Shown here: positions 1 through 64,000 of the stretch, in pieces
Layout: every line of letters begins with the position of its first letter
How positions within the stretch are numbered: the stretch's first letter is position 1
NCBI GenBank assembly: GCA_047600765.1
Contig: JASGKF010000002.1
Location: 1,226,344 to 1,290,343, forward strand
Length of the DNA: 64,000 bases
Reading direction: 5' to 3'
Source of the DNA: Rhodocyclaceae bacterium
GTDB taxonomy: Bacteria > Pseudomonadota > Gammaproteobacteria > Burkholderiales > Rhodocyclaceae
Position numbers and translations under genes: made by a program
The notes under the pieces: generated by a model
What the model was told of the DNA's origin: nothing
Databases searched by the model: none
What the model saw: the letters and a program-made list of their open reading frames with translations, nothing else

Positions 1-560
1 GCCTGGATCAGATCGCGTCGCGTCGCAATGCCGTCGAGCATGAAAGGTACGAGCGCAGTCTTGTGGGTTTTTGCCAGCTCCGCAAAGCTGGCGTGGAACT
101 TCTGCGTATAGGCTTGTCCGAGGTTGGGCGGCATGCGCATGCCCAGCAGCAGCACTCTGGCTTTCGACGCCCTGGCTGCAGTGATCATGGCATCGAGGTT
201 GTCATTCATGGCTTTCAACGACAGGCCGCGCAGGCCGTCGTTGGCGCCGAGCTCGAGAATCACGACGTCAGGTTTTGTGCGTGCCAGTTCCGCAGCAAAG
301 CGCGCGCGTCCGCCGGCCGTGGTTTCGCCGCTGATGCTGGCGTTGTGTACGGTGTGCCGGTAGCCTTCGCGCTGCAGTTTGTCGCCCAGCAGTTTCGGCC
401 AGGCTTTCTGCTGGTCGATGCCGTAACCGGCCGACAGGCTGTCGCCCATCACGAGGATGCCGGCGGCATGGGCAGTGGCACAGCAGAGCAGGGCCGCGAG
501 CAGTATTGCGCAGCGTCGGAGAAGGGCGCTGCGCCAGATCAAAGGGAAACCGTGCAACAT
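1..560 (-). CDS. tesA: Arylesterase / acyl-CoA thioesterase I (SGNH/GDSL), runs off the window edge
   Basis: Manual translation from CAT at 558-560: [11 protein letters not shown]...ILVMGDSLSAGYG...NASISGETTAGG...ILELGANDGLRG...GMRMPPNLG. GDSLS and GANDG blocks and a signal-like N-terminus. Absent from the ORF track because it is open at the window edge. Confidence 0.9.
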   Translation of the reverse strand, partial: MLHGFPLIWRSALLRRCAILLAALLCCATAHAAGILVMGDSLSAGYGIDQQKAWPKLLGDKLQREGYRHTVHNASISGETTAGGRARFAAELARTKPDVVILELGANDGLRGLSLKAMNDNLDAMITAARASKARVLLLGMRMPPNLGQAYTQKFHASFAELAKTHKTALVPFMLDGIATRRDLIQ

Positions 561-1242
561 GAATCGTGACACCTCTGTGGTTTTGCAGGCAGAACAGATC
601 GACAAGACCGTGGCGCTCGCTGATGGCGGCACGCTGACCATCCTGCATGACCTGAGCCTGTCGGTGCAGGCCGGCGAGACCATTGCCGTGCTGGGCGCTT
701 CAGGGTCGGGGAAGTCTACACTGCTTGCCCTGCTCGCCGGGCTGGACGTGCCGAGCTCTGGCCGCGTGATGCTGATGGGGCAGGATTTGTTTGGCCTCGA
801 TGAAGACGCACGGGCCAGCCTGCGCGGCCAATCCATGGGCTTCGTGTTCCAGTCCTTCCAGCTGCTGCCGGCCCTGACCGCCGAAGAGAACGTGATGATG
901 CCGCTGGAGCTGGCGGGTCGCGCTGCGGCGCGCGAGACGGCGCAGCGCTGGTTGCAGCGTGTGGGCCTCGGGCAGCGTCTGCATCACTATCCCAAGCACC
1001 TTTCCGGTGGCGAGCAGCAGCGTGTTGCGCTGGCGCGCGCTTTCGCCATGCAGCCGGCCTTGTTGCTGGCTGACGAGCCGACCGGTAACCTCGACGCGGC
1101 AACGGGTCAGCAGATCATCGAGCTGATGTTCGAGCTCAATCGCGAAGCAGGCACGACGCTCATTCTTGTGACCCACGACGAGCAACTGGCGGCGGCCTGT
1201 GGCCGCCAGATCCGGCTGCAGAACGGGCGCACCGTAGCCTGA
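559..1242 (+). CDS. ybbA: ABC transporter ATP-binding protein, YbbA/LolD-like
   Basis: Walker A GASGSGKS, signature [19 protein letters not shown]-loop VTHD; divergent from tesA as in E. coli. Start taken at ATG 559 (MNRDTSVV). Confidence 0.85.
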
Positions 1243-1248
1243 TCTGGC

Positions 1249-1944
1249 TTATTGCGGAGGCCCGATGCGGGTCGTCAGAGTGCCCAGGCCGGCGATCTCG
1301 CCCACCAGCACATCACCGGGCTGGACCGGGCCGACGCCCGCCGGCGTACCGGTGAGGATCAGGTCGCCAGCCGCCAGCTCGAATTGCTGTGAGAGCGTGG
1401 CAATGATGGCGGGCACATTCCAGATCATTTGCTCCAGCGTCGCGTCCTGCTTGGTCTGGCCGTTCACCGTCAGGTGGATGCGACCTGTGGCGACGTGGCC
1501 GACATCTTTGGCGAGATGCAGGGGGCCACAGGGGCAGGAGTGGTCGAAGCCCTTGGCAACGTCCCAGGGCTTGCCCTTGTCGCCGAGTGCGCGCTGCAGG
1601 TCGCGGCGTGTCATGTCCAGTGCGATGGCATAGCCGGCAACGTGATTCAGGGCATCTGCCTCGGCGATGCGGATGCCACCGGAATGCAGGCCCACGGCCA
1701 GTTCCAGCTCGAAGTGATAGTTCTGTGTGGCGAGGGCGTAGGGGATGGTTTCGCCGTCCTGCACGATGGCGTCGCGCGGTTTGGTGAAGAACACCGGCGG
1801 CTCCTTCTCGTCATTGCCCAGCTCGCGGATGTGGTCGAGGTAGTTGCGGCCGACGCAGTAGATGCGGCGCACCGGGAAGCGGCGTGCGTCACCCACGACA
1901 GGCAGGCTGGTGATGGCGGGTGGCAGGACAAGATAATCAGACAT
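1249..1944 (-). CDS. Fumarylacetoacetate hydrolase family protein
   Basis: RIYCVGRNYLDH, FFTKP, HFELEL, GDLILTGTPAGVGP motifs; start MSDYL at 1944. Confidence 0.9.
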   Translation of the reverse strand: MSDYLVLPPAITSLPVVGDARRFPVRRIYCVGRNYLDHIRELGNDEKEPPVFFTKPRDAIVQDGETIPYALATQNYHFELELAVGLHSGGIRIAEADALNHVAGYAIALDMTRRDLQRALGDKGKPWDVAKGFDHSCPCGPLHLAKDVGHVATGRIHLTVNGQTKQDATLEQMIWNVPAIIATLSQQFELAAGDLILTGTPAGVGPVQPGDVLVGEIAGLGTLTTRIGPPQ

Positions 1945-1955
1945 GATGGCTTCCT

Positions 1956-2882
1956 TCAGAACAGGCCTGGATCGACGAAACCGGTCCGGGCGAGAGCGGC
2001 GAGGCCCGCACAGGCTAGCAGGAACAGGGCCGCGTGCAGAGCGCACCAGGCCCGGTGGGGGAGCTTGAGCCGCCAGGGTTTGACGGCGGCGACGATGAAG
2101 GGACGGGAGTCCGTCGGCTTGCGCACGACATGTACGCTGGCGGCCTGATCGGCTTCGATGCGTTCGCGCCTTGCTTCTTCATGGGCGGCATTACGTGCGC
2201 GTTCCCATTCCGCTTCGCTCAGTTCACCGTCACCGTCCGTGTCGAAACGTCGTAACAGATCTGCGCGATCCTGCTTCCAGTCGGCGAGGATGTCACGGAC
2301 GGCTTCGCGTTCGCTGCGTGTCAGGCCCTCGCCATGCAGGGTGCGGAAGTCGCCGAGGACGAACAGGGTTTCGCGATCCAGCAGGCACCACTGTGTCATG
2401 CGCAGATCACCACGGATTTCGCTGTCGTGATGCGCCGGATGGATCTCGGCGCCGGCCGGATCGATGGCGCAGGTGCCCGTATCGTCTTCCAGCAGGAAGC
2501 AGGCGTCGCTTTCTTCATCTGAAACTTCACGCCAGTTGTCGTCGCGGCGTTCTTCGATGAGCACGCGGTACCACAGCACGGGGAGGCCGTTGTAGGGCGA
2601 CAGCAGGGGCAGGCCACTCAGCGGACGACCTTGCCCGCGTAGTGCCACGAAGCCTTGTGCTGCGCTGGCTACGCGCGAGATGGGGGTGTCACCAATTTGC
2701 CGCAATGTGTGCAGCGCCCGCAGCCAGCCTGTGGCACTGGATATGGCCAGTGCCAGCGCTGCCAGCCAGGCCGACGCGCCAGAGGGTTTCCAGGCCGCAA
2801 GCGCAATGCAGGCGATCTGGAAGCACAACAACAGGCCGTGGAAACGCAGGCGATTGCCCGGGGTGAGACGTATCGTGGGCAC
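1956..2882 (-). CDS. Membrane protein with GIDE-like soluble domain and an EF-hand loop, LemA-associated
   Basis: Two N-terminal hydrophobic helices, a soluble domain, a canonical EF-hand loop DTDGDGELSEAE and a C-terminal TM helix; directly downstream of lemA. Confidence 0.65.
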   Translation of the reverse strand: MPTIRLTPGNRLRFHGLLLCFQIACIALAAWKPSGASAWLAALALAISSATGWLRALHTLRQIGDTPISRVASAAQGFVALRGQGRPLSGLPLLSPYNGLPVLWYRVLIEERRDDNWREVSDEESDACFLLEDDTGTCAIDPAGAEIHPAHHDSEIRGDLRMTQWCLLDRETLFVLGDFRTLHGEGLTRSEREAVRDILADWKQDRADLLRRFDTDGDGELSEAEWERARNAAHEEARRERIEADQAASVHVVRKPTDSRPFIVAAVKPWRLKLPHRAWCALHAALFLLACAGLAALARTGFVDPGLF

Positions 2883-2909
2883 GGGTGAGGCGAAGCGTGA
2901 TCGGGGCGA

Positions 2910-3488
2910 TCAGCCCTTGAACAGCGCGGCGACGTCTACGTCCGCCTTCTCGTGGCCGGCGAACTCCAGCAGGGCGGCGCTCTGGAAGCCGAAGATGCGC
3001 GCAATGACGAGATCAGGGAACTGCTCGATGCGCACGTTGAAGATGTTCACCGACTCGTTGTAGAGCTCGCGGCGATCGGCGATGCCGTTTTCCAGCGTGG
3101 TGATGCGCGCCTGCAGCTGCAGGAAGTTCTCGTTGGCCTTGAGGTCAGGGTAGGCCTCAGCCACGGCGAACAGACGCCCCAGGCCGGCGCGCAGCGCACC
3201 TTCGGCTTCGCCCAGTGCGCCGATGTCCTGCGTGCTGCTGGCGGCCTGCACCTGGTTGCGGGCGGCAATGACGCGTTCCAGGGTGACCTGCTCGAAATCG
3301 CGGTACTGGCGGCAGACTTCGACGAGTTTGGGCAGTTCGTCGTGGCGTTGTTTGAGCAGTACGTCGATGTTGGCCCATGCCTTGGCGACGGCGTGTTTGA
3401 GCTGGACCAGTGCGTTGTAGACGAAGACGCCATACAGCACGACCAGAACGACGACGCCAAGAAACACGGCAGCACGAGTACTCATCAC
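2910..3488 (-). CDS. lemA: LemA family protein
   Basis: N-terminal TM helix, then YNALV...AWANIDVLLKQRHDELPKLV, AEAYPDLKANENFLQLQ and RRELYNESV...FP motifs. Confidence 0.92.
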   Translation of the reverse strand: MMSTRAAVFLGVVVLVVLYGVFVYNALVQLKHAVAKAWANIDVLLKQRHDELPKLVEVCRQYRDFEQVTLERVIAARNQVQAASSTQDIGALGEAEGALRAGLGRLFAVAEAYPDLKANENFLQLQARITTLENGIADRRELYNESVNIFNVRIEQFPDLVIARIFGFQSAALLEFAGHEKADVDVAALFKG

Positions 3489-3581
3489 GGGGCTCCAGCA
3501 GGGTATTTGCAGCGGAAGGTGCGCGGCGGTGTCGCCACGCGAACCACGCTGGAGTGTAAGGCCAATCCGCCGTCTGGCGGG

Positions 3582-4505
3582 TCAGCTGCGTGTATCGGGC
3601 AGCGGGATGAAGTCAGGCGCAGGGGCGGCTGCTTGTTGCTGCTGTGCGGGATTCGGCGTGGCCGGCACGGGATGTTCCGTGAGGGCGTCTTTGGGTACGT
3701 CAAGGCGGTGCAGCAATTGTTCGCGACCCATGTGGATCAGGTCGCCGATGGCTGTGAAGTCGTCGGGCAGGGCAGGGTCGTTCCAGCCGTTTGCCGAGTG
3801 GCGGGCGAGGTTGTTGGCCAGCACGACGTTGCGCACGCGCGGGTTGTTGGCGTGATCGTCGTCCATCAAGGTGATCAGCAATTCGGGCAACCGCCAGGCT
3901 TTGACCAGCGCCAGTTGAAGGTCGTGCATCGTGACGCCGAGGACGGCTTGCTGCGCCGTGGCGCTGCGCAGGCCCGGCGTGCGCTTCTGTTCGGCTTTGA
4001 CGCGCAGCATCAAAGCCGGCGCAAAGCACCAGCACAGCACTTCGGCGGCGTCGTGCAGCAGGGCGCCGACAGTGACTTCGTCGACATCCAGATCGTGGCG
4101 GATGATGGCCCAATCGCGCGCCCAGCTGGAGGCATTGCGGGCACGGTTGATGACCTTGACGACGCCAAGCAGGGCTTGGGGATGCGCCTGCAGCTTGTCT
4201 TCGACGCAGGGCAGATTGGAGAACTTGCGGAAGAACGGGGTGATGCCCAGCATCATGATGGCCCGCTCGATGGTCGTGATGTCGTGGTTCTGGGCGCTGC
4301 GCCGCGTCGCTTCGATATGGACGAGCACGCGCAGGGTCATCAGCGGATCCTGCAGCACGACCGCGGCTACCTGACGGCCACTGACCTTGTCTTCGTCAGC
4401 CGCCAGCTCCGCCAGCGCACGCACGGTCTTGCGCAGCACCGGCAGTTCGGTCTGACTAAAGTAGGCAATGTAGCTGTCGATACTCTGCAGTGGGGTTTCG
4501 ATCAT
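3582..4505 (-). CDS. Stand-alone HDOD domain protein
   Basis: VLQDPLMTLRVL, TTIERAIMMLG, ALLHDAAE and WRLPE motifs; probable start MIETPL at 4505, with the upstream part of the ORF treated as extension. Confidence 0.85.
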   Translation of the reverse strand: MIETPLQSIDSYIAYFSQTELPVLRKTVRALAELAADEDKVSGRQVAAVVLQDPLMTLRVLVHIEATRRSAQNHDITTIERAIMMLGITPFFRKFSNLPCVEDKLQAHPQALLGVVKVINRARNASSWARDWAIIRHDLDVDEVTVGALLHDAAEVLCWCFAPALMLRVKAEQKRTPGLRSATAQQAVLGVTMHDLQLALVKAWRLPELLITLMDDDHANNPRVRNVVLANNLARHSANGWNDPALPDDFTAIGDLIHMGREQLLHRLDVPKDALTEHPVPATPNPAQQQQAAAPAPDFIPLPDTRS

Positions 4506-4715
4506 GGTCAGGCTATATCCGGGTGCGACACACTCTCTTACGGCGCGGTTGGGGTCAGGCTTGAGCCCGGTCTGGCCTTGATTGCGACAAGGCGCCGCCA
4601 AGCGGCCGATTGCCGCCTGCTTCGACCAGTTGGGTTGTTGCCTGAAAAACACTTCGCACAATGCTTCGCGTTGCCGCAAGTCCGAAAACCTGATTTCTGC
4701 CCGAAAGGGTGTGTC

Positions 4716-4721
4716 TATAAT
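4716..4721 (+). promoter_or_regulatory. Possible sigma70 -10 box for the oxidoreductase gene
   Basis: Perfect TATAAT about 35 nt upstream of the TTG at 4757; no clear -35. Confidence 0.35.
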
Positions 4722-4756
4722 CCCGCGCAACCTCGGAATTCAAGCCGGAGTCGGAG

Positions 4757-5746
4757 TTGAAGTCATTCAAGGCATTTCTCGTGGAGCAGGACGGTGCAGC
4801 CGTCAGCGGTCGCTTCGTTGAACTCGACGAAACCAGGCTGGATGCTGGCGATGTGCTGATTCGCGTTACCTGCTCCAGTGTCAATTACAAGGACGCCCTT
4901 GCCGCGACCGGGCAGGGGCGCATCATCAAGCGCTTCCCCTGCGTTGGCGGCATCGATCTGGCCGGCGAGGTGGTCAGCAGCGCTGCCCCGCGTTTCCGTC
5001 CCGGCGACCGCGTGCTCGCCACCAGTTACGACCTGGGTGTCGCCCATCACGGCGGTTATTCCGAATACGCTCTTGTGCCTGGCGGCTGGGTCATGCCCTT
5101 GCCCGCAGGCCTCAGCGATTTCCAAAGCATGGCATTGGGCACGGCGGGGCTGACGGCGGCCATGGCCATCAATCGCATGGAAGACAATGGGCTCAAACCC
5201 GAAAACGGCCCGGTGCTGGTTTCAGGTGCCACGGGGGGAGTCGGCTCCCTCTCCATCGACATGCTTGCGGGGCGCGGATATGAAGTCGTCGCGCTGACCG
5301 GCAAGCCCGAGCAGAGCGAATGGTTGTGCAGCCTTGGGGCATCTCGTGTCATGCTGCGCAGCGAACTGCCCAGGGAAGTCCGTCCGCTGGACAAGGGATA
5401 CTGGGCGGGGGCCATCGATAATCTCGGTGGCGAGGTTCTGAGCTGGATCATCAGCAGCAGCAAACCGGGTGGTGTAATTGCCAGTATCGGTCTGGCTGGG
5501 GGAACGGATCTTCATACAACGGTCATGCCTTTCGTGTTACGTGGCGTATCGTTGATGGGGATAGACTCCGGTTATGCTGGCTTCGCTGTCAGGGAACGCG
5601 CATGGTCGCGTCTGGCGGCGGACCTGCGTCCCCGGGGGCTGGACACGATTGCGCTGGAAGAACCGTTTGAAAACCTGCCGCAGATTTTTGACCGGCTGTT
5701 GGCCGGACAGGGACACGGGCGGGTAGTAGTGCGGATCAGTCACTGA
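4757..5746 (+). CDS. acuI: MDR-family oxidoreductase, YhdH/AcuI (acryloyl-CoA reductase) type
   Basis: SSVNYKDALA, GIDLAGEV, LGTAGLTA, GATGGVGS and PFVLRGVSLMGIDS motifs; TTG start after GGAG. Confidence 0.8.
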   Translation: MKSFKAFLVEQDGAAVSGRFVELDETRLDAGDVLIRVTCSSVNYKDALAATGQGRIIKRFPCVGGIDLAGEVVSSAAPRFRPGDRVLATSYDLGVAHHGGYSEYALVPGGWVMPLPAGLSDFQSMALGTAGLTAAMAINRMEDNGLKPENGPVLVSGATGGVGSLSIDMLAGRGYEVVALTGKPEQSEWLCSLGASRVMLRSELPREVRPLDKGYWAGAIDNLGGEVLSWIISSSKPGGVIASIGLAGGTDLHTTVMPFVLRGVSLMGIDSGYAGFAVRERAWSRLAADLRPRGLDTIALEEPFENLPQIFDRLLAGQGHGRVVVRISH

Positions 5747-5787
5747 AGTAGAGGCGTCTTGAAAATGCCTGCAGGAGAGGACAAGCA

Positions 5788-6925
5788 ATGACCGAAGTGG
5801 CCGCACAGTTGCCGCGCATCCTCATCGTGGACGACTCGCGCATGGTGCGCGCGTCGCTCATCAAGCAGATCCGCGACAAATTCGACGTCCGTGAAGAAGT
5901 CGATGGCGAGGCCGGCTGGCAATCGCTGCTGCTCGACCCGACGATCGAAGTCGTCATTTCAGATATCGGCATGCCACGCCTTGATGGTTTTGGCCTGCTG
6001 CAGCGGATTCGCGGTTCGCGTCTGGCACGCGTCGAACTGCTTGCCCGTCCTGATCATTTCGGGCGAAGACGAAAACGAAGCCCGCATGCGCGCCCAGGAG
6101 CTTGGCGCCACCGATTTCATTACCAAGGGCACGCCACGCGTCGAACTGCTGGCGCGTCTCGAAGCCCTTGCCAAGCTGGCGCAGACCCGTCGCGAACTCG
6201 AACAGAGCCGTGAGCAGCTCGTCCGCCGCAACCGTGGCGACGTCAGTGTCATGGTCATCGAGGTCGATCACTACGACCGCCTGTGCGAAACCTACGGCCA
6301 TAGTGTTGGCCAATTGGTTCATCGCAAGCTATCCAAGCTGTTGTCGGCCAAGGTCCGTAAGGAAGACACCATCGCTCACCTGGCTGAAGGCCAGTTCGCG
6401 GTGATCTCGCCTTCAGCCGATCTCGACGCCTGCGGCGCCTTTGCCTTGCGCCTGCGTCGCGCGATCGAAACCATCGTCATGACTTACAAGGAGCATCGCA
6501 TCCGTGTGAGCCTGACCGTCGGTCTGGCCAGCGCACACGGCGACGCTTCCGTGTCACTGGAGCATCTGCTGCAGACAGCGGCTGCCCGCGTGGCAGATGG
6601 TCGCAAGCTGGGTGGCAACCGTGTCGTCTCCGAATCCGGCGAGGTCACGACCGAGAACGTCGGGCGCTTCAGCCGTCTCGCCGTCAGCGTCGACCATGCG
6701 CTCACCCAGATCCGCACAGGCAGTGGCGATGAAGCCCGCAAACGCCTGCGCGAGCTGACTCAGACCCTGATGCCCTTGCTGGAGATGATGGAAGCCGAAT
6801 TCCATCTCGGTATTCCGTTGCTGGAACTGAGCGAAAAAGCCCAGATCACCAACATCGACATGCACACGGCAGCATCGACCAGCACAGTTGGATCACGCAC
6901 TGTCTGGCGCACAGGCGCGGGCTAA
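5788..6925 (+). pseudogene. Response regulator REC + degenerate GGDEF domain, split by a frameshift near 6034-6040
   Basis: ORF 5788 carries the REC N-half (ILIVDDS...VVISDIGMPRLDG). ORF 5891..6925, in another frame, continues with LPVLIISG...GATDFITK and a GGDEF-like domain whose motif position reads AEGQF. Confidence 0.75.
6026..6150 (+). repeat. 16-bp direct repeat CACGCGTCGAACTGCT at 6026-6041 and 6135-6150
   Basis: Read directly from the sequence; copies are 109 nt apart and the first overlaps the frameshift. Confidence 0.9.
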
Positions 6926-6971
6926 GTTCCGTTCGAGCTTTGGCTGTTTGCGTCAGCAAGCGAAGCCACAA

Positions 6972-7005
6972 AAACAAAAAAGGACCCGAAGGTCCTTTTT
7001 TGTTT
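6972..7005. terminator. Bidirectional intrinsic terminator
   Basis: AAACAAAAAAGGACC-CGAA-GGTCCTTTTTTGTTT between convergent genes. Confidence 0.9.
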
Positions 7006-7020
7006 GGGTCGAAACCTTGA

Positions 7021-7701
7021 TCAGGCTTGACGACGGCGCAGTGCACCCAAACCCAGCAGGCTCAGACCAACCAGAGCCAGCGATGCGGGTTCAGGGATCT
7101 CAGCGCTATCAACCGACAGGTCCAGACCGGCGCTACCGGTGATGACCATTTCCAGAGCGGTGATCGAGGTCAGGTCAGCAGCGCCCAGCAGGTTGCCGAA
7201 GTTCACACCGTATTGGCCGATTGCGTCACCGTGGAAGGTGTAGGACGACACGGCTGCGCCGGTGAAGGCCTTCAGCGTGATGTCGAAGCCGCTGGCCAGA
7301 TCCAGGAAGGTCACGTTGACGATGAACGTGTTGCCGTAGCTGGTCAGGTCGATGCCGCCGAGGCTGGAGGCGCCGAGGCCGCCATCCCAGCGAACGGTAC
7401 CGACGCTGGTCACGCCGGGTTCGTTGCCGTATTGCAGCTTGCCAGCAGCGACCTTGATCGTTGCCAAGGTGTCGGGATCGCCACCGGTCTTGTCGATGAT
7501 CAGTTCGCGGTAGCCGCCGAGTGCTTCGGCAGCAGCCTTTTCGTTGCTGACGGCGGTGAAGTCAGCGTCGGCGTCGTAGATGGCGGTTGCGGGGGTGTTG
7601 CCTTGGGCGGTCGTGAAAGAGTCGATCACGAGCACGGCGTTGGCATTGAGGCTCATTGCGGCAACAGCTGCGGCGCCGAGCAGTTTCAGAGTGGTCTTCA
7701 T
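7021..7701 (-). CDS. PEP-CTERM sorting-domain surface protein
   Basis: Signal peptide MKTTLKLLGAAAVAAMSLNANA; C-terminus IPEPASLALVGLSLLGLGALRRRQA (PEP motif, TM helix, basic tail). Confidence 0.95.
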   Translation of the reverse strand: MKTTLKLLGAAAVAAMSLNANAVLVIDSFTTAQGNTPATAIYDADADFTAVSNEKAAAEALGGYRELIIDKTGGDPDTLATIKVAAGKLQYGNEPGVTSVGTVRWDGGLGASSLGGIDLTSYGNTFIVNVTFLDLASGFDITLKAFTGAAVSSYTFHGDAIGQYGVNFGNLLGAADLTSITALEMVITGSAGLDLSVDSAEIPEPASLALVGLSLLGLGALRRRQA

Positions 7702-7770
7702 CGAATTGCTCCTGGTTGATTTGACTTTGGGATTCTGGCGACCCATTTCTGGATCAGCTGGACTCCTTAA

Positions 7771-7786
7771 AGCCAGATGCGTGCCA
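7771..7786 (-). promoter_or_regulatory. Sigma54 (-24/-12) promoter of the PEP-CTERM gene
   Basis: Minus strand TGGCACGCATCTGGCT gives GG-N10-GC with TGGCAC, 70 nt upstream of the start codon. Confidence 0.75.
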
Positions 7787-7805
7787 GTAATTAAAAATCT
7801 TTTAA

Positions 7806-7818
7806 AATCATTGCTTTA
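7806..7818. promoter_or_regulatory. IHF-like site in an AT-rich tract
   Basis: AATCATTGCTTTA is one mismatch from WATCAANNNNTTR and lies between the sigma54 site and the putative enhancer. Confidence 0.45.
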
Positions 7819-7860
7819 TTGTGATTTGTGCGGACGCAGAATGTTCGGTGGTGTGGTCGG

Positions 7861-7877
7861 TGTAAAAAAAGTCGACC
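7861..7877. promoter_or_regulatory. Putative PEP-CTERM-box enhancer (PrsR-type activator site)
   Basis: TGTAAAAAAAGTCGACC about 75 nt upstream of the sigma54 site; resembles, from recall, the TGTAAA-N5-CGACA-type motif of PEP-CTERM genes. Confidence 0.5.
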
Positions 7878-7903
7878 CGGTAATCAGCGTTGCGAGTGCC
7901 AGA

Positions 7904-7938
7904 AAGCAAAAGCCCCCACTGGCTGGGGGCTTTTGCTT
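7904..7938. terminator. Intrinsic terminator of the RCC1-repeat gene
   Basis: AAGCAAAAGCCCCCA-CTGGC-TGGGGGCTTTTGCTT inverted repeat. Confidence 0.85.
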
Positions 7939-7963
7939 GGCGATTTGCGGTGTAGCGGTTGCT

Positions 7964-9526
7964 TTACGGAGCGAACACACCGGGACCCGCCGATGTGCTG
8001 GTCGGAGTCAGCTTTTCCGTTGTCGTGTTGTCGCCAATCTGGCCGTAACCGTTGCCACCCCAGCATTTCACGTCGCCGTTGTTCAGCAGGGCGCATGCGT
8101 GGGTTTGGCCCGCAGCGACCGCAATGACACCGCTGAGGTTGAGGGGGGTGGATGGCGTAGTTACAGGACCGGTTTTGGTGCCATTGCCGATCTGGCCATA
8201 GGTGTTGTCGCCCCAGCAACGCACCGTAAGGTCACTCAGCAGCGCACAGTTGAACTCATGGCCGCTGGCTATCTGGATGGCGCTGGTAATGCCCTCAACA
8301 AGCGTTGCGCCAGTCTGTGCCGGATACGTTGGCCAATTCGACGTCGAGGTCGTGCCCAGGGCGCCGTTGTTGTTGTCGCCCCAGCAGCGTATGGTGCCGT
8401 CAGCCAGTAGTGCGCAGCTGTGGGAATTGCCTACGCTGATTGCGACGACGCCAGACAACGTTGCGGTCGTCGTCTTGGTTGGCTGGATTTTGACCAGAAG
8501 CGGTGTCGCGCTGTTGGCGGGTGAGCCAAGCGCGGGAACAGTGTCGCTACCGTTGGGAGTGGTGTAACCGGCACCAAGCTGTCCTAGTGAATTGTTGCCC
8601 CAGCAGATGACGGTTGAATCGGCTTTCAGCGCACAGACGTGCCCCGCGGGACCGCTGCCCGCACCGTTACCCGTCGCAACTCTAGTGACGCCACTTACGC
8701 CGGTCACAATGGATGGCACAGAGGAGTTACCAAGTGGGGTGACACCCCAGCAGTACACATCACCCGCGGCGACCGCGCAATTGAAGTCCGAGGTGGAGCT
8801 CAGTGCTGTTGCTCCTGACAGGTTACTGACTTGCGTGGGCGGAACTTTCGATGTGCTGACGGAGCCGTTCCCGATGGAGCCTCCACCATTGCTCACGCCC
8901 CAACACCAGACCGATCCGCTCCCGGTCAGGGCGCAGGTACGGGCCAGTCCGGCTGTGATGGCCACAATGCCGGTGGGGGCGTTGTCGGCGGCGGTGGGGG
9001 CTGCTTTGTCGGTAGGCGTGGAGGTGTTGATGCCTAGTTGCCCGACCGTGCCTTGACCCCAGCACATGGGGACCAAGCCCGTACGTAGCGCACAGCTATG
9101 TCCGCCAGCGGCCGGGTTGGTGGACGCCTTGACTGTCACCGCCAGCCACTGCCGGGTGGCCACAGGTGCGGCACTCGACAAGGAAGAACTGACGCTCGAC
9201 GCGACCGAGCTTGAGGCCGCGCTGCTCGAAGCGACGCTGCTGCTGGATGAGGCTGCGCTGCTCGCGACCGAGCTTGAGCTGCTTGCTGCCGAGCTGCTTG
9301 AAGAGGCGGCTGGCGACGAGCTCGACGATGAGGATGCGACAGAGGCGCTGCTGGAAGAGCTGCTGGCCGGAGTGCCGCCACCTCCGGAGCCCGTGCTGGA
9401 TGTGGCCCCGGGTGCGGCTGTACCCACTGCGACACCGCCCCCGCCGCCGCCTCCACCACAGGCAGCCAGTGCAGCGCCGAAAGCCAGAATCAGTCCGAAG
9501 CGGGACAGAGTATTGGCAGATTGCAT
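7964..9526 (-). CDS. RCC1/BLIP-II-repeat beta-propeller lipoprotein with polyserine linker
   Basis: Lipobox LAAC (Cys23), Gly run, Ser-rich linker, then seven CWG repeats (e.g. VRCWGDNTYGQIGNG, VKCWGGNGYGQIGD) with upstream H[ST]C motifs. Confidence 0.85.
   Translation of the reverse strand: MQSANTLSRFGLILAFGAALAACGGGGGGGGVAVGTAAPGATSSTGSGGGGTPASSSSSSASVASSSSSSSPAASSSSSAASSSSSVASSAASSSSSVASSSAASSSVASSVSSSLSSAAPVATRQWLAVTVKASTNPAAGGHSCALRTGLVPMCWGQGTVGQLGINTSTPTDKAAPTAADNAPTGIVAITAGLARTCALTGSGSVWCWGVSNGGGSIGNGSVSTSKVPPTQVSNLSGATALSSTSDFNCAVAAGDVYCWGVTPLGNSSVPSIVTGVSGVTRVATGNGAGSGPAGHVCALKADSTVICWGNNSLGQLGAGYTTPNGSDTVPALGSPANSATPLLVKIQPTKTTTATLSGVVAISVGNSHSCALLADGTIRCWGDNNNGALGTTSTSNWPTYPAQTGATLVEGITSAIQIASGHEFNCALLSDLTVRCWGDNTYGQIGNGTKTGPVTTPSTPLNLSGVIAVAAGQTHACALLNNGDVKCWGGNGYGQIGDNTTTEKLTPTSTSAGPGVFAP
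9176..9364 (-). repeat. Low-complexity Ser/Ala repeat region (SSSSSVASSAA units)
   Basis: Residues about 55-117 of the RCC1 lipoprotein; repeated DNA unit GCGACCGAGCTTGAG on the plus strand. Confidence 0.85.
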
Positions 9527-9698
9527 GTCGATCTCTCTTGCTTTTGTAAGTGCCGGGATTGTGGCAGTGCGTTTTGAAAGCCGCTAGGGGCGTTCTGGCT
9601 TCAATGGCGGGATTTTCGACGTGCGGAGGCTGGTTTGTCGGACAGACGGGGTGCGGACGTGTGTCGAACCGCGCGCTGCGGCCCATCCGGGCACCGCT

Positions 9699-9714
9699 TG
9701 GCACGGGACATGCA
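9699..9714 (+). promoter_or_regulatory. Sigma54 promoter of the EPS/exosortase operon
   Basis: TGGCACGGGACATGCA gives GG-N10-GC, about 170 nt upstream of the export gene. Confidence 0.7.
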
Positions 9715-9885
9715 GCTACAATGCGCGCTCACCGCCCTTTATGTTGCAGCGTGGCATTTTTCCGCTTTCCGGGGGCGCTCTCTGGGTACCATGCCCCGGC
9801 TGTGGTGCCCGATAGCCGGGCTTCTGCGCGAGGCAGATGTCGGTTCATCGCGTTTCCATCCTGAATTGCTTGCTGGAGGTTGATC

Positions 9886-10503
9886 ATGTTTCGCACATTG
9901 AATCTGATGCGCATTCCGGGGGCGCTGCTGATTGCAGTCGCTCTGGTTGTCGCGGGTTGCAGCGGGCTGCCGCAAGCTCCGGCCGTCGCCTCGTCGGCGG
10001 ATTACAACTATGTCATTGGGCCGGGTGACTCTCTCAACATCGTTGTCTGGCGCAATCCGGAACTGTCGATGAATGTGCCGGTGCGTCCGGACGGTCGCAT
10101 CACGACGCCGCTGGTGGAAGACCTGCAGGCCAGTGGTAAAAGCGCCAAGGCGCTGGCTCGCGATATTGAGAAGCAACTCTCCAATTACATCCGCGATCCG
10201 GTCGTGACCGTCATCGTGACCAGCTTCGTGGGTGCTTACAGCGAGCAGATCCGCGTCGTTGGTGAGGCCTCGAAGCCGCAGGTACTGTCGTATCGCCAGA
10301 ACATGACCTTGCTCGACGTGATGATCGCCGTCGGTGGCCTGACGCAGTTCGCTGACGGCAACAACGCGACCATCTTGCGTACGGCTGAAGGCAACAAGCA
10401 GTACCGGGTGCGTCTGAAGGACTTGCTGAAGCGTGGCGATGTGTCTGCCAACGTGGAAGTGAAGCCGGGTGATGTGCTGGTGATCCCTGAAAGCTGGTTC
10501 TGA
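9886..10503 (+). CDS. XrtA-system polysaccharide export lipoprotein (Wza/EpsE-like)
   Basis: Lipobox VAGC, YVIGPGDSLNIVVW, VRPDGRITTPL, SLBB-type VKPGDVLVIPESWF; ATG 9886 follows GGAGG. Confidence 0.92.
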   Translation: MFRTLNLMRIPGALLIAVALVVAGCSGLPQAPAVASSADYNYVIGPGDSLNIVVWRNPELSMNVPVRPDGRITTPLVEDLQASGKSAKALARDIEKQLSNYIRDPVVTVIVTSFVGAYSEQIRVVGEASKPQVLSYRQNMTLLDVMIAVGGLTQFADGNNATILRTAEGNKQYRVRLKDLLKRGDVSANVEVKPGDVLVIPESWF

Positions 10504-10544
10504 CCACCGGCTGCATGCCGTCGTGAGTCCGTCGAGAGATCTGA

Positions 10545-12083
10545 ATGGATGAGTTGATCAGAAAGCTGGTGGGTTTCGCCCGGGGTGCTTGGCGTTACCG
10601 CTGGTGGGGCATGTTGCTGGCCTGGGTAGCCGGCATTGCGGGTGCCGTGGGTGTGTACCTGTTGCCAGACAAATATGAGGCATCGGCGCGTATCTATGTG
10701 GATACGCAATCCGTGCTGGCGCCGCTGATGGCGGGGCTGACCGTGCCCAACGACGTCAATCAGCAGGTGACGATGCTGTCAAAAACGCTGATCAGCCGTC
10801 CCAACGTCGAGAAACTGATCCGCATGGCGGACCTGGATCTCAATGCCAAAACGAAGAACCAGCGTGAAGAGCTGGTCGATCGTGTGACCAAGACCTTGAA
10901 GATCAGCAGCGTTGGCAAAGACAACCTGTACACGATCTCGTACATGGATGAGAAGCCGGATCGCGCCAAGCGCACCGTGCAGTCGCTGGTGTCGATCTTC
11001 ATCGAGTCAGGTCTGGGTGACAAGCGCAAGGATACGGAGTCGGCGCGTCGCTTCATCGAAGATCAGATCAAGAATTACGCTGACAAGCTGGACGAAGCCG
11101 AGACCCGTTTGAAGGAGTTCAAACTCAAGAACCTGGCTTTGCTGGGTGACTCTGCCAAGGACACGATAGGCACGATGCGTGAGATCGGCGATCGTCTGCG
11201 TCAGGCCCAGCTGGAGCTGCGTGAGGCTGAAAACTCGCGTGATGCGATCAAGAAGCAGTTGGCGGGCGAGCATCCGGGTGGGGCCAGCAGCGAGCCCGAC
11301 AAGCCGAGCACGCCGGAACTGGATAGCCGTATCGATAGCCTCAAGAAACAGCTGGACGATCTGCTGCGCAACTACACGGACAAGCATCCGGATGTTCAGG
11401 GTACCCGCCGCGTGCTGGCTGAGCTGGAGCGTCAGCGTGCTGACGAGATCAAGGCCAAGAAGGCTGCTGCGACATCGACTACCGGGGTGAATGCAACCAA
11501 TCCGGTGTATCAGCAACTGAAAATCTCGCTGACCGATGCAGAAGCGCGCGTGGCGCAGCTGAAGACGCGTGCGGGTGAGTATTCGGCTCGTTCGACACAG
11601 GCGCAGGAAATGATGCGCATGGCGCCGCAGATCGAGCAGGAGCTGGCTCAGCTCAATCGTGACTACGAGATCCACAAGAAAGAATACGACCAGCTCGTCG
11701 GGCGCCGCGAGTCGGCCAACATGTCGGCGCAGATGGAGTCGGTCGCAGGTGTGGCGGACTTTCGCCTGATCGATCCGCCTTCCGTGCCGAGCAAGCCGTC
11801 TGCGCCCAACCGCATCATGCTGATGCCCATTGTGGGATTCCTTGCGTTGGGTGTGGGGCTGGTGCTGTCCATCCTGCTGGATCAGATCCGTCCGGCATTC
11901 TTCGACAGTCGCGTGCTGCGTGAAACAACAGGATTGCCCATTCTGGGTTCGGTGTCGGTAACGCCGAGCCCGGACCGCAAGCAGCGTGAGCGTCGTGCGA
12001 AGTGGTTGTTCATGGGGGCGACGGCATCCTTGCTATCGCTGCATATGGGTTTGACCGTCGTGATGATCTGGCTTGGCCGTTAG
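10545..12083 (+). CDS. XrtA-system polysaccharide chain-length determinant (Wzc N-part)
   Basis: Two TM helices flanking a long coiled-coil periplasmic region; FRLIDPPSVPSKPSAPNR motif. Confidence 0.9.
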   Translation: MDELIRKLVGFARGAWRYRWWGMLLAWVAGIAGAVGVYLLPDKYEASARIYVDTQSVLAPLMAGLTVPNDVNQQVTMLSKTLISRPNVEKLIRMADLDLNAKTKNQREELVDRVTKTLKISSVGKDNLYTISYMDEKPDRAKRTVQSLVSIFIESGLGDKRKDTESARRFIEDQIKNYADKLDEAETRLKEFKLKNLALLGDSAKDTIGTMREIGDRLRQAQLELREAENSRDAIKKQLAGEHPGGASSEPDKPSTPELDSRIDSLKKQLDDLLRNYTDKHPDVQGTRRVLAELERQRADEIKAKKAAATSTTGVNATNPVYQQLKISLTDAEARVAQLKTRAGEYSARSTQAQEMMRMAPQIEQELAQLNRDYEIHKKEYDQLVGRRESANMSAQMESVAGVADFRLIDPPSVPSKPSAPNRIMLMPIVGFLALGVGLVLSILLDQIRPAFFDSRVLRETTGLPILGSVSVTPSPDRKQRERRAKWLFMGATASLLSLHMGLTVVMIWLGR

Positions 12084-12092
12084 GAGCGTCGA

Positions 12093-13049
12093 GTGAGTCT
12101 GATTGAAAAAGCGGTCGAACGTCTCGACCAACTCAAGCGTGCTGGTGTCACGCCGCCTCCGGATGTCGGTGCTGTGGCCGCCGAGGCGCCGCGTAATGTG
12201 CCGGCCGCTCCGCAGCCTGCCGCTGCCGCGCCTGCTGTGCAGCCCCAGTCGGCGCCTGTTGTCGATGCTGACATGGCGAACCGCGCGAGCGCGCAGAGCA
12301 AGTCCATCACGATCGACCTGGCTCGGCTTGGCGCCATGGGCATGGTCAGTCCGCTCAATACGCGGTCGATGATTGCCGAGGAATATCGCGTCATCAAACG
12401 TCCGCTGCTGCGCAACGCCGCGGAGCCCACCAGTGGCGCGCATCGCAACCTCATCATGGTGACCAGCTCGGTGCCGGGCGAGGGCAAGAGCTTCAGCTCG
12501 ATCAATCTCGCCATCAGCATGGCCATGGAGCTCGACCGCACCGTGTTGCTGGTCGATGCCGACGTCTCGCGCCCTTCGGTGCTCAACCACCTTGGCCTGC
12601 CACCTGCGCCGGGCCTGATGGATGTGCTGCTGTTGACGGATCGTTCGGTGGATCTGCCGGACGTGATGCTGCGAACGAACATCGAGAAGCTGAGCATTTT
12701 GCCGGCAGGTATGCCGCACCAGCGCGCTACCGAATTCCTTGCCAGCGATGCCATGGTCAAGCTGGTCGACGAACTGGCTACGCGCTATCCGGACCGTATC
12801 ATCGTGTTTGATTCGCCCCCCTTGCTGATGACCACGGAAGCCCGTGTGCTCGCCAATCACATGGGGCAGGTCGTCATCGTTGTCGAAGCGGGACGTACGA
12901 CCCAGTCCATGGTGCGTCAGGCGCTCGCGACCATCGAGCAATGCCCGTTGCGCATGATGCTGCTCAACAAGACGCGGGACATCGGGCCTGGCGGCTACTA
13001 CGGCTATTACTCGCCCTATGGTTACGGTAGCCAAGAGCGTGAGCACTGA
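12093..13049 (+). CDS. XrtA-associated tyrosine autokinase (BY-kinase)
   Basis: Walker A GEGKS, VLLVDAD, IIVFDSPPLL and a C-terminal Tyr cluster YYGYYSPYGYG. Confidence 0.92.
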   Translation: MSLIEKAVERLDQLKRAGVTPPPDVGAVAAEAPRNVPAAPQPAAAAPAVQPQSAPVVDADMANRASAQSKSITIDLARLGAMGMVSPLNTRSMIAEEYRVIKRPLLRNAAEPTSGAHRNLIMVTSSVPGEGKSFSSINLAISMAMELDRTVLLVDADVSRPSVLNHLGLPPAPGLMDVLLLTDRSVDLPDVMLRTNIEKLSILPAGMPHQRATEFLASDAMVKLVDELATRYPDRIIVFDSPPLLMTTEARVLANHMGQVVIVVEAGRTTQSMVRQALATIEQCPLRMMLLNKTRDIGPGGYYGYYSPYGYGSQEREH

Positions 13050-14595
13050 GCATCGACGTGCTGCGCGAGGGATGCTGGCGCTGGCAATGTTGCTGACGCC
13101 GACGGCGCTCGTGCATGCGCAGTGGCGCACCACGACCGGCATCGATCTTGGTGAGACCTACTCTGATAACGTCAATCGCCAGTCGCCTTCACGTGCGCAG
13201 GAGAACTGGGGCACGGAGATTTCGCCCTGGCTGCGTGGAGCAGGGCAGAGCGCACGTCTGACAGGATCGCTGGATCTGCGCGTGCAGAACTGGATCAATT
13301 CCAACACGGCCAATCGCAGCGCCTTGCGTGGCAGTACGAACGGTACGCTCGCGCTTATAGAAGATCATCTGGACGTGGATGGCGGGGCGAGCCGGGATCG
13401 TCAGCAGGTGTCGCAGTTTGCGGCGCCTGATGCGAGCTATGCCGCGCCATCCAACAGTACGGAAGTGACGCGCACCTGGGTGTCGCCGGCGTTGTACACA
13501 CGCTTTGGCAATGCGGGCTACGCGGCTGCGCGCTACCGTTTCGAGAATGTCGACTCCGAGCGCACCGAGCTTTCGGGGCAGAACAGTACGGCCACACTGG
13601 ATATCGCCAACGGTGCCGCTTTCGGTCGTCTGGGCTGGGGGTTTTCCGGGCGTCACTACAGCACTACGGCCAAGGCGACGCAGGCGACCAGCAGCGACAG
13701 CTACAACGGCAGTCTTACCTATGCCGTGACGCCCGAAATGACAGCTACGCTGTTTGGCGGACAGGAATTCAACGATTACGCCGGTGGCCAGCGTCAGCAC
13801 ACCTGGAACTGGGGTGCTGGTTTGAAGTGGCAGCCCACCGAGCGCACCACCCTGAACGCGCAAACCACCAAGCGGTTTTTCGGGCGGGGATTCTCGTATG
13901 GCGTAAGCCAGCGCTGGCGCCGTTCGGTGTTCGACTGGAGTTATGAGCGCGACGTGAACTCCTTCTCCAACACGGCCGCGACAAACGGGTTGGCAGTGAA
14001 TCCTGAGGTCTATACCGTTTACTTTGCCCAGTACCAGGCGGCGTTGGCCAAGGTGTCCAGCTCGGTGACGGATCCTGTGCAGAAGGAACTGCTGGCCCTG
14101 CTGATCCTGCAAGGGGAGGGAGTGCCTGTCTTTGTGGCCAATACCAAGGGCTATCTGTCCAGCCAGACCTACACGGACAAGCGCATGCGCCTTTCCTGGC
14201 GCCTGGAAGGGCAGCGTAACCTGATCAGTCTGTCGGGCTATACGTCGGATCGCGAGACCCTGACGCAACAGATCCTGACGAGTTCGGCCACGGGATCATC
14301 CGATGATCTGATCCAGTTCTCGCGCGTCAAGCAACGAGGCTGGAATGTCGACTGGCGTCATGACCTGTCAGCCCGGACTTCAACGGGGTTGCGCTATGGC
14401 TATACCGATACCAGCGGTTACGCCAACAACGGTGCGCGGACGACGACCCACGTATCGACCTGGGGGCTGTCGCTGTCGAACAGACTGGGCGTCAACACGA
14501 CGGGCATCCTGGGCTACACCCACACTCAATCGCGGGGGGCGAACGCGGACTATCGCGAAAACGCCATTTCCGCGACGCTCAGTCATCGCTTTTGA
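13039..14595 (+). CDS. PEP-CTERM system-associated outer-membrane beta-barrel (TIGR03016-like)
   Basis: Signal peptide, ETYSDNV motif, amphipathic strands, terminal Phe (LSHRF) and canonical position in the locus; start uncertain (13018 or 13039). Confidence 0.8.
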   Translation: MSTEHRRAARGMLALAMLLTPTALVHAQWRTTTGIDLGETYSDNVNRQSPSRAQENWGTEISPWLRGAGQSARLTGSLDLRVQNWINSNTANRSALRGSTNGTLALIEDHLDVDGGASRDRQQVSQFAAPDASYAAPSNSTEVTRTWVSPALYTRFGNAGYAAARYRFENVDSERTELSGQNSTATLDIANGAAFGRLGWGFSGRHYSTTAKATQATSSDSYNGSLTYAVTPEMTATLFGGQEFNDYAGGQRQHTWNWGAGLKWQPTERTTLNAQTTKRFFGRGFSYGVSQRWRRSVFDWSYERDVNSFSNTAATNGLAVNPEVYTVYFAQYQAALAKVSSSVTDPVQKELLALLILQGEGVPVFVANTKGYLSSQTYTDKRMRLSWRLEGQRNLISLSGYTSDRETLTQQILTSSATGSSDDLIQFSRVKQRGWNVDWRHDLSARTSTGLRYGYTDTSGYANNGARTTTHVSTWGLSLSNRLGVNTTGILGYTHTQSRGANADYRENAISATLSHRF

Positions 14596-14648
14596 GGATG
14601 ACCGCATGAAACCATCCATCCGCAATCTGGCTGTCACGAGGGGCTGTC

Positions 14649-15782
14649 ATGTATGAGTCGTTCTATGGCCTGAGCGGCCGGCCGTTCCAGCTCAATCCTG
14701 ACCCGGCTTTCTATTACGGCAGCCGCGGGCACCGCCGTGCGATGGCTTACCTCGAGTACGGCCTGCACCAGAACGAGGGCTTCATCGTCATCACCGGCGA
14801 GGTGGGAGCGGGCAAGACCACGCTGGTGCGCAGCCTGTTGCAGAAACTGGAGCAGACCAAGGTGGTGGCCGCGCATCTCGTCAGCACGCAGCTTGATGCG
14901 GATGACATCCTGCGTCTGGTGGCGGCTTCGTTTGGCATCCCGTCCAAGGGGCTGGAGAAGGCCGACGTGCTGCTGGCGCTGGAGGCCTTCCTGGTTTCGG
15001 TGACGGCTTCGGGCAAGCGTGCGCTGCTGATCGTCGACGAAGCGCAGAACCTGACGCCGCACGCGGTGGAAGAGCTGCGCATGCTGTCGAACTTCCAGCT
15101 TGAAGACCATGCACTGCTGCAGAGCTTCCTGGTGGGTCAGCCGGAATTCCGCGACACCATGCAGAGCCCGCACATGTCGCAGCTGCGCCAGCGTGTCATC
15201 GCGACCTATCACCTCGGCCCGATGGATGCCGATGAGACCAGGGCCTATATCGAACACCGCCTGAAGCACGTGAACTGGGCGGGCGATCCGCGCATCGAGC
15301 CGTCCGCTTTCGCGATGATCCATAGCTTCACGGGTGGTGTGCCGCGCAAGATCAACACGCTTTGCGACCGTCTGCTGCTGGCAGGCTTCCTGACGGAAAG
15401 CCATGTGCTGGCCGAGGCCCAGGTCAACGAGGTCATCCGCGAGATCCGCGAAGAAGCGCCGGAGCGTGAGAGCGCTCAGCATGCCATGCCGCCCCTGCAG
15501 GCCAACCGCGCACCGCTGCCTTCGCATGCCGCGGCAGCCGATGCACTGTCAGGGCTGGGCCGCATCGACCCGCAGAGTGTGCTGGGCGACCCTGGCCTGT
15601 TGCGTCTGATGGCGGATGCGGCTGCGGGCTTTCAGGCATCCCGTCTCGAAGAGCGCGTGGCCAAACTCGAAAATGCTTTCGCAGCGCTTGTCACATTGAT
15701 GCAGCAAGCTTCGGCTGCCGCGCAGCCACCGTCGAACGTGGCGCCCCTGAAGACTGACAAGCGCGCAGCCAAGGGAGGCTGA
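14649..15782 (+). CDS. XrtA/PEP-CTERM-associated ExeA-like AAA ATPase
   Basis: MYESFYGLSGRPFQLNPDP, Walker A GEVGAGKT, Walker B IVDEAQNL. Confidence 0.92.
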   Translation: MYESFYGLSGRPFQLNPDPAFYYGSRGHRRAMAYLEYGLHQNEGFIVITGEVGAGKTTLVRSLLQKLEQTKVVAAHLVSTQLDADDILRLVAASFGIPSKGLEKADVLLALEAFLVSVTASGKRALLIVDEAQNLTPHAVEELRMLSNFQLEDHALLQSFLVGQPEFRDTMQSPHMSQLRQRVIATYHLGPMDADETRAYIEHRLKHVNWAGDPRIEPSAFAMIHSFTGGVPRKINTLCDRLLLAGFLTESHVLAEAQVNEVIREIREEAPERESAQHAMPPLQANRAPLPSHAAAADALSGLGRIDPQSVLGDPGLLRLMADAAAGFQASRLEERVAKLENAFAALVTLMQQASAAAQPPSNVAPLKTDKRAAKGG

Positions 15783-15788
15783 CCAGAT

Positions 15789-16658
15789 ATGAACGCCCGC
15801 AACCGAATCCAATTGCCGACCAACGCCCTGTCGATCGACGTCGAGGACTACTTCCAGGTGTCCGCACTGGCAGGACAGTTTCCGCGTGGTGGCTGGGAAA
15901 CCGTGCCGTGCCGCATCGAACGCAACATGGACCTGATTCTTGCCGTGCTGCACGAGCATGGCGTCAAGGCCACCTTCTTCACGCTGGGCTGGATCGCTGA
16001 GCGTTACCCGAAGCTGGTCCGCCTCATTGTCATGGAAGGCCACGAGTTGGCCAGTCACGGTTACGGCCACGAACGCGCCAGCGACCAGACGCGCGGCGCT
16101 TTCTCGGCGGACGTGCAGCTTGCCAAGGCGGTGCTGGAAGACATCGGCGGCGTCGAGGTGAAGGGCTATCGCGCACCGAGTTTCTCGTTCAGCGACAAGA
16201 ATCCGTGGGCGCATGAGTGCCTGGCTGCCGCGGGTTACCAGTACAGCTCCAGCGTCTATCCCGTGGTGCATGACCATTACGGCATGCCCGATTCGCCGCG
16301 CTTCACCTACAAGCACCCCAGTGGCATCGTCGAGATTCCGGTGACGACGACGCGCTTCATGGGGCGCAACCTGCCGGCGGGTGGTGGTGGCTATTTCCGT
16401 TTCCTGCCCTATGCGGCATCGCGCTGGATGATCCGCCGCGTGAACAAGCAAGACGCACAGTCCGCGATCTTCTACTTCCATCCCTGGGAGCTGGACCCGG
16501 ACCAGCCTCGCGTGCATGACGCACCGGCCAAGTCCCGCTTCCGCCATTACATCAACCTCGACAAGACCGAAGCGCGCCTGCGCCGCCTGCTGAGCGACTT
16601 CCACTGGGGCCGCGTCGACGAGGTGTTCCTCAATCCCGCATTGGCCATCGCGGCCTGA
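15789..16658 (+). CDS. XrtA-system polysaccharide deacetylase
   Basis: SIDVEDYFQV, ATFFTLGW, HELASHGYGH, GYRAPSFS and FYFHPWELD motifs. Confidence 0.92.
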   Translation: MNARNRIQLPTNALSIDVEDYFQVSALAGQFPRGGWETVPCRIERNMDLILAVLHEHGVKATFFTLGWIAERYPKLVRLIVMEGHELASHGYGHERASDQTRGAFSADVQLAKAVLEDIGGVEVKGYRAPSFSFSDKNPWAHECLAAAGYQYSSSVYPVVHDHYGMPDSPRFTYKHPSGIVEIPVTTTRFMGRNLPAGGGGYFRFLPYAASRWMIRRVNKQDAQSAIFYFHPWELDPDQPRVHDAPAKSRFRHYINLDKTEARLRRLLSDFHWGRVDEVFLNPALAIAA

Positions 16659-16669
16659 GTCTTTCCTTC

Positions 16670-17719
16670 ATGAGCCACAACGAGCCAGGCGGGCTGCGCG
16701 TCCGCAGCCTGCAAGACAGTGATTGCCCGCGCTGGGACGAATTCGTGCGCGCTTGCCCGCAGGCCACGTTCTTTCACCTGTCTGCCTGGGAGCGATTGAT
16801 CCGCGAGGTCTGGCGGCATCGCTGTTACTACCTCTATGCCGAGCGTGGCAACGAGATAGTTGCCGTGCTGCCCCTTGTCGAGATCAAGAGCGCACTGTTC
16901 GGTCATTCGCTGAGCTCGCTGCCTTTCGCAGTGTACGGCGGCATCGCCGGTGATGACGCCGAAGCACGCGCTGCACTGGAGGCGAAGGCCGATGCGTTGG
17001 CACGCGAGCTGGGCGTCTCGCACCTCGAATACCGCAACATGCAGCCGGTGCATGCCGACTGGCCCAGCCAGGACATCTACGTGATGTTCCGCAAAGAGAT
17101 GGCGGCGGACGAAGAGGCCAACATGCTGGCGATTCCGCGCAAGCAGCGGGCCATGGTGCGCAAGGGGCTGCAGAACGGCTTGGTCGCGACCATCGACGAT
17201 GGCGTGGATCGCTTCTTCTCTGTGTATGCCGACAACGTGCGTCGCCACGGCACACCGGCCATGTCGAAGCGCTGGTTCCGCGCGCTGCGAGAAGCTTTCG
17301 GCAAGGATTGCGATGTGTTGACGGTGACGGACGCGAACGGTCAGTTGCTGTCGAGTGTGCTGAGCTTCTACTTCCGCGACGAGATCCTGCCGTACTACGC
17401 GGGCGACATGCCGGCGGCGCGTGGCCTCGCGGCCAACGACTTCAAGTATTGGGAACTGATGCGCCATGCACTGGCGCGTGGTTGCAAGGTGTTTGACTAC
17501 GGTCGCAGCAAGGTCGGCACCGGTCCCTACAGTTTCAAGAAGAACTGGGGCTTCGAGCCGGTAACGATGTCGTACGAGTACGTGCTCTACAAGGGCGACA
17601 GCATTCCGCAGAACAACCCGAACAATCCAAAGTTCCGCGCCTTCATCGCCATGTGGCAACGCCTGCCGCTGGTGGTGGCGAACACGCTGGGGCCGCACAT
17701 CGTGCGCAACCTTGGGTAA
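16670..17719 (+). CDS. FemAB-like (GNAT) XrtA-system protein
   Basis: ATFFHLSAW, SLPFAVYGG, RKQRAMVRKG, FDYGRSKVGTG, FKKNWG motifs. Confidence 0.9.
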   Translation: MSHNEPGGLRVRSLQDSDCPRWDEFVRACPQATFFHLSAWERLIREVWRHRCYYLYAERGNEIVAVLPLVEIKSALFGHSLSSLPFAVYGGIAGDDAEARAALEAKADALARELGVSHLEYRNMQPVHADWPSQDIYVMFRKEMAADEEANMLAIPRKQRAMVRKGLQNGLVATIDDGVDRFFSVYADNVRRHGTPAMSKRWFRALREAFGKDCDVLTVTDANGQLLSSVLSFYFRDEILPYYAGDMPAARGLAANDFKYWELMRHALARGCKVFDYGRSKVGTGPYSFKKNWGFEPVTMSYEYVLYKGDSIPQNNPNNPKFRAFIAMWQRLPLVVANTLGPHIVRNLG

Positions 17720-17722
17720 GCC

Positions 17723-18949
17723 ATGAAGCCGTCGTTGCTCTACCTCGTTCACCGCATCCCGTTTCCGCCCAACAAGGGTGACAAGCTGCGCTCGTTCAAC
17801 CTGCTCAAGTTTCTTGCGCAGCATTACGAGGTGCACCTGGGTTGCTTCGTCGACTACGCGGAAGACATGCAGCACGTGTCGGCACTCAACGAGTTCTGCG
17901 CGTCCGTCCACGTCGAGCAGATCCAGCCGGCTGTGGGCAAGCTGCTGTCGATGCGGGGGCTGCTGACGGGCGAGGCGCTGACCCTGCCGTACTACCGCAG
18001 TGCCAGCATGGCGAAGTGGGTGCGCGACATCGTGACGCAGCGGCAGATCCGCGAAGCCGTGGTGTTCTGCTCGTCGATGGCGCAGTACACCCAGGCCCTG
18101 CCGGACCTGCATTGCGTCGTTGATTTCGTCGATGTCGATTCGGCCAAGTGGACGCGTTATGCGCAAGAGCGCAGCGGTCCGATGGCCTGGTTGTATCGCC
18201 GCGAGGGGGCCCGGTTGGCCGACTTCGAGCGCGATGTGGCGCGCCAGTGTGCTGCCAGCGTGCTGGTGTCGGAGGCCGAGGCGGCGCTGTTCCGTGAGGT
18301 GGCGCCCGAGTCGACGGCGCGCATCCATGCGATTTCAAACGGCGTGAATGCCGAGCTGTACGCGCCGTCCAGTGCGCTGGTCTCGCCCTACGAGCAGGGC
18401 GAGCTTCCAGTCGTCTTCACCGGTGCGATGGACTACTGGCCCAACATCGATGCGGTCTGCGCCTTTGCCGATGAAGTGTGGCCGGCCATCGCGGAGCGCT
18501 GGCCGAGCGCGCGCTTCTGCGTGGTCGGCATGAATCCTTCAGACGCGGTGAAGGCGCTTGCCACGCGCGAGCGCATCACGGTGACCGGCACCGTGCCGGA
18601 CGTACGCCCTTGGCTGCAGCATGCGCGCGTGGTGGTGGCCCCTTTGCGGATTGCCCGCGGCGTGCAGAACAAGATTCTCGAAGCCATGGCCATGGCGCGG
18701 CCTGTCGTGGCTTCGGCCACCTGCGCCGTCGGCGTGGGGGCGGAGCGGGGCAGCGAATTCCTCGTCGCCGAGTCGACGCAGGACTGGCTGGATGCCGTGG
18801 GCGGATTGCTGGGCGATGCGCCGGCTGCCGATGTCATCGGACAACGGGCGAGGGCGCGGATCCTGGCGGATTTCAGCTGGGAGGCGCATCTCAAGGCCTT
18901 CCTCAAGCTGCTGGCAAAAAATGACGCGGAAGCGGGAGTGACGGCATGA
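17723..18949 (+). CDS. GT4 glycosyltransferase, XrtA system (TIGR03087-like)
   Basis: HRIPFPPNKGDKLRS, VFTGAMDYWPN, RGVQNKILEAMAM. Confidence 0.9.
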   Translation: MKPSLLYLVHRIPFPPNKGDKLRSFNLLKFLAQHYEVHLGCFVDYAEDMQHVSALNEFCASVHVEQIQPAVGKLLSMRGLLTGEALTLPYYRSASMAKWVRDIVTQRQIREAVVFCSSMAQYTQALPDLHCVVDFVDVDSAKWTRYAQERSGPMAWLYRREGARLADFERDVARQCAASVLVSEAEAALFREVAPESTARIHAISNGVNAELYAPSSALVSPYEQGELPVVFTGAMDYWPNIDAVCAFADEVWPAIAERWPSARFCVVGMNPSDAVKALATRERITVTGTVPDVRPWLQHARVVVAPLRIARGVQNKILEAMAMARPVVASATCAVGVGAERGSEFLVAESTQDWLDAVGGLLGDAPAADVIGQRARARILADFSWEAHLKAFLKLLAKNDAEAGVTA

Positions 18950-20478
18950 GTGCCACCTGGGTATCGGGGCGGAGCTTGCAACCACGGGTCGCCATCGCGG
19001 CGGCCGTTGCGATGGTTGCCATCATCCTGTTGGTGTTCCACGAAACGGCGCTCGGCGTGTTCCGTATCTGGATGCGCTCGGACACTTTCAATCACTGCCT
19101 GTTGGTGGTGCCGGTCAGCATTTGGCTGATGTGGGAGCGTCGGCGCGATCTGGTCTCGGCGGGTTTCCAGCCGGCCTTGTTCCCGCTGTTGCCTCTCGCC
19201 GGGGCGGCCTTGCTGTGGGTGTTCGGCGAGGCAATCAGTGCGGCTGTCGTATCGCATGCCGCGCTGGTGTTCATGGTGATTGCCGCCATATGGACCTGCT
19301 GGGGCCATCGTGCGAGCTGGCAGGTGCTGTTCCCGCTGTTTTTCCTGGTATTCGGCATCCCCTTTGGCGATTTCCTCGTGCCGATGCTGATGCATTACAC
19401 GGCTGAGTTCACGGTGGCGCTGTTGCGGCTGACGGGCATTCCCGTCTATCAGGAAGGGCAGAATTTCGTCATTCCGAGCGGCCGCTGGTCTGTCGTGGAG
19501 GCCTGCAGCGGCATCCGTTACCTGATCGCTTCGGTGATGGTGGGCGTGCTGTTCGCCTACCTCAATTACCGCAGCCTGACGCGTCGCCTGCTGTTCGTGG
19601 TGGCGTCGTTCGTAGTGCCTTTGCTGGCGAACTGGCTGCGTGCCTACATCATCGTGATGATGGGGCACCTGTCCGGCAACAGTCTGGCCGTGGGCGCCGA
19701 TCACCTGATCTATGGCTGGGTGTTCTTCGGCATCGTCATCGGCCTGCTGTTCTGGGTCGGCAATTTCTGGCGTGAAGACCATCTGCCGCAGGTGCGTCAG
19801 CGAGACTGGCACTGGCGCAGTGCCGGCCGGGTGGCGGTGCCGGCTGTCGTGGTGCTGGGGCTTGCTCTCGTGACGGTGGCAGTGCCGCGTCCCTTGCTGG
19901 GCTGGCTGATGGATGTGCCCGGGGCGGCGGACTATCGTATTCCTGCGGTCACCGTGTCGGGCTGGACTTCCGCTGTGCGTTCGGCGAAGGAGTGGAAGGC
20001 GAGTTTCCGCGGGTCGCGTGTCGAAGACGTGCAGACCTTCGCCAAGGGGCGCGACAAGGTGTCGGTGCAGCTGGCCTACTATGCGCGCCAGACCGAAGGA
20101 CGCGAGCTGGTGCAGTACGACAACTACCTCGTGCAGACCGATGATCCCTTGTGGCACCCGATGAACCGCAAGACGGTGACGGTGGCGCAGGGTGACCGCA
20201 CGCTGACATTCGAACGCGTCGAGCTGGCCGGTGCGGGTGGGCACCTTGTCGTGTTGCGCAGCTACTGGTTGGGCGAGAGTGTTACGCCGTCGGACAAGCT
20301 GGCCAAGCTGGATCTGCTGAAGGCTCGATTACTGCGCAGGCCGGATGATTCCGCCGGCGTTCTGCTGTGGACTTCGGTGGATAATTCGCCCGCGGATGCC
20401 GAGCAGAGGCTCGTCGCCTTCGCTACTGATAACTGGTCCGCCATCGAGGCTGCGCTGCTGCGCACGCCGCTCAAGTAG
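18946..20478 (+). CDS. xrtA: Exosortase A with C-terminal EpsI-like domain
   Basis: Multi-TM N-part with VVEACSGIRYL (catalytic Cys), NWLRAY (Arg) and DHLIYGW (His); periplasmic C-terminal domain. Confidence 0.95.
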   Translation: MSATWVSGRSLQPRVAIAAAVAMVAIILLVFHETALGVFRIWMRSDTFNHCLLVVPVSIWLMWERRRDLVSAGFQPALFPLLPLAGAALLWVFGEAISAAVVSHAALVFMVIAAIWTCWGHRASWQVLFPLFFLVFGIPFGDFLVPMLMHYTAEFTVALLRLTGIPVYQEGQNFVIPSGRWSVVEACSGIRYLIASVMVGVLFAYLNYRSLTRRLLFVVASFVVPLLANWLRAYIIVMMGHLSGNSLAVGADHLIYGWVFFGIVIGLLFWVGNFWREDHLPQVRQRDWHWRSAGRVAVPAVVVLGLALVTVAVPRPLLGWLMDVPGAADYRIPAVTVSGWTSAVRSAKEWKASFRGSRVEDVQTFAKGRDKVSVQLAYYARQTEGRELVQYDNYLVQTDDPLWHPMNRKTVTVAQGDRTLTFERVELAGAGGHLVVLRSYWLGESVTPSDKLAKLDLLKARLLRRPDDSAGVLLWTSVDNSPADAEQRLVAFATDNWSAIEAALLRTPLK

Positions 20479-20489
20479 AAGAATTCATC

Positions 20490-22376
20490 ATGTGTGGCAT
20501 TGCCGGACTATTCGATCTGAAGGGACGCCGCGATCCCGACCGTGCGCTGATCGAGCGCATGAACGACATCCAGTTCCATCGGGGCCCCGATGAAGCGGGC
20601 CTGCACCTGGAGCCCGGCGTCGCGCTGGCGCACCGTCGCCTGTCCATCATCGACCTGGCTAGCGGGCAGCAGCCGCTGTTCAATGCTGACCGTTCGGTCG
20701 TCGTCGTCTTCAATGGCGAGATCTACAACTACCAGGAACTGATGGCCGAGCTGCAGGCGCTGGGTTACCAGTTCCGCACACGCAGCGACACCGAGGTCAT
20801 CGTGCATGGCTGGGCAGCCTGGGGCGAGGCTTGTGTCGAGCGCTTCCGCGGCATGTTCGCATTCGCGTTGTGGGATCGCAATCGCGAGACGGTCTTCATG
20901 GCGCGCGACCGGTTGGGTGTGAAACCGATGTTCTACGCCGAGCTGGCCGATGGCTGGCTGGCCTTCGGTTCTGAACTCAAGACGCTGACGCAATGCGCGG
21001 GGCTGGATCGCCGCCTCGATCCGCACGCGGTCGAAGAGTATTTCGCGCTGGGTTACGTGGCTGACCCGCGCAGCATCTACTGCGGTGCGAAGAAGCTGCC
21101 GGCCGCGCACACGCTCTGCTGGCGTCGCGGCGAATCTCTGCCGCAACCGAAGCGTTACTGGGATCTGCATTTCCAGTCCAACCACAGCATCGGCCTGACC
21201 GAAGCGATGGAAGAGCTGGATGCGCGTCTGGCCGAGTCGATCCGCCTGCGCATGATTGCCGAGGTGCCGCTGGGCGCCTTCCTGTCGGGCGGCGTGGATT
21301 CCAGCGTAGTGGTTGCGCACATGGCACGGCAGTCGTCGGCGCCGGTCAATACCTGCTCCATCGCGTTCGACGATCCGGCCTTCAACGAATCCGCCTTCGC
21401 ACAGCAGGTGGCGGACCGCTACAAGACCAATCACTTCGTCGAGACCGTGACGAGTGACGACTACGACCTCATCGATACGCTGGCTGCGCTCTACGACGAG
21501 CCTTATGCGGACAGCTCGGCGATACCGACCTACCGTGTCTGCCAGCTGGCGCGCAAGCACGTCACCGTGGCTTTGTCCGGCGATGGCGGCGATGAATTCT
21601 TCGGCGGTTACCGCCGCTACCGCCTGCACATGATGGAAGAGCGTGCGCGCGGCATGTTGCCGTTGTGGTTGCGTCGCCCGATGTTCGGCGCAATGGCGCG
21701 GCTTTACCCGAAGGCCGACTGGGCGCCGCGCATGTTCCGCGCCAAGACGACCTTCCAAGGCATTGCGCGTGATTCCGTATCCGCCTATTTCCACAGCATG
21801 TCGGTGCTGCGCGATGACGAACGCAGTGCGCTCTACAGCGACAAGCTGCGTGCCCAGCTTGGTGGTTACCACGCGCAGGAAGCCTTCAACGTGCATGCCG
21901 CACGTGCGCAGACCGATGACCCGCTGGCCTTGATCCAGTACATCGATATCAATACCTGGCTGGTGGGCGACATCAACACCAAGGTGGACCGTGCCTCGAT
22001 GGCCCATGCGCTGGAAGTACGCGAACCGCTGATGGACCACAAGCTCGTCGAATGGGCTGCGACCTTGCCACAGAGCCTGCGCATCAAGGGGCAGGAGGGC
22101 AAGTACCTGCTCAAGCGCGCGGCCGAACCCCTGCTGCCACACGACATCCTGTATCGCCCGAAGATGGGTTTCTCAGTGCCGCTGGCGCGCTGGTTCCGCG
22201 GCCCGCTGAAGGAGCGCGTGCGCTCGGCGCTGACCGGCGAGCGATTGCTCGATACCGGGTTCTTCGACCACAAGAACTTGCGCAGCATGCTCGAAGCGCA
22301 TGAGTCGGGCTTGCGTGACTTCAGCGCGCCGATCTGGTCGCTGGTGATGTTCGACGCCTTCCTGGGGCTGCAGTGA
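20490..22376 (+). CDS. XrtA-system asparagine synthase-like amidotransferase
   Basis: Ntn N-terminus MCGIAG, HRGPDE, AHRRLSIIDL, LSGGVDSS, LSGDGGDE, KVDRASMAHALEVR. Confidence 0.93.
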   Translation: MCGIAGLFDLKGRRDPDRALIERMNDIQFHRGPDEAGLHLEPGVALAHRRLSIIDLASGQQPLFNADRSVVVVFNGEIYNYQELMAELQALGYQFRTRSDTEVIVHGWAAWGEACVERFRGMFAFALWDRNRETVFMARDRLGVKPMFYAELADGWLAFGSELKTLTQCAGLDRRLDPHAVEEYFALGYVADPRSIYCGAKKLPAAHTLCWRRGESLPQPKRYWDLHFQSNHSIGLTEAMEELDARLAESIRLRMIAEVPLGAFLSGGVDSSVVVAHMARQSSAPVNTCSIAFDDPAFNESAFAQQVADRYKTNHFVETVTSDDYDLIDTLAALYDEPYADSSAIPTYRVCQLARKHVTVALSGDGGDEFFGGYRRYRLHMMEERARGMLPLWLRRPMFGAMARLYPKADWAPRMFRAKTTFQGIARDSVSAYFHSMSVLRDDERSALYSDKLRAQLGGYHAQEAFNVHAARAQTDDPLALIQYIDINTWLVGDINTKVDRASMAHALEVREPLMDHKLVEWAATLPQSLRIKGQEGKYLLKRAAEPLLPHDILYRPKMGFSVPLARWFRGPLKERVRSALTGERLLDTGFFDHKNLRSMLEAHESGLRDFSAPIWSLVMFDAFLGLQ

Positions 22377-23518
22377 GCGCTGGGCAGGACAGGAAGCTGG
22401 TGGCCCATGTGGTCTACAGCTTCAAGGCCGGTGGGCTCGAGAACGTCATCGTCCAGCTCATCAACCGCCTGCCGGCCGATCGTTTCCGCCATGTCGTTAT
22501 CGCGCTGACCGAGTGCAGCGAAGAGTTTGCGCAACGTGTGACGGTGCCCGGTGTCGAGTTCATCTCGCTGCACAAGCCGCCGGGGCAGATCTTCCGGCTC
22601 TACCCGCGCCTGTGGCGTCTGCTGCGCCAGCTGCGGCCGGCCGTTTTGCACACCTGCAATCTTGCTGCGCTGGAGGTGACGCCCGTGGCTTGGGTCGCTG
22701 GCGTGCCGTTGCGCGTGCATGCCGAGCATGGCTGGATCGTGGCCGACCCGGACGGCAGCAATCCACGTTTCCGTTTGCTGCGACGGGTGTTCAAGCCTTT
22801 CGTCTCGCATTTCATCGCCGTGTCGCGCCAGCTCAGCGATTACCTGACCGGGCCTATCGGCGTGGCGCCGGGCAAGGTCAGCTTGCTGGCCAATGGCGTC
22901 GATACCGAGGCTTTCCGTCCGCGTGCCGACAACGAGGCTTTGCCAGCAAGCTGGCCCTTTGGTCGTGAGCATTGGGTACTCGGCACCGTGGGGCGTCTCG
23001 ACCCGGTCAAGAACCAGAAACTCCTGCTCGACGCGCTGGCGCTGATCCGCAGCAGCGACACGGAGCTGGCCGCGCGGTTGCGTCTGGTCATCGTGGGTGA
23101 GGGCGGCGAGCGCGTTGCGCTGGAAGCCCACATTGCCGAGCTGGGTCTGCAGGACGCCGTCTGGCTGCCGGGCAGCCGTTCGGACGTTGCCCAACTGTTG
23201 CGCACCATGGATTGTTTTGTGCTGCCTTCGATCGCCGAAGGCACGTCCTGCACGCTGCAGGAAGCCATGGCGAGCGGACTGCCAATTATTGCCACTTCGG
23301 TAGGCGGCAATCCTGATCTACTGGCGCCCGACGCCTGCGGGCTGCTGGTGCCTTCGGGCGATGCGGCGGCGCTGGCGGCGGCCGTGCAGCAGGTGTTTGC
23401 GGGGCAGGGCGAGGCGGCGGGCATGCCCGCGAGGGCACGTCAATCTGCGCTCAGCCGTCACTCGCTTGCTGGCATGATTGCGGCCTACGAAAAGCTGTTC
23501 GACCGCGCTGGGCATTGA
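22373..23518 (+). CDS. GT4 glycosyltransferase, XrtA system (TIGR03088-like)
   Basis: GGLENVIVQLIN, HAEHGW, VGRLDPVKNQ, LPSIAEGTSCTLQEAMASGLP. Confidence 0.9.
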   Translation: MSAGQDRKLVAHVVYSFKAGGLENVIVQLINRLPADRFRHVVIALTECSEEFAQRVTVPGVEFISLHKPPGQIFRLYPRLWRLLRQLRPAVLHTCNLAALEVTPVAWVAGVPLRVHAEHGWIVADPDGSNPRFRLLRRVFKPFVSHFIAVSRQLSDYLTGPIGVAPGKVSLLANGVDTEAFRPRADNEALPASWPFGREHWVLGTVGRLDPVKNQKLLLDALALIRSSDTELAARLRLVIVGEGGERVALEAHIAELGLQDAVWLPGSRSDVAQLLRTMDCFVLPSIAEGTSCTLQEAMASGLPIIATSVGGNPDLLAPDACGLLVPSGDAAALAAAVQQVFAGQGEAAGMPARARQSALSRHSLAGMIAAYEKLFDRAGH

Positions 23519-23549
23519 GCTCCGCGCTCGCTCCCCAACAAATTCTGCA

Positions 23550-25235
23550 ATGACCGTGTCCCCTGTTCCTGTCGACAAATTGCCGACGGCTGCGCCATCT
23601 GCTGCCGGGCGCTGGCCTGCGTGGTTGGAGGCGCTGCTCGTGGCGCTGGCGGGTGCGCTGTTTTTCCGCCTGCTGCTGTCCGACCTGATGGTCGATGACG
23701 CGCCGGCATACGTCGAAGCGCTGCACGCCAACCGTTTCGTATGGGACGTGGCTCACCTGTGGGTGCAGCCGCTGGCCCTGATTGCCTTCCGTCTCCTGAG
23801 CCCCGCGCTGAATGCCGTCCAGTTGCTTGAGGCGATGAACGTCACCGCCTGCGCACTGGCCATGGGCATCTTCTTCCGCACCTTGCGTCTGGCGGGTTTG
23901 TCCCTGCCGCGCGCGCTTGCCGGCGTGGCCCTGCTGGCGGTGAGTTTCAACATCGTTTCGCTGGGGCCGACGGCCCATATCAAGCTGCTGGTCTTTCCTG
24001 CACTGGCTGCGGCCCTGCACTATGCCGTGCGTTGGGAGTTGGCTTTGCAGACGGGCAGGGCTTCACTGCGCGATATCGCGATATCAGGGATGTGGTTGGG
24101 CGTCGGCGCGACGCTTCTGGTCAGCGTGCTGCCGATGGGGCCTTTCATCGCGTTGATGGCACTGTGGGCAGTGCGGCGCCAAGGAGGCTCCTGGCGTGCG
24201 GGATGGCAGGCAGGCGTGGTTTTCGGTATTGCAATGGGCATCAGCGGCCTGGTGTTCCTGTTGGCTGGATACCTTACGGCACTGGCGACGGACACGACGC
24301 ATGCCGGGCTGGTGGCTTTCGTGCGAGGCAGCGTGGCTGACAAGGATGCGATGCACGCGGGCTTCTTCGGTTTCGTCGAAGTGCCGGCTCGCATTGTGTA
24401 CAGCCTCATCTACAACTTCGTATTCCTGCCCGACATCGGTTCGTTGGGGCGCGCCGCCATGCACGGCATGGTGCATGACCTGACGCCCTATGCGCCGCGA
24501 CTGCTGCGTGATGCGCTGGTGGCAGGTGGTACCTTGCTCGCGCTGGGGACGATCCTCTGGTTCAGTGTGCGTGCCGTGATGCAACGCCGTGGTCATCTGA
24601 TGCCCTTTGGCTTCCTGCTTGGCGCTGCAGCTTTTGCGGCGTACTGGAATCTCAATGACCCCGAACACTGGTTCCAGTTCACCCTGCCCATTGTTGTGCT
24701 CATTGCACTGAACTGCCCGCATCGTGTGGCCGGCGTCTTGTTGTTCGTCTGGATGCCTGCGCTGGCAGTTGTGAACCTTGGACTGTACGGCGTGCACAGG
24801 GCGCGCTTTGACGTTGCTGCCGGCGTGCAGGACGTCAGGGAGAAAATTGGCGCACAAGGCCTCTATGTGGGTTACGCCGGTTATCCGGGTGAGCCCGATT
24901 CGAGCGTGTTGCCTGTGCCGGGCCTGCAACGTTTCAGGTTGGACACGCTCTTCTATACATCGCGTGACGCGCAGACGATCCAGGCGCAGATGACGTTGGC
25001 TATCGATACGACGCTGGCACGTGGTGGTCGCGTGTTCGTGTTCCGCGTGCTCGATGAAGGCGATTGGCGTGGCCCCATCCTTGCCTTGAGCATGAGCGGG
25101 CTGTCACGTATGGAACTGAGCCGGACACTGCGCGAGCGCTACGTTATTGCGGACGAAACCGTTGTAGGCGGTTTCCCGGCACATGAGATCATTGGCATCA
25201 AGCGGGAAGTGGCGCTGGCGCCGCGGAATCCCTGA
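23550..25235 (+). CDS. Polytopic membrane protein, possible GT-C-fold glycosyltransferase
   Basis: About 10-12 hydrophobic segments, an acidic DD motif in the first loop (MVDDAPAY) and a soluble C-terminal tail; start at ATG 23550. Confidence 0.55.
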   Translation: MTVSPVPVDKLPTAAPSAAGRWPAWLEALLVALAGALFFRLLLSDLMVDDAPAYVEALHANRFVWDVAHLWVQPLALIAFRLLSPALNAVQLLEAMNVTACALAMGIFFRTLRLAGLSLPRALAGVALLAVSFNIVSLGPTAHIKLLVFPALAAALHYAVRWELALQTGRASLRDIAISGMWLGVGATLLVSVLPMGPFIALMALWAVRRQGGSWRAGWQAGVVFGIAMGISGLVFLLAGYLTALATDTTHAGLVAFVRGSVADKDAMHAGFFGFVEVPARIVYSLIYNFVFLPDIGSLGRAAMHGMVHDLTPYAPRLLRDALVAGGTLLALGTILWFSVRAVMQRRGHLMPFGFLLGAAAFAAYWNLNDPEHWFQFTLPIVVLIALNCPHRVAGVLLFVWMPALAVVNLGLYGVHRARFDVAAGVQDVREKIGAQGLYVGYAGYPGEPDSSVLPVPGLQRFRLDTLFYTSRDAQTIQAQMTLAIDTTLARGGRVFVFRVLDEGDWRGPILALSMSGLSRMELSRTLRERYVIADETVVGGFPAHEIIGIKREVALAPRNP

Positions 25236-25255
25236 ATTTTCTGGAAGGAACGCAA

Positions 25256-26572
25256 GTGAAGATATCCGTATTCGGTCTGGGTTACGTGGGCGCCGTGTCC
25301 TGCGCATGTCTGCCCGAACTGGGCCACGAAGTGATCGGCGTCGACATCAGCCCGCAGAAGGTCAGCATGATCAACACCGGCCAGTCGCCGGTGGTTGAAG
25401 AAGGTATCAACGAGCTGATCGAAGCCGCCGTGAAGGCCGGCAAGCTGCGCGCGACTGATGATGTGGCAGCTGCCATCGCCGGCAGCGAGGTGTCGCTGAT
25501 TTCGGTGGCCACGCCTTCCAACCCCAACTACACGCCCAATCTGACGGCCGTCGATGCCGTGATCCGTTCGATTGGCGAAGCCGTGCGCAAGAAGGACACG
25601 CATCACACGGTGGTCATCCGCAGCACGGTGCAACCGGGCACGACCGAAGACCGCATCAAGCCCATTCTCGAAGAAGCGGCTGGTCGCAAGGTGGGTGATC
25701 GTCTGTCGCTGGTCTTCAACCCGGAGTTCCTGCGCGAAGGTTCGTCGGTCAAGGATTTTCACCAACCGCCGCAGACCGTCATCGGCAGTCTCGACGAGCA
25801 GGGCTATGCCGTGATGGAGAAGATGTACGACGGCCTGCCCGGCATCTTCGTGCGCACCTCCTGCAAGGTCGCCGAGTCGGTGAAGTACCTCTGCAACGTC
25901 TTCCATGCGATGAAGATCGTGTTCGCCAACGAGGCGGGCTCGGTGCTGAAGTCCTGCGGCCTCGATGGTCGCGAAGTCATGAAGATTTTCTGCCAGGACA
26001 CGCAGCTCAACATCTCGCCGGCCTACCTGCGCCCCGGTTTCGCTTTCGGCGGCTCCTGCCTGCCGAAGGAAGTGAAGGGCTTCTTCACGCTGGCGCGCGA
26101 GCACGATGTGCCGATTCCCGCGTTGTCCGCGTTGCTAGACAGCAACGAGGCGCATATCGACCGCGCTTTCAGCATGATTGCCAAGAACGGTCGCAAGAAG
26201 GTCGCGCTGTTCGGTCTGGCCTTCAAACCGGGCACTGACGACATGCGTGACTCGCCCCTCGTGGTGCTGGCCGAGCGTTTGTTGGGCAAGGGCTTCGATA
26301 TTTCGATCTACGACAACTTCGTGAAGATCAGCCGCCTGCTCGGCAAGAACAAGGAGTTCATCGAGCGCGAGATTCCGCACCTTGACCGCCTGCTGGGCGA
26401 GACGCCGGAAGCTGTGCTGGCCGATGCCGAAGTCATCGTCATCGGCCACGCCGATGCCGCTGCACGCCAGGCCATCATTGCGCATGCCGCGGGTCGTCGC
26501 ATCGTTGACCTCTCTGGCTACGCTGACATCCGCACCGCACCGGCTGCCGAGTACGAAGGCATCTGCTGGTGA
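25256..26572 (+). CDS. Nucleotide-sugar 6-dehydrogenase, AlgD (GDP-mannose dehydrogenase) type
   Basis: GLGYVGAV, NPEFLREG, KYLCNVFHA, PGFAFGGSCLPK, and a C-terminal EGICW identical to the end of Pseudomonas AlgD. Confidence 0.88.
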   Translation: MKISVFGLGYVGAVSCACLPELGHEVIGVDISPQKVSMINTGQSPVVEEGINELIEAAVKAGKLRATDDVAAAIAGSEVSLISVATPSNPNYTPNLTAVDAVIRSIGEAVRKKDTHHTVVIRSTVQPGTTEDRIKPILEEAAGRKVGDRLSLVFNPEFLREGSSVKDFHQPPQTVIGSLDEQGYAVMEKMYDGLPGIFVRTSCKVAESVKYLCNVFHAMKIVFANEAGSVLKSCGLDGREVMKIFCQDTQLNISPAYLRPGFAFGGSCLPKEVKGFFTLAREHDVPIPALSALLDSNEAHIDRAFSMIAKNGRKKVALFGLAFKPGTDDMRDSPLVVLAERLLGKGFDISIYDNFVKISRLLGKNKEFIEREIPHLDRLLGETPEAVLADAEVIVIGHADAAARQAIIAHAAGRRIVDLSGYADIRTAPAAEYEGICW

Positions 26573-27795
26573 GCAAGCCGAAGTTAGCGTTCGTCTCGCC
26601 AGTCTTTCTGTATCCCACCGATGCCGGCGGCAAGATCCGCACGACCAACATCCTGCGCGGGCTGAAGGGCGGGGCGTTCGACATTACGCTGCTGAGCCCG
26701 GCCAGCGAGTCGCAGAAGGCGCAGTGGGGTGACGCACTGGCACAGGTCAGCGACCGCTTCCTCGGTTGGCAGCCGAGTGCAGAGAGGCCGCGCTGGCAGC
26801 GCGTGTTCGATCTGTTCGGTGACTTGCCGGTCAACGTCGCCAACGACAACACGGCGGCTGCGCGCGAATGCGTTGCGCAGACGCTGGCGCGCGAGAAGTT
26901 CGATGTCGTGGTGTTCGACTTCGTGCATGCGGCCGTGCTGAAGCCGGTGCAGCTCGATGCGGCAACCGTGTGCTTTACGCACAACGTCGAAGCCGAGATC
27001 TTCGGCCGCCATGCGCAGACGGCCAGCAATCCGCTTATGCGTCGCGTGTGGGCCTCGCAGTACGCCAAGATGCAGCGCTTCGAACGTGAAGCGCTCAGTA
27101 GTTTCACGTCAGTGATCGCGGTATCGGAGCGTGATGCCGCGTTCTTCCGCAAGGATTATGCGCTGTCTGAAGTGGCTGACATCCCCACCGGCGTGGACCT
27201 CGATTTCTTCAGCTGGGCCTTGCCGCCCACCGTCGATGAGGCAAACCCGCCGACCGTGGTGTTCACGGGCTCGATGAACTGGGATGCCAACATCGATGGC
27301 GTTACGCACTTCCTCGATGATGTGTGGCCGCTGGTATTGCGTGAGATGCCGCAGGCGCGCTTCGTCGTTGTCGGCCGCAACGCACCGGCGTCCCTCATCG
27401 AGCGCGGTCAGAAACTCAGCGGCGTCAGTTTCACGGGTTTCGTCGATGACGTGCGCCCGTATGCCCACGCCGCGCATGCTTTCGTGATTCCGCTGCGTGT
27501 TGGCGGTGGTACGCGCATCAAGGCATTCGAGGCCATGGCGATGGGTTGCCCTGTCGTCTCGACGGCCATCGGCATCGAAGGTCTCGACGTGACGCCGGAC
27601 GAACACTACCTGCAGCGCGATGCGCCGCAGGACCAGGCCAATGCCGTGCTGGCATTGCTGCGTGACGCCGACCTCCGCGAACGTGTTTCGCGTCAGGCGC
27701 GCCAGTGCGTTGAAGACCGCTACGGTCATCGCGTTGCAGCTGACGTGTTCGAGAAGATCTGCCTGAGCGCGCTGGCCAAGCGTCGTAGTGCCTGA
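26569..27795 (+). CDS. GT4 glycosyltransferase
   Basis: YPTDAGGKIRT, VFTGSMNWDAN, PLRVGGGTRIKAFEAMAMG. Confidence 0.9.
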   Translation: MSKPKLAFVSPVFLYPTDAGGKIRTTNILRGLKGGAFDITLLSPASESQKAQWGDALAQVSDRFLGWQPSAERPRWQRVFDLFGDLPVNVANDNTAAARECVAQTLAREKFDVVVFDFVHAAVLKPVQLDAATVCFTHNVEAEIFGRHAQTASNPLMRRVWASQYAKMQRFEREALSSFTSVIAVSERDAAFFRKDYALSEVADIPTGVDLDFFSWALPPTVDEANPPTVVFTGSMNWDANIDGVTHFLDDVWPLVLREMPQARFVVVGRNAPASLIERGQKLSGVSFTGFVDDVRPYAHAAHAFVIPLRVGGGTRIKAFEAMAMGCPVVSTAIGIEGLDVTPDEHYLQRDAPQDQANAVLALLRDADLRERVSRQARQCVEDRYGHRVAADVFEKICLSALAKRRSA

Positions 27796-27800
27796 GCGAC

Positions 27801-28985
27801 ATGGCAAAGATCCGCACACTGCTGTTCTCGACGCTCTACCCGAGCAGCGTGCGGCCGAGTCATGGCATCTTCGTCGAGACCCGCCTGCGCGAACTGCTCG
27901 CCAGCGGTGAAGTCGAGACGCAAGTGGTTGCCCCCGTTCCATGGTTTCCGTTGACAGCCCCGCGCTTTGGTGACTGGGCGCAGATGGCAAGTACGCCGCA
28001 CGTGGAAACGCACAACGGCATCCAGGTGCACCATCCGCGTTACGTCCTACCGCCCAAGATTGGTATGAACGTAGCGCCGTGGATGCTGGCTTGGGGGGCG
28101 CGTGCGACGGTCGCGAAGCTGATTCGCGGCGGCTTCGATTTCGATCTCATCGACGCGCATTACTACTACCCGGACGGTGTGGCGGCAGCGATGCTGGCGC
28201 GCTGGTTCAACAAGCCCTTCGTTGTCACGGCGCGCGGCACCGATCTGAACCTCATCCCGCAGCATGCCTGGCCACGTCGTCTGATCAAACAGACGGCAGA
28301 AGCCGCAGCAGGCTCCATCGGCGTGTGTGGCGCCCTGATGGATGTGCTGCGAGACATGGGCGTCGATGCGCAGAAGCTGCACGTGATGCGCAATGGCGTC
28401 GACCTGCAGCGCTTTGTACCCGAAGACCGCCAGGCCGCGCGAGCAAAGCTGGGGTTGCAACAGGATGGGCGTTGGCTGGTCTCTGTCGGTCATCTCATCG
28501 AGCGCAAGGGGCACGACATCGCCATCGCCGCGCTCCCTTCGCTGCCTGCCGACGTGCGTCTGGCGATTGTTGGCGATGGTGTCGAACGCGCACGCCTTGT
28601 CGCGCAGGCGCAGCAGCTTGGCGTGACAGACCGCGTACATTTCGCTGGCTCGCGCCCGCAGACCGAACTCAAGTGGTGGTACAGCGCTGCGGATGCGCTG
28701 ACGCTGTGTTCCAGCCGAGAGGGCTGGGCGAACGTGCTGCTGGAGGCCATGGCTTGCGGTACGCCGGTGATTGCGACGAATATCTGGGGGACCCCGGAAG
28801 TCGTGTCGGATCCCTGTGCGGGTGAGTTGATGCAAGAGCGTAGTTCCACGGGCCTGTTACAGGCGTTTGAGAGACTGACGGCACGCGTGACGGATCGGGC
28901 GACGGTGCGTCGTTACGCCGAGGGCTTCTCCTGGCAGGCGACGACTAGCGGGCAACTGGCACTTTTCAGGAAAGCGAAGGGCTGA
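27801..28985 (+). CDS. GT4 glycosyltransferase
   Basis: IDAHYYYPDG, VTARGTD, VGHLIERKG, SREGWANVLLEAMACG. Confidence 0.9.
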   Translation: MAKIRTLLFSTLYPSSVRPSHGIFVETRLRELLASGEVETQVVAPVPWFPLTAPRFGDWAQMASTPHVETHNGIQVHHPRYVLPPKIGMNVAPWMLAWGARATVAKLIRGGFDFDLIDAHYYYPDGVAAAMLARWFNKPFVVTARGTDLNLIPQHAWPRRLIKQTAEAAAGSIGVCGALMDVLRDMGVDAQKLHVMRNGVDLQRFVPEDRQAARAKLGLQQDGRWLVSVGHLIERKGHDIAIAALPSLPADVRLAIVGDGVERARLVAQAQQLGVTDRVHFAGSRPQTELKWWYSAADALTLCSSREGWANVLLEAMACGTPVIATNIWGTPEVVSDPCAGELMQERSSTGLLQAFERLTARVTDRATVRRYAEGFSWQATTSGQLALFRKAKG

Positions 28986-28989
28986 AACG

Positions 28990-29160
28990 ATGGAAGCGAT
29001 CATCATGCTCGCAGACATCCTGTGCATGCTGGCGTTGTGTCTCAGCCTGGTGCGCCTGAGCCGCGGAAAGACGAAAGATCTGGGGGTCTTCAAGTACAAG
29101 CTGGAAGAAGGCGAACAACAGCCCGAAGACTCCAGTCGCAAGGGGAGCGAGCGTGCGTGA
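28990..29160 (+). CDS. 56-aa small membrane protein (missed by the ORF track)
   Basis: MEAIIMLADILCMLALCLSLVRLSRGKTKDLGVFKYKLEEGEQQPEDSSRKGSERA*; exactly fills the gap between the GT4 and the ligase, and its stop overlaps the GTG at 29153. Confidence 0.7.
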   Translation: MEAIIMLADILCMLALCLSLVRLSRGKTKDLGVFKYKLEEGEQQPEDSSRKGSERA

Positions 29161-30458
29161 CCTGGCAATGGCCATCGCGATGCTGGGTTTTGTGTACCTG
29201 GCATTTTCCAGCAATCTGGTCGCATACCTGCTGTGGGGGTGGACGGCTTTTGTAGCCATCAATTTCTACCTGTATGGCTTCCTGGCCAGCTTCCAGTTCA
29301 ACATGCTGTTCGCTGTCGTCAGTGTTGCCATGTTTGCCTTGGCAAAGGATCCCGAGAAGCTACCGTTCTTGCCAAACAGGGTCAGCATTTTGTTCCTGTT
29401 ATTTGCGGTGCAGTTGACGCTGACCTTCGTTTTTGCGTTGGACGGCAGCATCCAGTCTTACTTCTTCTGGACGCTTATCCTTAAAGTTCTGCTGTTCGGC
29501 ATCCTGATGCCTATGGTCATCACGACCAGGGTCCGCATCTACGCGATGGCGGTGACGTTGACCCTCGGTCTTGCCATGCACGGCGTGGTCGAAGGTGGCA
29601 AGTTCATCAATTCCGGCGGTGGACACCATGTCGTTGGCCTCCCCAAGTTCGGTGATAACAACCACTTCGCGTTGCTTGTTGTAATGGGTATGCCCTTGCT
29701 GATCTACATGTTCCAGCATTCAGTCAGCAAGCTCGTCAAACTCAGTACGGTGTTCGGCCTTATCTTTTCGGTGGCGGCGGTTGTGGGTACGCATTCACGT
29801 GGCGGCTTGCTGTCGATGATGCTGGCGGGGGGGTGGCTGGTGTGGAGCGGACGACGCAAGGGCGTCGGTATTGCTGCTTTGATTGCAGGCGCGGTGATCA
29901 TCGTTGCGACAGCGCCGGAGTCCTGGTCCGAGCGTATGAACACCATCAAGACAGCCGAGGAAGATTCCTCGTTCATGGGGCGGGTGGAGGCCTGGAAGGT
30001 GAGTTCCGCCATCGCACTGGCCCGTCCGCTGACAGGGGGGGGGATTCCATGGCGTCGAACATCGATCAGTCTGGGTGGAATATCGCGATAGTCCGAGCTT
30101 GCTGTCGAGCGTGGAAACGCCTTATACGCTGGCTGGGCGTGCCGCGCATAGTGCCTATTTCGAGGTGCTGGGCGACATGGGCTTCGTCGGACTGTTCCTC
30201 TTCCTGGCAATACTGATTACGCCGTTCCTGGCGCGCAACGAGATACGTCGGGTGGCCAAAGCCCATGGACCAGGTTTGATCTGGGCGTCCGATCTTGCAG
30301 ATACCCTGTCTGCAGTCATGTTCGCCTATGTCGTCGGTGCTGCAGCGCTGAGTGTGGCTTATTTTGAAGCCATGTATGCCATCGTGATGCTTATGGAGAC
30401 GCTGCGTCAGTATGTTCTGAGAACTACAAAAGCCGGCTATATGGGAGGCGCACTGTGA
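29153..30458 (+). pseudogene. Putative O-glycosylation ligase/polymerase, exosortase A-associated (O-antigen ligase family), frameshifted at a G9 tract
   Basis: ORF 29153..30091 has DNNHFAL, THSRGG and SFMGRVEAW. The C-terminal AAHSAYFEVLGDMGFVG lies in ORF 30075..30458. Removing one G from 30035-30043 joins them as LTGGGFHGVEHRSVWVEYRD (434 aa). Confidence 0.85.
30035..30043 (+). repeat. G9 homopolymer at the frameshift
   Basis: gacaGGGGGGGGGattccat read directly from the sequence. Confidence 0.95.
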
Positions 30459-32464
30459 AAATCCTGCAGTCTGCGTTGAGTGGCATTTTTGGCGGTGGTG
30501 AGCACGGCGCCCTGTCCGTACTGTCCTTTCATCGCATTCCGGTCAGGAAGTCTCCGCATATGCAGCAGGAGTTCGATCTCGAAGAGTTCGAACACATCCT
30601 CGATGTGCTGGAAGATGAGTGCCGGGTGTTGCCGCTGGATGAAGCGCTGGATGCCCTTAGCCGTGGTGTGTTGCCTGACAGGGCCGTGGCGTTGACGCTT
30701 GATGATGGTTACGCGGACTGGCGTGACGGTGTCGTGCCTGCCTTGTATCAGCGAGGCTTGCCGGCGACGTTCTTCATTGCTTGCGGTCAGCTGTCTGGGC
30801 AATTGCTTTGGTACGAACGCTTCCGTACGGCAATCTCCGTCAGCGCCAATCCTGATGCCCTGAAGCGTGTATTCGGTGACCTCAAGGTCGACGATGTCTG
30901 GAAATTGCCAGACCATGACCGGCCTTTCGCGCTTGAACGCGTGATCAAGTACGTGCCTTCGACGCAGCGCGAAGAGATTCTCGCCGCGCTCGAGGCCCTG
31001 GTTGGCGTACCGCAACCTGAGCAATCCGTTTTTCTCTCGGAGGCCGATGTGCGTGCATTCGCATCCATGGGCTTCAGCATCGGTGCGCATACCTTCACCC
31101 ATCCCATCCTGTCGCGCTGTCAGCTGAGTGAGGCGCGTGACGAGATTGCAGGCAGCAAGGAATATCTCGAAGGGTTGATCCGCGAGAAGGTTTCGGGTTT
31201 TGCCTATCCGAATGGCAAGCCACTGCAGGACTTCGATGCGTCCCACGTAGAGCTCGTGCGGCAAGCTGGTTATCGCTACGCCGTGAGCACGGAACGTGGC
31301 GTAGCGACGCGTCACAGCGCACGGTTCGCCATTCCGCGCTTCGGGCCATGGAGTAGCGGCAAGGTCTCACTTCTCAGGCATCTGGCAATGAATCGATTTG
31401 AAAAGGGCGGGGCGATTGCCGGCGCGTATGGTGAGGCGTTGCGAGACTCCGCTGGATCTGCCCAGACAGCAGTTCAGGTGGCGTCAGAGGTGGCGACACC
31501 CATAGCGAGCACTCCGACGGTGTCGGTGGTCATTCCCGTCTACAACTGCTTTGATTTGCTGGGCGAAGCCATCGACAGCGTGCTCGCGCAGCAGCCGCTG
31601 CCCATGGAGATCATCGTCGTGAACGATGGATCGAGTGACGGTGACTATCAGGAGTTCGCGCGCCGCTACCCGCTGGTGCGCGTGATCGACAAGCCCAATT
31701 CGGGTGTGTCGGCATCGCGGAATCTGGCTGTGCGTGAAGCACGTGGCGATCTGATCGCCTTCCTCGATGCCGATGATGTGTGGTTGCCGGGCAAGCTTGC
31801 TGCGCAGTTGAAAGCCTTTGCCGACCGTCCGGATGCAGGCGTGGTGTTCGGGCGCTTTGAGAAGTGGTTTGCGGATGCGACGGGTAGCTTCAAGCCCTGG
31901 CGTGAGTTTGGTGTCGTGCCGGAAAATGCAGGCATCGAACCCGAGCGTTCTGGTTGGCTGTTTGGCAAGCTGATGATGGGCTTGCTGGTCGGCATGAATA
32001 CGGCCGTGGTCCGGCGCGATCTGTTGCTGGCGTCTGGCGGTTTTGACGAGAAGCGCAAGATCGGCGAGGACTACGAGCTCTGGCTGCGCCTGTCACGCGA
32101 GACGCCGATGCTGTCGATCCGCAACGTGGTCGCGCTTTACCGCATGAGGGCTGGTAGCGCCATGCACGGCTTGCGGGACAAGAATGAACTGGCCGCTTTG
32201 CTGGAAGAGATCCGCCAGCGTTGGGGCCTGGAAGGGCCACACTTCTCAGGCGTGACGGACTCCGCGTTCCGCAAGCGCCTGGCGCAAGTGCATTTCGAGC
32301 ATGGTTACAACCATGTGTGGCGCGGGGCGCGTCGCGTTGCACATCAGTCCTTCGTCGCCGCGCTGGGCAACGCGCCCCAGAATTCGCGTGCGCGCCTGTA
32401 CGCCATGCTGACGCGTACGCCACTGACAACAGCGATGATCCGCTGGGTGGCGAGACGTTCATGA
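30455..32464 (+). CDS. Fusion of polysaccharide deacetylase (NodB/CE4-like) and GT2 glycosyltransferase
   Basis: N-part: LTLDDGYAD, ATFFI, IGAHTFTHPILS, FAYPNG. C-part: VSVVIPVYN, VVNDGSSD, IAFLDADDVW, GEDYELWLR. Confidence 0.85.
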   Translation: MKILQSALSGIFGGGEHGALSVLSFHRIPVRKSPHMQQEFDLEEFEHILDVLEDECRVLPLDEALDALSRGVLPDRAVALTLDDGYADWRDGVVPALYQRGLPATFFIACGQLSGQLLWYERFRTAISVSANPDALKRVFGDLKVDDVWKLPDHDRPFALERVIKYVPSTQREEILAALEALVGVPQPEQSVFLSEADVRAFASMGFSIGAHTFTHPILSRCQLSEARDEIAGSKEYLEGLIREKVSGFAYPNGKPLQDFDASHVELVRQAGYRYAVSTERGVATRHSARFAIPRFGPWSSGKVSLLRHLAMNRFEKGGAIAGAYGEALRDSAGSAQTAVQVASEVATPIASTPTVSVVIPVYNCFDLLGEAIDSVLAQQPLPMEIIVVNDGSSDGDYQEFARRYPLVRVIDKPNSGVSASRNLAVREARGDLIAFLDADDVWLPGKLAAQLKAFADRPDAGVVFGRFEKWFADATGSFKPWREFGVVPENAGIEPERSGWLFGKLMMGLLVGMNTAVVRRDLLLASGGFDEKRKIGEDYELWLRLSRETPMLSIRNVVALYRMRAGSAMHGLRDKNELAALLEEIRQRWGLEGPHFSGVTDSAFRKRLAQVHFEHGYNHVWRGARRVAHQSFVAALGNAPQNSRARLYAMLTRTPLTTAMIRWVARRS

Positions 32465-33414
32465 AGGCTTTCGTGAGATGGCTGGTCTGGCAGTCTGGAT
32501 TGCTGGCCTTGTATCACCGCCTGCGCAATCGGCGCAGCCTGACGATTGCGCAGTTCCACCGTGTGTTGCCAGCCGGGTCAGAGGAGTGGAAACACAGCGA
32601 GCAGGAGTATGCGCTGACGCGTGAAGAGTTCGCGCTGTGCCTGCAGTTCTTCCGCAAGCATTACAACGTCGTGTCGCTATCGCAGGTGCTCGCAGCCGGT
32701 CAGGGCCAAGAGGCGTTGCCGGACAGGGCCTTGCTGATCAGCTTTGATGACGGTTGGTGCGACAACCGCACGCATGCCGAGCCCTTGCTGCGACAACACG
32801 GCATGCGTGCCACGATGTTCGTCAACGTCGAGGCGATGCAACAGACGGACAAGCGCTGGTGGCAGGACGCCCTGGTCGAGATTTTTGCAGGTGGTCGTGC
32901 TGCTGAAGCCTTGCCGCAGTTGGGCAGTGCGCCGCGCTTCTACGATGCCATCGTGCACATGCTGGAGACGCCACTGGATGAGCGCCTCGGCAAGCTGCAA
33001 AACGCGTTGCGCTATGTGCCGACCGAGCGGCAGATGCTGACGGCGGCCGAGCTAGCAACGCTGGACCGGGATGTGTGGGATATCGGCTCACATGCGCGTA
33101 CGCATGCGCCGCTGACTTTTCTTACTGATCCGCGTGAAGAGCTGGGCAGTGCAGCAGCGCAGATTGCGGCCTGGATCGGACAGACCGTGGCATGCATCGC
33201 GTTTCCGCACGGGCGGTACTCGGCCGAGATCGTCGGGCAGTGCCATGCCGATGGTCTGGCTGTCATGTCCAGTGACGCGCGTCTGAATCACGCCGACGCA
33301 TTGCCGCTCGTGATGGGGCGTATCAACATTGATCCCGGTGTTGTCGGGCGGAGCAAGGCTGCGGCAGCGCGCGAGCTGGCCTATACGCTGATGCGTCGCG
33401 ATTTCCAGGCCTGA
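32461..33414 (+). CDS. Polysaccharide deacetylase family protein
   Basis: LISFDDGWCDN, IGSHARTHAPL, IAFPHGRY; ATG 32461 overlaps the upstream stop (ATGA). Confidence 0.85.
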   Translation: MKAFVRWLVWQSGLLALYHRLRNRRSLTIAQFHRVLPAGSEEWKHSEQEYALTREEFALCLQFFRKHYNVVSLSQVLAAGQGQEALPDRALLISFDDGWCDNRTHAEPLLRQHGMRATMFVNVEAMQQTDKRWWQDALVEIFAGGRAAEALPQLGSAPRFYDAIVHMLETPLDERLGKLQNALRYVPTERQMLTAAELATLDRDVWDIGSHARTHAPLTFLTDPREELGSAAAQIAAWIGQTVACIAFPHGRYSAEIVGQCHADGLAVMSSDARLNHADALPLVMGRINIDPGVVGRSKAAAARELAYTLMRRDFQA

Positions 33415-33421
33415 AGCAGCT

Positions 33422-34477
33422 TCAGCTCTCGGCCTGTTTGGTGCTCTTCAGTGATTGCAGACGCCAGCGAAGCGAGTTGAGTGCGCGGTCCATCATTGCC
33501 AACGGCGTGGTGCGCGCATAGTAGCCACGCAGGTAGACGTGTTCTTCGTTGGCGAAGTCACGCTTTGCCTGCGTATCGCCTTCTCCTCTATCCACGCAGC
33601 GTATGCCCAGAGAAGGCGCATGACGCAGCGTTTCCCACAGCAGCAAGCGACCCGGCGAGTAGCTGTGCAGCTCCGGCGTGTAAACGGGGAACCAGTACGA
33701 CAGCGTGTCGTGGCACTGCAGCCCGAAGTGCGCCGCGATGCGTTTGTCGCCGCAGTACAGCGCGGTCAGTCGTGGCAGGCAGCGTAGATCAGCTTGCGCT
33801 GCGAGGTGCTTCAGCAGTTGTGCGTCGCGTGTGCGGGAGAACGGGTGATTGCGCTGGGCGGTGCGCTGATACTGCGCCACCTTCAGGTCGACGAGCCAGT
33901 CCAGCGTACCGCTGTCGACGGATTCAACAGCAAAGCGCAAGGGGCCGTGATCGCGTTCCAACTTGTTGCGTCGGCGCTCGGTGTCCGCAGCAAATTTCTT
34001 GTCGCGCTTGAACAGGGCTTCGATGAAGTCTTCGCCGTCGGCGGCGCGGATGCGCAAGCCGCGTGCGGGCTGGTTGCCGTGCAAGCCGTAGGCATCTTGC
34101 GAGCTGTCGAGATGCGTGAACAGCAGGCTATTGAGGCCACAGGCGCGCAGCAGTTCTTCAGGCGTGATGCGGAAACCGGGGGCGGCAACCAGGCCGAAGT
34201 AATCGGCGAAGCTGCCGCCTGCGGGCTGGGCGCTGCCGAGCAGGCGTGCCTGCAAGCCGTCGAGTTCGAAAGGCATGAACGCCTGCGCCTGGCCTTGCGC
34301 ATCAAGGAAGACGCAGACACGCACGGGCGTTTCGCGGCTCAGGGCACAAGCCACCACATAGCTGCGGGAGAGGAAGGCGTTGCGGGCAGGCGCTTCGTCG
34401 AGCAGGGTGTCCCAGCGTGCGGCATGGCTGGCGTCCAGGTCTTGTGCAGGAACAACGATGGAATGCAGCGTGCTCAT
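33422..34477 (-). CDS. GNAT acyltransferase, CelD/BcsL (Acetyltransf_6)-like
   Basis: ADYFGLV, RRRNKLER, YSPGRLLL, DRGEGDTQAKRDFA; start MSTLHS at 34477. Confidence 0.8.
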   Translation of the reverse strand: MSTLHSIVVPAQDLDASHAARWDTLLDEAPARNAFLSRSYVVACALSRETPVRVCVFLDAQGQAQAFMPFELDGLQARLLGSAQPAGGSFADYFGLVAAPGFRITPEELLRACGLNSLLFTHLDSSQDAYGLHGNQPARGLRIRAADGEDFIEALFKRDKKFAADTERRRNKLERDHGPLRFAVESVDSGTLDWLVDLKVAQYQRTAQRNHPFSRTRDAQLLKHLAAQADLRCLPRLTALYCGDKRIAAHFGLQCHDTLSYWFPVYTPELHSYSPGRLLLWETLRHAPSLGIRCVDRGEGDTQAKRDFANEEHVYLRGYYARTTPLAMMDRALNSLRWRLQSLKSTKQAES

Positions 34478-35907
34478 TGGCGGCGGATTTTCTTGTAAAT
34501 GAGAGCGATCTCCTGCTGCAGCGGGTGCTTGAGCAGGAAGATCGCGCCTATCCATGTGGCGCTCATGATGGTTGCGGTGGCGAAGAGCCTCAGCCATGAA
34601 TTCATGCCTGCCATGAGCAGATCGATCCCGTGGCAGACGGCGGCGCATGCCACGGTGACTGTCAGGGTCGGGATCATCGCGCGGGCAAAAGCGACGAGTG
34701 ATACATCGAACTTGAGTCGCCACACGGCCAGCATCAGTGGCAGGACGAGCAGATCGCCCAGCACGAAGGCCTGCACGAAGGAAGTCATGTCGGCTGCGCC
34801 CGAGGCGATGGCAATGACGGACTTGAAGACGATGGTGGCGCCCATGGTCCATACCGACAGGATGGGGCGACCGATGGCGATCAGGCCATTGGAGGTCTGG
34901 CTGAAGGGCAGGCGCACTGCAGCGGAGACGCACAGCAAGGAGACGAGGGGCAGACATGCCAGCCATTTGTCACCGTAGAGCACGGCCACCATGTCATGCG
35001 CAAAGACGGCGGTGACCCAAAGGATCGGCCAGGCCAGACCGCTGAGATAGACCGCGATGCGGATCATGTCGCCTGCGATGCTCGCGTTCTCGCGATGGCT
35101 GGAGGCCAGCGCCGGCAATGCCGAGTTGTTCACCGCTGGCATGATGACTTGCGAGAACAGCTCGACGAGGCCGTTGGCGCGGCTGTAGAGACCCACGGAG
35201 CGCGCATCGGTGCCACGCGCGAGGAAAGTGTCGGCCAGCGCGTTGTGGATGTTGGTCAGCAGATTGCTGATCGCGGAGACACCGCCGAAACGTGCGATGG
35301 CGCCGCAGCCTTTCAAGGAAGGCAGCCAGGGCTGCCATTTGGGGCGGAAGTACGAGTAGGCGAGACCGCCGGCAATGATGTTGATGAAGTTCGCCCATGC
35401 CATGCTCATATGGCCGAAGCCGCTGGCCGCCAGCGCAATGCAGGAGCCGGCGTACACGACGGCACTGAAAAGGGTGACGGCAGCGAGCTTGCCACCTTCC
35501 ATCTCGCGGCGGAGCAGGGACTGTGTGACCGAACCCAGCGGGATGAAGAAGAAGCCCAGTGCGAGCACCTGGATGATCTGTTCGACCTGTGGGTGACCAT
35601 AGAAGCGGCTGACCGGGCCTGACAGCAAAAGCATGGTGATGGCGATGGCCGACGAGCAGGCGATCAGCACACCGCTTGCAGAACGTACTTTTTCGGGTGT
35701 CAGGTCGGGCTCGCGCAGCAGATACGAGACCACGCCGAAGTCGCGGAAAGTGTGCATCACGCCGACGAACACGGCGGTCATCGAGAACAGGCCGATCTCG
35801 CCCGGTTCGAGCAGGCGGGCGAGTACCAGACCCGACAGGAAGTTGATGACCGTGGCGGCATTCGAACCGGCCATGACAGCGAGGACAGAGCGGCGGACGT
35901 TACTCAT
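34474..35907 (-). CDS. Wzx-type polysaccharide flippase
   Basis: LARLLEPGEIGLF, FRDFGV, VGLYSRANGL and about 12 TM segments. Confidence 0.88.
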   Translation of the reverse strand: MSNVRRSVLAVMAGSNAATVINFLSGLVLARLLEPGEIGLFSMTAVFVGVMHTFRDFGVVSYLLREPDLTPEKVRSASGVLIACSSAIAITMLLLSGPVSRFYGHPQVEQIIQVLALGFFFIPLGSVTQSLLRREMEGGKLAAVTLFSAVVYAGSCIALAASGFGHMSMAWANFINIIAGGLAYSYFRPKWQPWLPSLKGCGAIARFGGVSAISNLLTNIHNALADTFLARGTDARSVGLYSRANGLVELFSQVIMPAVNNSALPALASSHRENASIAGDMIRIAVYLSGLAWPILWVTAVFAHDMVAVLYGDKWLACLPLVSLLCVSAAVRLPFSQTSNGLIAIGRPILSVWTMGATIVFKSVIAIASGAADMTSFVQAFVLGDLLVLPLMLAVWRLKFDVSLVAFARAMIPTLTVTVACAAVCHGIDLLMAGMNSWLRLFATATIMSATWIGAIFLLKHPLQQEIALIYKKIRRQ

Positions 35908-35973
35908 GACAGGGGTGCCGCGGTTTTCACGGTCTGGTTTTGCTCTGTGGCGGTGGATGACAGGGACGGTGCT

Positions 35974-37209
35974 TCAAACCAGCACTTCCGGAATGGCCGG
36001 ATGCGACAGGAATGTCGCAGGGCTGGCCGTCAGGCCATAGGCGCCGGACTGCAGCACCACCAGCAGATCACCGATCTCCGCTGGAGGCAGTTCGAGGTCG
36101 GTGCCGAGAATGTCCAGCGGGGTGCACAGCGGGCCGACGGCATTGTATCGATGCTCTGTGACAGCACTGGCCTTGTTGCCCAGAAGAGCCGGGTAATTCT
36201 TGCGGATGACCTGGCCGAAGTTGCCACTGGCGGCGAGGTGGTGGTGCAAGCCACCGTCGGTGATGAGGTAGGTCGTGCCACGCGAGACCTTGATGTCCTG
36301 TACGCGGCAGACGTAGACGCCCGCTTCGGCGACGAGGTAGCGGCCCAGTTCGAGCACCAGACGCGCTGTCGGGTGAGCCTGGGCGAGTTGTGCGTCGAGC
36401 GCATGCAGGTGCTGGCCAATGGGGGCGATGTCGAGGCGTGCTTCACCGGGGAAGTAGGGCACGCCGAAACCGCCACCGAGGTTGAGTGTGCGCAGCGGTG
36501 CGGGGGCATCGGCGGCGAGACGCATGGCGAGCTCGAAGCTTTTTGACTGTGCTTCGATGATGGCGTCGGCTTGCAAGTTCTGGCTGCCAGCGAAGAGGTG
36601 AAAACCTTCGAATTGCATGCCCAGTGAAGCGAGCTGTGCAAGCGCGGCGGGAATGCGTTCGGCGTCGATGCCGAAGGGCTTGGGGCCGCCACCCATCTTC
36701 ATGCCCGAGCTCTTGAGTTCGAAGTCCGGATTGACGCGCAGCGCGACGCGCGCTGGCAGCCCCAGTGCTTGCGAGGCTTCGGCAATGCGTACGAGTTCGG
36801 TTTCGGATTCGACATTGAGCAGCACGCCGGCTGCGATGGCCTGGCGCAGTTCGGCCGGGCGCTTGCCGGGGCCGGCGAAGCTGATTTCTGCTGCGGCCAT
36901 ACCACTGTCCAGCGCGGCGCGCATTTCACCTGCGGAGGCGACATCGAGTCCATCGACGAGTTTTGCCATGTACGCCAGCAGCGCGGGCATCGGGTTGGCC
37001 TTGATGGCGTAGTGCAGGCTGACGCGCGCGGGAAGCACTGCTTTCAGCGAGGCCACGCGTTCGCTAATGGCGGAGCGGTCATAAGCGTAGAACGGTGTCT
37101 GGCCGACGCGCTCGGCGAGGCGGGAGAGCGGGATGCCGCCGATGAGCAGTTCGCCATCCTGTTGCGGGAATTGCGTCAGCGGCGCGTGCCTGGGGGGCGT
37201 GGCGTTCAT
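35974..37209 (-). CDS. PLP-dependent decarboxylase, exosortase A-associated (fold-type III, BtrK/DAP decarboxylase-like)
   Basis: HYAIKANP (PLP Lys), SFAGPGK, HLFAGSQ, NLGGGFG, ELGRYLV, GPLCTPLD, GAYG. Confidence 0.9.
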   Translation of the reverse strand: MNATPPRHAPLTQFPQQDGELLIGGIPLSRLAERVGQTPFYAYDRSAISERVASLKAVLPARVSLHYAIKANPMPALLAYMAKLVDGLDVASAGEMRAALDSGMAAAEISFAGPGKRPAELRQAIAAGVLLNVESETELVRIAEASQALGLPARVALRVNPDFELKSSGMKMGGGPKPFGIDAERIPAALAQLASLGMQFEGFHLFAGSQNLQADAIIEAQSKSFELAMRLAADAPAPLRTLNLGGGFGVPYFPGEARLDIAPIGQHLHALDAQLAQAHPTARLVLELGRYLVAEAGVYVCRVQDIKVSRGTTYLITDGGLHHHLAASGNFGQVIRKNYPALLGNKASAVTEHRYNAVGPLCTPLDILGTDLELPPAEIGDLLVVLQSGAYGLTASPATFLSHPAIPEVLV

Positions 37210-38768
37210 GCGGGGCTCCCGGTCGAGGGCTGCGTGCTTTGTGCCAGCAGCGTGCGGTCGATCTTGCCGTTCGGATTGCGCGGCAGGCTGTCAGTTTGCA
37301 GGCGGATGTCGGCAGGCAGCATCCACGCAGGTAGCTCGGGGCGCAGCGCAGCGAGCAGGGCTTCGTTGGTGAGCGCGGCATCAAGAGCCTGCGCGACGAT
37401 GGTGATGGTCTGCCCCAGCGCGGGATGCGGCACACCAAAGGCTGCGACTTCGCGCAGCAGGCCGGTTGCGAGGCAGGCGTCTTCGATTTCGTTGGGACTC
37501 ACGCGGTAGCCGGAGGTCTTGATCATTTCGTCACGACGTCCGATGAAGTAGAGAAAGCCGTCGGCATCGCGGCGCACGGTGTCGCCCGAGAAGACGGCGA
37601 TCTCGGCACGTGTCTGGCCTTCACGCAGTGGCAGCGGGCGATAGCGTTCGGCGGTCTTCTCCGTGTCGTTCCAGTAGCCCAGCGCGACCAGTGCGCCGCG
37701 CTGTACGAGTTCGCCGGGTTCGTCGGCAGCACACTCGCTACCATCTGCGCGCAGCACCATGACTTCGGCATTCGGGATGGCCTTGCCAATGGAGTCCGGA
37801 CGGCGGTCAACTTCTTCAGGCGGCAGGTAGGTGGCGCGGAAGGCCTCGGTGAGGCCGTACATGAGGAAGGGCTTGGCCACTGGCGCGCGTTGGCGCAGCG
37901 CGGCGAGCGTCTCGCGCGGCATGCGGCCACCGGTGCTGGCGAAGTAGCGCAGCGGGGCGACGGCGTCGGCGGGCCAGTCGAGCGCGGCGAGCTGCGTCCA
38001 CAGCGGCGGCACGGCAGTGAGGCCGGTGATCTGGTCGCGTGCCATGGCGCGCAGCACATCGCGTGGCAGCAGGTAGTTGAGCAGGCTGACGCTGGCACCC
38101 ACGCTGAAGGCTGTGGTGAGCTGCGAGAAGCCCGCATCGAAAGACAGTGGCAGGGCTGCGAGCAGACGGTCTTCAGCGTGATTGCCGAGATAGCTGGCGA
38201 CGCTGCGCGCGCCGACGACCAGATTGCGGTGCGAGACCATCACGCCCTTGGGGCGGCCAGTGCTGCCCGAGGTATAGAAGATGCAGGCGAGGTCTTCGTC
38301 AATGACGCGATGGGCGTTGGCAACAGGTTCGGTGTAGCGGGCTTGCCAGGCTGCTGCGTCGTCACTGTCGACGACCAGTGTGTCACGCAATGCCGGGCAG
38401 TCCGCCAGCAAGGGCTGCAGCAAAGGCAAACGCGCAGCGGTGGTGACCAGCATGCTGACGCTGCAGTCCTGCAGGATGTGGGCGACCTGGGCGGGCTTGA
38501 GCTGCGGATTGACCGGCACGAATACCGCACCGGCACGGCTGGCGGCGAAGGCGCTGATGACGAACTCCGGGCGCTTCTCCATCCAGATGGCAACCCGTTC
38601 GCCGCGTGCGAGGCCCTGGCGCAGCAGGCTGGCAGCCAGGCCTTCGATGTTTGCAGCGAGCCCGGCATAGTGCATTGCCTGGCCGCCATCGATCAGTGCC
38701 GTGGCGTCTGGTGCGCGCTGTGCCGCGTGCAAGGGCAAGTCGTGCAGCAGGAAGGCGGTGGCGCTCAT
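37206..38768 (-). CDS. AMP-forming acyl/aminoacyl ligase, exosortase A-associated
   Basis: YTSGSTGRPKGV, LMYGLTEAFR, SGDTVRRDADGFLYFIGRRDEMIKTSGYRVSP, NGKIDR; start MSATAF at 38768. Confidence 0.9.
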   Translation of the reverse strand: MSATAFLLHDLPLHAAQRAPDATALIDGGQAMHYAGLAANIEGLAASLLRQGLARGERVAIWMEKRPEFVISAFAASRAGAVFVPVNPQLKPAQVAHILQDCSVSMLVTTAARLPLLQPLLADCPALRDTLVVDSDDAAAWQARYTEPVANAHRVIDEDLACIFYTSGSTGRPKGVMVSHRNLVVGARSVASYLGNHAEDRLLAALPLSFDAGFSQLTTAFSVGASVSLLNYLLPRDVLRAMARDQITGLTAVPPLWTQLAALDWPADAVAPLRYFASTGGRMPRETLAALRQRAPVAKPFLMYGLTEAFRATYLPPEEVDRRPDSIGKAIPNAEVMVLRADGSECAADEPGELVQRGALVALGYWNDTEKTAERYRPLPLREGQTRAEIAVFSGDTVRRDADGFLYFIGRRDEMIKTSGYRVSPNEIEDACLATGLLREVAAFGVPHPALGQTITIVAQALDAALTNEALLAALRPELPAWMLPADIRLQTDSLPRNPNGKIDRTLLAQSTQPSTGSPA

Positions 38769-39757
38769 GAGGGGTTGCGGATCCTTGCTTTCAGCCAGCG
38801 CGGGATGAAGTGTCGTGCCGCGCGCAGTTTGCCGCCCAGCGAATGGCGGTCGAATGCGAGCAAGGCAACCAGCGCGCGACGATGCGTCATCCACTCTGAC
38901 TTGTAGGCATCGTCACCGGTCAGGAAGTCGATTTCCGTCACGCCGTCGATAGACATGACATGTTCGAACAGGGCTGCCGTGAGGACGGTGCCAACGCCCA
39001 GTCTGGCAAAGCGCGCATCGTAAGCGAGTTTATAGATGGAGGCCGTCTGATTCTTCACGAACCACACCTGAGCGGCGGCAGGTTCGCCCTGAACATGGAG
39101 CACGGCCAGGCGTAGGCTGCCCTGTGCGGCAGTCATGCGGCACAGGCCGGGTATGAAGTCGGGGAATGGCTCAGCCTCCTTCCAGCTGGAGGCATAGACA
39201 CGCTGGAATGCGGCTAGTCCCTCGTTGAATCCGGAGCCTGCCTGCAGGATGAAGTCGATACGGAAACCGGGCGTTTCCTTGAGCTTGCTGTGGCATCTGC
39301 GCAGGGTGTTGCGCAGTCGAGAGGGGCGCTCGGCGAGGTAGCTTTGCCAGCTGAGACCAGCGCAGGGAAGGTACCAGTTGGTGCTGACAGGCAGCAGATC
39401 TGTCGAGAAATCGGCTGATAGTGCCTGTATCAACGCCGGCAACCAGGGAGCATCCTCGCGCAGGGGGCGCAAAATGACTTGCTGCGGGGACTGCGCGCGC
39501 AGGTTCTGCACGAATGCAGGCAGAGTGTCTGCGCAGGGCTGCAGGCCGTCTTCAAAGCCAAAGTCTGGACTGTAGAAATTGCTGCAGGATTCCAGCCCTC
39601 CCGAGCCCCGCATCAAGTGCATGCGCAGTCCGGCAGCTGCGATCAGAACGGGGTGCGCGTCAGGCGGCAGGCCTTTTTGCTGAAGGAGCTCGAACCAGTC
39701 CCGGCCAAGGAACAGCGAACTGCTGCCGGCTTGTCCAGGCAGGGTCGGGCAATTCAT
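38765..39757 (-). CDS. GNAT acyltransferase (Acetyltransf_6/FemAB-like)
   Basis: SNFYSP, LRNTLRR, VYASSWKEAE, YKLAYD, EIDFLTGDDAYKSEWM; probable start MNCPTL at 39757. Confidence 0.8.
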   Translation of the reverse strand: MNCPTLPGQAGSSSLFLGRDWFELLQQKGLPPDAHPVLIAAAGLRMHLMRGSGGLESCSNFYSPDFGFEDGLQPCADTLPAFVQNLRAQSPQQVILRPLREDAPWLPALIQALSADFSTDLLPVSTNWYLPCAGLSWQSYLAERPSRLRNTLRRCHSKLKETPGFRIDFILQAGSGFNEGLAAFQRVYASSWKEAEPFPDFIPGLCRMTAAQGSLRLAVLHVQGEPAAAQVWFVKNQTASIYKLAYDARFARLGVGTVLTAALFEHVMSIDGVTEIDFLTGDDAYKSEWMTHRRALVALLAFDRHSLGGKLRAARHFIPRWLKARIRNPS

Positions 39758-41421
39758 CAGGTCGGCTTTCGAGGGGCTGACGGTGTCGCGCCAATCCTGG
39801 GCGGGGCCTTGTCTGTCTGGCAGACATAAAGTGCTATGCCGCGGTCGATCAACTCCATGCGACAACGATCTTTGAGATAGCGGCTGAACTCCGGATAGTG
39901 ATCCGGGCTGAAGGTCACGGCATCGCCTGAACCCAAGGGGCGGCCGGAAATGTCCACGATGAAGCGCGGGGGCTTGTCCTCCAGATCCTTCATGAAGCGC
40001 TGCCAGATGCCGGGCTTGACAATGCGCAAGCGTGCGGCGGGATCCATGCCCGGGGTGTATTCGGCGAACGTGCCTTGGAGATGATCGGTCAGGAGTACCT
40101 TGGACGCGCCAATCAGGCGAGTGGTGATGAAGTAATCAGGGGCATACCCCCAGACATAAAGCCGGTCATCAGCTTGCGACAGGGCGTTGATACGCATCGT
40201 GATCGGTGATTGCGTCGGTGGAGTCGAACCACTCAGCAGCTGTTTGACAATGGGGGTGCCCGCGGCGACCGCGCTTGAAATGATGGCCAGCGCCCCTGTG
40301 CAGAGCGCAATCCGTCGGAGGATGAGGCTCTCCTGCTGCAGGCAGAACTGGATGAAATAGCCACCCGCCAGTGCCAACGCCGGAAAAGTGAAGAGGTAGT
40401 AGGCCGGATAGTATTCGCGCCCCAGGCTGACGGCGGCAAAGGCGCCGAGCAGGGAAACGAGCAGGAAGCTGCGGACGGGCAGGCTTTGCCCGCTTGCTGT
40501 TGGGTTGGTCCGGTGGCCTGCCGTGGCTAGCACACCCAGCACTGCGAGTAGCCAGCATAGCGGGGCGAGGCGACTGTACTCTTCGGTCGCCGTTACAAAC
40601 CGCATGAGGCGTCGGGATAGTGGGGTGGTGTCCACCGTGGCATAACGGGAGGGGTACTCCAGCGTCTGGTAGATCAGGTCTTCGAGTCCGCCCGCCGCGC
40701 TGAAGTACAGGGCTGCCATGGCAAGAGGCAGAGCGAGTCCGCCAGCGTATGACAGTGCGGTGTGCAGGGTGCTGCGTAGTCTCCGGCCGTTTGTGTATGC
40801 AGCAAGACATAGAACAGACATGCCGGCGGCGGCTAGAACCGCTGGTTGCTTGAACAGCATCGCGACGCCGGTTAGCGCTCCGGCTCCGGCGAAGCCCGCA
40901 TAAGAGACGCGTTTGGCCGAACGCAGCATCAGCCACAAAGCAAGACTCAAGGGCAGGGCTGCAAGTTGCTCGGTCTTGACGGCAATGAAACGCGGATCGC
41001 CTGTTCCCAGCAGCAGGAAAAGAATGCACGCCCAGATGCCCGCCTGGCGCCCCCCCAACTCTGACGCCGCCAGAAAAATGGCGCCTGCGGTCAGGAATAC
41101 CCACAGCATGCCGAAGGCGTGAATGGCTTGCATGTTGTAGTCGCCGAACAGGCTGAAGACCACCTGGTAGATCAGGAAGACGCCGGGGGGCTTGTTGTCG
41201 ATGCAGGCAAGCAGGGGGCCGCTATGTTCTGCAATGGCTCGCATGGCGCAAGCAGCGAAAAAACTTTCGTCTACATTGAGTGAGCCCGCCGTCAGATAGT
41301 GGGCACGAATGCCGAACTGGCAGACGAGTACGGCGGCAAGACACAACCAGGAAAACGCGGCAAGCTGGTTGGCGGGGTTCCTGCGGAAAGCGTCGACAAT
41401 TCTTGGGAACATGTCCGGCAT
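39757..41421 (-). CDS. GT-C-fold (ArnT/PMT_2-like) membrane glycosyltransferase
   Basis: LNVDESFF, DNKPPG, LFKQPA, many TM segments and a soluble C-terminal domain; start at 41421 or 41412. Confidence 0.75.
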   Translation of the reverse strand: MPDMFPRIVDAFRRNPANQLAAFSWLCLAAVLVCQFGIRAHYLTAGSLNVDESFFAACAMRAIAEHSGPLLACIDNKPPGVFLIYQVVFSLFGDYNMQAIHAFGMLWVFLTAGAIFLAASELGGRQAGIWACILFLLLGTGDPRFIAVKTEQLAALPLSLALWLMLRSAKRVSYAGFAGAGALTGVAMLFKQPAVLAAAGMSVLCLAAYTNGRRLRSTLHTALSYAGGLALPLAMAALYFSAAGGLEDLIYQTLEYPSRYATVDTTPLSRRLMRFVTATEEYSRLAPLCWLLAVLGVLATAGHRTNPTASGQSLPVRSFLLVSLLGAFAAVSLGREYYPAYYLFTFPALALAGGYFIQFCLQQESLILRRIALCTGALAIISSAVAAGTPIVKQLLSGSTPPTQSPITMRINALSQADDRLYVWGYAPDYFITTRLIGASKVLLTDHLQGTFAEYTPGMDPAARLRIVKPGIWQRFMKDLEDKPPRFIVDISGRPLGSGDAVTFSPDHYPEFSRYLKDRCRMELIDRGIALYVCQTDKAPPRIGATPSAPRKPT

Positions 41422-41560
41422 GATTCCTGGGGCTGGTAGTGGGGCGTGCTTGGGACCGTCTGCAGGACGTGCTTCCCGAGACCGGTGGATATAATACCGG
41501 ACTGGAATTAGTGAACTGCTCGTGGCCTTGTCTGGCTGCGGCGCATTGAGGAAGCCTGGT

Positions 41561-41809
41561 TTGGATATTCGCAAGGAACTGGCGGTGGTGCTGGACGACG
41601 TGCTGGGGCTGAAGGGCCGTGCACAAGGTTTCGTTGACAGCACGCCGCTGCTGGGGGCGCTGCCCGAGCTCGATTCGATGGCGGTTGTGGGCATCATTGC
41701 CGGTATCGAAGAGCATTTCGGGGTGTATCTCGCCGATGATGAAATCGATGGCAGCAGCTTTGAGACTTTCGGCAGCCTGCTCAAACTGGTGCAGGACAAG
41801 ATTGGCTGA
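41561..41809 (+). CDS. Acyl carrier protein, exosortase A-associated
   Basis: 82-aa acidic protein with PELDSMAVV (phosphopantetheine Ser); probable TTG start at 41561. Confidence 0.9.
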   Translation: MDIRKELAVVLDDVLGLKGRAQGFVDSTPLLGALPELDSMAVVGIIAGIEEHFGVYLADDEIDGSSFETFGSLLKLVQDKIG

Positions 41810-41818
41810 CCGGCCCTG

Positions 41819-42658
41819 ATGGAACCCTTCTACCTCCCCACACCGGAAGGGCGCATTTACGGATTGCATCTTCCCGCTGGCGGTACGCCTCGGGGGGCGT
41901 TGTTGTGGCTGCCGCCGTTCGCCGAAGAGGCGCACTGCGCACGTCGCCATCTGGTCGCGGCAGCGCGGGAGTGCCAAGCCGAAGGTTTCTCCAGCCTGTT
42001 GATTGATCCATTGGGTACGGGGGAGAGCGACGGTGACTTCTCCAGCGCAAGCTGGGAAATCTGGTGCCGTCATGTGGGCCTCGCTGCGAGCTGGTTGCGT
42101 GAGCGGGTGCCGGCTCCGCTGTGGCTGGCTGGATTGCGTGCAGGCAATCTGCTGGCGGCCGATGTCGCAGCGCAGGTGATGCCGGCGGGGTTGCTGTGCT
42201 GGCAGCCCGCGATGGATGGCCGGACGGTGCTGGACGGTTTCCTGCGACTCAAACTGGCGTCGACCTGGGCGGCAGATGCGGGTGGAAGTTCTGGAAGCAA
42301 TGCCGCCAGCATCCTCGCTGATTTGCGTGACGAACTTGCTGCTGGTCGAAGTGTGGATGTCGCAGGCTTTACGCTCTCAGCCGAACTGGCCGGTGTGCTG
42401 GCATCGCGTGGCATGTCCTGGGCGCTTGATTGCGCCCCGCGACTGGCTTGTCTTGAATTCCGGTCTCGCCAGACAGATGGTGTGCTGCCTCCGCATTCAC
42501 CGGGCTTGGCGCGACAGCGTGACAACTGGCGTTCGCAGGGAGTGCAGGTACTCAGCCAGGTCGTGGAGGCACCGCAATTCTGGTTGCAGCATGAGGCGCC
42601 GCTGACACCAGGGTTAGGGCGCGCCAGCGCAGCCTTGATCGGGAAGCTGGAAGCATGA
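41819..42658 (+). CDS. Alpha/beta hydrolase 2, exosortase A-associated
   Basis: LPPFAEEAHCARR, DPLGTGESDGDF; elbow reads GLRAG (no Ser); LRLKLA motif. Confidence 0.85.
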   Translation: MEPFYLPTPEGRIYGLHLPAGGTPRGALLWLPPFAEEAHCARRHLVAAARECQAEGFSSLLIDPLGTGESDGDFSSASWEIWCRHVGLAASWLRERVPAPLWLAGLRAGNLLAADVAAQVMPAGLLCWQPAMDGRTVLDGFLRLKLASTWAADAGGSSGSNAASILADLRDELAAGRSVDVAGFTLSAELAGVLASRGMSWALDCAPRLACLEFRSRQTDGVLPPHSPGLARQRDNWRSQGVQVLSQVVEAPQFWLQHEAPLTPGLGRASAALIGKLEA

Positions 42659-43512
42659 CGCTGGCCACGAGTTTTCCCCTCGTCATTCCGCTTGGTCAGA
42701 AACATGCGCCGCGACTGGTGGGCACCGTGCATCCGCCGGCGGGTGAGCCTCGTGGGCCCGGCGTTGTATTCGTGACGGGTGGCATGCAGACGCGGGCGGG
42801 CAGTCATCGCGGCTTCATTTCGCTGGCGCGTGTGCTTGCCGCCAGTGGCTTTCCCGTTTTGCGTTTCGATCTGCCCGGATTGGGCGACGCCGAAGGCGAG
42901 ATGCGTGACTTCGCAGACAATACGGATGTCATCCACGCTGCTACGGATGCCTTGATCTCGGCCGTACCGGGTATGGATCGGGTGGTGCTGTGGGGCCTGT
43001 GTGATGGTGCCAGCGCAGCGGCCCTGTTCGTGCGTGAAGAGTCGCGCGTAGCCGGGCTCTTTCTCGTCAATCCCTGGTTGCTGTCGGAACAGGCGCAAGC
43101 CCGTGCGATGTCAGGCTATTACAGGCAACGTTTCCTGTCGCCAGAGTTCTGGCGCAAGCTGCTTGGCGGCCAGGTGGATGTCACCGGAGCTTTGCGTGGC
43201 TACGTCATGAACTGGTGGTGTGCGAAGGGGGATTCTGACCCAGCACAGCCTGCTGCTCAGGCCGGCAGGGTTCAACCCTTGTCTGCACGTGTGCTGCAGG
43301 CGCTGGAATCTTTTGACGGCAAGCTGCAGCTTGTCGTGTCGGGACAAGACCTGACTGGGCAAGCTTTCGTAGCGGCAGCTGCTGGTCGCAGTTTGTCACT
43401 CATACAGGTCGGGGACGCCGATCACACCTTTTCGTCCATCGCAGCACAACAGCAACTCGAAGTGCTGAGCCAGCAGTTCCTGGAGTCGTTCTGCCCGGAC
43501 CGCGCGCCCTGA
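42655..43512 (+). CDS. Alpha/beta hydrolase 1, exosortase A-associated
   Basis: GGMQTRAGSHR, RFDLPGLGDAEG, elbow WGLCDGAS (Cys), VNPW, DLTG, ADHTFS. Confidence 0.85.
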   Translation: MTLATSFPLVIPLGQKHAPRLVGTVHPPAGEPRGPGVVFVTGGMQTRAGSHRGFISLARVLAASGFPVLRFDLPGLGDAEGEMRDFADNTDVIHAATDALISAVPGMDRVVLWGLCDGASAAALFVREESRVAGLFLVNPWLLSEQAQARAMSGYYRQRFLSPEFWRKLLGGQVDVTGALRGYVMNWWCAKGDSDPAQPAAQAGRVQPLSARVLQALESFDGKLQLVVSGQDLTGQAFVAAAAGRSLSLIQVGDADHTFSSIAAQQQLEVLSQQFLESFCPDRAP

Positions 43513-43518
43513 GGCGAG

Positions 43519-43884
43519 TCAGCTGCGGGCGACGACAAAGACGCCCGCGCAGATCAGCGCGACGCCGAGCAGTCTTTGTGGCGTGACCTGTTCGCCCATC
43601 ATGAAACCGACGGCGGCAGTGAAGAAGAAACCGAGTCCTACCAGCGGGTAGGCCTTGCTGACATCCCACTTCGACAACACGGCGAGCCATACCATCGCCC
43701 CCAGTGCGTAGAGTGCGAGCCCACCGAACACGTACTTGTCGAAGAGCACGGCGAAGACGGTGCGGATCGTGAAGGGCTCGGCCAGCGTAGCTTTGAGTGC
43801 TGCACCGGACATGCCAGCCTTCAGCGAGAACTGCGCGGCGACCGAGAAGAGGATGCTGACGACGGCGATGATGAGGGTTTTCAT
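43519..43884 (-). CDS. EamA/SMR-like 4-TM protein, ArnE/ArnF-type lipid-linked sugar flippase candidate
   Basis: 121 aa with four TM helices; AQFSLK, WLAVLSKWDVSKAYPLVGLG. Confidence 0.75.
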   Translation of the reverse strand: MKTLIIAVVSILFSVAAQFSLKAGMSGAALKATLAEPFTIRTVFAVLFDKYVFGGLALYALGAMVWLAVLSKWDVSKAYPLVGLGFFFTAAVGFMMGEQVTPQRLLGVALICAGVFVVARS

Positions 43885-43907
43885 TGTTCTTGTTGCGGAG
43901 CCGGGCC

Positions 43908-45509
43908 TCAGCGCTGCGACTTGATCGTGTGGTTGATGATGGGCAGATCGATGCTTTGCTCGCGCGGGCCCGTGGCAACCGGGCCGAGATTTTCGTAGAT
44001 CACGAGCTCTTTTTCGTGTGCCGGGTAGTTGGCTGGTGTGTCGAAACGCGCCACCTGCTTGAACTGGGGGCTTGCAATGACACGTTCGAAGCGTTGCATG
44101 GCGGCCAGATCGTTCCAGAATCCGGGCTGCACAACGAGGTATTTCACCCCGAGTTTGTTGAGCTGATCAGAAATATCGGCTTCACTCAGTGGCTTTTCTT
44201 CAACGCCCAGCGCACGTCGTACAGCAACGCGCAGCAGGATCTTGTCAGCGCGCACGACAGTAAGGTCGCGACGGTCTTCGCGTTCACGCATGTTGAAGAC
44301 GAAGGAACCATCGCGGTAGCCCGAGAACAGTACGGCGCTGTCGCGCGGAGCGTGGTGAGCGATCCAGTCCGCGACCTGTGCGTAGCCTTCGACCTTGAGC
44401 ACCGGACGGAAGAACACCGTTTGCACGATGACGGCGATGCCCAGTGCGGCGAGCGCGGCGATCGCCAGTGTCTGTCGTGGCAAACGCGTCAGCAGGAAAA
44501 CTGCGAAGGCCACTACGGGGGGGAGAATGAACACGCTATGGCGTGCTTCCTTTAGGTCGATGGCCGAGAAAAACAGATAACCGATGCCGAACCAGGCTAG
44601 CCAGAACAGGGCGTCACCACGCTGCACGTCGTCGCGCGGGAGCCAACGCATTGCGAGCAAGCCGCCACAGGCCGCGATAAGCACGGGCCAACCGAGTTGG
44701 TCAGGCAGTTGCTTGAAATACCACAGCCAGCCGGCGAGGCTGCGACGCGAAACCTCGGCATCGGCAATGCCGCTGACCGACTGCACGTTGGCCTGACCGA
44801 ACTTGAGCGTCAGTACCACGAGGGGCACCAGCGCGAGCACTGCTGCAATGGCGATCAGCCACAGCTTGTAGTCGCGCAGCGTGCGCCAGCCACGGTCATG
44901 CAGCAGGCACAGCAGGTAAACCGGCGCGAGGAAGGCGGCCGTGATCTTGGTGTACATCGCTGCGACCAGCAGAAAGATGGCGAGCGTCAGATGCAGGGTG
45001 CGGCCTTCGCGGCGGTAGTGCATGAAGCAGACGGCGCTCCAGATCAGGAAGGCGAGCGAAGGCACTTCCAGCATGATCTGGCGACCCCAGAACGTGATCT
45101 CGGGTGCGCACACCAGCAGGGCCGCGGCGAGCCCGGCCTGCGTGGCCGGCAGCCAGAAGCGGAACAGTTTCCAGCAACCCCAGGCGAAGGCCATGTAGTG
45201 CAGGCAGACGACCAGCAAGGCTGTTTCGTGCGAAACGCCGAAGAGGGCGTAGAACGGCGCGCTGAGCACATAGAACAGCGGCGGATAGAACAGGATGGTC
45301 AGCGCCGGGTACTGCGCGTAGTAAGCGTAGGCGAAGCCGGACGGATCGCGCCAGGGCATGGCCAGCACGAGATCCTTTACGAAGACGCCGTTGAGCGCGT
45401 GGCGCGGTGCATCGCTCCAGTAAAAGGCGCCGTCGTGGGGGGCGCCGAGGAAGAGCAGGGCGGTGCCGACAAGCAGCAGGGCAAGTACGAGGCGGGGATG
45501 GAGGTTCAT
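43908..45509 (-). CDS. GT-C-fold (GT39/ArnT-like) membrane glycosyltransferase
   Basis: FYWSDAPRH, FYPPLFY, IMLEVP, YTKITA, many TM segments and a C-terminal periplasmic domain. Confidence 0.75.
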   Translation of the reverse strand: MNLHPRLVLALLLVGTALLFLGAPHDGAFYWSDAPRHALNGVFVKDLVLAMPWRDPSGFAYAYYAQYPALTILFYPPLFYVLSAPFYALFGVSHETALLVVCLHYMAFAWGCWKLFRFWLPATQAGLAAALLVCAPEITFWGRQIMLEVPSLAFLIWSAVCFMHYRREGRTLHLTLAIFLLVAAMYTKITAAFLAPVYLLCLLHDRGWRTLRDYKLWLIAIAAVLALVPLVVLTLKFGQANVQSVSGIADAEVSRRSLAGWLWYFKQLPDQLGWPVLIAACGGLLAMRWLPRDDVQRGDALFWLAWFGIGYLFFSAIDLKEARHSVFILPPVVAFAVFLLTRLPRQTLAIAALAALGIAVIVQTVFFRPVLKVEGYAQVADWIAHHAPRDSAVLFSGYRDGSFVFNMREREDRRDLTVVRADKILLRVAVRRALGVEEKPLSEADISDQLNKLGVKYLVVQPGFWNDLAAMQRFERVIASPQFKQVARFDTPANYPAHEKELVIYENLGPVATGPREQSIDLPIINHTIKSQR

Positions 45510-45521
45510 GGTATTCGTGCC

Positions 45522-46934
45522 TTACATCGCGACCAGTACGGTGATGGCTATGGCGACAAAGCTGGCCCAGCTGCCGCGGTCGCGCAGGCTGAAGACGATG
45601 GGGTCGTCATGCATCTGGCCGCGTGTGGTCTTCATCCACAGTCGCGAAATCCAGTACAGCATGAACGGGCAGAGCAGCCACAGTAGTTGTGGATGGCTGT
45701 AGTGGGAGGCGACGTAGGGTGAGTCAACATAGAGCGCCAGCACCAGCACCGACAGGTAGCCCGCTGACGCACCGAGGCTGATGACGGTCTGCAGGTCGCT
45801 GCGCCCGTAGTCGCGGCCCTTGGCGTGCTCGCGTTCGAGCTTCTCCATGGCGACCAGCTCGGAGGCGCGCTTGACCAGCGCGAGGCTGAGGAACACGAAC
45901 ATCGAGAACGCCAACAACCAGGATGACAGCGGCACGGCGATGGCGACAGCGCCGGCCATGATGCGTAGCGTGTAGAGCCCGGCGAGCAGCAGCACGTCGA
46001 TCAGCATGTAGGTCTTGAAGTACAGCGAGTACGACAGCGTGACGACGAGGTAACCCAGCAGTACGAGCAGGAAATTCGGTGAGACCCAGCACGCTGCAGT
46101 GATGCCGGCAGTCAGCAGGACAGTCATGACGATGATGCCGCTGGCGATGCCAATGTCGCCCGCTGCGAAAGGGCGGCGGCATTTGCGTGGGTGGCGGCGA
46201 TCGCTTGGCAGATCGAGCAGGTCGTTGAACATGTAGGTGGCTGAAGCGACCAGACCGAAGGCGAGGAAGGCAATGCTCACCGTGAGGAAGCTCTGTGCGG
46301 TGAAGGCATGCGAGGTGAGCAATGGCACGCCGATCAGCAGGTTCTTGAGCCACTGGTAGACGCGCGCCTCCTTGATCCAGGCACGCAGCGCAGCAGGGCG
46401 GTTTTCGAAGACGCGTTCGACTTCGCCACGCGTACGGGCGCCGGCTTCGACGCCGCTGTCGGGATTGACGACGATGGCCTTGCGCGACTTTTCCCAGATC
46501 GGGTAGTCGGCTGTGGCGTTACCGGCGTAGTCGAACACCGGGCCGACTTCGAGGATGGCCTTGAGCTTTTCGCTGCCACGCATGTTGCGTTCGCCATCGC
46601 TGGCGATGACGCCACGGAACAAGCCGACGCGTTCGGCGACAGGCTGCGCGAGGCGTGCGTCCGAGGCTGTGGCCAACCAGATTTCGCGCCCGCTTGCGGC
46701 TTCAGCCTGCAGGTATTCGACGAACTGTGCGTGCAGTGGCAGCGAATCCGATTCCAGCGTCACGCGGGAGGCAATCTGTGCCTTCAGGTGCGCCTTGCCA
46801 CGCAGCAGCCAGCCGATCATCGCGAACAGCATCCAGGGCTGCCGCTTGAGCAGTGCCAGCGCGCTCTCGACGAGCAGATCGGTCTTGATCAGGGTGCCGT
46901 CGAGGTCGACGAAGAGTGGAGGCTGGCCGGACAT
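45522..46934 (-). CDS. HAD-like domain fused to a UbiA-family polyprenyl-phosphate phosphoribosyltransferase
   Basis: N-terminal VDLDGTLIKTD (HAD motif I); C-terminal QWLKNLL, YMFNDLLDLPSDRRHPRKCRRPFAAG, KRASEL and MHDDPIVF, as in Rv3806c-type enzymes. Confidence 0.88.
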   Translation of the reverse strand: MSGQPPLFVDLDGTLIKTDLLVESALALLKRQPWMLFAMIGWLLRGKAHLKAQIASRVTLESDSLPLHAQFVEYLQAEAASGREIWLATASDARLAQPVAERVGLFRGVIASDGERNMRGSEKLKAILEVGPVFDYAGNATADYPIWEKSRKAIVVNPDSGVEAGARTRGEVERVFENRPAALRAWIKEARVYQWLKNLLIGVPLLTSHAFTAQSFLTVSIAFLAFGLVASATYMFNDLLDLPSDRRHPRKCRRPFAAGDIGIASGIIVMTVLLTAGITAACWVSPNFLLVLLGYLVVTLSYSLYFKTYMLIDVLLLAGLYTLRIMAGAVAIAVPLSSWLLAFSMFVFLSLALVKRASELVAMEKLEREHAKGRDYGRSDLQTVISLGASAGYLSVLVLALYVDSPYVASHYSHPQLLWLLCPFMLYWISRLWMKTTRGQMHDDPIVFSLRDRGSWASFVAIAITVLVAM

Positions 46935-47051
46935 GTCGGGGTCAGATAAGTGATCGGGACGACTTGGGCCCCTCGTGAGGCCGCGCAGAGCATAGCGTTT
47001 TGCTGCGTCTGCGGTGTGAAATATGCCTTCAGGTACGGCGCAGGGCCAAGG

Positions 47052-48080
47052 CTACTTTGCCGGGACGGCGAAGAGGGGGGCGCTGGCGCGCGCCACGATG
47101 CCCGTGGTCAGCGCATTCCAGTGCTTGTCGTAGGGGGCGACCTCCAGCCGCAGGGCACTGGTCTTGTAGTGGGCTGCGAAGAGCGGCTCGGTGTCGACAA
47201 CGGGGACGCCAGCGCTGGCGGCAGCTGCCTTGAAGCGGCTCAGCACGCGCGAGCTGGGCGTGCGTCCCTCGTGGATCGCTTCGCGGTCGCTGTCCATGAC
47301 GAGGACGAAGCGGGTGTCAGGCATGGCCGCCAGTCCGGCAAAGAAGCGGCGGATGATCTCCTCGGCCGCCTTGTCGTCGATCTGGTCTTCCGGTGGCACG
47401 GATGCAGTGCGTGGAGCCGGCGCACTGCGCGGGGGGAACAACTGGCCCACCAGTGCTTCTGGTTTGATGCGCAGCTGCGAGAAGAGGTACTGCGCCAGCG
47501 CCGATTCGCGCACCAATGCCTTGAGCTTGCCAGCTGGCGCCTGCCTGTCGCTGCCGGGCTGCAGGGTGGTGGCGTCCAGGCAGGGGCCGTGCGTATTGCC
47601 GGAGCCACACAGCGTCTGCCTGACGTCGCTGCGCTCCACGACGATGAGGAATTTGCGGATGCCGAAGCGCTCCTGCGCAAAGCGTGCGCGGGCGAGGTAG
47701 TCAAACAGAGAGGAGCCGGGGCCACCCATGGAATACACGGGCGTCTGGTTCAACTGGTGTTCGAGCTGGCGGGACAGGCGCTCTTCCTCCGGCAGCATGT
47801 TGGCTTCGACGAAGCTGTCGCCGATGACGGCGACGGCGGTCGGATCACGCGTGAAATCGCGACTGTCGAGGAAGCCGACGTTGTTGCTGCGCAGATGTTG
47901 GGCGTTCTTCAGGTCCCAGCCGGATGACAGCGTGAAGCTGTGGTGTGCCGGGTAAGTGATGATGTCGGGCGCGAAGTGGTAGGCCGTGTGCGTGGCCGTC
48001 GAGACGGGCAGCAGCCTGCAGAGCAGCTCCAGCAGCAGCAAGGCAGTCATGACACCAGCGAGGAAGCGGAGGGCGCGCAT
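47052..48080 (-). CDS. SGNH-hydrolase-like (AlgJ/AlgX-type) periplasmic O-acyltransferase partner
   Basis: N-terminal TM helix, VIGDSFVEA (GDS) and DKHWN (DxH); directly downstream of the MBOAT gene. Confidence 0.75.
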   Translation of the reverse strand: MRALRFLAGVMTALLLLELLCRLLPVSTATHTAYHFAPDIITYPAHHSFTLSSGWDLKNAQHLRSNNVGFLDSRDFTRDPTAVAVIGDSFVEANMLPEEERLSRQLEHQLNQTPVYSMGGPGSSLFDYLARARFAQERFGIRKFLIVVERSDVRQTLCGSGNTHGPCLDATTLQPGSDRQAPAGKLKALVRESALAQYLFSQLRIKPEALVGQLFPPRSAPAPRTASVPPEDQIDDKAAEEIIRRFFAGLAAMPDTRFVLVMDSDREAIHEGRTPSSRVLSRFKAAAASAGVPVVDTEPLFAAHYKTSALRLEVAPYDKHWNALTTGIVARASAPLFAVPAK

Positions 48081-48087
48081 GCTGGTC

Positions 48088-49566
48088 TCAGAAATTGAAG
48101 TAAATGAAGGCGCTGACCGCACTGCGCGTCGCGTTGATCAGCATGGCGCACAGGATGATCGTCCACGCGCAACCCAGTACGAAAGCAGGCCAGCGTGCCG
48201 AGCCATTGCAGAAGCGGATCAGCCATTCGCCGATGCGGTTGCTGTTGGGCAACAGCGCACAGCACAGCAGGCCGATGATGCAGAACAGCACCGCGGTGCC
48301 GGTGTGGATGCCGGCATTCCATAACAGGGTGTGTGGCGCGTCGAATGCCACCGGCTGGCTCAGCATGGCGCTCAGCAGGGTGTTGGCGCCATGCAGGTCC
48401 GTCGCGCGGAAGAATACCCAGCCAACCATGACAGCCAGCAGGGTCACGATCCAGGCAAACACGCTGTAAGCGCGTCCTTGCAGGATGGTTTCCGGCAGCA
48501 TCGCAGCCGCGCCCGCGCGCCAAGCGTGATTGATCATCAGGTAGCCGCCATGCAGTGCGCCCCAGATGACGAAGTTCCAGCTCGCGCCGTGCCACAAGCC
48601 ACCGAGCAGCATGGTGGTGAAGAGGTTGGCATAACGACGCACGGCACCGTGACGACTGCCACCCAGCGGGATGTAGAGGTAGTCACGCAGGAAAGCCGAC
48701 AGGGTCATGTGCCAGCGCCGCCAGAAGTCGATGATCGATAGCGCCTTGTAGGGCGAATCGAAGTTGTAGGGCAGGCTGATGTTGAGCATGCGGGACAGGC
48801 CGATGGCCATGTCCGAGTAGCCGGAGAAGTCGAAGTAAAGCTGCAGGGTGTAGGCGAGCACGCCCAGCCAGGCTTCAAGCAGATCCGGCGTGATGCCTTG
48901 GCTACTGCCATGGAAGACGGCATCGGCAATCGGCGAGATGCCGTCCGCGATGACGACCTTCTTGATCAGGCCCAGCATGAAGATGGCTGAGCCTGCCGCG
49001 AAATTGCCAGCGTTGAAACGATAAGTCGAGGCATCGCCGAACTGCGGCATCATCTGCGCGTGATGCAGCACCGGGCCGGCAATCAGGTGCGGGAAGTAGG
49101 TGACGAACAGGCCGTAGTGCGCCACGCGCGGTTCGCTGACGCCCTTCTGGTAGGCATCGGCGAGGAAGGCAATCTGCGTGAAGGTGAAGAACGAGATGCC
49201 GATGGGCAGCGTGATGGGATCTAACGCGATGTGCGTGCCCAGTGCGAGACTCAGGTTGTCGACGAAGAAGTTGGCGTACTTGAACCAGGCGAGTACAGCG
49301 AGATTGACCGTGATGCCCAGCACCAGCCAGCTGCGTGCGCTGAATGTTTTTCCTCGGCCCAGGATGCGTTTGCCGATGAAGTAATTCCAGGCAATCGAGA
49401 GCAGCAACAGGATGCTGAACTGCGGCATCCACCAGGCGTAGAAACCTACCGAAGCAATGAATAGCCAGCTTGCCGCGAGCGGATGCGAGCGCTGCCCCAG
49501 CAAGAAGAAAACGCTGAGGGCGAGCGGCAGGAAGACGAGTATGAACTCGGCAGAAGTGAAGAGCAT
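48088..49566 (-). CDS. MBOAT O-acyltransferase (AlgI/PatA type)
   Basis: MLFTSAEF, LPIGISFFTF, FPHLIAGP, YFDFSGYSDMAIG, DFWRRWHMTLS, LWHGASWNF. Confidence 0.93.
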   Translation of the reverse strand: MLFTSAEFILVFLPLALSVFFLLGQRSHPLAASWLFIASVGFYAWWMPQFSILLLLSIAWNYFIGKRILGRGKTFSARSWLVLGITVNLAVLAWFKYANFFVDNLSLALGTHIALDPITLPIGISFFTFTQIAFLADAYQKGVSEPRVAHYGLFVTYFPHLIAGPVLHHAQMMPQFGDASTYRFNAGNFAAGSAIFMLGLIKKVVIADGISPIADAVFHGSSQGITPDLLEAWLGVLAYTLQLYFDFSGYSDMAIGLSRMLNISLPYNFDSPYKALSIIDFWRRWHMTLSAFLRDYLYIPLGGSRHGAVRRYANLFTTMLLGGLWHGASWNFVIWGALHGGYLMINHAWRAGAAAMLPETILQGRAYSVFAWIVTLLAVMVGWVFFRATDLHGANTLLSAMLSQPVAFDAPHTLLWNAGIHTGTAVLFCIIGLLCCALLPNSNRIGEWLIRFCNGSARWPAFVLGCAWTIILCAMLINATRSAVSAFIYFNF

Positions 49567-49584
49567 CGCGGCGAGGCGGTGGCG

Positions 49585-49608
49585 CTATCCCCTCGACCGA
49601 GGGGATAG
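49585..49608. other. Perfect inverted repeat between argB and the MBOAT gene
   Basis: CTATCCCCTC-GACC-GAGGGGATAG, with no U-tract. Confidence 0.7.
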
Positions 49609-49612
49609 ATCG

Positions 49613-50515
<903 letters not shown>

Positions 50516-50779
50516 TCAAATGAGGCTGCTGCGAGTGAACGGGGATGTTGGCGGTGTCAGATCAACACTGCGAACGTGCATGTTAAGCGCGAGAGGCTAG
50601 CATTCCCGAATTCAATCCGCCAAGCAATTCCCATGGAGCCAGATGACGGCGCATCCCGACCTTTGTATGTAGTTGCTTCACTCGGGGCTGATTGCGCCAA
50701 AGCTGAGTACTGCAAAAACAAAATCGGCATGGCCGGACTTGCCGGCGCATGCCGATAGAGGTGGCTTGGGGAGCCGGAA

Positions 50780-53137
50780 TTACTTTGTGTAGATGCCCGG
50801 AGCTTCGCTCAGTCCGACCACCGTGTTTCTCGGCACGATGTTCCATGTGGGGTTGCTCATGAACCCGGCACGATCCGAGTTGGTGCTCCCGGTATACATT
50901 GCCTGATCGCGTAGCCAGACGTAGCCGGAGCTCGGAACGGTCGTGTCGGCACCAGCAGAGTCAATGGCTCCGGCCAGAACTGCCATTGCCATGCCGACGT
51001 ACCCGTTGGCGTCGTTGTATCCAACAATCTTGGTAGGCGCTGTCGGGTTGCGTGCAGCGTAGCTTGTACCGCCGAAAGCATAGTAGTTCAGCTGGGCCAT
51101 GCTGGTGAGCGTAGTGCCATTGCTCAGCTTGGAGGGCAAGCGATAGGTCGCTCCGTCGAGTCGATCAAAGTCGGAACCGCTCGTAAAGCGCTTGACGGTA
51201 TAGCCCACCGCGAAATCGCGAATGTCGGTGGCGGCGTAACCGCGCTCACACAACTCAAACAGCGTATATGCCATGAAGTCGTGTTGCCATGGCGAGACCA
51301 CGTCTGCAACGCCACCAGGCGAGTAGGGCAGTTCGTAGGAAGCAAAGCCCGACCAACCTGTCCAGTAACCGAGGGTGTTGTTCGTCATGACCGTTGTTCT
51401 GTACCAAGCAAAGTTGTTGTTCAACTTGTCGGTGAAGTAGGTCTTTTGCCAATCGCTGTCCGGAGCAATCCATGCAGCATGGCCACCCGTACGGAGCTTC
51501 CATGCCATCTGGCGGGTGTTGTCGCCGATGTACCAACCTTTTTCATAGCCGCGATAAGCGTAGTGCGGGGAGATCTGGTACCAACCGGCCCAGAAATAGA
51601 GTTCATCCAGGTAAAACCGATCACCGGTGACGATGTACGGGACGTAAACCAAGGACGGATGGTGCGCGTCATCGACAGTGAATCCGGAAGGCGTCGTCAA
51701 AGGCAGGCTGGGCGCTGGCAAGGAGTCACCGGACCAGTTGGTATAAGGGTCGCCACGGTAAGCCTGGCTGCCGTTGTAGAACAGAGAGAAATTCGGATGG
51801 TCGTCAATGCTGAAGATGCTGGCATTGGAGGTGGTGGCACCGCTCTTGAGCGAGTCTCGCCAATGCACCTCCCAGAACCCGGCTCGTTCGGCATGATCAA
51901 GCATCATCTGGTACATGCGGGGATCGCCGGAAATCAGGGCCAGTGCAGTCCATCCGGGCAGTGGGCCAATGTCCCAGCGTCCGCCCGTGGAGGGCATGTA
52001 GGGCTGCATGCGCGCGGCTTGGTAAAGTCCGCGGGAGCTAGTCAGCCATGAGCTATAGGTGCTGCTCAACGTACCTTCTGGAATCGTGATGCTCGCGTAA
52101 TTGGGAATGGCGCGTGAATTCTTCAGGCGAGCGGTGTCGGCAATGGTCAGGATGTCCTTGCTACCTGTGCCGAAATTGAAGAGCTTGCGGAAGCGCGTAT
52201 GGGCGTAGTGCTTGACGTCATCCGCGGCATAAACCAGATCCGTGGTGCCGCCGATGATCTGGTAGATGCGCAGGTTGTAGAGACGGTCACCACGCGAGCT
52301 GTTCGATTCGACGTTTTCCAGCGTGATCGACACACGACCTTGCGAAGTGCTTTGGTAACGGGCATCGAAGACGATGCGCAGGCCGGGGTGCGGGCCGGAA
52401 ATGCCGGTCGCGGTTGGCGCAACACGCGAACGCCATTCCGACACGAGCGGACCACTGATCCAGCTGTCTGCGTTGTTCGTGAGTGAAGCCTTGAGGTTGG
52501 CACTCCACAGCAGACCGGTTTCCGGCGTGCTGGCGCCGCTGGCGGTGGTGCTCTTCTCGATGATCTCCACGCGGTAGTCGGGATTGCTGCCGCCGGTCAC
52601 ATCCGAGACAACCAAGGGCGTTCCGGACGCGCCAGAACCTGTGGCCGACAGTGTCATAGCGACGGTGGCCTGGCCCGAGCCGACCGAAGCGGCAGGCAGG
52701 CGCACGCTGATGACTGCGTGGCGGATGGAGTTGTCTGGGTGACGACGCTTGACAATGGTCTGGGTCGGCAGGTTGGTGCCGCCGTTGCGGGCCTGAACGA
52801 CCTGGCCGGAAGCGATTTCGCCAGCCGGGAAGGCTTGTCCGAAGGTCACCACCGTACCGTTATCAATAGTGGTATCCGGGCTGACCGCGGTCACATTGCC
52901 CGGGGTGGAGGGCACCGGGGTCCAGGTGATGGTCGTGTCGAAATTGTTCGAGCTGGCAGCAGATGAGGTGCCGCCGGACGACGTTGTTGCCTTGGATGAA
53001 GAGCTGTTGCTGACCAGGGAGAAAGTGCCAGCAGTGTTGCCAACGACGTTGGTGCTACCGCCACCGCCTGTTCCGCCGCAGGCACTTACCGCGATACATG
53101 CAAGCAGGGCGACGAAACGTGAATTGCTGAGAGACAT
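50780..53137 (-). CDS. 785-aa lipoprotein of unknown function, PcRGLX/YetA (PL26)-like architecture suspected
   Basis: Lipobox VSAC and Gly/Ser linker, VTFGQAFPAG...PTQ...HPDNSIRH (RIFT-barrel-like), GPLVSEW beta region, and an aromatic-rich helical C-part with YIVTGDRFYLDEL. Confidence 0.7.
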   Translation of the reverse strand: MSLSNSRFVALLACIAVSACGGTGGGGSTNVVGNTAGTFSLVSNSSSSKATTSSGGTSSAASSNNFDTTITWTPVPSTPGNVTAVSPDTTIDNGTVVTFGQAFPAGEIASGQVVQARNGGTNLPTQTIVKRRHPDNSIRHAVISVRLPAASVGSGQATVAMTLSATGSGASGTPLVVSDVTGGSNPDYRVEIIEKSTTASGASTPETGLLWSANLKASLTNNADSWISGPLVSEWRSRVAPTATGISGPHPGLRIVFDARYQSTSQGRVSITLENVESNSSRGDRLYNLRIYQIIGGTTDLVYAADDVKHYAHTRFRKLFNFGTGSKDILTIADTARLKNSRAIPNYASITIPEGTLSSTYSSWLTSSRGLYQAARMQPYMPSTGGRWDIGPLPGWTALALISGDPRMYQMMLDHAERAGFWEVHWRDSLKSGATTSNASIFSIDDHPNFSLFYNGSQAYRGDPYTNWSGDSLPAPSLPLTTPSGFTVDDAHHPSLVYVPYIVTGDRFYLDELYFWAGWYQISPHYAYRGYEKGWYIGDNTRQMAWKLRTGGHAAWIAPDSDWQKTYFTDKLNNNFAWYRTTVMTNNTLGYWTGWSGFASYELPYSPGGVADVVSPWQHDFMAYTLFELCERGYAATDIRDFAVGYTVKRFTSGSDFDRLDGATYRLPSKLSNGTTLTSMAQLNYYAFGGTSYAARNPTAPTKIVGYNDANGYVGMAMAVLAGAIDSAGADTTVPSSGYVWLRDQAMYTGSTNSDRAGFMSNPTWNIVPRNTVVGLSEAPGIYTK

Positions 53138-53341
53138 CGTGAATCCTTATGTGCTGCAGAATGACAGATGTGCTTGCGGTTGGAATCCGTGAAAAATTTA
53201 ACGCTGACGGACAGCGTGTCCCAGGCGCCGACGAGTGGAATGCGCTGTTGTTTTTATTGATTTTTATATTTTTTGTGATTTTTTGCGCTTAGGCAGAACC
53301 GCGAGCTTACCTGTTTGCCATGAAACTTGTCGTTGCAGTTG

Positions 53342-53421
53342 GCACATCAGCAATGCCGCTGATCCGGTTTCCCGTGGGCATTTGCGTTCCACCAAGGAGA
53401 CCGGTGATTTGCTGCAAGTGC
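53342..53421 (-). ncRNA. Candidate GEMM / c-di-GMP-I-class riboswitch variant (A at the G20-equivalent position)
   Basis: Minus strand GCACUUGC-A-GCAAA-UCACC-GGUCUCCUU-GGUGG-AACGCAAA-UGCC-CACGG-GAAA-CCG-GAUCAGC-GGCA-UUGC-UGAU-GUGC. It matches the GEMM-I blocks GCAAA, ACGCAAA, AGC and UURC, with pairable P1, P2 and P3. Confidence 0.55.
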
Positions 53422-53561
53422 ACTCCGGAAGGGGGAGTTTCGTGCCCGCTGTTTGTCTGCTGCCGCGGCAGCATGACAGCTTGCCGGACAGCTTTTGCGA
53501 CGAACTGCCCGGCAGTCCGGACCTTGGACTCCACCGTTGGTGCCGATCATCGCTGCTGGGG

Positions 53562-54023
53562 TCACGACTGGGGAGGCCTCGCTGTCGCCTGACGCAATGG
53601 CAGCATCAGGATGGCGTCGCTGTTCGTCCAGGAGAAGCACTGTTGTGCCGCTTCCTGCCAGGGCAGCCATTGCTGGGCACGGTGCTCGGCCGGGGCGGTG
53701 GCGATGGGCGTGGCATCAGGTACGCATACGCTAAAAACATGCTCGAGGTTATGCGTAACACCCGGGGCGTAGCGATGACGCCACAGCGGCAGGATTTCGA
53801 AGCGGTTGCATAGCGCCCAGTCATGCAGGTCTTCGGGCTGGATTTGCAGCCCTGTTTCTTCGGCCAGCTCGCGTTGCGCAGTCTGTCGCGGGATTTCGCC
53901 TGGCTCCAGGCTGCCGGTGACGGATTGCCAGTAGCCAGGGTGTGCGGCGCGTTCGAGCAGCAGGATCTGCAGATCCTGCGTGTGCACCAGTACCAGAACG
54001 GAGACCGGGTGCTTGAAGCTCAC
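53562..54023 (-). CDS. nudB: Dihydroneopterin triphosphate diphosphatase (Nudix)
   Basis: FKHPVSVLV, WQSVTGSLE, AQRELAEETG, WRHRYAPGVTHNLEHVF, CFSWTN. Confidence 0.92.
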   Translation of the reverse strand: MSFKHPVSVLVLVHTQDLQILLLERAAHPGYWQSVTGSLEPGEIPRQTAQRELAEETGLQIQPEDLHDWALCNRFEILPLWRHRYAPGVTHNLEHVFSVCVPDATPIATAPAEHRAQQWLPWQEAAQQCFSWTNSDAILMLPLRQATARPPQS

Positions 54024-54448
54024 GGGTAGGGCTGGTTGGGTGCGGCCTCACTGGCGACCAGGAAGAGCCGGCCTTCGTCACGCCAGTAAAGACAGACGTC
54101 GAGCAATAACTCGTGCAGCAGGGCTGAAAGCCCGGGGTGTGCTGCGGCGAACGAGGCCTGGTCGGGCAGGATCAGTACGTAGCCGTCCGTGTCCAGCCAG
54201 GAAAGATCCGTCAGGCAGTCGACAAGAGCGTCCGCGTTGTGGCCGAACCACTCGGGGAGGTGCAGCGAGTGGCCGCAGGCGGCATACAGGCTGGTTTCGT
54301 CATGGACACCCTGCAGCGGCAGTTCGAGCAGGCAAAGGCCCTCCGAAACGGCCGCCTTGCGTAGTTTGGCAACCTGATCGGCCGTCAGGCTGACAAGTCC
54401 GCTGCTTTCGGGGTTGCCCAGATCGGGCAGGGGTTGCGAGCGGGTCAT
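54020..54448 (-). CDS. Barstar-family ribonuclease inhibitor
   Basis: LHLPEWFGHNADALVDCLTDLSW; directly downstream of the RNase gene. Confidence 0.88.
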   Translation of the reverse strand: MTRSQPLPDLGNPESSGLVSLTADQVAKLRKAAVSEGLCLLELPLQGVHDETSLYAACGHSLHLPEWFGHNADALVDCLTDLSWLDTDGYVLILPDQASFAAAHPGLSALLHELLLDVCLYWRDEGRLFLVASEAAPNQPYP

Positions 54449-54819
54449 GGCGTCACCCTGCGGAAGCTGCGGTAATGGTCGGCGGTGTAGTAGAGCTCTT
54501 CGTCACTGCCCGCAATGATGCGGCGGGCGCCGCGCGTTGACTCGCCGGGTGTGCGAACGGTGAATTCCCGGTAGTACTGACGCGGCCGCGGGGGGAGCAG
54601 TCTTTCGCGGTTGCGGAATTCGATGCCGTCACGTGAGTACGGGAACGGGCCGCCGCGGCGGATGAGCTGGATGGTTTCGCGGGCTTCGGTTGGCAGCTGG
54701 GCGAAGGTAACGGTGTTGGCGGGCTGTACTTCACGTGCAGAGACTGCGGATGCGCCAGACAGCATGACTGCCAGCAACAGATGGGCAATCACCCACAGCG
54801 TGCGCGACACGGCTCGCAC
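54445..54819 (-). CDS. Secreted guanyl-specific ribonuclease (barnase/RNase Sa family)
   Basis: Signal peptide, GGPFPYSRDGIEFRNRERLLP, YYREFTV, RGARRII, YYTADHYRSF. Confidence 0.92.
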   Translation of the reverse strand: MRAVSRTLWVIAHLLLAVMLSGASAVSAREVQPANTVTFAQLPTEARETIQLIRRGGPFPYSRDGIEFRNRERLLPPRPRQYYREFTVRTPGESTRGARRIIAGSDEELYYTADHYRSFRRVTP

Positions 54820-54824
54820 GGCGA

Positions 54825-55274
54825 TCAGCCCTTGCCCGTGCTGCCGAAGCCGCCCGCGCCACGGTCACTGGCGGCGAAGTCGTCAACGACGTTGAAGGCA
54901 ACTTGCAGGACCGGGATGATGACCAGCTGGGCGATGCGGTCCATGGGCTGGATCACGAAGCTGTCCTTGCCACGGTTCCAGGTCGAGACGAACAGCTGGC
55001 CCTGGTAGTCGGAATCAATCAGCCCCACAAGGTTGCCCAGCACGATGCCGTGTTTATGACCGAGGCCGGAGCGCGGCAGGATGACTGCGGCGTAGCCCGG
55101 GTCGGCGATGTGGATCGCCATGCCGGTCGGAATGAGATGCGTGTCACCCGGGTTGAGGGTTAGCGGCGCTTCCAGGGCTGCACGCAGATCGAGGCCGGCA
55201 GCGCCGGGCGTGGCGTACTGGGGCAGGGAGTCCTTGAGGCGCGGGTCGAGAATCTTGACGTCGATGGTTTTCAT
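54825..55274 (-). CDS. dut: dUTP diphosphatase
   Basis: [39 protein letters not shown]. Confidence 0.97.
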
Positions 55275-55321
55275 GGCGAGGTGGGCGCACGGCCCAAAGG
55301 GGTGAAAGGTGTTCCGGGGAT

Positions 55322-56506
55322 TCAGGGCAAAAGGCTGGCCAAGTGCGCAACGATGCCGACAGCAACTTCGTCCTTGCTGGCGCGTGGCAAGGGATAGCGG
55401 CCCTTGGCGTCGTAGATGACGACCTGGTTGTTGCTGCCACCCATGCCGTCCTGTACCAGATTGCCGACCACCATCTGCAGGCGCTTGGCGACGAGCTTTC
55501 CTTGGGCGTAAGTGTCCAGGTTGGAGCTCTCCGCCGCGAAGCCGACGCAGAAGGGTGGGGCAGGCAGGGCTGCGACGTCGGCCAGGATGTCTGGGTTGCG
55601 CATCAGCTCGATGCTGAGGCGATCAGTGCTCTTCTTGATCTTCTCTGCAGACGGAGTGATGGGCCGGTAGTCCGCGACGGCTGCAACGGCGATGAAGACA
55701 TCGTGGGCGCCGACGGCGTTCATCACCACATCGCGCATGGTCTGGGCGGACTTGACGTCGATGCGTGTGACACCTGCTGGCGTCGGCAGGCTCACGGGGC
55801 CGCTGACCAGGGTGACGACCGCGCCGGCCTGCGCGCAGGCACGCGCCAGCGCGAAGCCCATGCGTCCCGAGCTGATGTTGGTGATGCCACGCACAGGGTC
55901 CAGTGCTTCGTAAGTCGGGCCCGCCGTCATGAGGATGCGGCGGCCGGCCAGCACGCGCGGCTGGAACTGCGCGCAGATGTGCTCGAAGATCTCTTCCGCT
56001 TCGAGCATGCGGCCTTCGCCAGTTTCGCCGCAGGCTTGTTCGCCCGCTGCCGGGCCAGCCATCAGCACGCCATCGTTCTTCAGCTGCGCCACGTTGCGCT
56101 GCGTCGCCGGGTTGTCCCACATCTGGCGGTTCATGGCGGGCGCCACCAGCAGGGGGCAGTCGCGTGCCAGGCACAGTGTGGTCAGCAGATCGTCGGCCAT
56201 GCCGTGCGACAGCCGCGCCATGAAATTGGCGGAGGCCGGCGCGATGACGGCGAGGTCAGCGCCACGCGTCAGGTTGATATGAGCCATGCCGTTGCTGGCC
56301 CGCTCGTCCCAGAGGTCAGTCCAGACGGCCTTGCCGGACAACGCCTGGAAGGTCAGTGGCGTGACGAACCGGGTAGCCGCTTCGGTCATCACGACCTGCA
56401 CGTCCGCATCCGCCTTGACGAGCAGACGCGTCAGTTCAGCCGCCTTGTAGGCCGCGATGCCGCCCGTAATGCCCAGTACGATGGTCTTGCCCGTCAGTGC
56501 GGCCAT
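55322..56506 (-). CDS. coaBC: Phosphopantothenoylcysteine decarboxylase/ligase
   Basis: [61 protein letters not shown]. Confidence 0.97.
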
Positions 56507-56562
56507 GCCTTGCGCTCAATTGACAGAGAATCCGCGCATTCTATCGTCTGGAGTCTGCACAA

Positions 56563-57240
56563 GTGTCCATCACCGACTGGCCCGAGCTGGAGCGTCCGCG
56601 AGAGCGCCTGATCGCGCAGGGTGCAGCGGCCTTGTCGGACGCTGAACTGCTGGCCATCTTCCTGCGGGTGGGGATCCGCGGCAAAAGCGCCGTCGATCTG
56701 GCACGCGATCTGTTGGGGCATTTTGGCAGCCTCAACCACCTGTTTGCAGCCTCCCCTGATGCCCTGCAGGCCATTCCCGGCATGGGCATGGCCAAGTACG
56801 CCCAGTTGCAGGCGGTACTCGAGATGTCGCGCCGTGCGCTGGGTGAGACCCTGCGCGAGCGTGACATGCTGGGTTCGCCCGAGGCCGTGCGGGACTGGCT
56901 GCGCTTGCGGCTGGCAGGGCTGCCGCACGAGGTATTCATGGTGCTGATGCTCGATGCGCAGAACCGCCTCATCGAAGCCGTCGAGCTGTTCCGCGGAACG
57001 CTGACCCAGACCAGCGTCTATCCCCGCGAGGTCGTCAAGCTGGCTCTGGCACACAATGCGGCAGCCGTGATCCTCGCGCACAATCATCCCTCAGGCATGG
57101 CCGAGCCCAGCCACGCGGACGAGCTGCTGACACGCAGTCTCAAGCAGGCGCTGGCTATGGTGGATGTGCGGACGCTGGACCATTTCGTCGTGGCGGGCGC
57201 AGGGCGGCCGCTGTCCTTTGCCGAGCGCGGCCTGCTCTGA
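56563..57240 (+). CDS. radC: RadC family JAB-domain protein
   Basis: [35 protein letters not shown]. Confidence 0.95.
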
Positions 57241-57263
57241 CGCTGACAGGAGCTAAAACAGGC

Positions 57264-57293
57264 TTGCTCTGGCTGTGAAAGTCCTTGTATAAT
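57264..57293 (+). promoter_or_regulatory. Sigma70 promoter of rpmB-rpmG
   Basis: TTGCTC-N18-TATAAT about 95 nt upstream of rpmB. Confidence 0.6.
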
Positions 57294-57388
57294 CGGCGGC
57301 TTTCCCGAGATTGGCTCGTCCTGAAGAGGTCGGGCGCAGGGTCCGGGGTAACAGAACACACAGAGTTTGCAAGGTTCAGGAGCGAGAA

Positions 57389-57625
57389 ATGTCTCGAGTT
57401 TGTATCGTTACGGGCAAGGGCCCGATGGTGGGCAACAACGTGTCCCACGCCAACAACAAGACCAAGCGTCGTTTTCTGCCCAACCTGCAGAGCCGTCGTT
57501 TCTGGGTTGAATCCGAAAACCGTTTCGTGAGCCTGCGCGTTTCGAACGCCGGCCTGCGTACCATCGACAAGCGCGGCATTGAAGTCGTGCTGGCTGAGCT
57601 GCGCGAGCGCGGCGAGCGCGTCTGA
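57389..57625 (+). CDS. rpmB: 50S ribosomal protein L28
   Basis: [33 protein letters not shown]. Confidence 0.98.
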
Positions 57626-57646
57626 GCTGACAAGGAGCAATAAAAA

Positions 57647-57814
57647 ATGGCAAAAGGCGGACGCGAAAAGATCAAGCTGGAATCCACTGCGGGTACCGGC
57701 CACTTCTACACCACCAACAAGAACAAGCGCACCACTCCGGAAAAGCTTGAGTTCATGAAATACGACCCGGTTGCTCGCAAGCACGTGGCGTACAAGGAAA
57801 CCAAGCTCAAGTGA
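57647..57814 (+). CDS. rpmG: 50S ribosomal protein L33 (below the ORF-track cutoff)
   Basis: Manual translation [55 protein letters not shown]. Confidence 0.98.
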
Positions 57815-57863
57815 GTTAAGTGTTTCGCGCCGGCCAGGCCGGACGAAGCATTGGTTGCACCAG

Positions 57864-57887
57864 AAACCCGCCACATGGCGGGTTTTT
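57864..57887 (+). terminator. Intrinsic terminator after rpmG
   Basis: AAACCCGCCACATGGCGGGTTTTT hairpin followed by a U-tract. Confidence 0.85.
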
Positions 57888-57929
57888 GCATTTTTTCTCC
57901 CGGAATCATCACCCGAACCTGGTGTTGCC

Positions 57930-59003
57930 ATGAGCCACGCATCGACTGAAAACCTTAATGTCGCGTCTTTCGATCACATGCCCTCGCCGGCCGAGATCAA
58001 GGCGCGTGTGCCGCTGACCGATTCGGCCGCACTGACCGTTACCGAAGGCCGCCGCACGCTGCAGCGCCTGCTGGATCGTCAGGATCCACGCTTCCTCGTG
58101 ATCGTCGGGCCGTGCTCGATCCACGATCCCTCGGCCGGTCTGGAATACGCACGCCGCCTGCGTCAGCTGTCGGAAGAGCTGTCCGAAACGCTGTGCATCG
58201 TGATGCGCGTGTACTTCGAGAAGCCGCGTACCTCGACGGGCTGGAAGGGCTTCATCAACGATCCGCGCATGGACGACTCTTTCCATATCGAAGAGGGCAT
58301 GGAACGCGGACGCCGCTTCCTGCTGGACGTGGCCGAGTTCGGCCTGCCGGCAGCCACCGAAGCGCTGGATCCGATCGCGCCGCAGTACTACGGCGACCTC
58401 GTGAGCTGGACGGCCATCGGCGCGCGCACGGCGGAATCGCAGACGCACCGCGAGATGGCTTCGGGCCTGTCGACACCGGTGGGCTTCAAGAACAGCACAG
58501 ACGGTTCGCTCGATGCGGCCGTCAATGGCGTGCTGTCGGCCTCGCGCCCGCACAGCTTCCTCGGCCTCAACGAGGCGGGCGAGGCGGCCATCATCCGTAC
58601 GCGAGGCAATCGTTACGCGCACACGGTGCTGCGTGGTGGTGGTGGACGTCCAAACTACGATACGGTGTCGGTGTCGCTCGCTGAACAGGCATTGGCCAAG
58701 GCCAAGCTGCCGCAGAACATCATCATCGATTGTTCACACGCCAACTCCTGGAAGAAGCCCGAGCTGCAACCGCTGGTGATGCGCGATGTGGTCGGCCAGG
58801 TTGTCGCTGGCAACAAGTCCATCGTCGGCGTGATGATCGAGAGCTTCCTGCAGGACGGTAGCCAGCCGATTCCCGAGAACCTGTCCGAGCTGAAGTACGG
58901 CTGCTCCGTTACCGATGCCTGCATCGGTTGGGAAACCACGGAAACCCTTTTGCGTGAAAGTTGCGCTGCCCTCAAGGGCGTAGTGGCTGCCCGCGCGCGC
59001 TAA
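57930..59003 (+). CDS. 3-deoxy-7-phosphoheptulonate (DAHP) synthase, class I-alpha
   Basis: VGPCSIHD, MRVYFEKPRT, GWKGFINDP, AIGARTAESQTHREMASG, GFKN, DCSHANS; AroF/G/H subtype not resolvable. Confidence 0.95.
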   Translation: MSHASTENLNVASFDHMPSPAEIKARVPLTDSAALTVTEGRRTLQRLLDRQDPRFLVIVGPCSIHDPSAGLEYARRLRQLSEELSETLCIVMRVYFEKPRTSTGWKGFINDPRMDDSFHIEEGMERGRRFLLDVAEFGLPAATEALDPIAPQYYGDLVSWTAIGARTAESQTHREMASGLSTPVGFKNSTDGSLDAAVNGVLSASRPHSFLGLNEAGEAAIIRTRGNRYAHTVLRGGGGRPNYDTVSVSLAEQALAKAKLPQNIIIDCSHANSWKKPELQPLVMRDVVGQVVAGNKSIVGVMIESFLQDGSQPIPENLSELKYGCSVTDACIGWETTETLLRESCAALKGVVAARAR

Positions 59004-59034
59004 TCAGTACGTCCATCATCGAGAAAGAAAACGC

Positions 59035-60273
59035 ATGCATCTGATTCAAGCTTTTGCCGGTCTGCGTCCCGCTGCCGGTCGTGCACCGGAAATCGTGGCG
59101 CCTCCGTACGACGTGCTGTCCAGCGACGAAGCGCGCGATCGCGCCGCAGGCAAGCCCTGGAGCTTCCTGCATATCTCGAAGCCCGAGATCGACCTGCCGC
59201 CGGGCACTGACATTTACTCGGCCGCTGTGTACGCCAAGGCTGCCGAAAACCTGCAGAAGATGATCGATGCTGGCGTGCTGGTGCGTGACGCCGGCGCCTG
59301 CTACTACGTCTATCGCATCATCATGGGTAAGCACGTGCAGACCGGTCTGGTTGCGGCGGCGTCCGTGGCTGATTACGACAAGAACCGTATCAAGCGTCAC
59401 GAACTCACGCGTCCGGACAAGGAAGATGACCGTGTGCGCCAGATCGAAGCGCTGAGTGCGCAGACCGGCCCTGTGCTGCTGGCTTATCCGAAGGCGCCCG
59501 CCGTGGATGCCATCCTGAAGGCTGCGACGACGACCGAGCCGGTCGCCGATGCCGTGGCTGACGATGCCATCCGCCACACAGTGTGGGCGATCAGCGACGA
59601 GGCAACGATCGCCAAGTTGACGGCTGAATTCGATGCCATGCATGCGCTCTACATTGCTGACGGCCACCACCGTTCAGCTGCCGCATCGCGCGTCGCTGCG
59701 GCACGCAAGGCGGCGAATCCGTCGCACACCGGCAATGAGTCCTACAACTACTTCCTGTCCGTGATCTTCCCCGATCACGAACTGGCCATCCTCGACTACA
59801 ACCGCGTCGTGACCGACCTCAATGGTCTGAGCGAAGCGCAGCTTGTCGAGCGCATCGGTGCGGCGTTCTCGGTGGAGAAGGCGGCTGCTCAGGTGAAGCC
59901 CTCGAAGCACGGTGAAGTCGGCATGTTTCTGAAGGGTCAGTGGTACCGCTTGCAGGTCAAGGCCGAGCTGGTGCCGCAGGATCCGGTGGCGCGTCTCGAC
60001 GTGAGCCTGCTGTCCGATCACCTGCTGACGCCCATCCTCGGCATCGCTGACCTGCGCCGCGACAAGCGCATCGATTTCGTGGGTGGCATCCGTGGTTTGC
60101 CGGAACTCGAAAAGCGTGTGAACTCGGGCGAGATGGCCGTGGCCTTCGCGATGTATCCGACCACGCTGGCCGACCTCATGGCTGTCGCCGATGCCGACCA
60201 AATCATGCCGCCCAAGTCGACCTGGTTCGAGCCCAAGCTGGCTGACGGTCTGCTGTCGCACGTGATTGGCTGA
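59035..60273 (+). CDS. DUF1015 family protein
   Basis: PPYDV, IKRHELTRPDKE, YIADGHHRSAAA, IMPPKSTWFEPKL. Confidence 0.9.
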   Translation: MHLIQAFAGLRPAAGRAPEIVAPPYDVLSSDEARDRAAGKPWSFLHISKPEIDLPPGTDIYSAAVYAKAAENLQKMIDAGVLVRDAGACYYVYRIIMGKHVQTGLVAAASVADYDKNRIKRHELTRPDKEDDRVRQIEALSAQTGPVLLAYPKAPAVDAILKAATTTEPVADAVADDAIRHTVWAISDEATIAKLTAEFDAMHALYIADGHHRSAAASRVAAARKAANPSHTGNESYNYFLSVIFPDHELAILDYNRVVTDLNGLSEAQLVERIGAAFSVEKAAAQVKPSKHGEVGMFLKGQWYRLQVKAELVPQDPVARLDVSLLSDHLLTPILGIADLRRDKRIDFVGGIRGLPELEKRVNSGEMAVAFAMYPTTLADLMAVADADQIMPPKSTWFEPKLADGLLSHVIG

Positions 60274-60375
60274 GCACGGAGGCGCAAGCCCACGCGTGGG
60301 GTTTGCGCCGATTGCTCCGGTGCTGTGACGGCGCTGTAATCAGCGCTCGTTTTGCGCTTCTGCAGTGAGGGTTTC

Positions 60376-61302
60376 ATGGCCGGTACTGCTTTCATCACCC
60401 ATCCTGATTGCTGGCTGCACAACATGGGGGGCCAGCATCCCGAGTCACCGGATCGCCTTTCGGCGATCCGCGACCGGCTGATCGCATCCGGGCTGGAGAT
60501 GTACCTCGAAAACGTTGAGGCGCCCGAAGCCTCCATCGACGAGCTGCAGCGCGCGCATTCGCCGGCCTACATCCGCGCGTTGATTGAATCCCTGCCCGAG
60601 CGCGGCATCGTGCACCTCGATCCGGACACGGCGATGTGCCCGCACACGCTCAAGGCCGCCTTGCGCGCTGCCGGCGCCGGCATCAAGGCCACCGACATGG
60701 TGATGCGTGGCGAGGTCGATAGTGCCTTCTGTGCTGTGCGCCCGCCTGGACACCATGCTGAACGCGGGCAGGCCATGGGGTTCTGCTTCTTCAACAATAT
60801 CGCCGTCGCGGCACGCCATGCGCTCGAAGTGCATGGGCTGGAGCGCGTGGCCATCGTCAACTTCGACGTGCATCACGGCAATGGCACCGAGGACATCTTC
60901 GTAAACGATCCGCGCGTGCTGATGGTGAGCTTTTTCCAGTACCCGCTGTATCCCTACTGTGGTGTGCCGCCGCGCAGCGACAACATGCTTAACACGCCTT
61001 TACCGGCGGCCACGCGCGGCGATGCCGTGCGCAGCTTGCTGACAGAGAGCTGGCTGCCCGCGCTGACGGAATTCCAGCCGCAGATGCTGTTCATCTCTGC
61101 GGGTTTCGACGCGCATTACGAGGACGACATGGCCTCGATGGGCCTTCTCGATGCGGACTACGCCTGGATCAGCGAGCAACTACGTGGTTTCGCCGAGCAG
61201 CACTGTCAGGGACGCATCGTGTCGATGCTGGAAGGCGGTTACGCCCTGTCTGCACTGGGGCGCAGCGTGACCGCCCATATCAAGGCCATCGCAGGGCTCT
61301 GA
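60376..61302 (+). CDS. Histone deacetylase family (class II-like) amidohydrolase
   Basis: [44 protein letters not shown]. Confidence 0.92.
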
Positions 61303-61352
61303 CCGGGGGCTTCGGGTACAATGGCGGATTCGTTTTTTCGAGCTTGCAAGAC

Positions 61353-62231
61353 ATGCTGACAGGTTCTCTCGTCGCCCTGATTACGCCCTTCCTGGAGGAC
61401 GGCCAGATCGATTGGCCGCGCTTCCGTGCGCTCATCGATTTCCATGTGCGCGAGGGAACGGACGGGCTGGTGATCGTCGGTACGACCGGGGAGTCGCCGA
61501 CGGTGGATGTCGAGGAACACTGCGCGCTGATCCGCGTTGCCGTCGAGCATGCTGCAGGCCGTATTCCCGTCATCGCCGGTACGGGCGCCAACTCCACGTC
61601 CGAAGCCATCGAGCTGACGCGTTTCGCCAAGGAAGTCGGCGCCGTCGCAGGCCTGTCGGTCGTGCCGTACTACAACCGTCCGACGCAGGAAGGCATGTAC
61701 CAGCACTTCAAGGCCATCGCCGAAGCGGTCAACCTGCCCGTGATCCTCTACAACGTGCCCGGCCGTACCGTGGCCGACATGCAGAATGACACCGTGCTGC
61801 GCCTCGCGCAGGTGCCGGGCATCATCGGCATCAAGGACGCTACCGGCAACATCGAGCGCATCACCGATCTGGCGATGCGTGCGCCCAAGGGCTTTGTGCT
61901 CTACACCGGTGACGATATGGCTGTGATGCCTTTCATCCTGCTCGGTGGTCACGGTGTGATTTCGGTGTCGGCCAATGTGGCACCGCGCCTGATGCATGAC
62001 CTGTGTGTGGCAGCGAGTGCTGGCAATGTCGCCAAGGCGCTCGAACTGAACCGGAAACTTTTCCTCCTCAACCGCGATCTCTTCGTCGAGGCCAATCCCA
62101 TTCCCGTGAAGTGGGCCTGCGCCGAGATGGGGATGGTCGGCCACACGCTGCGTCTGCCGCTGACGCCGCTGTCCCCGCAATTCCATGACCGTATCCGTGC
62201 TGCCATGCGAGCAGCCGGCGCGCTCAACTGA
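61353..62231 (+). CDS. dapA: 4-hydroxy-tetrahydrodipicolinate synthase
   Basis: [41 protein letters not shown]. Confidence 0.97.
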
Positions 62232-62241
62232 AAGGAAATCG

Positions 62242-63387
62242 ATGATGTTCCGTTTCGTCTCCGCTCGCGGAAGCCTGACCCTGTCTGCTTGCGCGCTGGC
62301 ACTGTTGTTGTCGGCCTGTGCTTCGGACAAGGAGCCGGTGTATCGCAGCGACTCCAAACGCGTAGACAATCGGCCGACCCGATCCCTCGAAGTGCCGCCT
62401 GATCTGATCACGCCGACGCGTGACGAGCGTCTGCAGACTGCCGACCCACGTCGCGCCTCGGCAACTGCGTCGGGTCAGCAGGCAGCCGCACAACAGGCTC
62501 AGCTAGCCAAACCCGGTACGGCAACCTCACCAGACAAATCCGGCAACGCACGTGTCGTCAAGGCGGGAGCCCAGAAATGGCTGGTGGTCAACGGAACTGC
62601 TGATACGGTCTGGCCGCAGGTGCGCAAGTTCTGGGAGGATCTTGGTTTCGCCATTGAAAGTGACAATGCCAAAACCTTTGTCATGGAGACCGATTGGGCC
62701 GAGAAGCGCGTCAAGGGGGGCATCGGCATGTTCCTGAATGCGCCCCTGATCCGGACGCTGACAGGTGGTCTGGATAAAGACAAGTTCCGTACGCGGCTTG
62801 AGTCCGGGGCCGAGCCGGGCACCATCGAGATCTACATCAGTCATCGTGGTCTTGAACAGACAGATCTTTCCAATCGAGATGCCACTTTGGGTTGGCTGAC
62901 GCGCCCAGCTGATCCGTCAATGGAGCTCGACATGCTCCGCCGCATGATGATCGCATTCGGTGCCGAGGAGACTGTGGCGAATCAGGCTGTGGCCATGCAG
63001 GCCGCGCCCGACAAGGCACGTCTTGGTGTGGCGGCAGACGGGGCGCAGCAACTGGTTGTAGATGACCAGCTTGATCGAGCATGGCGTCAGATTGGCTTGA
63101 GCCTGGATCGCATCGGCATGGTGGTCGAAGATCGTGATCGTTCCAAGGGTTACTACTTCGTGCGTTACATCACCGATGTGGATCTCGAAGGCAAGCCCTC
63201 CAAGGGCTGGTTCTCCTGGTTGAATTTCTGGAGCAGTGACAAGCCTGCAGATACGGACTTGTTCCGCATCAGCGTTGCGGCGGAAGGTGACAAGACTGTA
63301 GTACGCGTTGCCAATCGCACCGGTGGTGTTGCCGCACCAGCGTCGGTCAAGCGCATTCTTGGCCTGCTGCATACCGAGCTGCGCTAA
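62242..63387 (+). CDS. bamC: Outer-membrane assembly lipoprotein BamC (NlpB/DapX)
   Basis: Lipobox LSAC, LEVPPDL, METDWAE, DKFRTRLE, VEDRDRSKGYYFVRY; follows dapA. Confidence 0.88.
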   Translation: MMFRFVSARGSLTLSACALALLLSACASDKEPVYRSDSKRVDNRPTRSLEVPPDLITPTRDERLQTADPRRASATASGQQAAAQQAQLAKPGTATSPDKSGNARVVKAGAQKWLVVNGTADTVWPQVRKFWEDLGFAIESDNAKTFVMETDWAEKRVKGGIGMFLNAPLIRTLTGGLDKDKFRTRLESGAEPGTIEIYISHRGLEQTDLSNRDATLGWLTRPADPSMELDMLRRMMIAFGAEETVANQAVAMQAAPDKARLGVAADGAQQLVVDDQLDRAWRQIGLSLDRIGMVVEDRDRSKGYYFVRYITDVDLEGKPSKGWFSWLNFWSSDKPADTDLFRISVAAEGDKTVVRVANRTGGVAAPASVKRILGLLHTELR

Positions 63388-63411
63388 CCATTCGCAGGTC
63401 GCATGGTTGGC

Positions 63412-64000
63412 ATGACTGCAGAACCTTCTGCTGGCGTGCCCACACATTCTGAATCCGCTGCTGCGGAGATCTGTTACCACTGCGGCCTGCCTTTGCCCCG
63501 TGAGGCGCGCTGGCAGGTCGTCATCGATGGCGCGTCGCGCCAGATGTGTTGCGCCGGTTGCGAGGCCGTGGCTTCGGCAATCGTCGCAGGTGGTCTCGCT
63601 GATTACTATCGTCATCGCGCCAGCCTGCCGGAGTCTCCCCGCGAGGCCATTCCGGAGTCCCTTGCTTCACTGAGCCTGTTCGACAATCCCGGTTTCCAAC
63701 AGGGTTTCGTTCGCCCCATGGGTGACGACGAACGCGAGGCAGACCTCATTCTCGAAGGCATCACCTGCGCAGCCTGCGTATGGCTCAACGAACGCCACCT
63801 CGCGGGCTTGCCGGGCGTGACGGCGGTGCATACCAATTTCGCCACCCGCCGTGCGCGGGTGCGCTGGCGTGACGGCCCGGGTGAGGGACGGACGAAGTTG
63901 TCCAGCGTCCTCGCGGCAGTGACGGCAATCGGTTATCGCGCCTGGCCCTATGACCCGCAACGCAGTGAAGAGGTCGCCGCGCGTGAGCGCAAGACGGCGT
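63412..64000 (+). CDS. Heavy-metal P-type ATPase, CcoI/FixI type (5' part, truncated by the window edge)
   Basis: Manual translation: CYHCGLP...MCCAGCEAVA...GLADYYRHR and LEGITCAACVWLNE; start at 63403 or 63412. Confidence 0.9.
   Translation, partial: MTAEPSAGVPTHSESAAAEICYHCGLPLPREARWQVVIDGASRQMCCAGCEAVASAIVAGGLADYYRHRASLPESPREAIPESLASLSLFDNPGFQQGFVRPMGDDEREADLILEGITCAACVWLNERHLAGLPGVTAVHTNFATRRARVRWRDGPGEGRTKLSSVLAAVTAIGYRAWPYDPQRSEEVAARERKTA

What the first reader, a model, noticed from the sequence alone, without database searches (positions are those of the whole stretch)
25256..26572. AlgD-type GDP-mannose dehydrogenase in a flippase-dependent, non-alginate EPS locus
The sequence follows Pseudomonas AlgD closely, including GFAFGGSCLPK and the terminal EGICW, but alg8, alg44, algK, algE and algG are absent. 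This suggests mannuronate is built into a Wzx-type repeat unit, where the adjacent amidotransferase could amidate it. A uronic acid would also provide a lyase substrate.
Basis: partly seen in the sequence, partly recalled or inferred. Interest (0 to 1): 0.55.

Follow-up and report, generated by a model that had tools for sequence, protein, structure and literature searches.

The report
Mannuronate-donor enzyme in exosortase slime locus
This gene very probably makes GDP-mannuronic acid, the building block of alginate, but here it sits in a different, common kind of slime-making gene cluster (exosortase/PEP-CTERM type), as a small swappable cassette with its own sugar-transferase; it is a sound but fairly ordinary find.

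Summary
ORF 25256-26572 (+) encodes a complete 438-aa AlgD-type GDP-mannose 6-dehydrogenase (GMD). It aligns without gaps to P. aeruginosa AlgD up to residue 412, at 46-47% identity. The catalytic Cys268 and four of five GMD signature residues are kept. Asp272 is Glu in its whole clade. No alg8, alg44, algK, algE, algG, algX, algJ or algF was found in the window or in the 93%-complete genome.

The locus is a textbook XrtA/PEP-CTERM ("zooglan-like") Wzx/Wzy exopolysaccharide locus. The GMD is translationally coupled to a paralogue of the XrtA glycosyltransferase stp1. This pair is conserved in all 12 Burkholderiales loci where the downstream flank could be read, and these GMDs form a clade apart from alginate-operon AlgDs. 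Three congeners have a collinear locus with one GT4 gene in place of the membrane protein + GMD + GT cassette.

Mannuronate in a flippase-made repeat unit is therefore the best reading. Amidation is unproven: the amidotransferase is a core XrtA gene, and 12 of 18 XrtA-positive relatives have it without a GMD. However, AsnB-family genes are enriched beside non-alginate GMDs.

This scan has noted the same pattern in at least eight other genomes. I class it as a new member of a known kind, of modest interest.

The parts
25256..26572 (+). AlgD-type GDP-mannose 6-dehydrogenase (GMD), 438 aa
   Evidence: Three Pfam domains. PDB 1mfz E 3.5e-132. Signature residues R122, C213, H217 and A263 and catalytic C268, K210 and N214 are kept; D272 is E. 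AF2 model pLDDT 91, best Foldseek E-value to 1mfz.
26569..27795 (+). GT4 glycosyltransferase, paralogue of stp1 (TIGR03087). Candidate mannuronosyltransferase, translationally coupled to the GMD.
   Evidence: GTGA start/stop overlap. TIGR03087 195 bits, below the 317-bit cut-off. 30% identical over its full length to the canonical stp1 of this locus. Follows the GMD in all 12 related loci with a readable downstream flank.
23478..25235 (+). 585-aa multi-pass membrane protein, possibly GT-C/PMT_2-like. Third member of the genus-specific cassette.
   Evidence: No Pfam or NCBIfam hit. The language-model look-alikes are mostly unnamed clusters; only lower-ranked ones carry PMT_2/ArnT, so this is a lead only. 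Present only in the congeners that have the GMD.
27801..28985 (+). GT4 glycosyltransferase (best NCBIfam hit TuaC, below cut-off). Kept in congeners without the GMD.
20490..22376 (+). XrtA/PEP-CTERM system amidotransferase (AsnB family)
   Evidence: TIGR03108 1063 bits against an 817-bit cut-off. GATase_7 + Asn_synthase domains.
22373..23518 (+). stp2 (TIGR03088) XrtA-system GT4
   Evidence: 465 bits against a 409-bit cut-off.
18946..20478 (+). Exosortase A with EpsI domain
   Evidence: TIGR03109 339 bits; TIGR02914.
17723..18949 (+). stp1 (TIGR03087) XrtA-system glycosyltransferase
   Evidence: 526 bits.
9880..16658 (+). Export and core genes: Wza-like, Wzz-like, XrtA-associated tyrosine kinase, TIGR03016 outer-membrane protein, TIGR03015 ATPase, TIGR03006 deacetylase
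29153..30091 (+). TIGR03097 Wzy/O-antigen-ligase-like protein (ORF truncated)
Evidence: 205 bits against a 188-bit cut-off, profile positions 1-298 of 408.
34474..35907 (-). MOP-family flippase (Wzx)
   Evidence: Polysacc_synt_3 174 bits; MOP flippase models.
47052..49566 (-). AlgI-like MBOAT (48088-49566) plus a weak AlgX/AlgJ-like SGNH protein (47052-48122): an alginate-style O-acetylation pair
   Evidence: 44% identity to AlgI of L116. DltB model hit. ALGX 25 bits, just under the cut-off.

Best explanation
The gene encodes a working NAD-dependent GDP-mannose 6-dehydrogenase. [quoted passage not shown] The GDP-mannose comes from an unlinked AlgA-like PMI-GMP and from one of three PGM/PMM-family phosphohexomutases.

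The overlapping downstream gene encodes a GT4 that is a paralogue of the XrtA-system transferase stp1. I infer that it transfers the mannuronate onto an undecaprenyl-diphosphate-linked repeat unit. A TIGR03013 EpsB-type transferase, encoded 21.6 kb past the window, would prime that unit. The unit would then be flipped by the MOP flippase, polymerised or ligated by the TIGR03097 Wzy-like protein, and exported by the Wza/Wzc-like proteins of the XrtA/PEP-CTERM locus. An AlgI-like MBOAT pair may O-acetylate it.

The GMD and its GT (plus a membrane protein in this genus) form a swappable cassette that changes the chemistry of the slime from strain to strain.

Shown: enzyme family, signature residues, locus type, gene coupling, conserved pairing, cassette presence/absence, and no alginate machinery found. 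Inferred: substrate, donor use by the GT, and the place of mannuronate in the polymer.
For: - Family: PDB AlgD scores 444 bits against 220 bits for the best UGDH, and the best Foldseek E-value is to 1mfz.
- Residues: GMD-specific R122, C213, H217 (contacts mannose O2'') and A263 are present, as listed in PMC4794789. They were checked in an alignment, together with catalytic C268, K210, N214, T124, E157 and E161.
- Phylogeny: the protein sits inside the GMD radiation, in a 100%-supported clade of 15 XrtA-locus GMDs.
- Pairing: the GMD is followed by a GT_26569 orthologue in 12 of 12 readable Burkholderiales loci, and the pair lies in or beside XrtA-type genes. The two genes overlap by 4 bp.
- Deeper GMD lineages also sit next to TIGR03087-family GTs (L117, L118, L132). 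In L133 the neighbouring GT was linked to stp1 only by tblastn.
- Congeners G401, G402 and G406 have collinear loci with one 390-aa GT4 in the cassette's place.
- Locus identity comes from about 12 XrtA-specific NCBIfam models above cut-off. The flippase is, the priming transferase, the AlgA-like gene and PMM-family genes.
- ManA in Wzx/Wzy repeat units is chemically known in Rhizobium alamii (preprint 10.64898/2026.08.21.746188).
Against: - No enzyme assay or polymer chemistry exists for this clade.
- Asp272, a conserved active-site carboxylate of the family (my own knowledge of UGDH/GMD mechanism), is Glu in all 15 clade members. Lys250 is Gln and Leu126 is not kept.
- NCBIfam places the protein only in the generic TIGR03026 subfamily.
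- The donor specificity of the coupled GT is unknown, and it has no characterised close relative.
- The Wzy-like gene is broken in this assembly, possibly by sequencing error.
- The genome is only 93% complete, so absence of alginate genes is 'not found'.
Confidence: 0.65

Rival explanations
1. The mannuronate is converted to mannuronamide by an AsnB-type amidotransferase (here the XrtA amidotransferase), either on the nucleotide sugar or on the lipid-linked unit, as WbpS does for GalNAcA in the P. aeruginosa O6 antigen. This adds to the main explanation rather than excluding it.
For: - The XrtA amidotransferase lies directly upstream of the GMD in most Burkholderiales loci: within 100 bp in 8 of them (L008-L014, L016).
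- Separate AsnB paralogues sit beside GMDs of other lineages (L117, L118, L132, L133).
- An AsnB-family ORF lies within 5 kb in 15 of 34 non-alginate GMD loci, against 0 of 7 alginate-type and 0 of 21 UGDH-like control loci.
- The R. gelatinosus XrtA-locus AsnB is reported as 37% identical to WbpS, and its mutation changes aggregation (PMC3684757).
- The GMD is the only uronate-forming dehydrogenase in this locus.
Against: - TIGR03108 is a core XrtA gene. It scores above cut-off in 18 of 41 relatives, and 12 of those lack a GMD. These include three congeners with collinear loci.
- Only 8 of 18 XrtA-positive genomes have any NDP-sugar dehydrogenase within about 20 kb of the amidotransferase. 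One of the 8 (G414) is only probable, because the two genes lie on different contigs.
- The adjacency can be explained by the variable region starting right after the conserved core.
- The loci counted are related, so the enrichment is overstated.
- In this window two genes separate the amidotransferase from the GMD.
Confidence: 0.25
2. The enzyme is not a GDP-mannose dehydrogenase. It oxidises another nucleotide sugar (UDP-glucose, UDP-ManNAc or a GDP-hexose variant), and the AlgD likeness reflects ancestry only.
For: Clade-wide D272E and K250Q substitutions and loss of L126. Only the generic TIGR03026 model passes its cut-off. No member of this clade has been assayed: no paper combines PEP-CTERM with GDP-mannose dehydrogenase.
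Against: - His217 is kept. UDP-ManNAc dehydrogenases commonly have Arg and UDP-glucose dehydrogenases Leu at this position. Ala263, where the other families have Gly, is kept too.
- The score against AlgD is twice that of any UGDH.
- The genome has a separate Ugd-type enzyme scoring 455 bits on TIGR03026.
- GT4 partners commonly use GDP-mannose-type donors (my own knowledge).
Confidence: 0.1
3. GDP-mannuronate feeds a glycan that is attached to PEP-CTERM proteins or to another acceptor by the ligase-like TIGR03097 protein, rather than a free polymerised exopolysaccharide.
For: NCBI names TIGR03097 'putative O-glycosylation ligase, exosortase A system-associated'. Floc formation in relatives needs both EPS genes and PEP-CTERM proteins (PMC9850573).
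Against: The locus has a full Wza/Wzc-type export set and a chain-length determinant, which points to a secreted polymer. No glycoprotein evidence exists.
Confidence: 0.1
4. A cryptic alginate-like homopolymer is made by a non-canonical synthase, for example the NodB-GT2 fusion at 30455-32464.
For: A GT2 is present in the locus. An AlgI-like MBOAT and a weak AlgX-like protein are present. A PL5 lyase is present in the genome.
Against: - No Alg8, Alg44, AlgK, AlgE or AlgG was found.
- The GT2 is fused to a de-N-acetylase domain, which suggests an N-acetyl-hexosamine substrate.
- The PL5 lyase is present in congeners with and without the GMD.
- The GMD's conserved partner is a GT4, not the GT2.
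Confidence: 0.04

Closest known systems
AlgD, GDP-mannose 6-dehydrogenase of Pseudomonas aeruginosa (PDB 1mfz/1muu/1mv8; EC 1.1.1.132)
   Same: Same length and three-domain architecture. The alignment has no gap up to residue 412. The catalytic Cys268 motif GGSCLPK, four of five GMD signature residues and the C-terminal GICW are shared.
   Different: Only 46-47% identical. Asp272 is Glu, Lys250 is Gln and Leu126 is Gln. It lies in a separate clade from the alginate-operon enzymes. It is not followed by alg8-alg44-algK-algE-algG, and it is not the first gene of a synthase-dependent operon.
XrtA/PEP-CTERM ('zooglan-like') floc EPS loci of Zoogloea resiniphila, Aquincola tertiaricarbonis and Rubrivivax gelatinosus (psc1)
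   Same: Same core gene set and order (ATPase, deacetylase, FemAB, stp1, XrtA, amidotransferase, stp2 and others). An A. tertiaricarbonis genome carries the orthologous GMD-GT-GT block at 74% identity (L016).
   Different: The papers I could read do not mention a GDP-mannose dehydrogenase in these loci. The published R. gelatinosus S1 cluster lists a CapL-type dehydrogenase instead. In this genus the GMD cassette is present in only 3 of 7 genomes searched.
Rhizobium alamii Wzx/Wzy exopolysaccharides with one mannuronic acid per repeat unit
   Same: They show that ManA can be a residue of a flippase/polymerase-made heteropolysaccharide (preprint 10.64898/2026.08.21.746188).
   Different: A different phylum-level lineage and locus type. 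No exosortase context is described, and the precursor enzyme is not identified as an AlgD-type GMD in the passages I read.
WbpS, AsnB-type uronamide-forming amidotransferase of the P. aeruginosa O6 antigen
   Same: The locus amidotransferase has the same GATase + Asn_synthase architecture. An orthologous XrtA-locus protein is reported as 37% identical to WbpS (PMC3684757).
   Different: It is a core XrtA gene whose presence does not track any locus-encoded uronate dehydrogenase. I did not compare it with WbpS myself.

Membership tests
GDP-mannose 6-dehydrogenase (AlgD/GMD clade of the UDPG_MGDP_dh family) | N-terminal NAD-binding, central and C-terminal nucleotide-sugar-binding domains over the full length | tested here: met
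   PF03721 189 bits, PF00984 83 bits, PF03720 45 bits. TIGR03026 371 bits against a 190-bit cut-off.
GDP-mannose 6-dehydrogenase (AlgD/GMD clade of the UDPG_MGDP_dh family) | Catalytic Cys268 in GGSC, with Lys210, Asn214, Thr124, Glu157 and Glu161 | tested here: met
   All are present in the window protein and in 15 of 15 clade members.
GDP-mannose 6-dehydrogenase (AlgD/GMD clade of the UDPG_MGDP_dh family) | Active-site Asp272 (GGSCLPKD) | tested here: not met
   Glu in all 15 XrtA-clade members. Asp in 28 of 28 other non-alginate GMDs, in 4 of 4 XrtA2 members plus L117, and in 8 of 13 alginate-linked ones. The carboxylate is conserved and the change is fixed in the clade, so this is a variant and not a defect.
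GDP-mannose 6-dehydrogenase (AlgD/GMD clade of the UDPG_MGDP_dh family) | GMD-specific residues His217, Ala263, Arg122, Cys213 and Leu126 (group-entropy analysis, PMC4794789) | tested here: met
   Four of five are kept. Leu126 is Gln; the paper reports this position as conserved in only 35 of 45 GMDs and as distant from the active site.
GDP-mannose 6-dehydrogenase (AlgD/GMD clade of the UDPG_MGDP_dh family) | Closer to a characterised GMD than to UDP-glucose or UDP-ManNAc dehydrogenases, and inside the GMD radiation in a tree | tested here: met
   444 bits against 220 (UGDH) and 132 (UDP-ManNAcA DH). The tree has operon-verified AlgDs and a paralogue outgroup.
GDP-mannose 6-dehydrogenase (AlgD/GMD clade of the UDPG_MGDP_dh family) | Domain-swapped dimer | tested here: inconclusive
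   The monomer AF2 model (pLDDT 91) has its best E-value to 1mfz but TM 0.51 to that chain, against TM 0.83 to an unswapped UGDH. I read the low TM as the domain swap in the crystal chain (my interpretation). A monomer model cannot show swapping.
GDP-mannose 6-dehydrogenase (AlgD/GMD clade of the UDPG_MGDP_dh family) | Oxidises GDP-mannose to GDP-mannuronate with 2 NAD+ | not testable with these tools
   Needs an enzyme assay.
Alginate biosynthesis system (algD-8-44-K-E-G-X-L-I-J-F-A) | Alg8 synthase with Alg44 c-di-GMP co-polymerase | tested here: not met
   No tblastn hit in the whole genome at E 1e-5, using proteins of a verified operon.
Alginate biosynthesis system (algD-8-44-K-E-G-X-L-I-J-F-A) | AlgK/AlgE export, AlgG epimerase, AlgX/AlgJ/AlgF acetylation proteins | tested here: not met
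   No tblastn hits. PF13372 found nothing. Only an AlgI-like MBOAT (44% identity), a sub-threshold ALGX hit, a 30%-identical PL5 lyase elsewhere and an AlgA-like gene on the other contig.
XrtA/PEP-CTERM exosortase EPS locus | Exosortase A plus the system-specific amidotransferase, stp1, stp2, FemAB, deacetylase, ATPase, outer-membrane protein, tyrosine kinase, ligase-like protein, acyl-CoA ligase and decarboxylase | tested here: met
   TIGR03109, 03108, 03087, 03088, 03019, 03006, 03015, 03016, 03018, 03097, 03098 and 03099 all score above their curated cut-offs.
XrtA/PEP-CTERM exosortase EPS locus | PEP-CTERM-system priming sugar transferase EpsB_2 | tested here: met
   TIGR03013 528 bits against a 393-bit cut-off, at G000:C2:1311937-1313262, 21.6 kb beyond the window.
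XrtA/PEP-CTERM exosortase EPS locus | PEP-CTERM substrate proteins in the genome | not tested
WbpS-type uronamide amidotransferase (for the gene at 20490-22376) | Presence tracks a uronic-acid-forming dehydrogenase in the same locus | tested here: not met
   12 of 18 genomes with TIGR03108 above cut-off lack a GMD. Only 8 of 18 have any TIGR03026 dehydrogenase within about 20 kb, one of them (G414) only probable.

The most novel reading that the evidence does not exclude
GDP-mannuronate, perhaps partly amidated, is a recurrent building block of exosortase-linked floc and biofilm polysaccharides in freshwater and activated-sludge Burkholderiales (Piscinibacter, Rhodoferax, Roseateles, Aquincola, Rubrivivax, Massilia and this Rhodocyclales-type genus). 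It is delivered by a laterally mobile GMD + stp1-like GT cassette. Such mannuronate-bearing heteropolymers, rather than true alginate, could account for part of the 'alginate-like exopolymer' signal reported from sludge and granules.
Probability: 0.25. Interest if true: 0.55.

Novelty: new member of a known kind. Interest (0 to 1): 0.3.

Why it matters
If the prediction holds, mannuronic acid is not confined to alginate in these bacteria. It would be a strain-variable residue of the exosortase-type slime that holds flocs and biofilms together. That gives a concrete genetic marker, the GMD plus its coupled GT, for predicting acidic EPS chemistry in wastewater and freshwater Burkholderiales. It also gives a natural presence/absence comparison among congeners, and a way to test whether the long-unexplained XrtA amidotransferase acts on uronic acids. 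It adds no new enzyme class or mechanism.

Tried and rejected
1. Link between the GMD and a stand-alone PL5 'alginate lyase' (G000:C2:453757-454797, PF05426 141 bits). Rejected: homologues are present in all five congeners searched, with or without the GMD.
2. 'The XrtA amidotransferase always accompanies a locus-encoded uronate dehydrogenase'. Rejected: only 8 of 18.
3. 'GMD is strictly tied to exosortase systems'. Only a modest enrichment. By my hand count from the tables, 13 of 26 GMD-positive genomes in a 400-genome class sample have an exosortase, against about 98 of 375 GMD-negative ones. An exosortase lies within 10 kb in only some lineages.
4. Compositional sign of recent transfer. None: GC is 0.58-0.66 across the locus.
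5. Literature. No paper combines PEP-CTERM with GDP-mannose dehydrogenase. The Aquincola paper does not mention the gene. The key earlier Aquincola paper, PMC5494619, is not held.
7. The 50%-representative search and the cluster look-up gave no organism names of use.
8. The fold search adds little beyond the sequence match.

The counts include one unpublished genome each (G296, G141). No sequence from either was used in the tree or in any locus analysis.
Full report
**What is there.** The ORF at 25256-26572 (+) encodes 438 aa. It starts at GTG, six bases after a GGAAGGA ribosome-binding-like site. It contains GFAFGGSCLPK at residues 261-271 and ends in EGICW.
- Pfam finds the three domains of the UDP-glucose/GDP-mannose dehydrogenase family. 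NCBIfam places the protein only in the generic nucleotide-sugar dehydrogenase subfamily TIGR03026.
- Among solved structures, P. aeruginosa AlgD is by far the best match. It scores E 3.5e-132 and 444 bits, spans residues 1-438, and has no gap before residue 412. The best UDP-glucose dehydrogenase scores 220 bits.
- Identity is 46% to 1mfz. It is 47% to the AlgD of a canonical algD-8-44-K-E-G-X-L-I-J-F-A operon that I recovered from another genome (L116) and checked by Pfam.
- An AlphaFold2 model (pLDDT 91) has its best Foldseek E-value to 1mfz. Its TM-score to that chain is low, which I read as the domain swap in the crystal chain.

**Is it a GDP-mannose enzyme?** A published group-entropy study lists His217, Leu126, Ala263, Arg122 and Cys213 as the residues that set GMDs apart from UDP-glucose and UDP-ManNAc dehydrogenases. 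His217 contacts the mannose 2''-hydroxyl (PMC4794789).
- In my alignment the window protein and all 15 members of its clade keep Arg122, Cys213, His217 and Ala263. They also keep the catalytic Cys268, Lys210, Asn214, Thr124, Glu157 and Glu161. Leu126 is not kept.
- Asp272 of the GGSCLPKD motif is Glu in all 15 clade members. It is Asp in 28 of 28 other non-alginate GMDs.
- Lys250 is Gln in both XrtA-linked clades.
- These changes are fixed across the clade, so they are not assembly errors. They remain an untested difference in the active site.

**No alginate machinery was found.** tblastn with the twelve proteins of the verified operon found, in the whole genome (4.12 Mb, 93% complete), only four things. 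These are the GMD itself, an AlgI-like MBOAT (44% identity; window 48088-49566, minus strand), a 30%-identical PL5 lyase about 770 kb away, and an AlgA-like PMI-GMP on the other contig. Nothing matched Alg8, Alg44, AlgK, AlgE, AlgG, AlgX, AlgJ or AlgF. PF13372 (Alginate_exp) also found nothing.

**What the locus is.** From about 9.9 to 53 kb the window is a textbook XrtA/PEP-CTERM exopolysaccharide locus.
- It has a Wza-like exporter, a chain-length determinant, the XrtA-associated tyrosine kinase, the TIGR03016 outer-membrane protein, the TIGR03015 ATPase, the TIGR03006 deacetylase and the TIGR03019 FemAB protein.
- It also has stp1, exosortase A with EpsI, the TIGR03108 amidotransferase, stp2, the TIGR03097 ligase/Wzy-like protein, a MOP flippase, and the TIGR03098/03099 ligase and decarboxylase. 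The system-specific models score above their curated cut-offs.
- The system's priming transferase (TIGR03013) lies 21.6 kb past the window.
- Recent literature calls this locus type 'zooglan-like'.

**The GMD and its partner.** The stop codon of the GMD overlaps the GTG start of the next gene (GTGA). That gene encodes a GT4 that is a 30%-identical, full-length paralogue of stp1.
- Thirteen betaproteobacterial loci carry GMDs 74-84% identical to this one: Piscinibacter, Pseudoduganella, Massilia, Rhodoferax, Roseateles, Rubrivivax, Aquincola tertiaricarbonis and several MAGs. The same GT follows the GMD in all 12 whose downstream flank is readable.
- In nine of these loci the XrtA amidotransferase is the first gene found on the GMD's upstream side. 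In 8 loci an AsnB-family ORF, mostly this amidotransferase, lies within 100 bp.
- In a maximum-likelihood tree these sequences and the window form a 100%-supported clade of 15. All 15 lie in or beside XrtA-type gene sets. The clade is separate from three alginate-operon groups (Pseudomonas-type, roseobacter-type, Hyphomicrobium-type) and from a second XrtA-linked GMD clade.
- Deeper GMD lineages also sit next to TIGR03087-family GTs (L117, L118, L132). Some sit next to other exosortases.

**A swappable cassette.** The genus appears to be a 'Rhodocyclales bacterium'-type lineage.
- Only 3 of 7 genomes of the genus have this GMD.
- The three GMD-less congeners with an XrtA locus are collinear through XrtA, amidotransferase and stp2, and again from the next GT4 onward. 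In between they carry a single, different 390-aa GT4. Here that slot holds a 585-aa membrane protein, the GMD and the coupled GT.
- The window's sequence nests next to a Piscinibacter sequence (support 92). Other genera of its own family carry only the distant XrtA2-type GMD at 45-46% identity. Lateral gain is therefore likely, but I did not test this with a rooted analysis. GC content shows nothing unusual.

**The amidation idea.** The amidotransferase is not adjacent in this window.
- It is a core XrtA gene. It scores above cut-off in 18 of 41 relatives, and 12 of those have no GMD.
- Only 8 of 18 have any nucleotide-sugar dehydrogenase within about 20 kb, one of them only probable. Its conserved role therefore cannot be specific to mannuronate.
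- In its favour, a paper on Rubrivivax gelatinosus reports that the orthologous protein is 37% identical to WbpS, the uronamide-forming enzyme. The same paper reports that its mutation alters aggregation (PMC3684757).
- An AsnB-family ORF lies within 5 kb of 15 of 34 non-alginate GMD loci, 0 of 7 alginate-type loci and 0 of 21 UGDH-like control loci. These loci are related to one another, so the contrast is overstated.
- I give amidation about one chance in four.

**The lyase remark.** I did not retest it. The PL5 lyase elsewhere in the genome has homologues in all five congeners searched, whether or not they have the GMD. It says nothing about this polymer.

**How new is it?** GMDs outside alginate operons are common. 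Among roughly 400 genomes sampled across the class, 26 have a GMD-type gene. I read flanks of about 10 kb for 16 of these, and only three lie next to alg8.
- Mannuronic acid in Wzx/Wzy repeat units is chemically known in Rhizobium alamii.
- This scan has at least eight earlier notes of AlgD-like genes with GT4 or AsnB partners outside alginate loci in other genomes. One follow-up judged such a case real but fairly ordinary.
- I did not find in the literature the GMD + stp1-like GT cassette as a recurrent, strain-variable part of XrtA/PEP-CTERM loci.

**Verdict.** This is a new member of a known enzyme family in a known locus type, of modest interest. The tallies each include one unpublished genome (G296, G141).

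Noticed in passing
window 47052-49566 (-): An AlgI-like MBOAT (44% identical to the AlgI of a true alginate operon) lies next to a protein with a sub-threshold AlgX/AlgJ SGNH hit (25 bits). This is an alginate-style O-acetylation pair inside an exosortase locus. Similar AlgI-like genes lie near GMDs in L009 and L024.
   Followed up: partly
window 25256-26572, residues 250 and 272: Asp272 of the GGSCLPKD active-site motif is Glu in all 15 members of this XrtA-linked GMD clade, and also in the Hyphomicrobium-type alginate-linked group. Lys250 is Gln in both XrtA-linked clades but Lys almost everywhere else.
   Followed up: partly
window 23478-25235 (+): A 585-aa multi-pass membrane protein with no Pfam or NCBIfam family. 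The language-model look-alikes are mostly unnamed clusters, and only lower-ranked ones carry PMT_2/ArnT (GT-C). It is present only in the congeners that have the GMD cassette.
   Followed up: partly
G000:C2:453757-454797 (-), outside the window (L141:7758-8798): A stand-alone PL5 'alginate lyase' family protein (PF05426, 141 bits) in a genome where no alginate synthase was found. Homologues are present in all five congeners searched, so it is not tied to the GMD.
   Followed up: yes
L117, L118, L132, L133 (other genomes): Second AsnB-family paralogues sit directly beside GMDs. In L117 and L118 they match the amidotransferase profile only from about position 103-108 onward, so their N-termini do not match the first ~100 positions of the glutaminase domain.
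   Followed up: partly
L122:10881-12887 (-) (other genome): A heparinase II/III-like protein lies immediately upstream of a GMD, which is followed by a methyltransferase, a GT4, an exosortase-EpsI fusion and a WecA-like transferase. This is another exosortase-linked GMD locus type.
   Followed up: no
window 29153-30091 (+): The TIGR03097 Wzy/ligase-like ORF covers only profile positions 1-298 of 408.
   Followed up: no
L005, L006, L008, L013 (other genomes): Several XrtA loci that carry the GMD also carry a second, distant nucleotide-sugar dehydrogenase (26-34% identical). These polymers may therefore hold two different uronic acids.
   Followed up: no

Follow-up and report, generated by a model that had tools for sequence, protein, structure and literature searches.

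A G-tract frameshift in a putative exosortase-A-associated O-glycosylation ligase gene is more likely an assembly artefact than a phase-variable switch

The gene for a putative O-glycosylation ligase is split at a tract of nine consecutive Gs, and the extra base at this tract is probably an assembly artefact (a probability of roughly 0.65 in our estimation); the phase-variable switch that had been proposed from the letters of the DNA is not demonstrated. Since extra single bases split about one in 20 genes of this assembly, the 'switch' is more likely to be a sequencing artefact than a biological device, and we infer that this particular base belongs to the same class of errors. The window, by which we mean the whole 64,000-nucleotide stretch of DNA that was analysed, lies on contig 2 of a two-contig, 4.12-Mb genome (63% G+C) from a Viridibacterium relative. 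The nearest species genome, that of Viridibacterium curvum JCM 18715, served as the reference.

The nine Gs can be read directly in the sequence at window positions 30035-30043 of the forward strand, and the ORF list ends the gene prematurely at 30091, both as the sequence-only reading had stated. The relevant features of the gene are the following:

29153..30091, forward strand: 5' piece of the split TIGR03097/Wzy_C gene, 312 aa as assembled, with a GTG start and a premature TAG at 30089-30091 (ORF list).
29827..29833, forward strand: second G run in the same gene, G7 (GCG GGG GGG TGG), in frame according to the sequence, the census and the frame test; V. curvum has GCT GGC GGC TGG.
30035..30043, forward strand: G9 homopolymer in the conserved Gly-Gly-Gly (LTGGGF) motif and site of the frame change; it gives a single gap against V. 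curvum, and the flanking residues match once one base is removed.
30044..30458, forward strand: remainder (3') of the gene, read in the +1 frame; the ORF list gives it as 30075..30458 (127 aa), and it encodes the invariant AAHSxYFEVLGD loop together with the final three transmembrane helices.
30054..30060, forward strand: GTCGAAC, in frame (GTC GAA CAT, or VEH, as in V. curvum) by sequence, alignment and 7-mer scan; not the cause of the break.

The tract occupies codons 295-297 of the ligase gene, where its length would set an ON or an OFF frame. Shortening it by one base yields an intact 434-aa product (the read-through, P0001), as had been claimed for eight Gs, and the native stop at 30456-30458 is the one reached by the frame of 30075..30458. 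The 312-aa piece matches positions 1-298 of the TIGR03097 profile with 205.5 bits (cut-off 188.1), the 127-aa piece matches positions 311-406 with 77.6 bits, and the read-through matches positions 1-406 of 408 with 294.6 bits. Since the pieces cover consecutive parts of a profile that the read-through covers as a whole, this is one gene, broken exactly at the G tract. In Pfam, the 312-aa piece contains DUF5935 at 1-188 and Wzy_C at 202-300, truncated at profile position 105 of 149, and the read-through contains DUF5935 at residues 2-187 and Wzy_C (PF04932) at 202-351 with 75.6 bits. Residue 297, where the gene breaks, is within the Wzy_C domain.

Protein alignment confines the extra base to A30034-G9-A30044: GGGFHGVEH aligns with V. 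curvum on both sides. Removal of a G, of A30034 or of A30044 restores the LTGGGF motif equally well, so in truth the tract may be G8 or an in-frame G9. We considered the GTCGAAC motif, 11 nt beyond the tract, as the cause of the break and rejected it, because the FHGVEH that lies between it and the tract already matches in the restored frame.

The uninterrupted frame of about 430-450 aa that characterizes the family is absent from the assembly, which has 312 aa and 127 aa instead. All 120 homologues among the matches listed, the window's own product aside, are 424-464 aa long. An alignment of 33 sequences has 49 invariant residues, 15 of which lie after the break (L317, A330, H332, S333, F336, E337, G340, D341, G343, G346, W377, A378, Y403, E405 and Y408). 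H332, the histidine of the conserved periplasmic loop, is invariant in 33 of 33 sequences; with S333 it is among the residues lost, which bears out the earlier claim that an HS-containing loop disappears from the product. An AlphaFold2 model built on 33 homologues has a mean pLDDT of 87.1 and a pTM of 0.87, and in it the break removes the last three long helices (334-371, 373-396 and 405-433). Given the loss of 15 invariant residues and three helices, alignment and model together indicate that the truncated product would almost certainly be inactive.

The surroundings of the ligase gene comprise the following features:

19003..19776, forward strand (contig 2, 1245346-1246119): exosortase XrtA (TIGR03109, 340.6 bits, cut-off 208).
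27801..28985, forward strand: GT4 glycosyltransferase, conserved upstream neighbour (NCBIfam matches; the same neighbour in the homologous loci L082 and L083).
28990..29160, forward strand: small hydrophobic ORF of 56 aa with an 8-nt overlap with the ligase start (ORF list; L082 and L083 have a called gene of 54-55 aa at this position).
30455..32464, forward strand: polysaccharide deacetylase-GT2 fusion, conserved downstream neighbour, whose start overlaps the ligase stop (ORF list, NCBIfam and homologous locus).

XrtA lies 10 kb upstream of the ligase gene and, on its profile match, defines the locus as an exosortase-A/PEP-CTERM EPS cluster; hits for PEP-CTERM/XrtA-type glycosyltransferases are adjacent. 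The order GT4, 54-56-aa ORF, ligase and deacetylase-GT2 is kept in L082 and L083, the two nearest metagenomic homologues, and the 56-aa ORF could encode a small, conserved membrane protein that partners the ligase. As had been claimed for the locus, the ligase gene is the sole Wzy_C gene within the window. Two more Wzy_C genes stand in tandem on the other contig (contig 1, 1608734-1610406); their open frames encode 447 and 484 aa, and they are separate genes rather than a frameshifted pair. PEP-CTERM/exosortase EPS loci have been experimentally tied to floc formation in Aquincola and Zoogloea (PMC9850573).

The assignment to TIGR03097 (PEP_O_lig_1, putative O-glycosylation ligase, exosortase A system-associated) is supported by the score, the proximity of XrtA and the conserved neighbourhood. 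The model is of the hypoth_equivalog type, which means that the function of the family is itself predicted, and the window gene differs from the family in being split, as assembled, at residue 297. Structure adds a more distant relationship. Searching PDB sequences with the protein and with a 33-sequence profile gave no match, and it was by fold search alone that the WaaL O-antigen ligase of Cupriavidus metallidurans (PDB 7TPG, chain 7TPG_B) was found, as the only significant PDB fold match (Foldseek E 3.1e-6, probability 1.00, TM 0.59/0.62), with RodA next. The model of the window protein shares the fold of WaaL as well as a Wzy_C domain at 202-351. However, it has only 14% sequence identity to WaaL, contains an N-terminal DUF5935 region and presumably uses an acceptor other than lipid A-core. 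Profile score, Wzy_C domain and WaaL fold thus agree with the ligase or polymerase type that had been proposed from the letters. The product would be a putative inner-membrane enzyme with a periplasmic catalytic loop that transfers or polymerises an undecaprenyl-PP-linked glycan; its predicted role is either to place glycan onto PEP-CTERM proteins or to act as the EPS repeat-unit polymerase.

Comparison with V. curvum indicates that the gene is still constrained. Upstream of the tract, dN/dS is 0.04; downstream, pN is 0.08 and pS is 0.75 (saturated), and the restored frame is free of stops. Over the 137 codons that follow the break, protein identity is 89%, and the frameshift is followed by no compensating change. 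These values show strong purifying selection on the part after the break, and the frameshift is artefactual, very recent or reversible. An old, decaying pseudogene would also account for an interrupted gene, but the upstream dN/dS and the conservation of the 137 stop-free codons argue against one, and the absence of stops together with low pN at saturated pS excludes it; we consider this reading extremely improbable. Going by sequence comparison and the structural model, the gene is an ordinary member, maintained by selection, of the exosortase-A-associated Wzy_C/WaaL-fold family.

The tract itself is not maintained in related species. The orthologue of V. curvum is intact (92% protein and 82% DNA identity) and has ACG GGG GGC GGC at the Gly-Gly-Gly motif, that is, G6. 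Homologues with 71% and 66% identity have GGT GGT GGC and GGA GGT GGA, in which no run exceeds 4-5. When 53 homologous loci are compared, the motif's longest run measures 2 in 26 loci, 3 in 15, 5 in seven, 6 in four and 8 in one; a run of at most 6 was stated for 51 of the 53 loci, and the run-length tally gives 52. The single G8 locus belongs to an Accumulibacter MAG and has the same codons, GGG GGG GGA, in frame. To judge from these run lengths and the lone in-frame G8, codon choice at a conserved GGG tripeptide has produced the tract sporadically; it is not a maintained feature. A comparison of tract length in related genomes had been put forward as a check on the switch; now run over these 53 loci, it finds that the long tract is not conserved, and the phase-variable reading gains no support from it.

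Codon choice in the tract is unusual, as the sequence-only reading had noticed. Genome-wide, GGC is preferred, GGG makes up 8% of Gly codons, and the shares of GGA and ACA are 3% and 6%; there are 16 GGG-GGG codon pairs where 33 would be expected, and the ligase gene has two of them. Within this gene, GC3 is 0.69, seven of 40 Gly codons are GGG, and a G8 would arise by chance at a GGG tripeptide with a probability of about 3%. We looked for a second assembly of the species by exact-protein look-up of the neighbouring GT4 and by two metagenome pattern scans across the tract, and found none. A search of 5.8 billion proteins returned only the window's own 312-aa product, the next match among those listed having 71% identity.

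Several of these observations bear on the idea of a slipped-strand contingency locus, in which G8 (ON) and G9 (OFF) would reversibly switch the only Wzy_C enzyme of the XrtA locus and hence the formation of flocs or bound EPS. Poly-G and poly-C tracts control phase-variable glycan genes such as siaD and pgl of Neisseria meningitidis and the LOS, capsule and flagellar glycosylation genes of Campylobacter jejuni. The window gene resembles these: it is a surface-glycan gene whose coding region contains a G tract that is in frame at one length and out of frame at the next. An intact and constrained part after the break is what a reversible state would predict, rare codons make up the tract in a genome that prefers GGC, and a second run, G7, lies in the same gene. 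However, the Neisseria and Campylobacter tracts recur across strains, vary within cultures and number dozens per genome, whereas the tract in the window is known from one assembly, at its length as assembled, with no length variation in evidence; it is absent in the closest species, where the G6 is interrupted, and in the 71% and 66% homologues. The chance figure of about 3% from the gene's own codon usage also counts against a contingency locus.

The quality of the assembly supports the favoured reading. Marker completeness is 93.0%, compared with 99-100% in relatives assembled as one or two contigs. We compared ORFs from V. curvum (288 high-GC3 ORFs on 400 kb of its syntenic contig) with the window's genome using tblastn; 242 had an orthologue, and 14 of these had adjacent matches in different frames. 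Two antisense shadows of other entries were removed from the 14, as was r116, a candidate split gene whose ORF is an antisense shadow lying across the argB/MBOAT intergenic region. This leaves 11 truly split genes among 242 (4.5%), every one with a single extra base in the window's genome. They include NrdJ (B12-dependent ribonucleotide reductase), CheA, a VC_2705-family Na/solute symporter, tagaturonate reductase, a TRZ/ATZ hydrolase and a ParA-like ATPase. That NrdJ, CheA and the symporter (contig 2, 1610286-1613526, 1409471-1411520 and 1422744-1424754, respectively) are each split by a +1 change argues that the insertions are not biological. A nucleotide alignment of 347.5 kb with V. curvum likewise contains 52 isolated 1-bp insertions in the window's genome versus 20 deletions. 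The reverse comparison, of ORFs from the window's genome against V. curvum, is confounded by stop-to-stop ORF extensions and provides no clean error rate for V. curvum.

Most of these insertions share a motif. Eight of the 11 breaks coincide with GTNGAAC or the complementary GTTCNAC; at these places V. curvum has the 6-mer, which lacks the duplicated base. The insertion type is GT[ACT]GAC to GT[ACT]GAAC (on the other strand, GTC[AGT]AC to GTTC[AGT]AC), mostly a duplication of A. In a genome-wide GC3 phase test, informative GTNGAAC/GTTCNAC sites have a +1 shift in 10.3% of cases versus a -1 shift in 3.9%, while three control motifs, like the parent 6-mer, stay at 3.3-4.8% in both directions; a fourth control, GTNCAAC/GTTGNAC, which shares GTTGAAC with the target motif, gives 7.9% versus 4.4%. 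A scan of every 7-mer, made without bias, placed GTCGAAC (72 +1 versus 22 -1 shifts), GTAGAAC (29 versus 8) and GTTGAAC (29 versus 11) among the top four by +1 excess, in first, joint second and fourth place. By extrapolation from the informative half of the sites, there are about 180 motif insertions genome-wide, at some 4-5% of GT[ACT]GAC sites and splitting about 3% of genes; the total comes to about 200 +1 artefacts, about a quarter of which lie outside the motif.

Translational recoding or quadruplet decoding, or transcriptional recoding, was considered as a source of the +1 sites and rejected. The motif is symmetric by orientation relative to the coding strand (67 versus 64), and this symmetry excludes recoding and points to a sequencing signature at the DNA level. 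The +1 insertions are most simply read as systematic errors of base-calling or consensus that arose at a modified motif in a long-read assembly without polishing; the modification is possibly m6A in GTHGAC. Nanopore consensus errors are known to cluster first at methylation motifs and next at homopolymers (PMC6591954), and long-read consensus errors fragment genes (PMC9262707). The errors in the window's genome resemble those described in being strand-symmetric, motif-bound single-base changes that fragment genes and in coming with low completeness despite high contiguity, but they differ in being insertions, mostly duplications of A, and a long-read platform is here presumed.

Examples of motif insertions are found on contig 2 at 1221066, 1424301, 1433198, 1538762, 1612142 and 1622610, and near window position 6033. 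The last apparently splits a GGDEF diguanylate cyclase of the exosortase locus (window 5788-6925) into the ORFs 5788..6213 and 5891..6925 at a GTCGAAC where V. curvum has one base fewer. Two further insertions relative to V. curvum, at window positions 4758 (at the junction of 2952..4760 and 4757..5746) and 49609 (argB/MBOAT intergenic), have no evident coding effect.

The G9 tract is not of the motif class, and we therefore also surveyed homopolymers genome-wide. The 4.12-Mb genome has 15 G/C runs of at least 8 (ten 8-mers, four 9-mers and one 10-mer), about one-third of them intergenic or terminator-like. Read by eye, nine of nine coding 8-mers are in frame, among them those at contig 2, 551707, 623513 and 1353607. 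Only two G/C 9-mers are coding, and both are out of frame, each equal to an in-frame 8-mer plus one base. The second of these (contig 1, 1547166-1547174), a C9 when read on the gene strand, splits the gene for a conserved receiver-domain protein (about 360 aa); this gene adjoins one for a HATPase-type protein in a low-GC island. The in-frame state of the run is C8: more than 100 homologues of full length (about 360 aa) have YFVPPLK where the assembly reads YFVPPP and then shifts. In the same island, 2.1 kb from the C9, an A10 (contig 1, 1545051-1545060) comes immediately after the start codon of a gene for a dcm-like cytosine methyltransferase (ATG AAA AAA AAA ACC) and is in frame. The A10 and the C9, lying together in one defence-type island, could represent a real phase-variable module or a coincidence.

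Shorter runs are clean. The GC3 phase test found no +1 excess at G/C runs of 4-7, no frameshifted 7- or 8-mers were found among the 55 G/C 7-mers and the coding 8-mers, and no slipped 6- or 7-mers occur in the approximately 242 compared genes or among the 55 G/C 7-mers. The GC3 phase test is too noisy for single homopolymer sites, and the three strongest G/C 7-mer 'frameshifts' that it suggested turned out to be ordinary gene junctions, such as rplW/rplB.

For the contingency reading, this survey has two sides. That the other out-of-frame 9-mer also lies in an accessory island, 2 kb from the dcm-like A10, and that shorter homopolymers are correct in this assembly, speak for it; the small number of long G/C tracts, 15 of at least 8 in 4.1 Mb, amounts to no wider set, and the assembly is demonstrably rich in +1 artefacts. 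Taken together, a reversible switch is distinctly unlikely, and we have the same strong doubts about a toggle by which cells would pass between the floc-bound and the free-living state, perhaps in concert with the island of the A10 dcm-like and C9 receiver-domain genes.

A real but non-adaptive +1 slip is also rather improbable. It would be a recent, inactivated allele, fixed in the clone or in the majority in the sampled population, and the gene a young pseudogene arising, for example, from laboratory passage or relaxed selection for EPS. Homopolymer slippage is the commonest route to frameshift pseudogenes, and the loss of 15 invariant residues and three helices with no compensating change fits such an allele. 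Against it stand the same arguments that support an artefact, and the absence of slipped 6- and 7-mers from the compared genes and the 55 G/C 7-mers, which would be expected if slippage had accumulated. A genuine slipped OFF allele of either kind, adaptive or not, is a tentative possibility.

Under the artefact reading, the extra base would be a consensus error of an unpolished long-read assembly, and the true sequence would be in frame, as ACA GGG GGG GGA (G8) or as an in-frame G9 if a flanking A is spurious. In its favour are the low completeness, the 11 split genes, the systematic motif insertions and the uniform +1 direction; the step from no errors in 7- and 8-mers to two of two in 9-mers; the lack of degeneration; and the absence of a conserved tract in relatives. 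Other findings weigh against it. The dominant assembly error is motif-specific, and the shorter homopolymers and the A10 are called in frame. Homopolymer errors in long reads are mostly under-calls (PMC11649196), whereas the G9 would be an over-call. Both out-of-frame 9-mers fall in accessory genes of contingency-type classes, one a surface-glycan gene and the other in a low-GC island beside a DNA methyltransferase, and the ligase gene has its two GGG-GGG pairs although these are under-represented genome-wide. Our odds weigh the background of about 200 artefacts, the step from 7/8-mers to 9-mers, the uniform direction and the accessory nature of both genes. The sequence-only reading had called a sequencing error an equally live explanation of the G9; the error explanation is strengthened by the 4.5% of genes with a +1 change and by both coding 9-mers being an 8-mer plus one base, and it is now favoured rather than of equal standing.

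As it stands, the main value of this result is cautionary. The assembly contains about 200 spurious +1 frameshifts, and any finding of a frameshift, split gene, pseudogene or recoding in this genome is suspect without read-level confirmation. A tract that proved real and variable would constitute the first phase-variable control reported for a floc-forming exosortase/PEP-CTERM system, with relevance to sludge flocculation.

What the first reader, a model, noticed from the sequence alone, without database searches (positions are those of the whole stretch)
35974..43512. Butirosin-like ACP-tethered amino-acyl tailoring pathway aimed at a polysaccharide
A stand-alone ACP (DSM), an adenylating ligase, a fold-type III PLP decarboxylase, a GNAT and two alpha/beta hydrolases cluster around a divergent promoter region next to the flippase. 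In butirosin synthesis BtrK, of the same fold, decarboxylates gamma-glutamyl-ACP to GABA-ACP. By analogy, the ligase loads a dicarboxylic amino acid, the decarboxylase makes an omega-aminoacyl-ACP (GABA or beta-alanyl), and the GNAT or Cys-hydrolase transfers it to the EPS or PEP-CTERM glycan. These families are catalogued as XrtA-associated, but I know of no established chemistry for them.
Basis: partly seen in the sequence, partly recalled or inferred. Interest (0 to 1): 0.75.

Follow-up and report, generated by a model that had tools for sequence, protein, structure and literature searches.

The report
Carrier-bound beta-alanyl/GABA module, exosortase locus
Next to a slime-polysaccharide and exosortase A locus, a conserved gene set most likely hooks aspartate (or glutamate) by its side chain onto a small carrier protein, removes CO2 there to leave an amine-ended beta-alanyl (or GABA) group, and hands it to an unknown acceptor; the gene families are catalogued, but I found no published chemistry for them.

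Summary
They are a carrier protein (ACP), an adenylating ligase (TIGR03098), a PLP decarboxylase (TIGR03099), a GNAT and two alpha/beta-hydrolase-fold proteins (TIGR03101, TIGR03100), inside a canonical XrtA/PEP-CTERM polysaccharide locus.

The homology is sharper than "same fold". The decarboxylase's best solved relative is BtrK (39% identity), and a tree puts it on BtrK's side, away from lysine-pathway enzymes. The ligase's best single-domain match is VinN, which loads aspartate-type substrates by the side-chain carboxylate. The ligase keeps VinN's Asp230 and Arg331 equivalents.

Ligase and decarboxylase are adjacent in nearly all of 80 related loci. ACP, hydrolase 2 and hydrolase 1 form a second conserved operon. 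Hydrolase 1 has an invariant Cys-Asp-His triad. Hydrolase 2 has an invariant Arg at the nucleophile position and no His.

Most likely the product is carrier-bound beta-alanyl (less likely GABA) for a surface polymer. The acceptor is unknown, and nothing here was tested biochemically.

This scan has already noted the same module in at least 29 other genomes. I found no paper on its chemistry.

The parts
35974..37209 (-). PLP-dependent fold-type III decarboxylase (TIGR03099), BtrK-like; predicted to decarboxylate the carrier-bound amino acid
   Evidence: NCBIfam gives 616.5 bits against a cut-off of 478. Pfam finds Orn_Arg_deC_N and Orn_DAP_Arg_deC. The best PDB hit is BtrK (7ru7), E 1.8e-74, 39% identity over 379 aa. 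It shares the DGG-HHH-AAS...R-NYP loop with BtrK where DAPDC has NDLIRP. In the tree it groups with BtrK and apart from LysA. The genome has a separate lysA on contig C1.
37206..38768 (-). ANL adenylating ligase (TIGR03098), VinN-like; predicted to load Asp (or Glu) by its side-chain carboxylate onto the ACP
   Evidence: NCBIfam gives 734 bits against a cut-off of 592. The best single-domain PDB hit is VinN (3wvn) at 214.6 bits; LgrA's higher total is the sum of two domains, 149.5 and 122.4 bits. In the pocket-only search VinN scores 46.7 bits and the next hit 28. The motifs SFD[AY]G and TEAFR[SA]T are near-invariant in 72 orthologues. The start overlaps the GNAT stop and the stop overlaps the decarboxylase start, both as ATGA.
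38765..39757 (-). GNAT-fold acyltransferase (Pfam Acetyltransf_6, FemAB/CelD-like); accessory candidate transferase
   Evidence: Pfam PF13480, E 7e-28. It has no NCBIfam hit and no PDB hit. It is found next to the ligase in about 12 of 80 loci. It has no significant pairwise similarity to the locus's TIGR03019 FemAB protein.
39757..41421 (-). GT-C (PMT_2, ArnT/PMT-like) membrane glycosyltransferase; first gene of the minus-strand operon, specific to this genome
   Evidence: Pfam PMT_2, E 1.5e-12. The ATG at 41421 has an AGGA ribosome-binding site, and its stop overlaps the GNAT start. It is not found near the module in the 80 other loci.
41422..41560 (.). 139-bp divergent intergenic region between the two operons
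   Evidence: Read directly from the sequence. It contains a TATAAT near 41491. The consensus scan found no full promoter or terminator.
41561..41809 (+). Stand-alone carrier protein (ACP), 82 aa, phosphopantetheine site in LDSMA
   Evidence: The DSM motif is present in all 42 orthologues examined. The best PDB hit is 2lki at 58 bits; VinL and HitD are only weak hits. The TTG start sits behind AGGAAG, and orthologues are typically 82-83 aa. The genome has three phosphopantetheinyl-transferase domain genes.
41819..42658 (+). Hydrolase 2 (TIGR03101): alpha/beta-hydrolase fold without nucleophile or His; invariant Arg107 in the nucleophile elbow; predicted non-catalytic partner
   Evidence: NCBIfam gives 195 bits, just under the 202.75 cut-off. 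GLRAG aligns with the GLSMG of esterases. Arg107, E36, E37, R42 and R143 are invariant in 19 orthologues, and no His is conserved. The AF2 model has pLDDT 92.4 and an alpha/beta-hydrolase fold.
42655..43512 (+). Hydrolase 1 (TIGR03100): alpha/beta-hydrolase fold with an invariant Cys116-Asp232-His257 triad; predicted thioester-forming acyl (aminoacyl) transferase
   Evidence: NCBIfam gives 236 bits against a cut-off of 168. GLCDG aligns with the GLSMG nucleophile elbow. C116, D232 and H257 are invariant in 16 orthologues. The AF2 model has pLDDT 85.5, and its nearest folds are capped esterases, lipases and the trans-acting thioesterase DcsB. The start overlaps the hydrolase 2 stop as ATGA.

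Best explanation
This is a thiotemplated amino-acyl tailoring module of the XrtA/PEP-CTERM exopolysaccharide system.

Steps 1-3 are inferred from close homology:
1. One of the genome's phosphopantetheinyl transferases converts the 82-aa ACP to its holo form.
2. The TIGR03098 ligase adenylates the side-chain carboxylate of an acidic amino acid and thioesterifies it to the ACP. L-aspartate is favoured (about 55%), then L-glutamate (about 25%), then another acidic amino acid (about 20%).
3. The TIGR03099 PLP decarboxylase removes the still-free alpha-carboxylate while the substrate stays on the carrier. This gives beta-alanyl-S-ACP, or 4-aminobutyryl-S-ACP if glutamate is loaded.

Steps 4-5 rest on anatomy only:
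4. Hydrolase 1 takes the amino-acyl group onto its invariant Cys as a thioester and passes it to a hydroxyl or amine of a cytoplasmic acceptor. The most plausible acceptor is a lipid-linked sugar or repeat unit. Hydrolase 2 has no nucleophile and carries an invariant Arg; it would act as a non-catalytic partner. The GNAT is an optional second N-acyl transferase.
5. The decorated unit is flipped (Wzx, or here the ArnE/F-like protein) and built into the surface polymer, giving it a free primary amine.
For: - Family membership: ligase 734 bits, decarboxylase 616 bits and hydrolase 1 236 bits, all above the curated cut-offs.
- Decarboxylase: BtrK is the best solved relative at 254.7 bits, against 160.5 or less for DAPDCs. 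The two share a loop signature that DAPDC lacks, are 39% identical, and lie together across a 100/100 split from LysA/DAPDC. A separate lysA exists elsewhere in the genome. CtaF and VinO, decarboxylases doing the same job in other pathways, act only on carrier-bound substrate (PMC7183216, PMC11284099).
- Ligase: it has the A-domain FD motif rather than the acyl-CoA-type motif. VinN is the best single-domain hit overall and by a wide margin in the pocket region. VinN D230 aligns with an invariant D, R331 with an invariant R, and S299 with T.
- Gene linkage: the ligase lies immediately upstream of the decarboxylase in nearly all 80 loci, and here their codons overlap. ACP-hydrolase 2-hydrolase 1 is a conserved operon.
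- Hydrolases: hydrolase 1 has an invariant Cys-Asp-His triad. Hydrolase 2 has an invariant Arg at the nucleophile position.
- Co-occurrence in a 151-genome class sample: all 15 genomes with hydrolase 1 also have the decarboxylase (split over two contigs in G133), and 14 of the 15 have XrtA.
- Location: the N-termini of the five module proteins and the GNAT show no signal peptide by eye, so the chemistry is cytoplasmic.
Against: - Nothing biochemical was tested. Substrate, product and acceptor all rest on homology.
- VinN's Lys330 is Phe here and Phe231 is Ala or Tyr, so the pocket is not identical to VinN's.
- The role I assign to Ser299, Lys330 and Arg331 in VinN comes from my memory of Miyanaga et al. 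2014. That paper could not be opened.
- The ACP is only weakly similar to VinL (E 0.36).
- Fold searches for both hydrolases return only generic capped esterases.
- Ligase-decarboxylase pairs without hydrolases occur in genomes with no XrtA hit (G001, G068; in G150 the decarboxylase lies alone). The front half of the pathway is therefore not tied to exosortase.
- No acceptor-specific gene is conserved with the module.
Confidence: 0.62

Rival explanations
1. The carrier chemistry is the same, but the product is not a polysaccharide decoration. Instead, the amine-ended acyl group is put on a lipid, a lipid-linked sugar or the polymer specifically to serve as the nucleophile to which exosortase A attaches cleaved PEP-CTERM proteins. 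Alternatively, it is oligomerised on the carrier, as CtaD/CtaF make tri-beta-alanine, or released as a small molecule.
For: - The complete module, with hydrolase 1, is almost confined to XrtA genomes: 14 of 15.
- XrtA loci also carry a FemAB-family protein (TIGR03019). FemAB enzymes build the amine-ended bridge that sortase uses in Gram-positive bacteria (established knowledge).
- Iterative loading and decarboxylation on one carrier is documented for CtaD/CtaF (PMC7183216).
Against: - No evidence here bears on what XrtA uses as acceptor.
- Only about half of the XrtA genomes in the sample have the decarboxylase (13-14 of 27). It therefore cannot be the universal acceptor pathway.
- There is no second condensing enzyme of the VinM or CtaG type in the module.
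Confidence: 0.17
2. The ligase loads a diamino-dicarboxylic or longer acidic amino acid (for example diaminopimelate or alpha-aminoadipate), and the decarboxylase trims the distal alpha-amino acid end. The result is a lysyl-like or longer omega-aminoacyl carrier thioester rather than beta-alanyl or GABA.
For: - The decarboxylase descends from the DAPDC branch of the fold (TIGR01048 lysA model 249 bits; PMC7857480 places BtrK with the DAPDCs).
- The pocket differs from VinN at two of the five mapped positions.
- The invariant Arg could bind any distal carboxylate.
Against: - The loop that binds the distal end of DAP in DAPDC (NDLIRP) is replaced by the BtrK-type loop.
- In the pocket region the ligase's best match is the Asp-type enzyme VinN.
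Confidence: 0.1
3. This is ordinary metabolism with no carrier chemistry. The ligase is a fatty-acyl or organic-acid CoA ligase, as its catalogue name says. The decarboxylase works on a free amino acid (DAP, Orn or Lys) to make a diamine or lysine. The two hydrolases are esterases or proofreading thioesterases.
For: - The NCBIfam name is 'acyl-CoA ligase'.
- The long-chain fatty-acid-CoA ligase models score up to 294 bits.
- The structural neighbours of both hydrolases are esterases and lipases.
Against: - All CoA-ligase models score far below their cut-offs.
- The ligase has the FD amino-group motif, and its best solved relatives are carrier-loading adenylation enzymes.
- A dedicated ACP gene is conserved with the set.
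- The decarboxylase groups with BtrK rather than LysA, and lysA is present elsewhere in the genome.
- Hydrolase 2 has neither nucleophile nor His. Hydrolase 1 uses Cys, which is unusual for a simple esterase.
Confidence: 0.06

Closest known systems
VinN / VinL / VinO of vicenistatin biosynthesis, and the parallel FlvN / FlvL / FlvO of fluvirucin B2 (PMC11284099)
   Same: The triad is the same: a stand-alone ANL adenylation enzyme, a stand-alone ACP and a PLP decarboxylase that acts on the carrier-bound aspartate-type substrate. VinN is the ligase's best single-domain solved relative (214.6 bits) and clearly the best in the pocket region. The Asp230 and Arg331 equivalents are invariant, and Ser299 aligns with Thr.
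   Different: - The context is an exopolysaccharide/exosortase locus of Proteobacteria, not an actinomycete polyketide cluster.
- There is no VinM (second adenylation enzyme), no VinK (acyltransferase) and no PKS.
- VinN Lys330 is Phe and Phe231 is Ala or Tyr here.
- The ACP is only weakly similar to VinL (E 0.36).
- The downstream partners are a Cys alpha/beta-hydrolase and an Arg-bearing dead paralogue, which have no counterpart in the macrolactam pathways.
- VinO itself could not be compared, because no sequence was available.
BtrI / BtrJ / BtrK of butirosin biosynthesis (Bacillus circulans)
   Same: BtrK, the L-glutamyl-[BtrI] decarboxylase, is the decarboxylase's best solved relative: E 1.8e-74 and 39% identity. 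They share a loop signature and a tree position. The logic is the same: side-chain tethering, then alpha-decarboxylation on the carrier.
   Different: - The ligase is ANL-type, not a BtrJ ATP-grasp.
- No papain-like BtrH transferase, BtrG cyclotransferase or BtrO/V monooxygenase was seen among the window's annotated genes.
- The ligase pocket points to Asp rather than Glu.
CtaD / CtaE / CtaF of closthioamide biosynthesis (PMC7183216)
   Same: Aspartate is tethered by its side chain to a carrier protein. It is then decarboxylated to beta-alanyl by a fold-type III PLP enzyme that cannot use the free amino acid. A Cys-His-Asp enzyme (CtaG) off-loads carrier thioesters.
   Different: - CtaD is an ATP-grasp enzyme and works iteratively.
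- CtaG has a papain-like fold, whereas hydrolase 1 has an alpha/beta-hydrolase fold.
DltA / DltC / DltB / DltD D-alanylation of teichoic acids
   Same: The system logic is the same: an ANL ligase loads an amino acid onto a small carrier protein so as to put a free amine on a cell-surface polymer. A DltB-like MBOAT (163 bits) and an AlgX-like SGNH protein lie 3.5-6 kb away in this window.
   Different: - There is no decarboxylation in Dlt.
- The MBOAT accompanies the module in only 3 of 80 loci, so it is not part of it. It is more likely an AlgI/AlgJ-type O-acetylation pair.
- The hydrolases here are cytoplasmic.
SyrC / CmaE aminoacyl-shuttling transferases (recalled from memory, not compared here)
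   Same: They are alpha/beta-hydrolase-fold enzymes with a Cys in the GxCxG nucleophile elbow. They carry aminoacyl groups as thioesters between carrier proteins. This is the mechanistic precedent for hydrolase 1.
   Different: SyrC and CmaE deliver to another carrier domain of an NRPS, and no such domain is present here.

Membership tests
TIGR03099 (pyridoxal-dependent decarboxylase, exosortase A system-associated) | Score above the curated cut-off over the full model | tested here: met
   616.5 bits against 478.45, covering model positions 1-398
TIGR03099 (pyridoxal-dependent decarboxylase, exosortase A system-associated) | Adjacent to a TIGR03098 ligase, in a genome with exosortase A | tested here: met
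   The ligase stop overlaps the decarboxylase start. XrtA lies at 18925-20478, 338.6 bits against a cut-off of 208.
TIGR03098 (AMP-forming ligase, exosortase A system-associated) | Score above the curated cut-off | tested here: met
   734.2 bits against 592.35
TIGR03100 (hydrolase 1, exosortase A system-associated) | Score above the cut-off, with the family's Cys-Asp-His residues | tested here: met
   236 bits against 168.45. C116, D232 and H257 are invariant in 16 orthologues.
TIGR03101 (hydrolase 2, exosortase A system-associated) | Score above the curated cut-off | tested here: not met
   195.0 bits against 202.75. However, the gene sits in the orthologous position (ACP-hydrolase 2-hydrolase 1) and carries the family's G-x-R-x-G elbow and FAEE motif. 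I treat it as a divergent orthologue.
BtrK-type carrier-protein-dependent decarboxylases | Fold-type III PLP enzyme that is closer to BtrK than to diaminopimelate decarboxylases | tested here: met
   254.7 bits against 160.5, a shared HHH-AAS loop and a 100/100 split from LysA/DAPDC (BtrK sits on a long branch).
BtrK-type carrier-protein-dependent decarboxylases | Acts on aminoacyl-S-carrier protein and not on the free amino acid | not testable with these tools
   This needs an enzyme assay with loaded holo-ACP.
VinN-type (side-chain or beta-amino-acid) adenylation enzymes | A-domain core with an Asp that binds the substrate amine (VinN Asp230) | tested here: met
   SFDAG aligns with VinN SWDFG. 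The Asp is invariant in 72 orthologues.
VinN-type (side-chain or beta-amino-acid) adenylation enzymes | Pocket residues that hold the substrate's free carboxylate (VinN Ser299, Lys330, Arg331; roles recalled from Miyanaga 2014) | tested here: inconclusive
   Arg331 aligns with an invariant Arg, Ser299 with Thr, and Lys330 with Phe. The paper could not be read.
VinN-type (side-chain or beta-amino-acid) adenylation enzymes | Loads a stand-alone ACP encoded nearby | tested here: inconclusive
   An ACP gene is conserved with the ligase. Loading itself was not tested.
Butirosin side-chain pathway as a whole | ATP-grasp ligase (BtrJ) and papain-like transferase (BtrH) | tested here: not met
   The ligase is ANL-type. 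None of the window genes annotated is an ATP-grasp or papain-like protein.
Dlt-type D-alanylation system | An MBOAT (DltB) and DltD that consistently accompany the ligase and carrier | tested here: not met
   The MBOAT lies near the module in 3 of 80 loci only.

The most novel reading that the evidence does not exclude
The amine-ended acyl group made by this module is the long-sought acceptor nucleophile of exosortase A. Beta-alanyl (or GABA) is installed on a lipid-linked sugar or on the polysaccharide. Its free amine then attacks the XrtA acyl-enzyme and covalently joins PEP-CTERM proteins to the matrix, much as the FemAB-built glycine bridge serves sortase. The Cys hydrolase and its Arg-bearing dead paralogue are the XrtA-specific installation machinery.
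Probability: 0.12. Interest if true: 0.85.

Novelty: new variant of a known kind. Interest (0 to 1): 0.55.

Why it matters
These families occur in thousands of environmental and wastewater bacteria: more than 8000 protein clusters match the decarboxylase. They have had catalogue names for years, yet I found no published function.

Reading them as a VinN/VinO- and BtrK-type carrier pathway turns "hypothetical equivalogs" into a defined prediction that can be tested at the bench: Asp or Glu is loaded on the ACP, followed by a 44-Da loss.

If correct, floc- and biofilm-forming bacteria put a primary amine on an otherwise acidic matrix polymer. That would affect charge, cross-linking, metal binding and possibly the covalent attachment of PEP-CTERM proteins, whose acceptor is still unknown.

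It would also move thiotemplated amino-acid decarboxylation, so far known from antibiotic pathways, into cell-surface glycan tailoring. And it would add an alpha/beta-hydrolase pair (a Cys enzyme plus a dead Arg paralogue) as a new kind of off-loading device.

Tried and rejected
- **Ligase-decarboxylase fusion.** Long open frames of 938 and 993 aa in two genomes suggested fusion proteins. The two genes are in different reading frames and the long frames are a high-GC artefact. Rejected.
- **Dlt-like export through the nearby MBOAT.** The MBOAT and its AlgX-like partner accompany the module in only 3 of 80 loci. Rejected as part of the module.
- **Glutamate mutase variant.** An earlier scan note reported a glutamate mutase inserted in the set. 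PF06368 was found in only 2 of 151 sampled genomes, neither of which has the decarboxylase. It could not be tested here.
- **GNAT as a paralogue of the locus's FemAB protein.** There is no significant pairwise similarity.
- **Fold searches of both hydrolase models.** Only generic capped esterases, lipases and thioesterases came back, with TM about 0.6. No functional lead.
- **Neighbour census for an acceptor gene.** The most frequent extra neighbours are a synthetase-only AsnB paralogue (17 of 48 loci), a TPR protein, a GT4-like protein, NodB-type deacetylases and a DegT-like protein. None is universal, and none identifies the acceptor.
- **More distant decarboxylase hits.** The G037 hit (264 bits) sits in what looks like an IucA/IucC-type siderophore operon (by eye, from N-terminal sequences). 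The G150 hit (504 bits) sits beside sugar-nucleotide genes with no ligase. Neither is informative for this module.

Full report
**Setting**

The window is a textbook exosortase A (XrtA)/PEP-CTERM exopolysaccharide locus of a betaproteobacterium. The decarboxylase is 90% identical to that of Viridibacterium curvum. NCBIfam identifies the following XrtA-system genes on the plus strand:

| Gene | Coordinates |
|---|---|
| Export protein | 9865-10503 |
| Chain-length determinant | 10545-12083 |
| Tyrosine autokinase | 12084-13049 |
| Outer-membrane protein, ATPase, deacetylase | not listed individually |
| FemAB-family protein | 16520-17719 |
| Glycosyltransferases | not listed individually |
| XrtA | 18925-20478 |
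| AsnB-type amidotransferase | 20433-22376 |
| O-antigen-ligase-like protein | 29060-30091 |

The finding lies at the distal end of this locus.

**Observation**

The minus strand carries four genes in a row:

- A GNAT of Pfam family Acetyltransf_6, 38765-39757.
- The TIGR03098 ligase, 37206-38768.
- The TIGR03099 decarboxylase, 35974-37209.

The three junctions between these genes are overlapping stop/start codons (TGATG, ATGA, ATGA). The Wzx flippase follows 66 nt later.

A 139-bp intergenic region (41422-41560) separates this operon from a second one on the plus strand:

- An 82-aa ACP, 41561-41809, with a TTG start behind AGGAAG and an LDSMA motif.
- Hydrolase 2 (TIGR03101), 41819-42658.
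- Hydrolase 1 (TIGR03100), 42655-43512, joined to hydrolase 2 by an ATGA overlap.

Hydrolase 2 scores 195 bits, just below its curated cut-off of 202.75. The other three catalogued families score well above theirs.

**The decarboxylase**

- Against all solved structures, the best hit is BtrK, the L-glutamyl-[BtrI carrier protein] decarboxylase of butirosin biosynthesis. It scores E 1.8e-74 and 254.7 bits. The best diaminopimelate decarboxylase reaches 160.5 bits.
- Identity to BtrK is 39% over 379 aligned residues.
- The alignment shows a loop shared with BtrK: DGGLHHHLAASGNFGQVIRKNYP here, DGGMHHHAASTFRGRSMRSNYP in BtrK. DAPDCs have the NDLIRP segment at this place. The loop is invariant or nearly so in 14 family members.
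- In a maximum-likelihood tree, a 100/100 split separates five LysA/DAPDC sequences, including this genome's own LysA, from a group holding all TIGR03099 members and BtrK. BtrK sits on a long branch, so only this split should be trusted.
- The genome has a separate lysA on contig C1, so this gene is not the lysine-pathway enzyme.

**The ligase**

- Its catalogue name is "acyl-CoA ligase", but the CoA-ligase models all score far below their cut-offs.
- It has the adenylation-domain motif SFDAG, carrying the Asp that binds a substrate amino group.
- In the PDB search the nominal top hit is LgrA at 274 bits. That is the sum of two adenylation domains (149.5 and 122.4 bits).
- The best single-domain hit is VinN (3wvn, 214.6 bits).
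- A search with only the pocket region (the A4-A5 motifs) puts VinN far ahead: 46.7 bits against 28 for the next hit.
- VinN loads (2S,3S)-3-methylaspartate, and weakly aspartate, onto the stand-alone ACP VinL. VinO then decarboxylates the carrier-bound substrate (PMC11284099).

The alignment maps the pocket as follows:

| VinN residue | Residue here |
|---|---|
| Asp230 | Asp |
| Phe231 | Ala (Tyr in other members) |
| Ser299 | Thr |
| Lys330 | Phe |
| Arg331 | Arg |

The Asp and the Arg are near-invariant in 72 orthologues, within the motifs SFD[AY]G and TEAFR[SA]T. The functional roles I give these VinN residues are from my memory of Miyanaga et al. 2014, which I could not open. The residue identities at these numbers agree with the alignment.

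A fold-type III decarboxylase must act on a free alpha-amino-alpha-carboxylate. The amino acid therefore has to be tethered through its side-chain carboxylate, as in the Vin, Flv, Btr and Cta systems (PMC11350588, PMC7183216). The VinN-like pocket favours aspartate, which would give beta-alanyl. Glutamate, which would give GABA, cannot be excluded, because no VinO, FlvO or CtaF sequence was available for comparison.

**Conservation of the gene set**

I fetched 80 related loci from beta- and gammaproteobacterial genomes.

- The ligase lies immediately upstream of the decarboxylase in virtually every locus where both can be seen.
- ACP-hydrolase 2-hydrolase 1 occurs in that order in about half of the loci, usually divergent from ligase-decarboxylase.
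- The GNAT accompanies the ligase in about 12 loci.
- The GT-C gene accompanies it in none.

A gene-cluster census of 48 high-GC loci gave these counts:

| Gene family | Loci (of 48) |
|---|---|
| Ligase | 46 |
| Decarboxylase | 44 |
| ACP | 22 |
| Hydrolase 2 | 21 |
| Hydrolase 1 | 20 |
| Synthetase-only AsnB paralogue, directly after the decarboxylase | 17 |
| TPR protein | 14 |
| GT4-like protein | 13 |

NodB-type deacetylases are embedded in the module in several loci, for example L064 and L077.

I also sampled 151 genomes evenly from the class.

- The decarboxylase is over its cut-off in 18 genomes, XrtA in 27, and both in 13.
- Hydrolase 1 is over its cut-off in 15. All 15 also have the decarboxylase (in G133 it is split over two contigs), and 14 of the 15 have XrtA.
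- The decarboxylase-positive genomes with no XrtA match over its cut-off and no hydrolase 1 (G001, G010, G068, G150) lack the back half of the module; G010 is 75% complete and has a sub-threshold exosortase hit. Their local gene content differs.

So the carrier chemistry (ligase and decarboxylase) is the portable front half. The hydrolase pair is the part tied to exosortase A. Related genomes are not independent, so these counts are descriptive only.

**The two hydrolases**

- Hydrolase 1 aligns its GLCDG with the GLSMG nucleophile elbow of solved esterases. In 16 orthologues Cys116, Asp232 (SGxD) and His257 (ADHTFS) are invariant.
- Hydrolase 2 aligns GLRAG at the same elbow. In 19 orthologues Arg107 is invariant, along with Glu36, Glu37, Arg42 and Arg143. 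No His is conserved where the triad His should be; the segment reads FWQTxE.
- Both fold confidently as capped alpha/beta hydrolases (pLDDT 85.5 and 92.4). Their structural neighbours are generic esterases, lipases and the trans-acting thioesterase DcsB, with TM about 0.6.
- The two are weak paralogues (E 1e-4).
- Neither has a signal peptide by eye.

A Cys nucleophile on this fold suits thioester-to-thioester transfer from a carrier protein. Known off-loading enzymes for such carriers use Cys: the papain-like CtaG and BtrH (PMC7183216) and, from memory, the alpha/beta-fold SyrC and CmaE. My reading is that hydrolase 1 is the transferase and hydrolase 2 a non-catalytic partner. This is inference from residues and synteny only.

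**What is specific to this genome**

The five-gene module sits inside a polyprenyl-phosphate-sugar cassette.

- The GT-C gene is translationally coupled to the GNAT-ligase-decarboxylase genes.
- On the other side lie an ArnE/F-like small flippase subunit (43519-43884), a second GT-C (43908-45509) and a HAD-UbiA phosphoribosyltransferase-like gene (45522-46934).

In this organism the acceptor could therefore be a lipid-linked pentose that is flipped and transferred in the periplasm. That idea rests on one genome.

A DltB-like MBOAT (48088-49566) with an AlgX-like partner (47052-48122) suggested a Dlt-type export route. It accompanies the module in only 3 of 80 loci, and is more simply an O-acetylation pair.

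The genome has three phosphopantetheinyl-transferase domain genes.

**Literature and earlier notes**

Full-text searches found no paper on the chemistry of these families. I combined exosortase or PEP-CTERM with carrier protein, decarboxylase or ligase, and also searched the phrase "exosortase A system-associated". The founding PEP-CTERM paper does not mention them.

The scan's own notebook holds at least 29 earlier notes on the same module in other genomes, with the same reading. These are AI notes, not independent evidence. They do mean that this window is one more member and not a first sighting.

**Verdict**

The "load by the side chain, decarboxylate on the carrier" core is well supported by specific homology and tight synteny (about 0.6-0.7). 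VinN/VinL/VinO is a closer template than butirosin.
- The product identity is moderately supported (Asp to beta-alanyl favoured).
- The transfer step and the acceptor are open.
- I rate it a new variant of a known kind of pathway, in an undescribed context. It is of moderate interest and directly testable.

Noticed in passing
window 43519-46934 (-) and 39757-41421 (-): A polyprenyl-phosphate-sugar cassette surrounds the module. It comprises an ArnE/F-like small flippase subunit, two GT-C (PMT_2) transferases and a HAD-UbiA (decaprenyl-phosphate phosphoribosyltransferase-like, PRK08238 at 638 bits) gene. One GT-C gene is translationally coupled to the GNAT-ligase-decarboxylase operon. This arrangement was not seen in the 80 related loci.
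   Followed up: partly
window 47052-49566 (-): An MBOAT (DltB model 163 bits, below cut-off) lies next to an AlgX-like SGNH protein. This is probably an AlgI/AlgJ-type O-acetylation pair. It lies near the module in only 3 of 80 loci.
   Followed up: yes
L003:11226-13058, L004:10019-11830, L077:10921-13056 and 14 further loci: An AsnB-like protein with only the synthetase domain (Pfam Asn_synthase, no glutaminase hit, no N-terminal Cys) sits directly after the decarboxylase in 17 of 48 loci. It could be an amide-bond-forming partner of the module. It is absent next to the module in this window; the best own-genome hit is 33% identical and about 915 kb away.
   Followed up: partly
L064:7283-8209, L077:3117-4088, L055:11322-12233, L016:11299-12258; window 30455-33414: NodB-type polysaccharide deacetylase genes are embedded in or abut the module in several genomes. 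In this window there is a deacetylase-GT2 fusion and a second deacetylase about 3 kb away. De-N-acetylation would expose a sugar amine that could accept the amino-acyl group.
   Followed up: no
G037:C28:33157-34293 (L094:10104-11336): A more distant relative of the decarboxylase (264 bits) lies after a protein that looks IucA/IucC-like and beside a likely transporter, judged by eye from N-terminal sequences. That arrangement looks like a siderophore (SbnH/FigC-type) decarboxylase, not a carrier-protein one.
   Followed up: partly
G001 (L084:5375-8684): A ligase-decarboxylase pair (55% and 61% identical to the window's) lies beside an SrfB 'virulence factor' gene. No ACP or hydrolases occur within 16 kb, and the genome has no XrtA hit. 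The front half of the pathway therefore exists outside exosortase loci.
   Followed up: partly
window 23478-25235 (+): A 585-aa open reading frame inside the EPS operon has no NCBIfam or Pfam match. Its codon-position GC pattern looks like a real gene.
   Followed up: no
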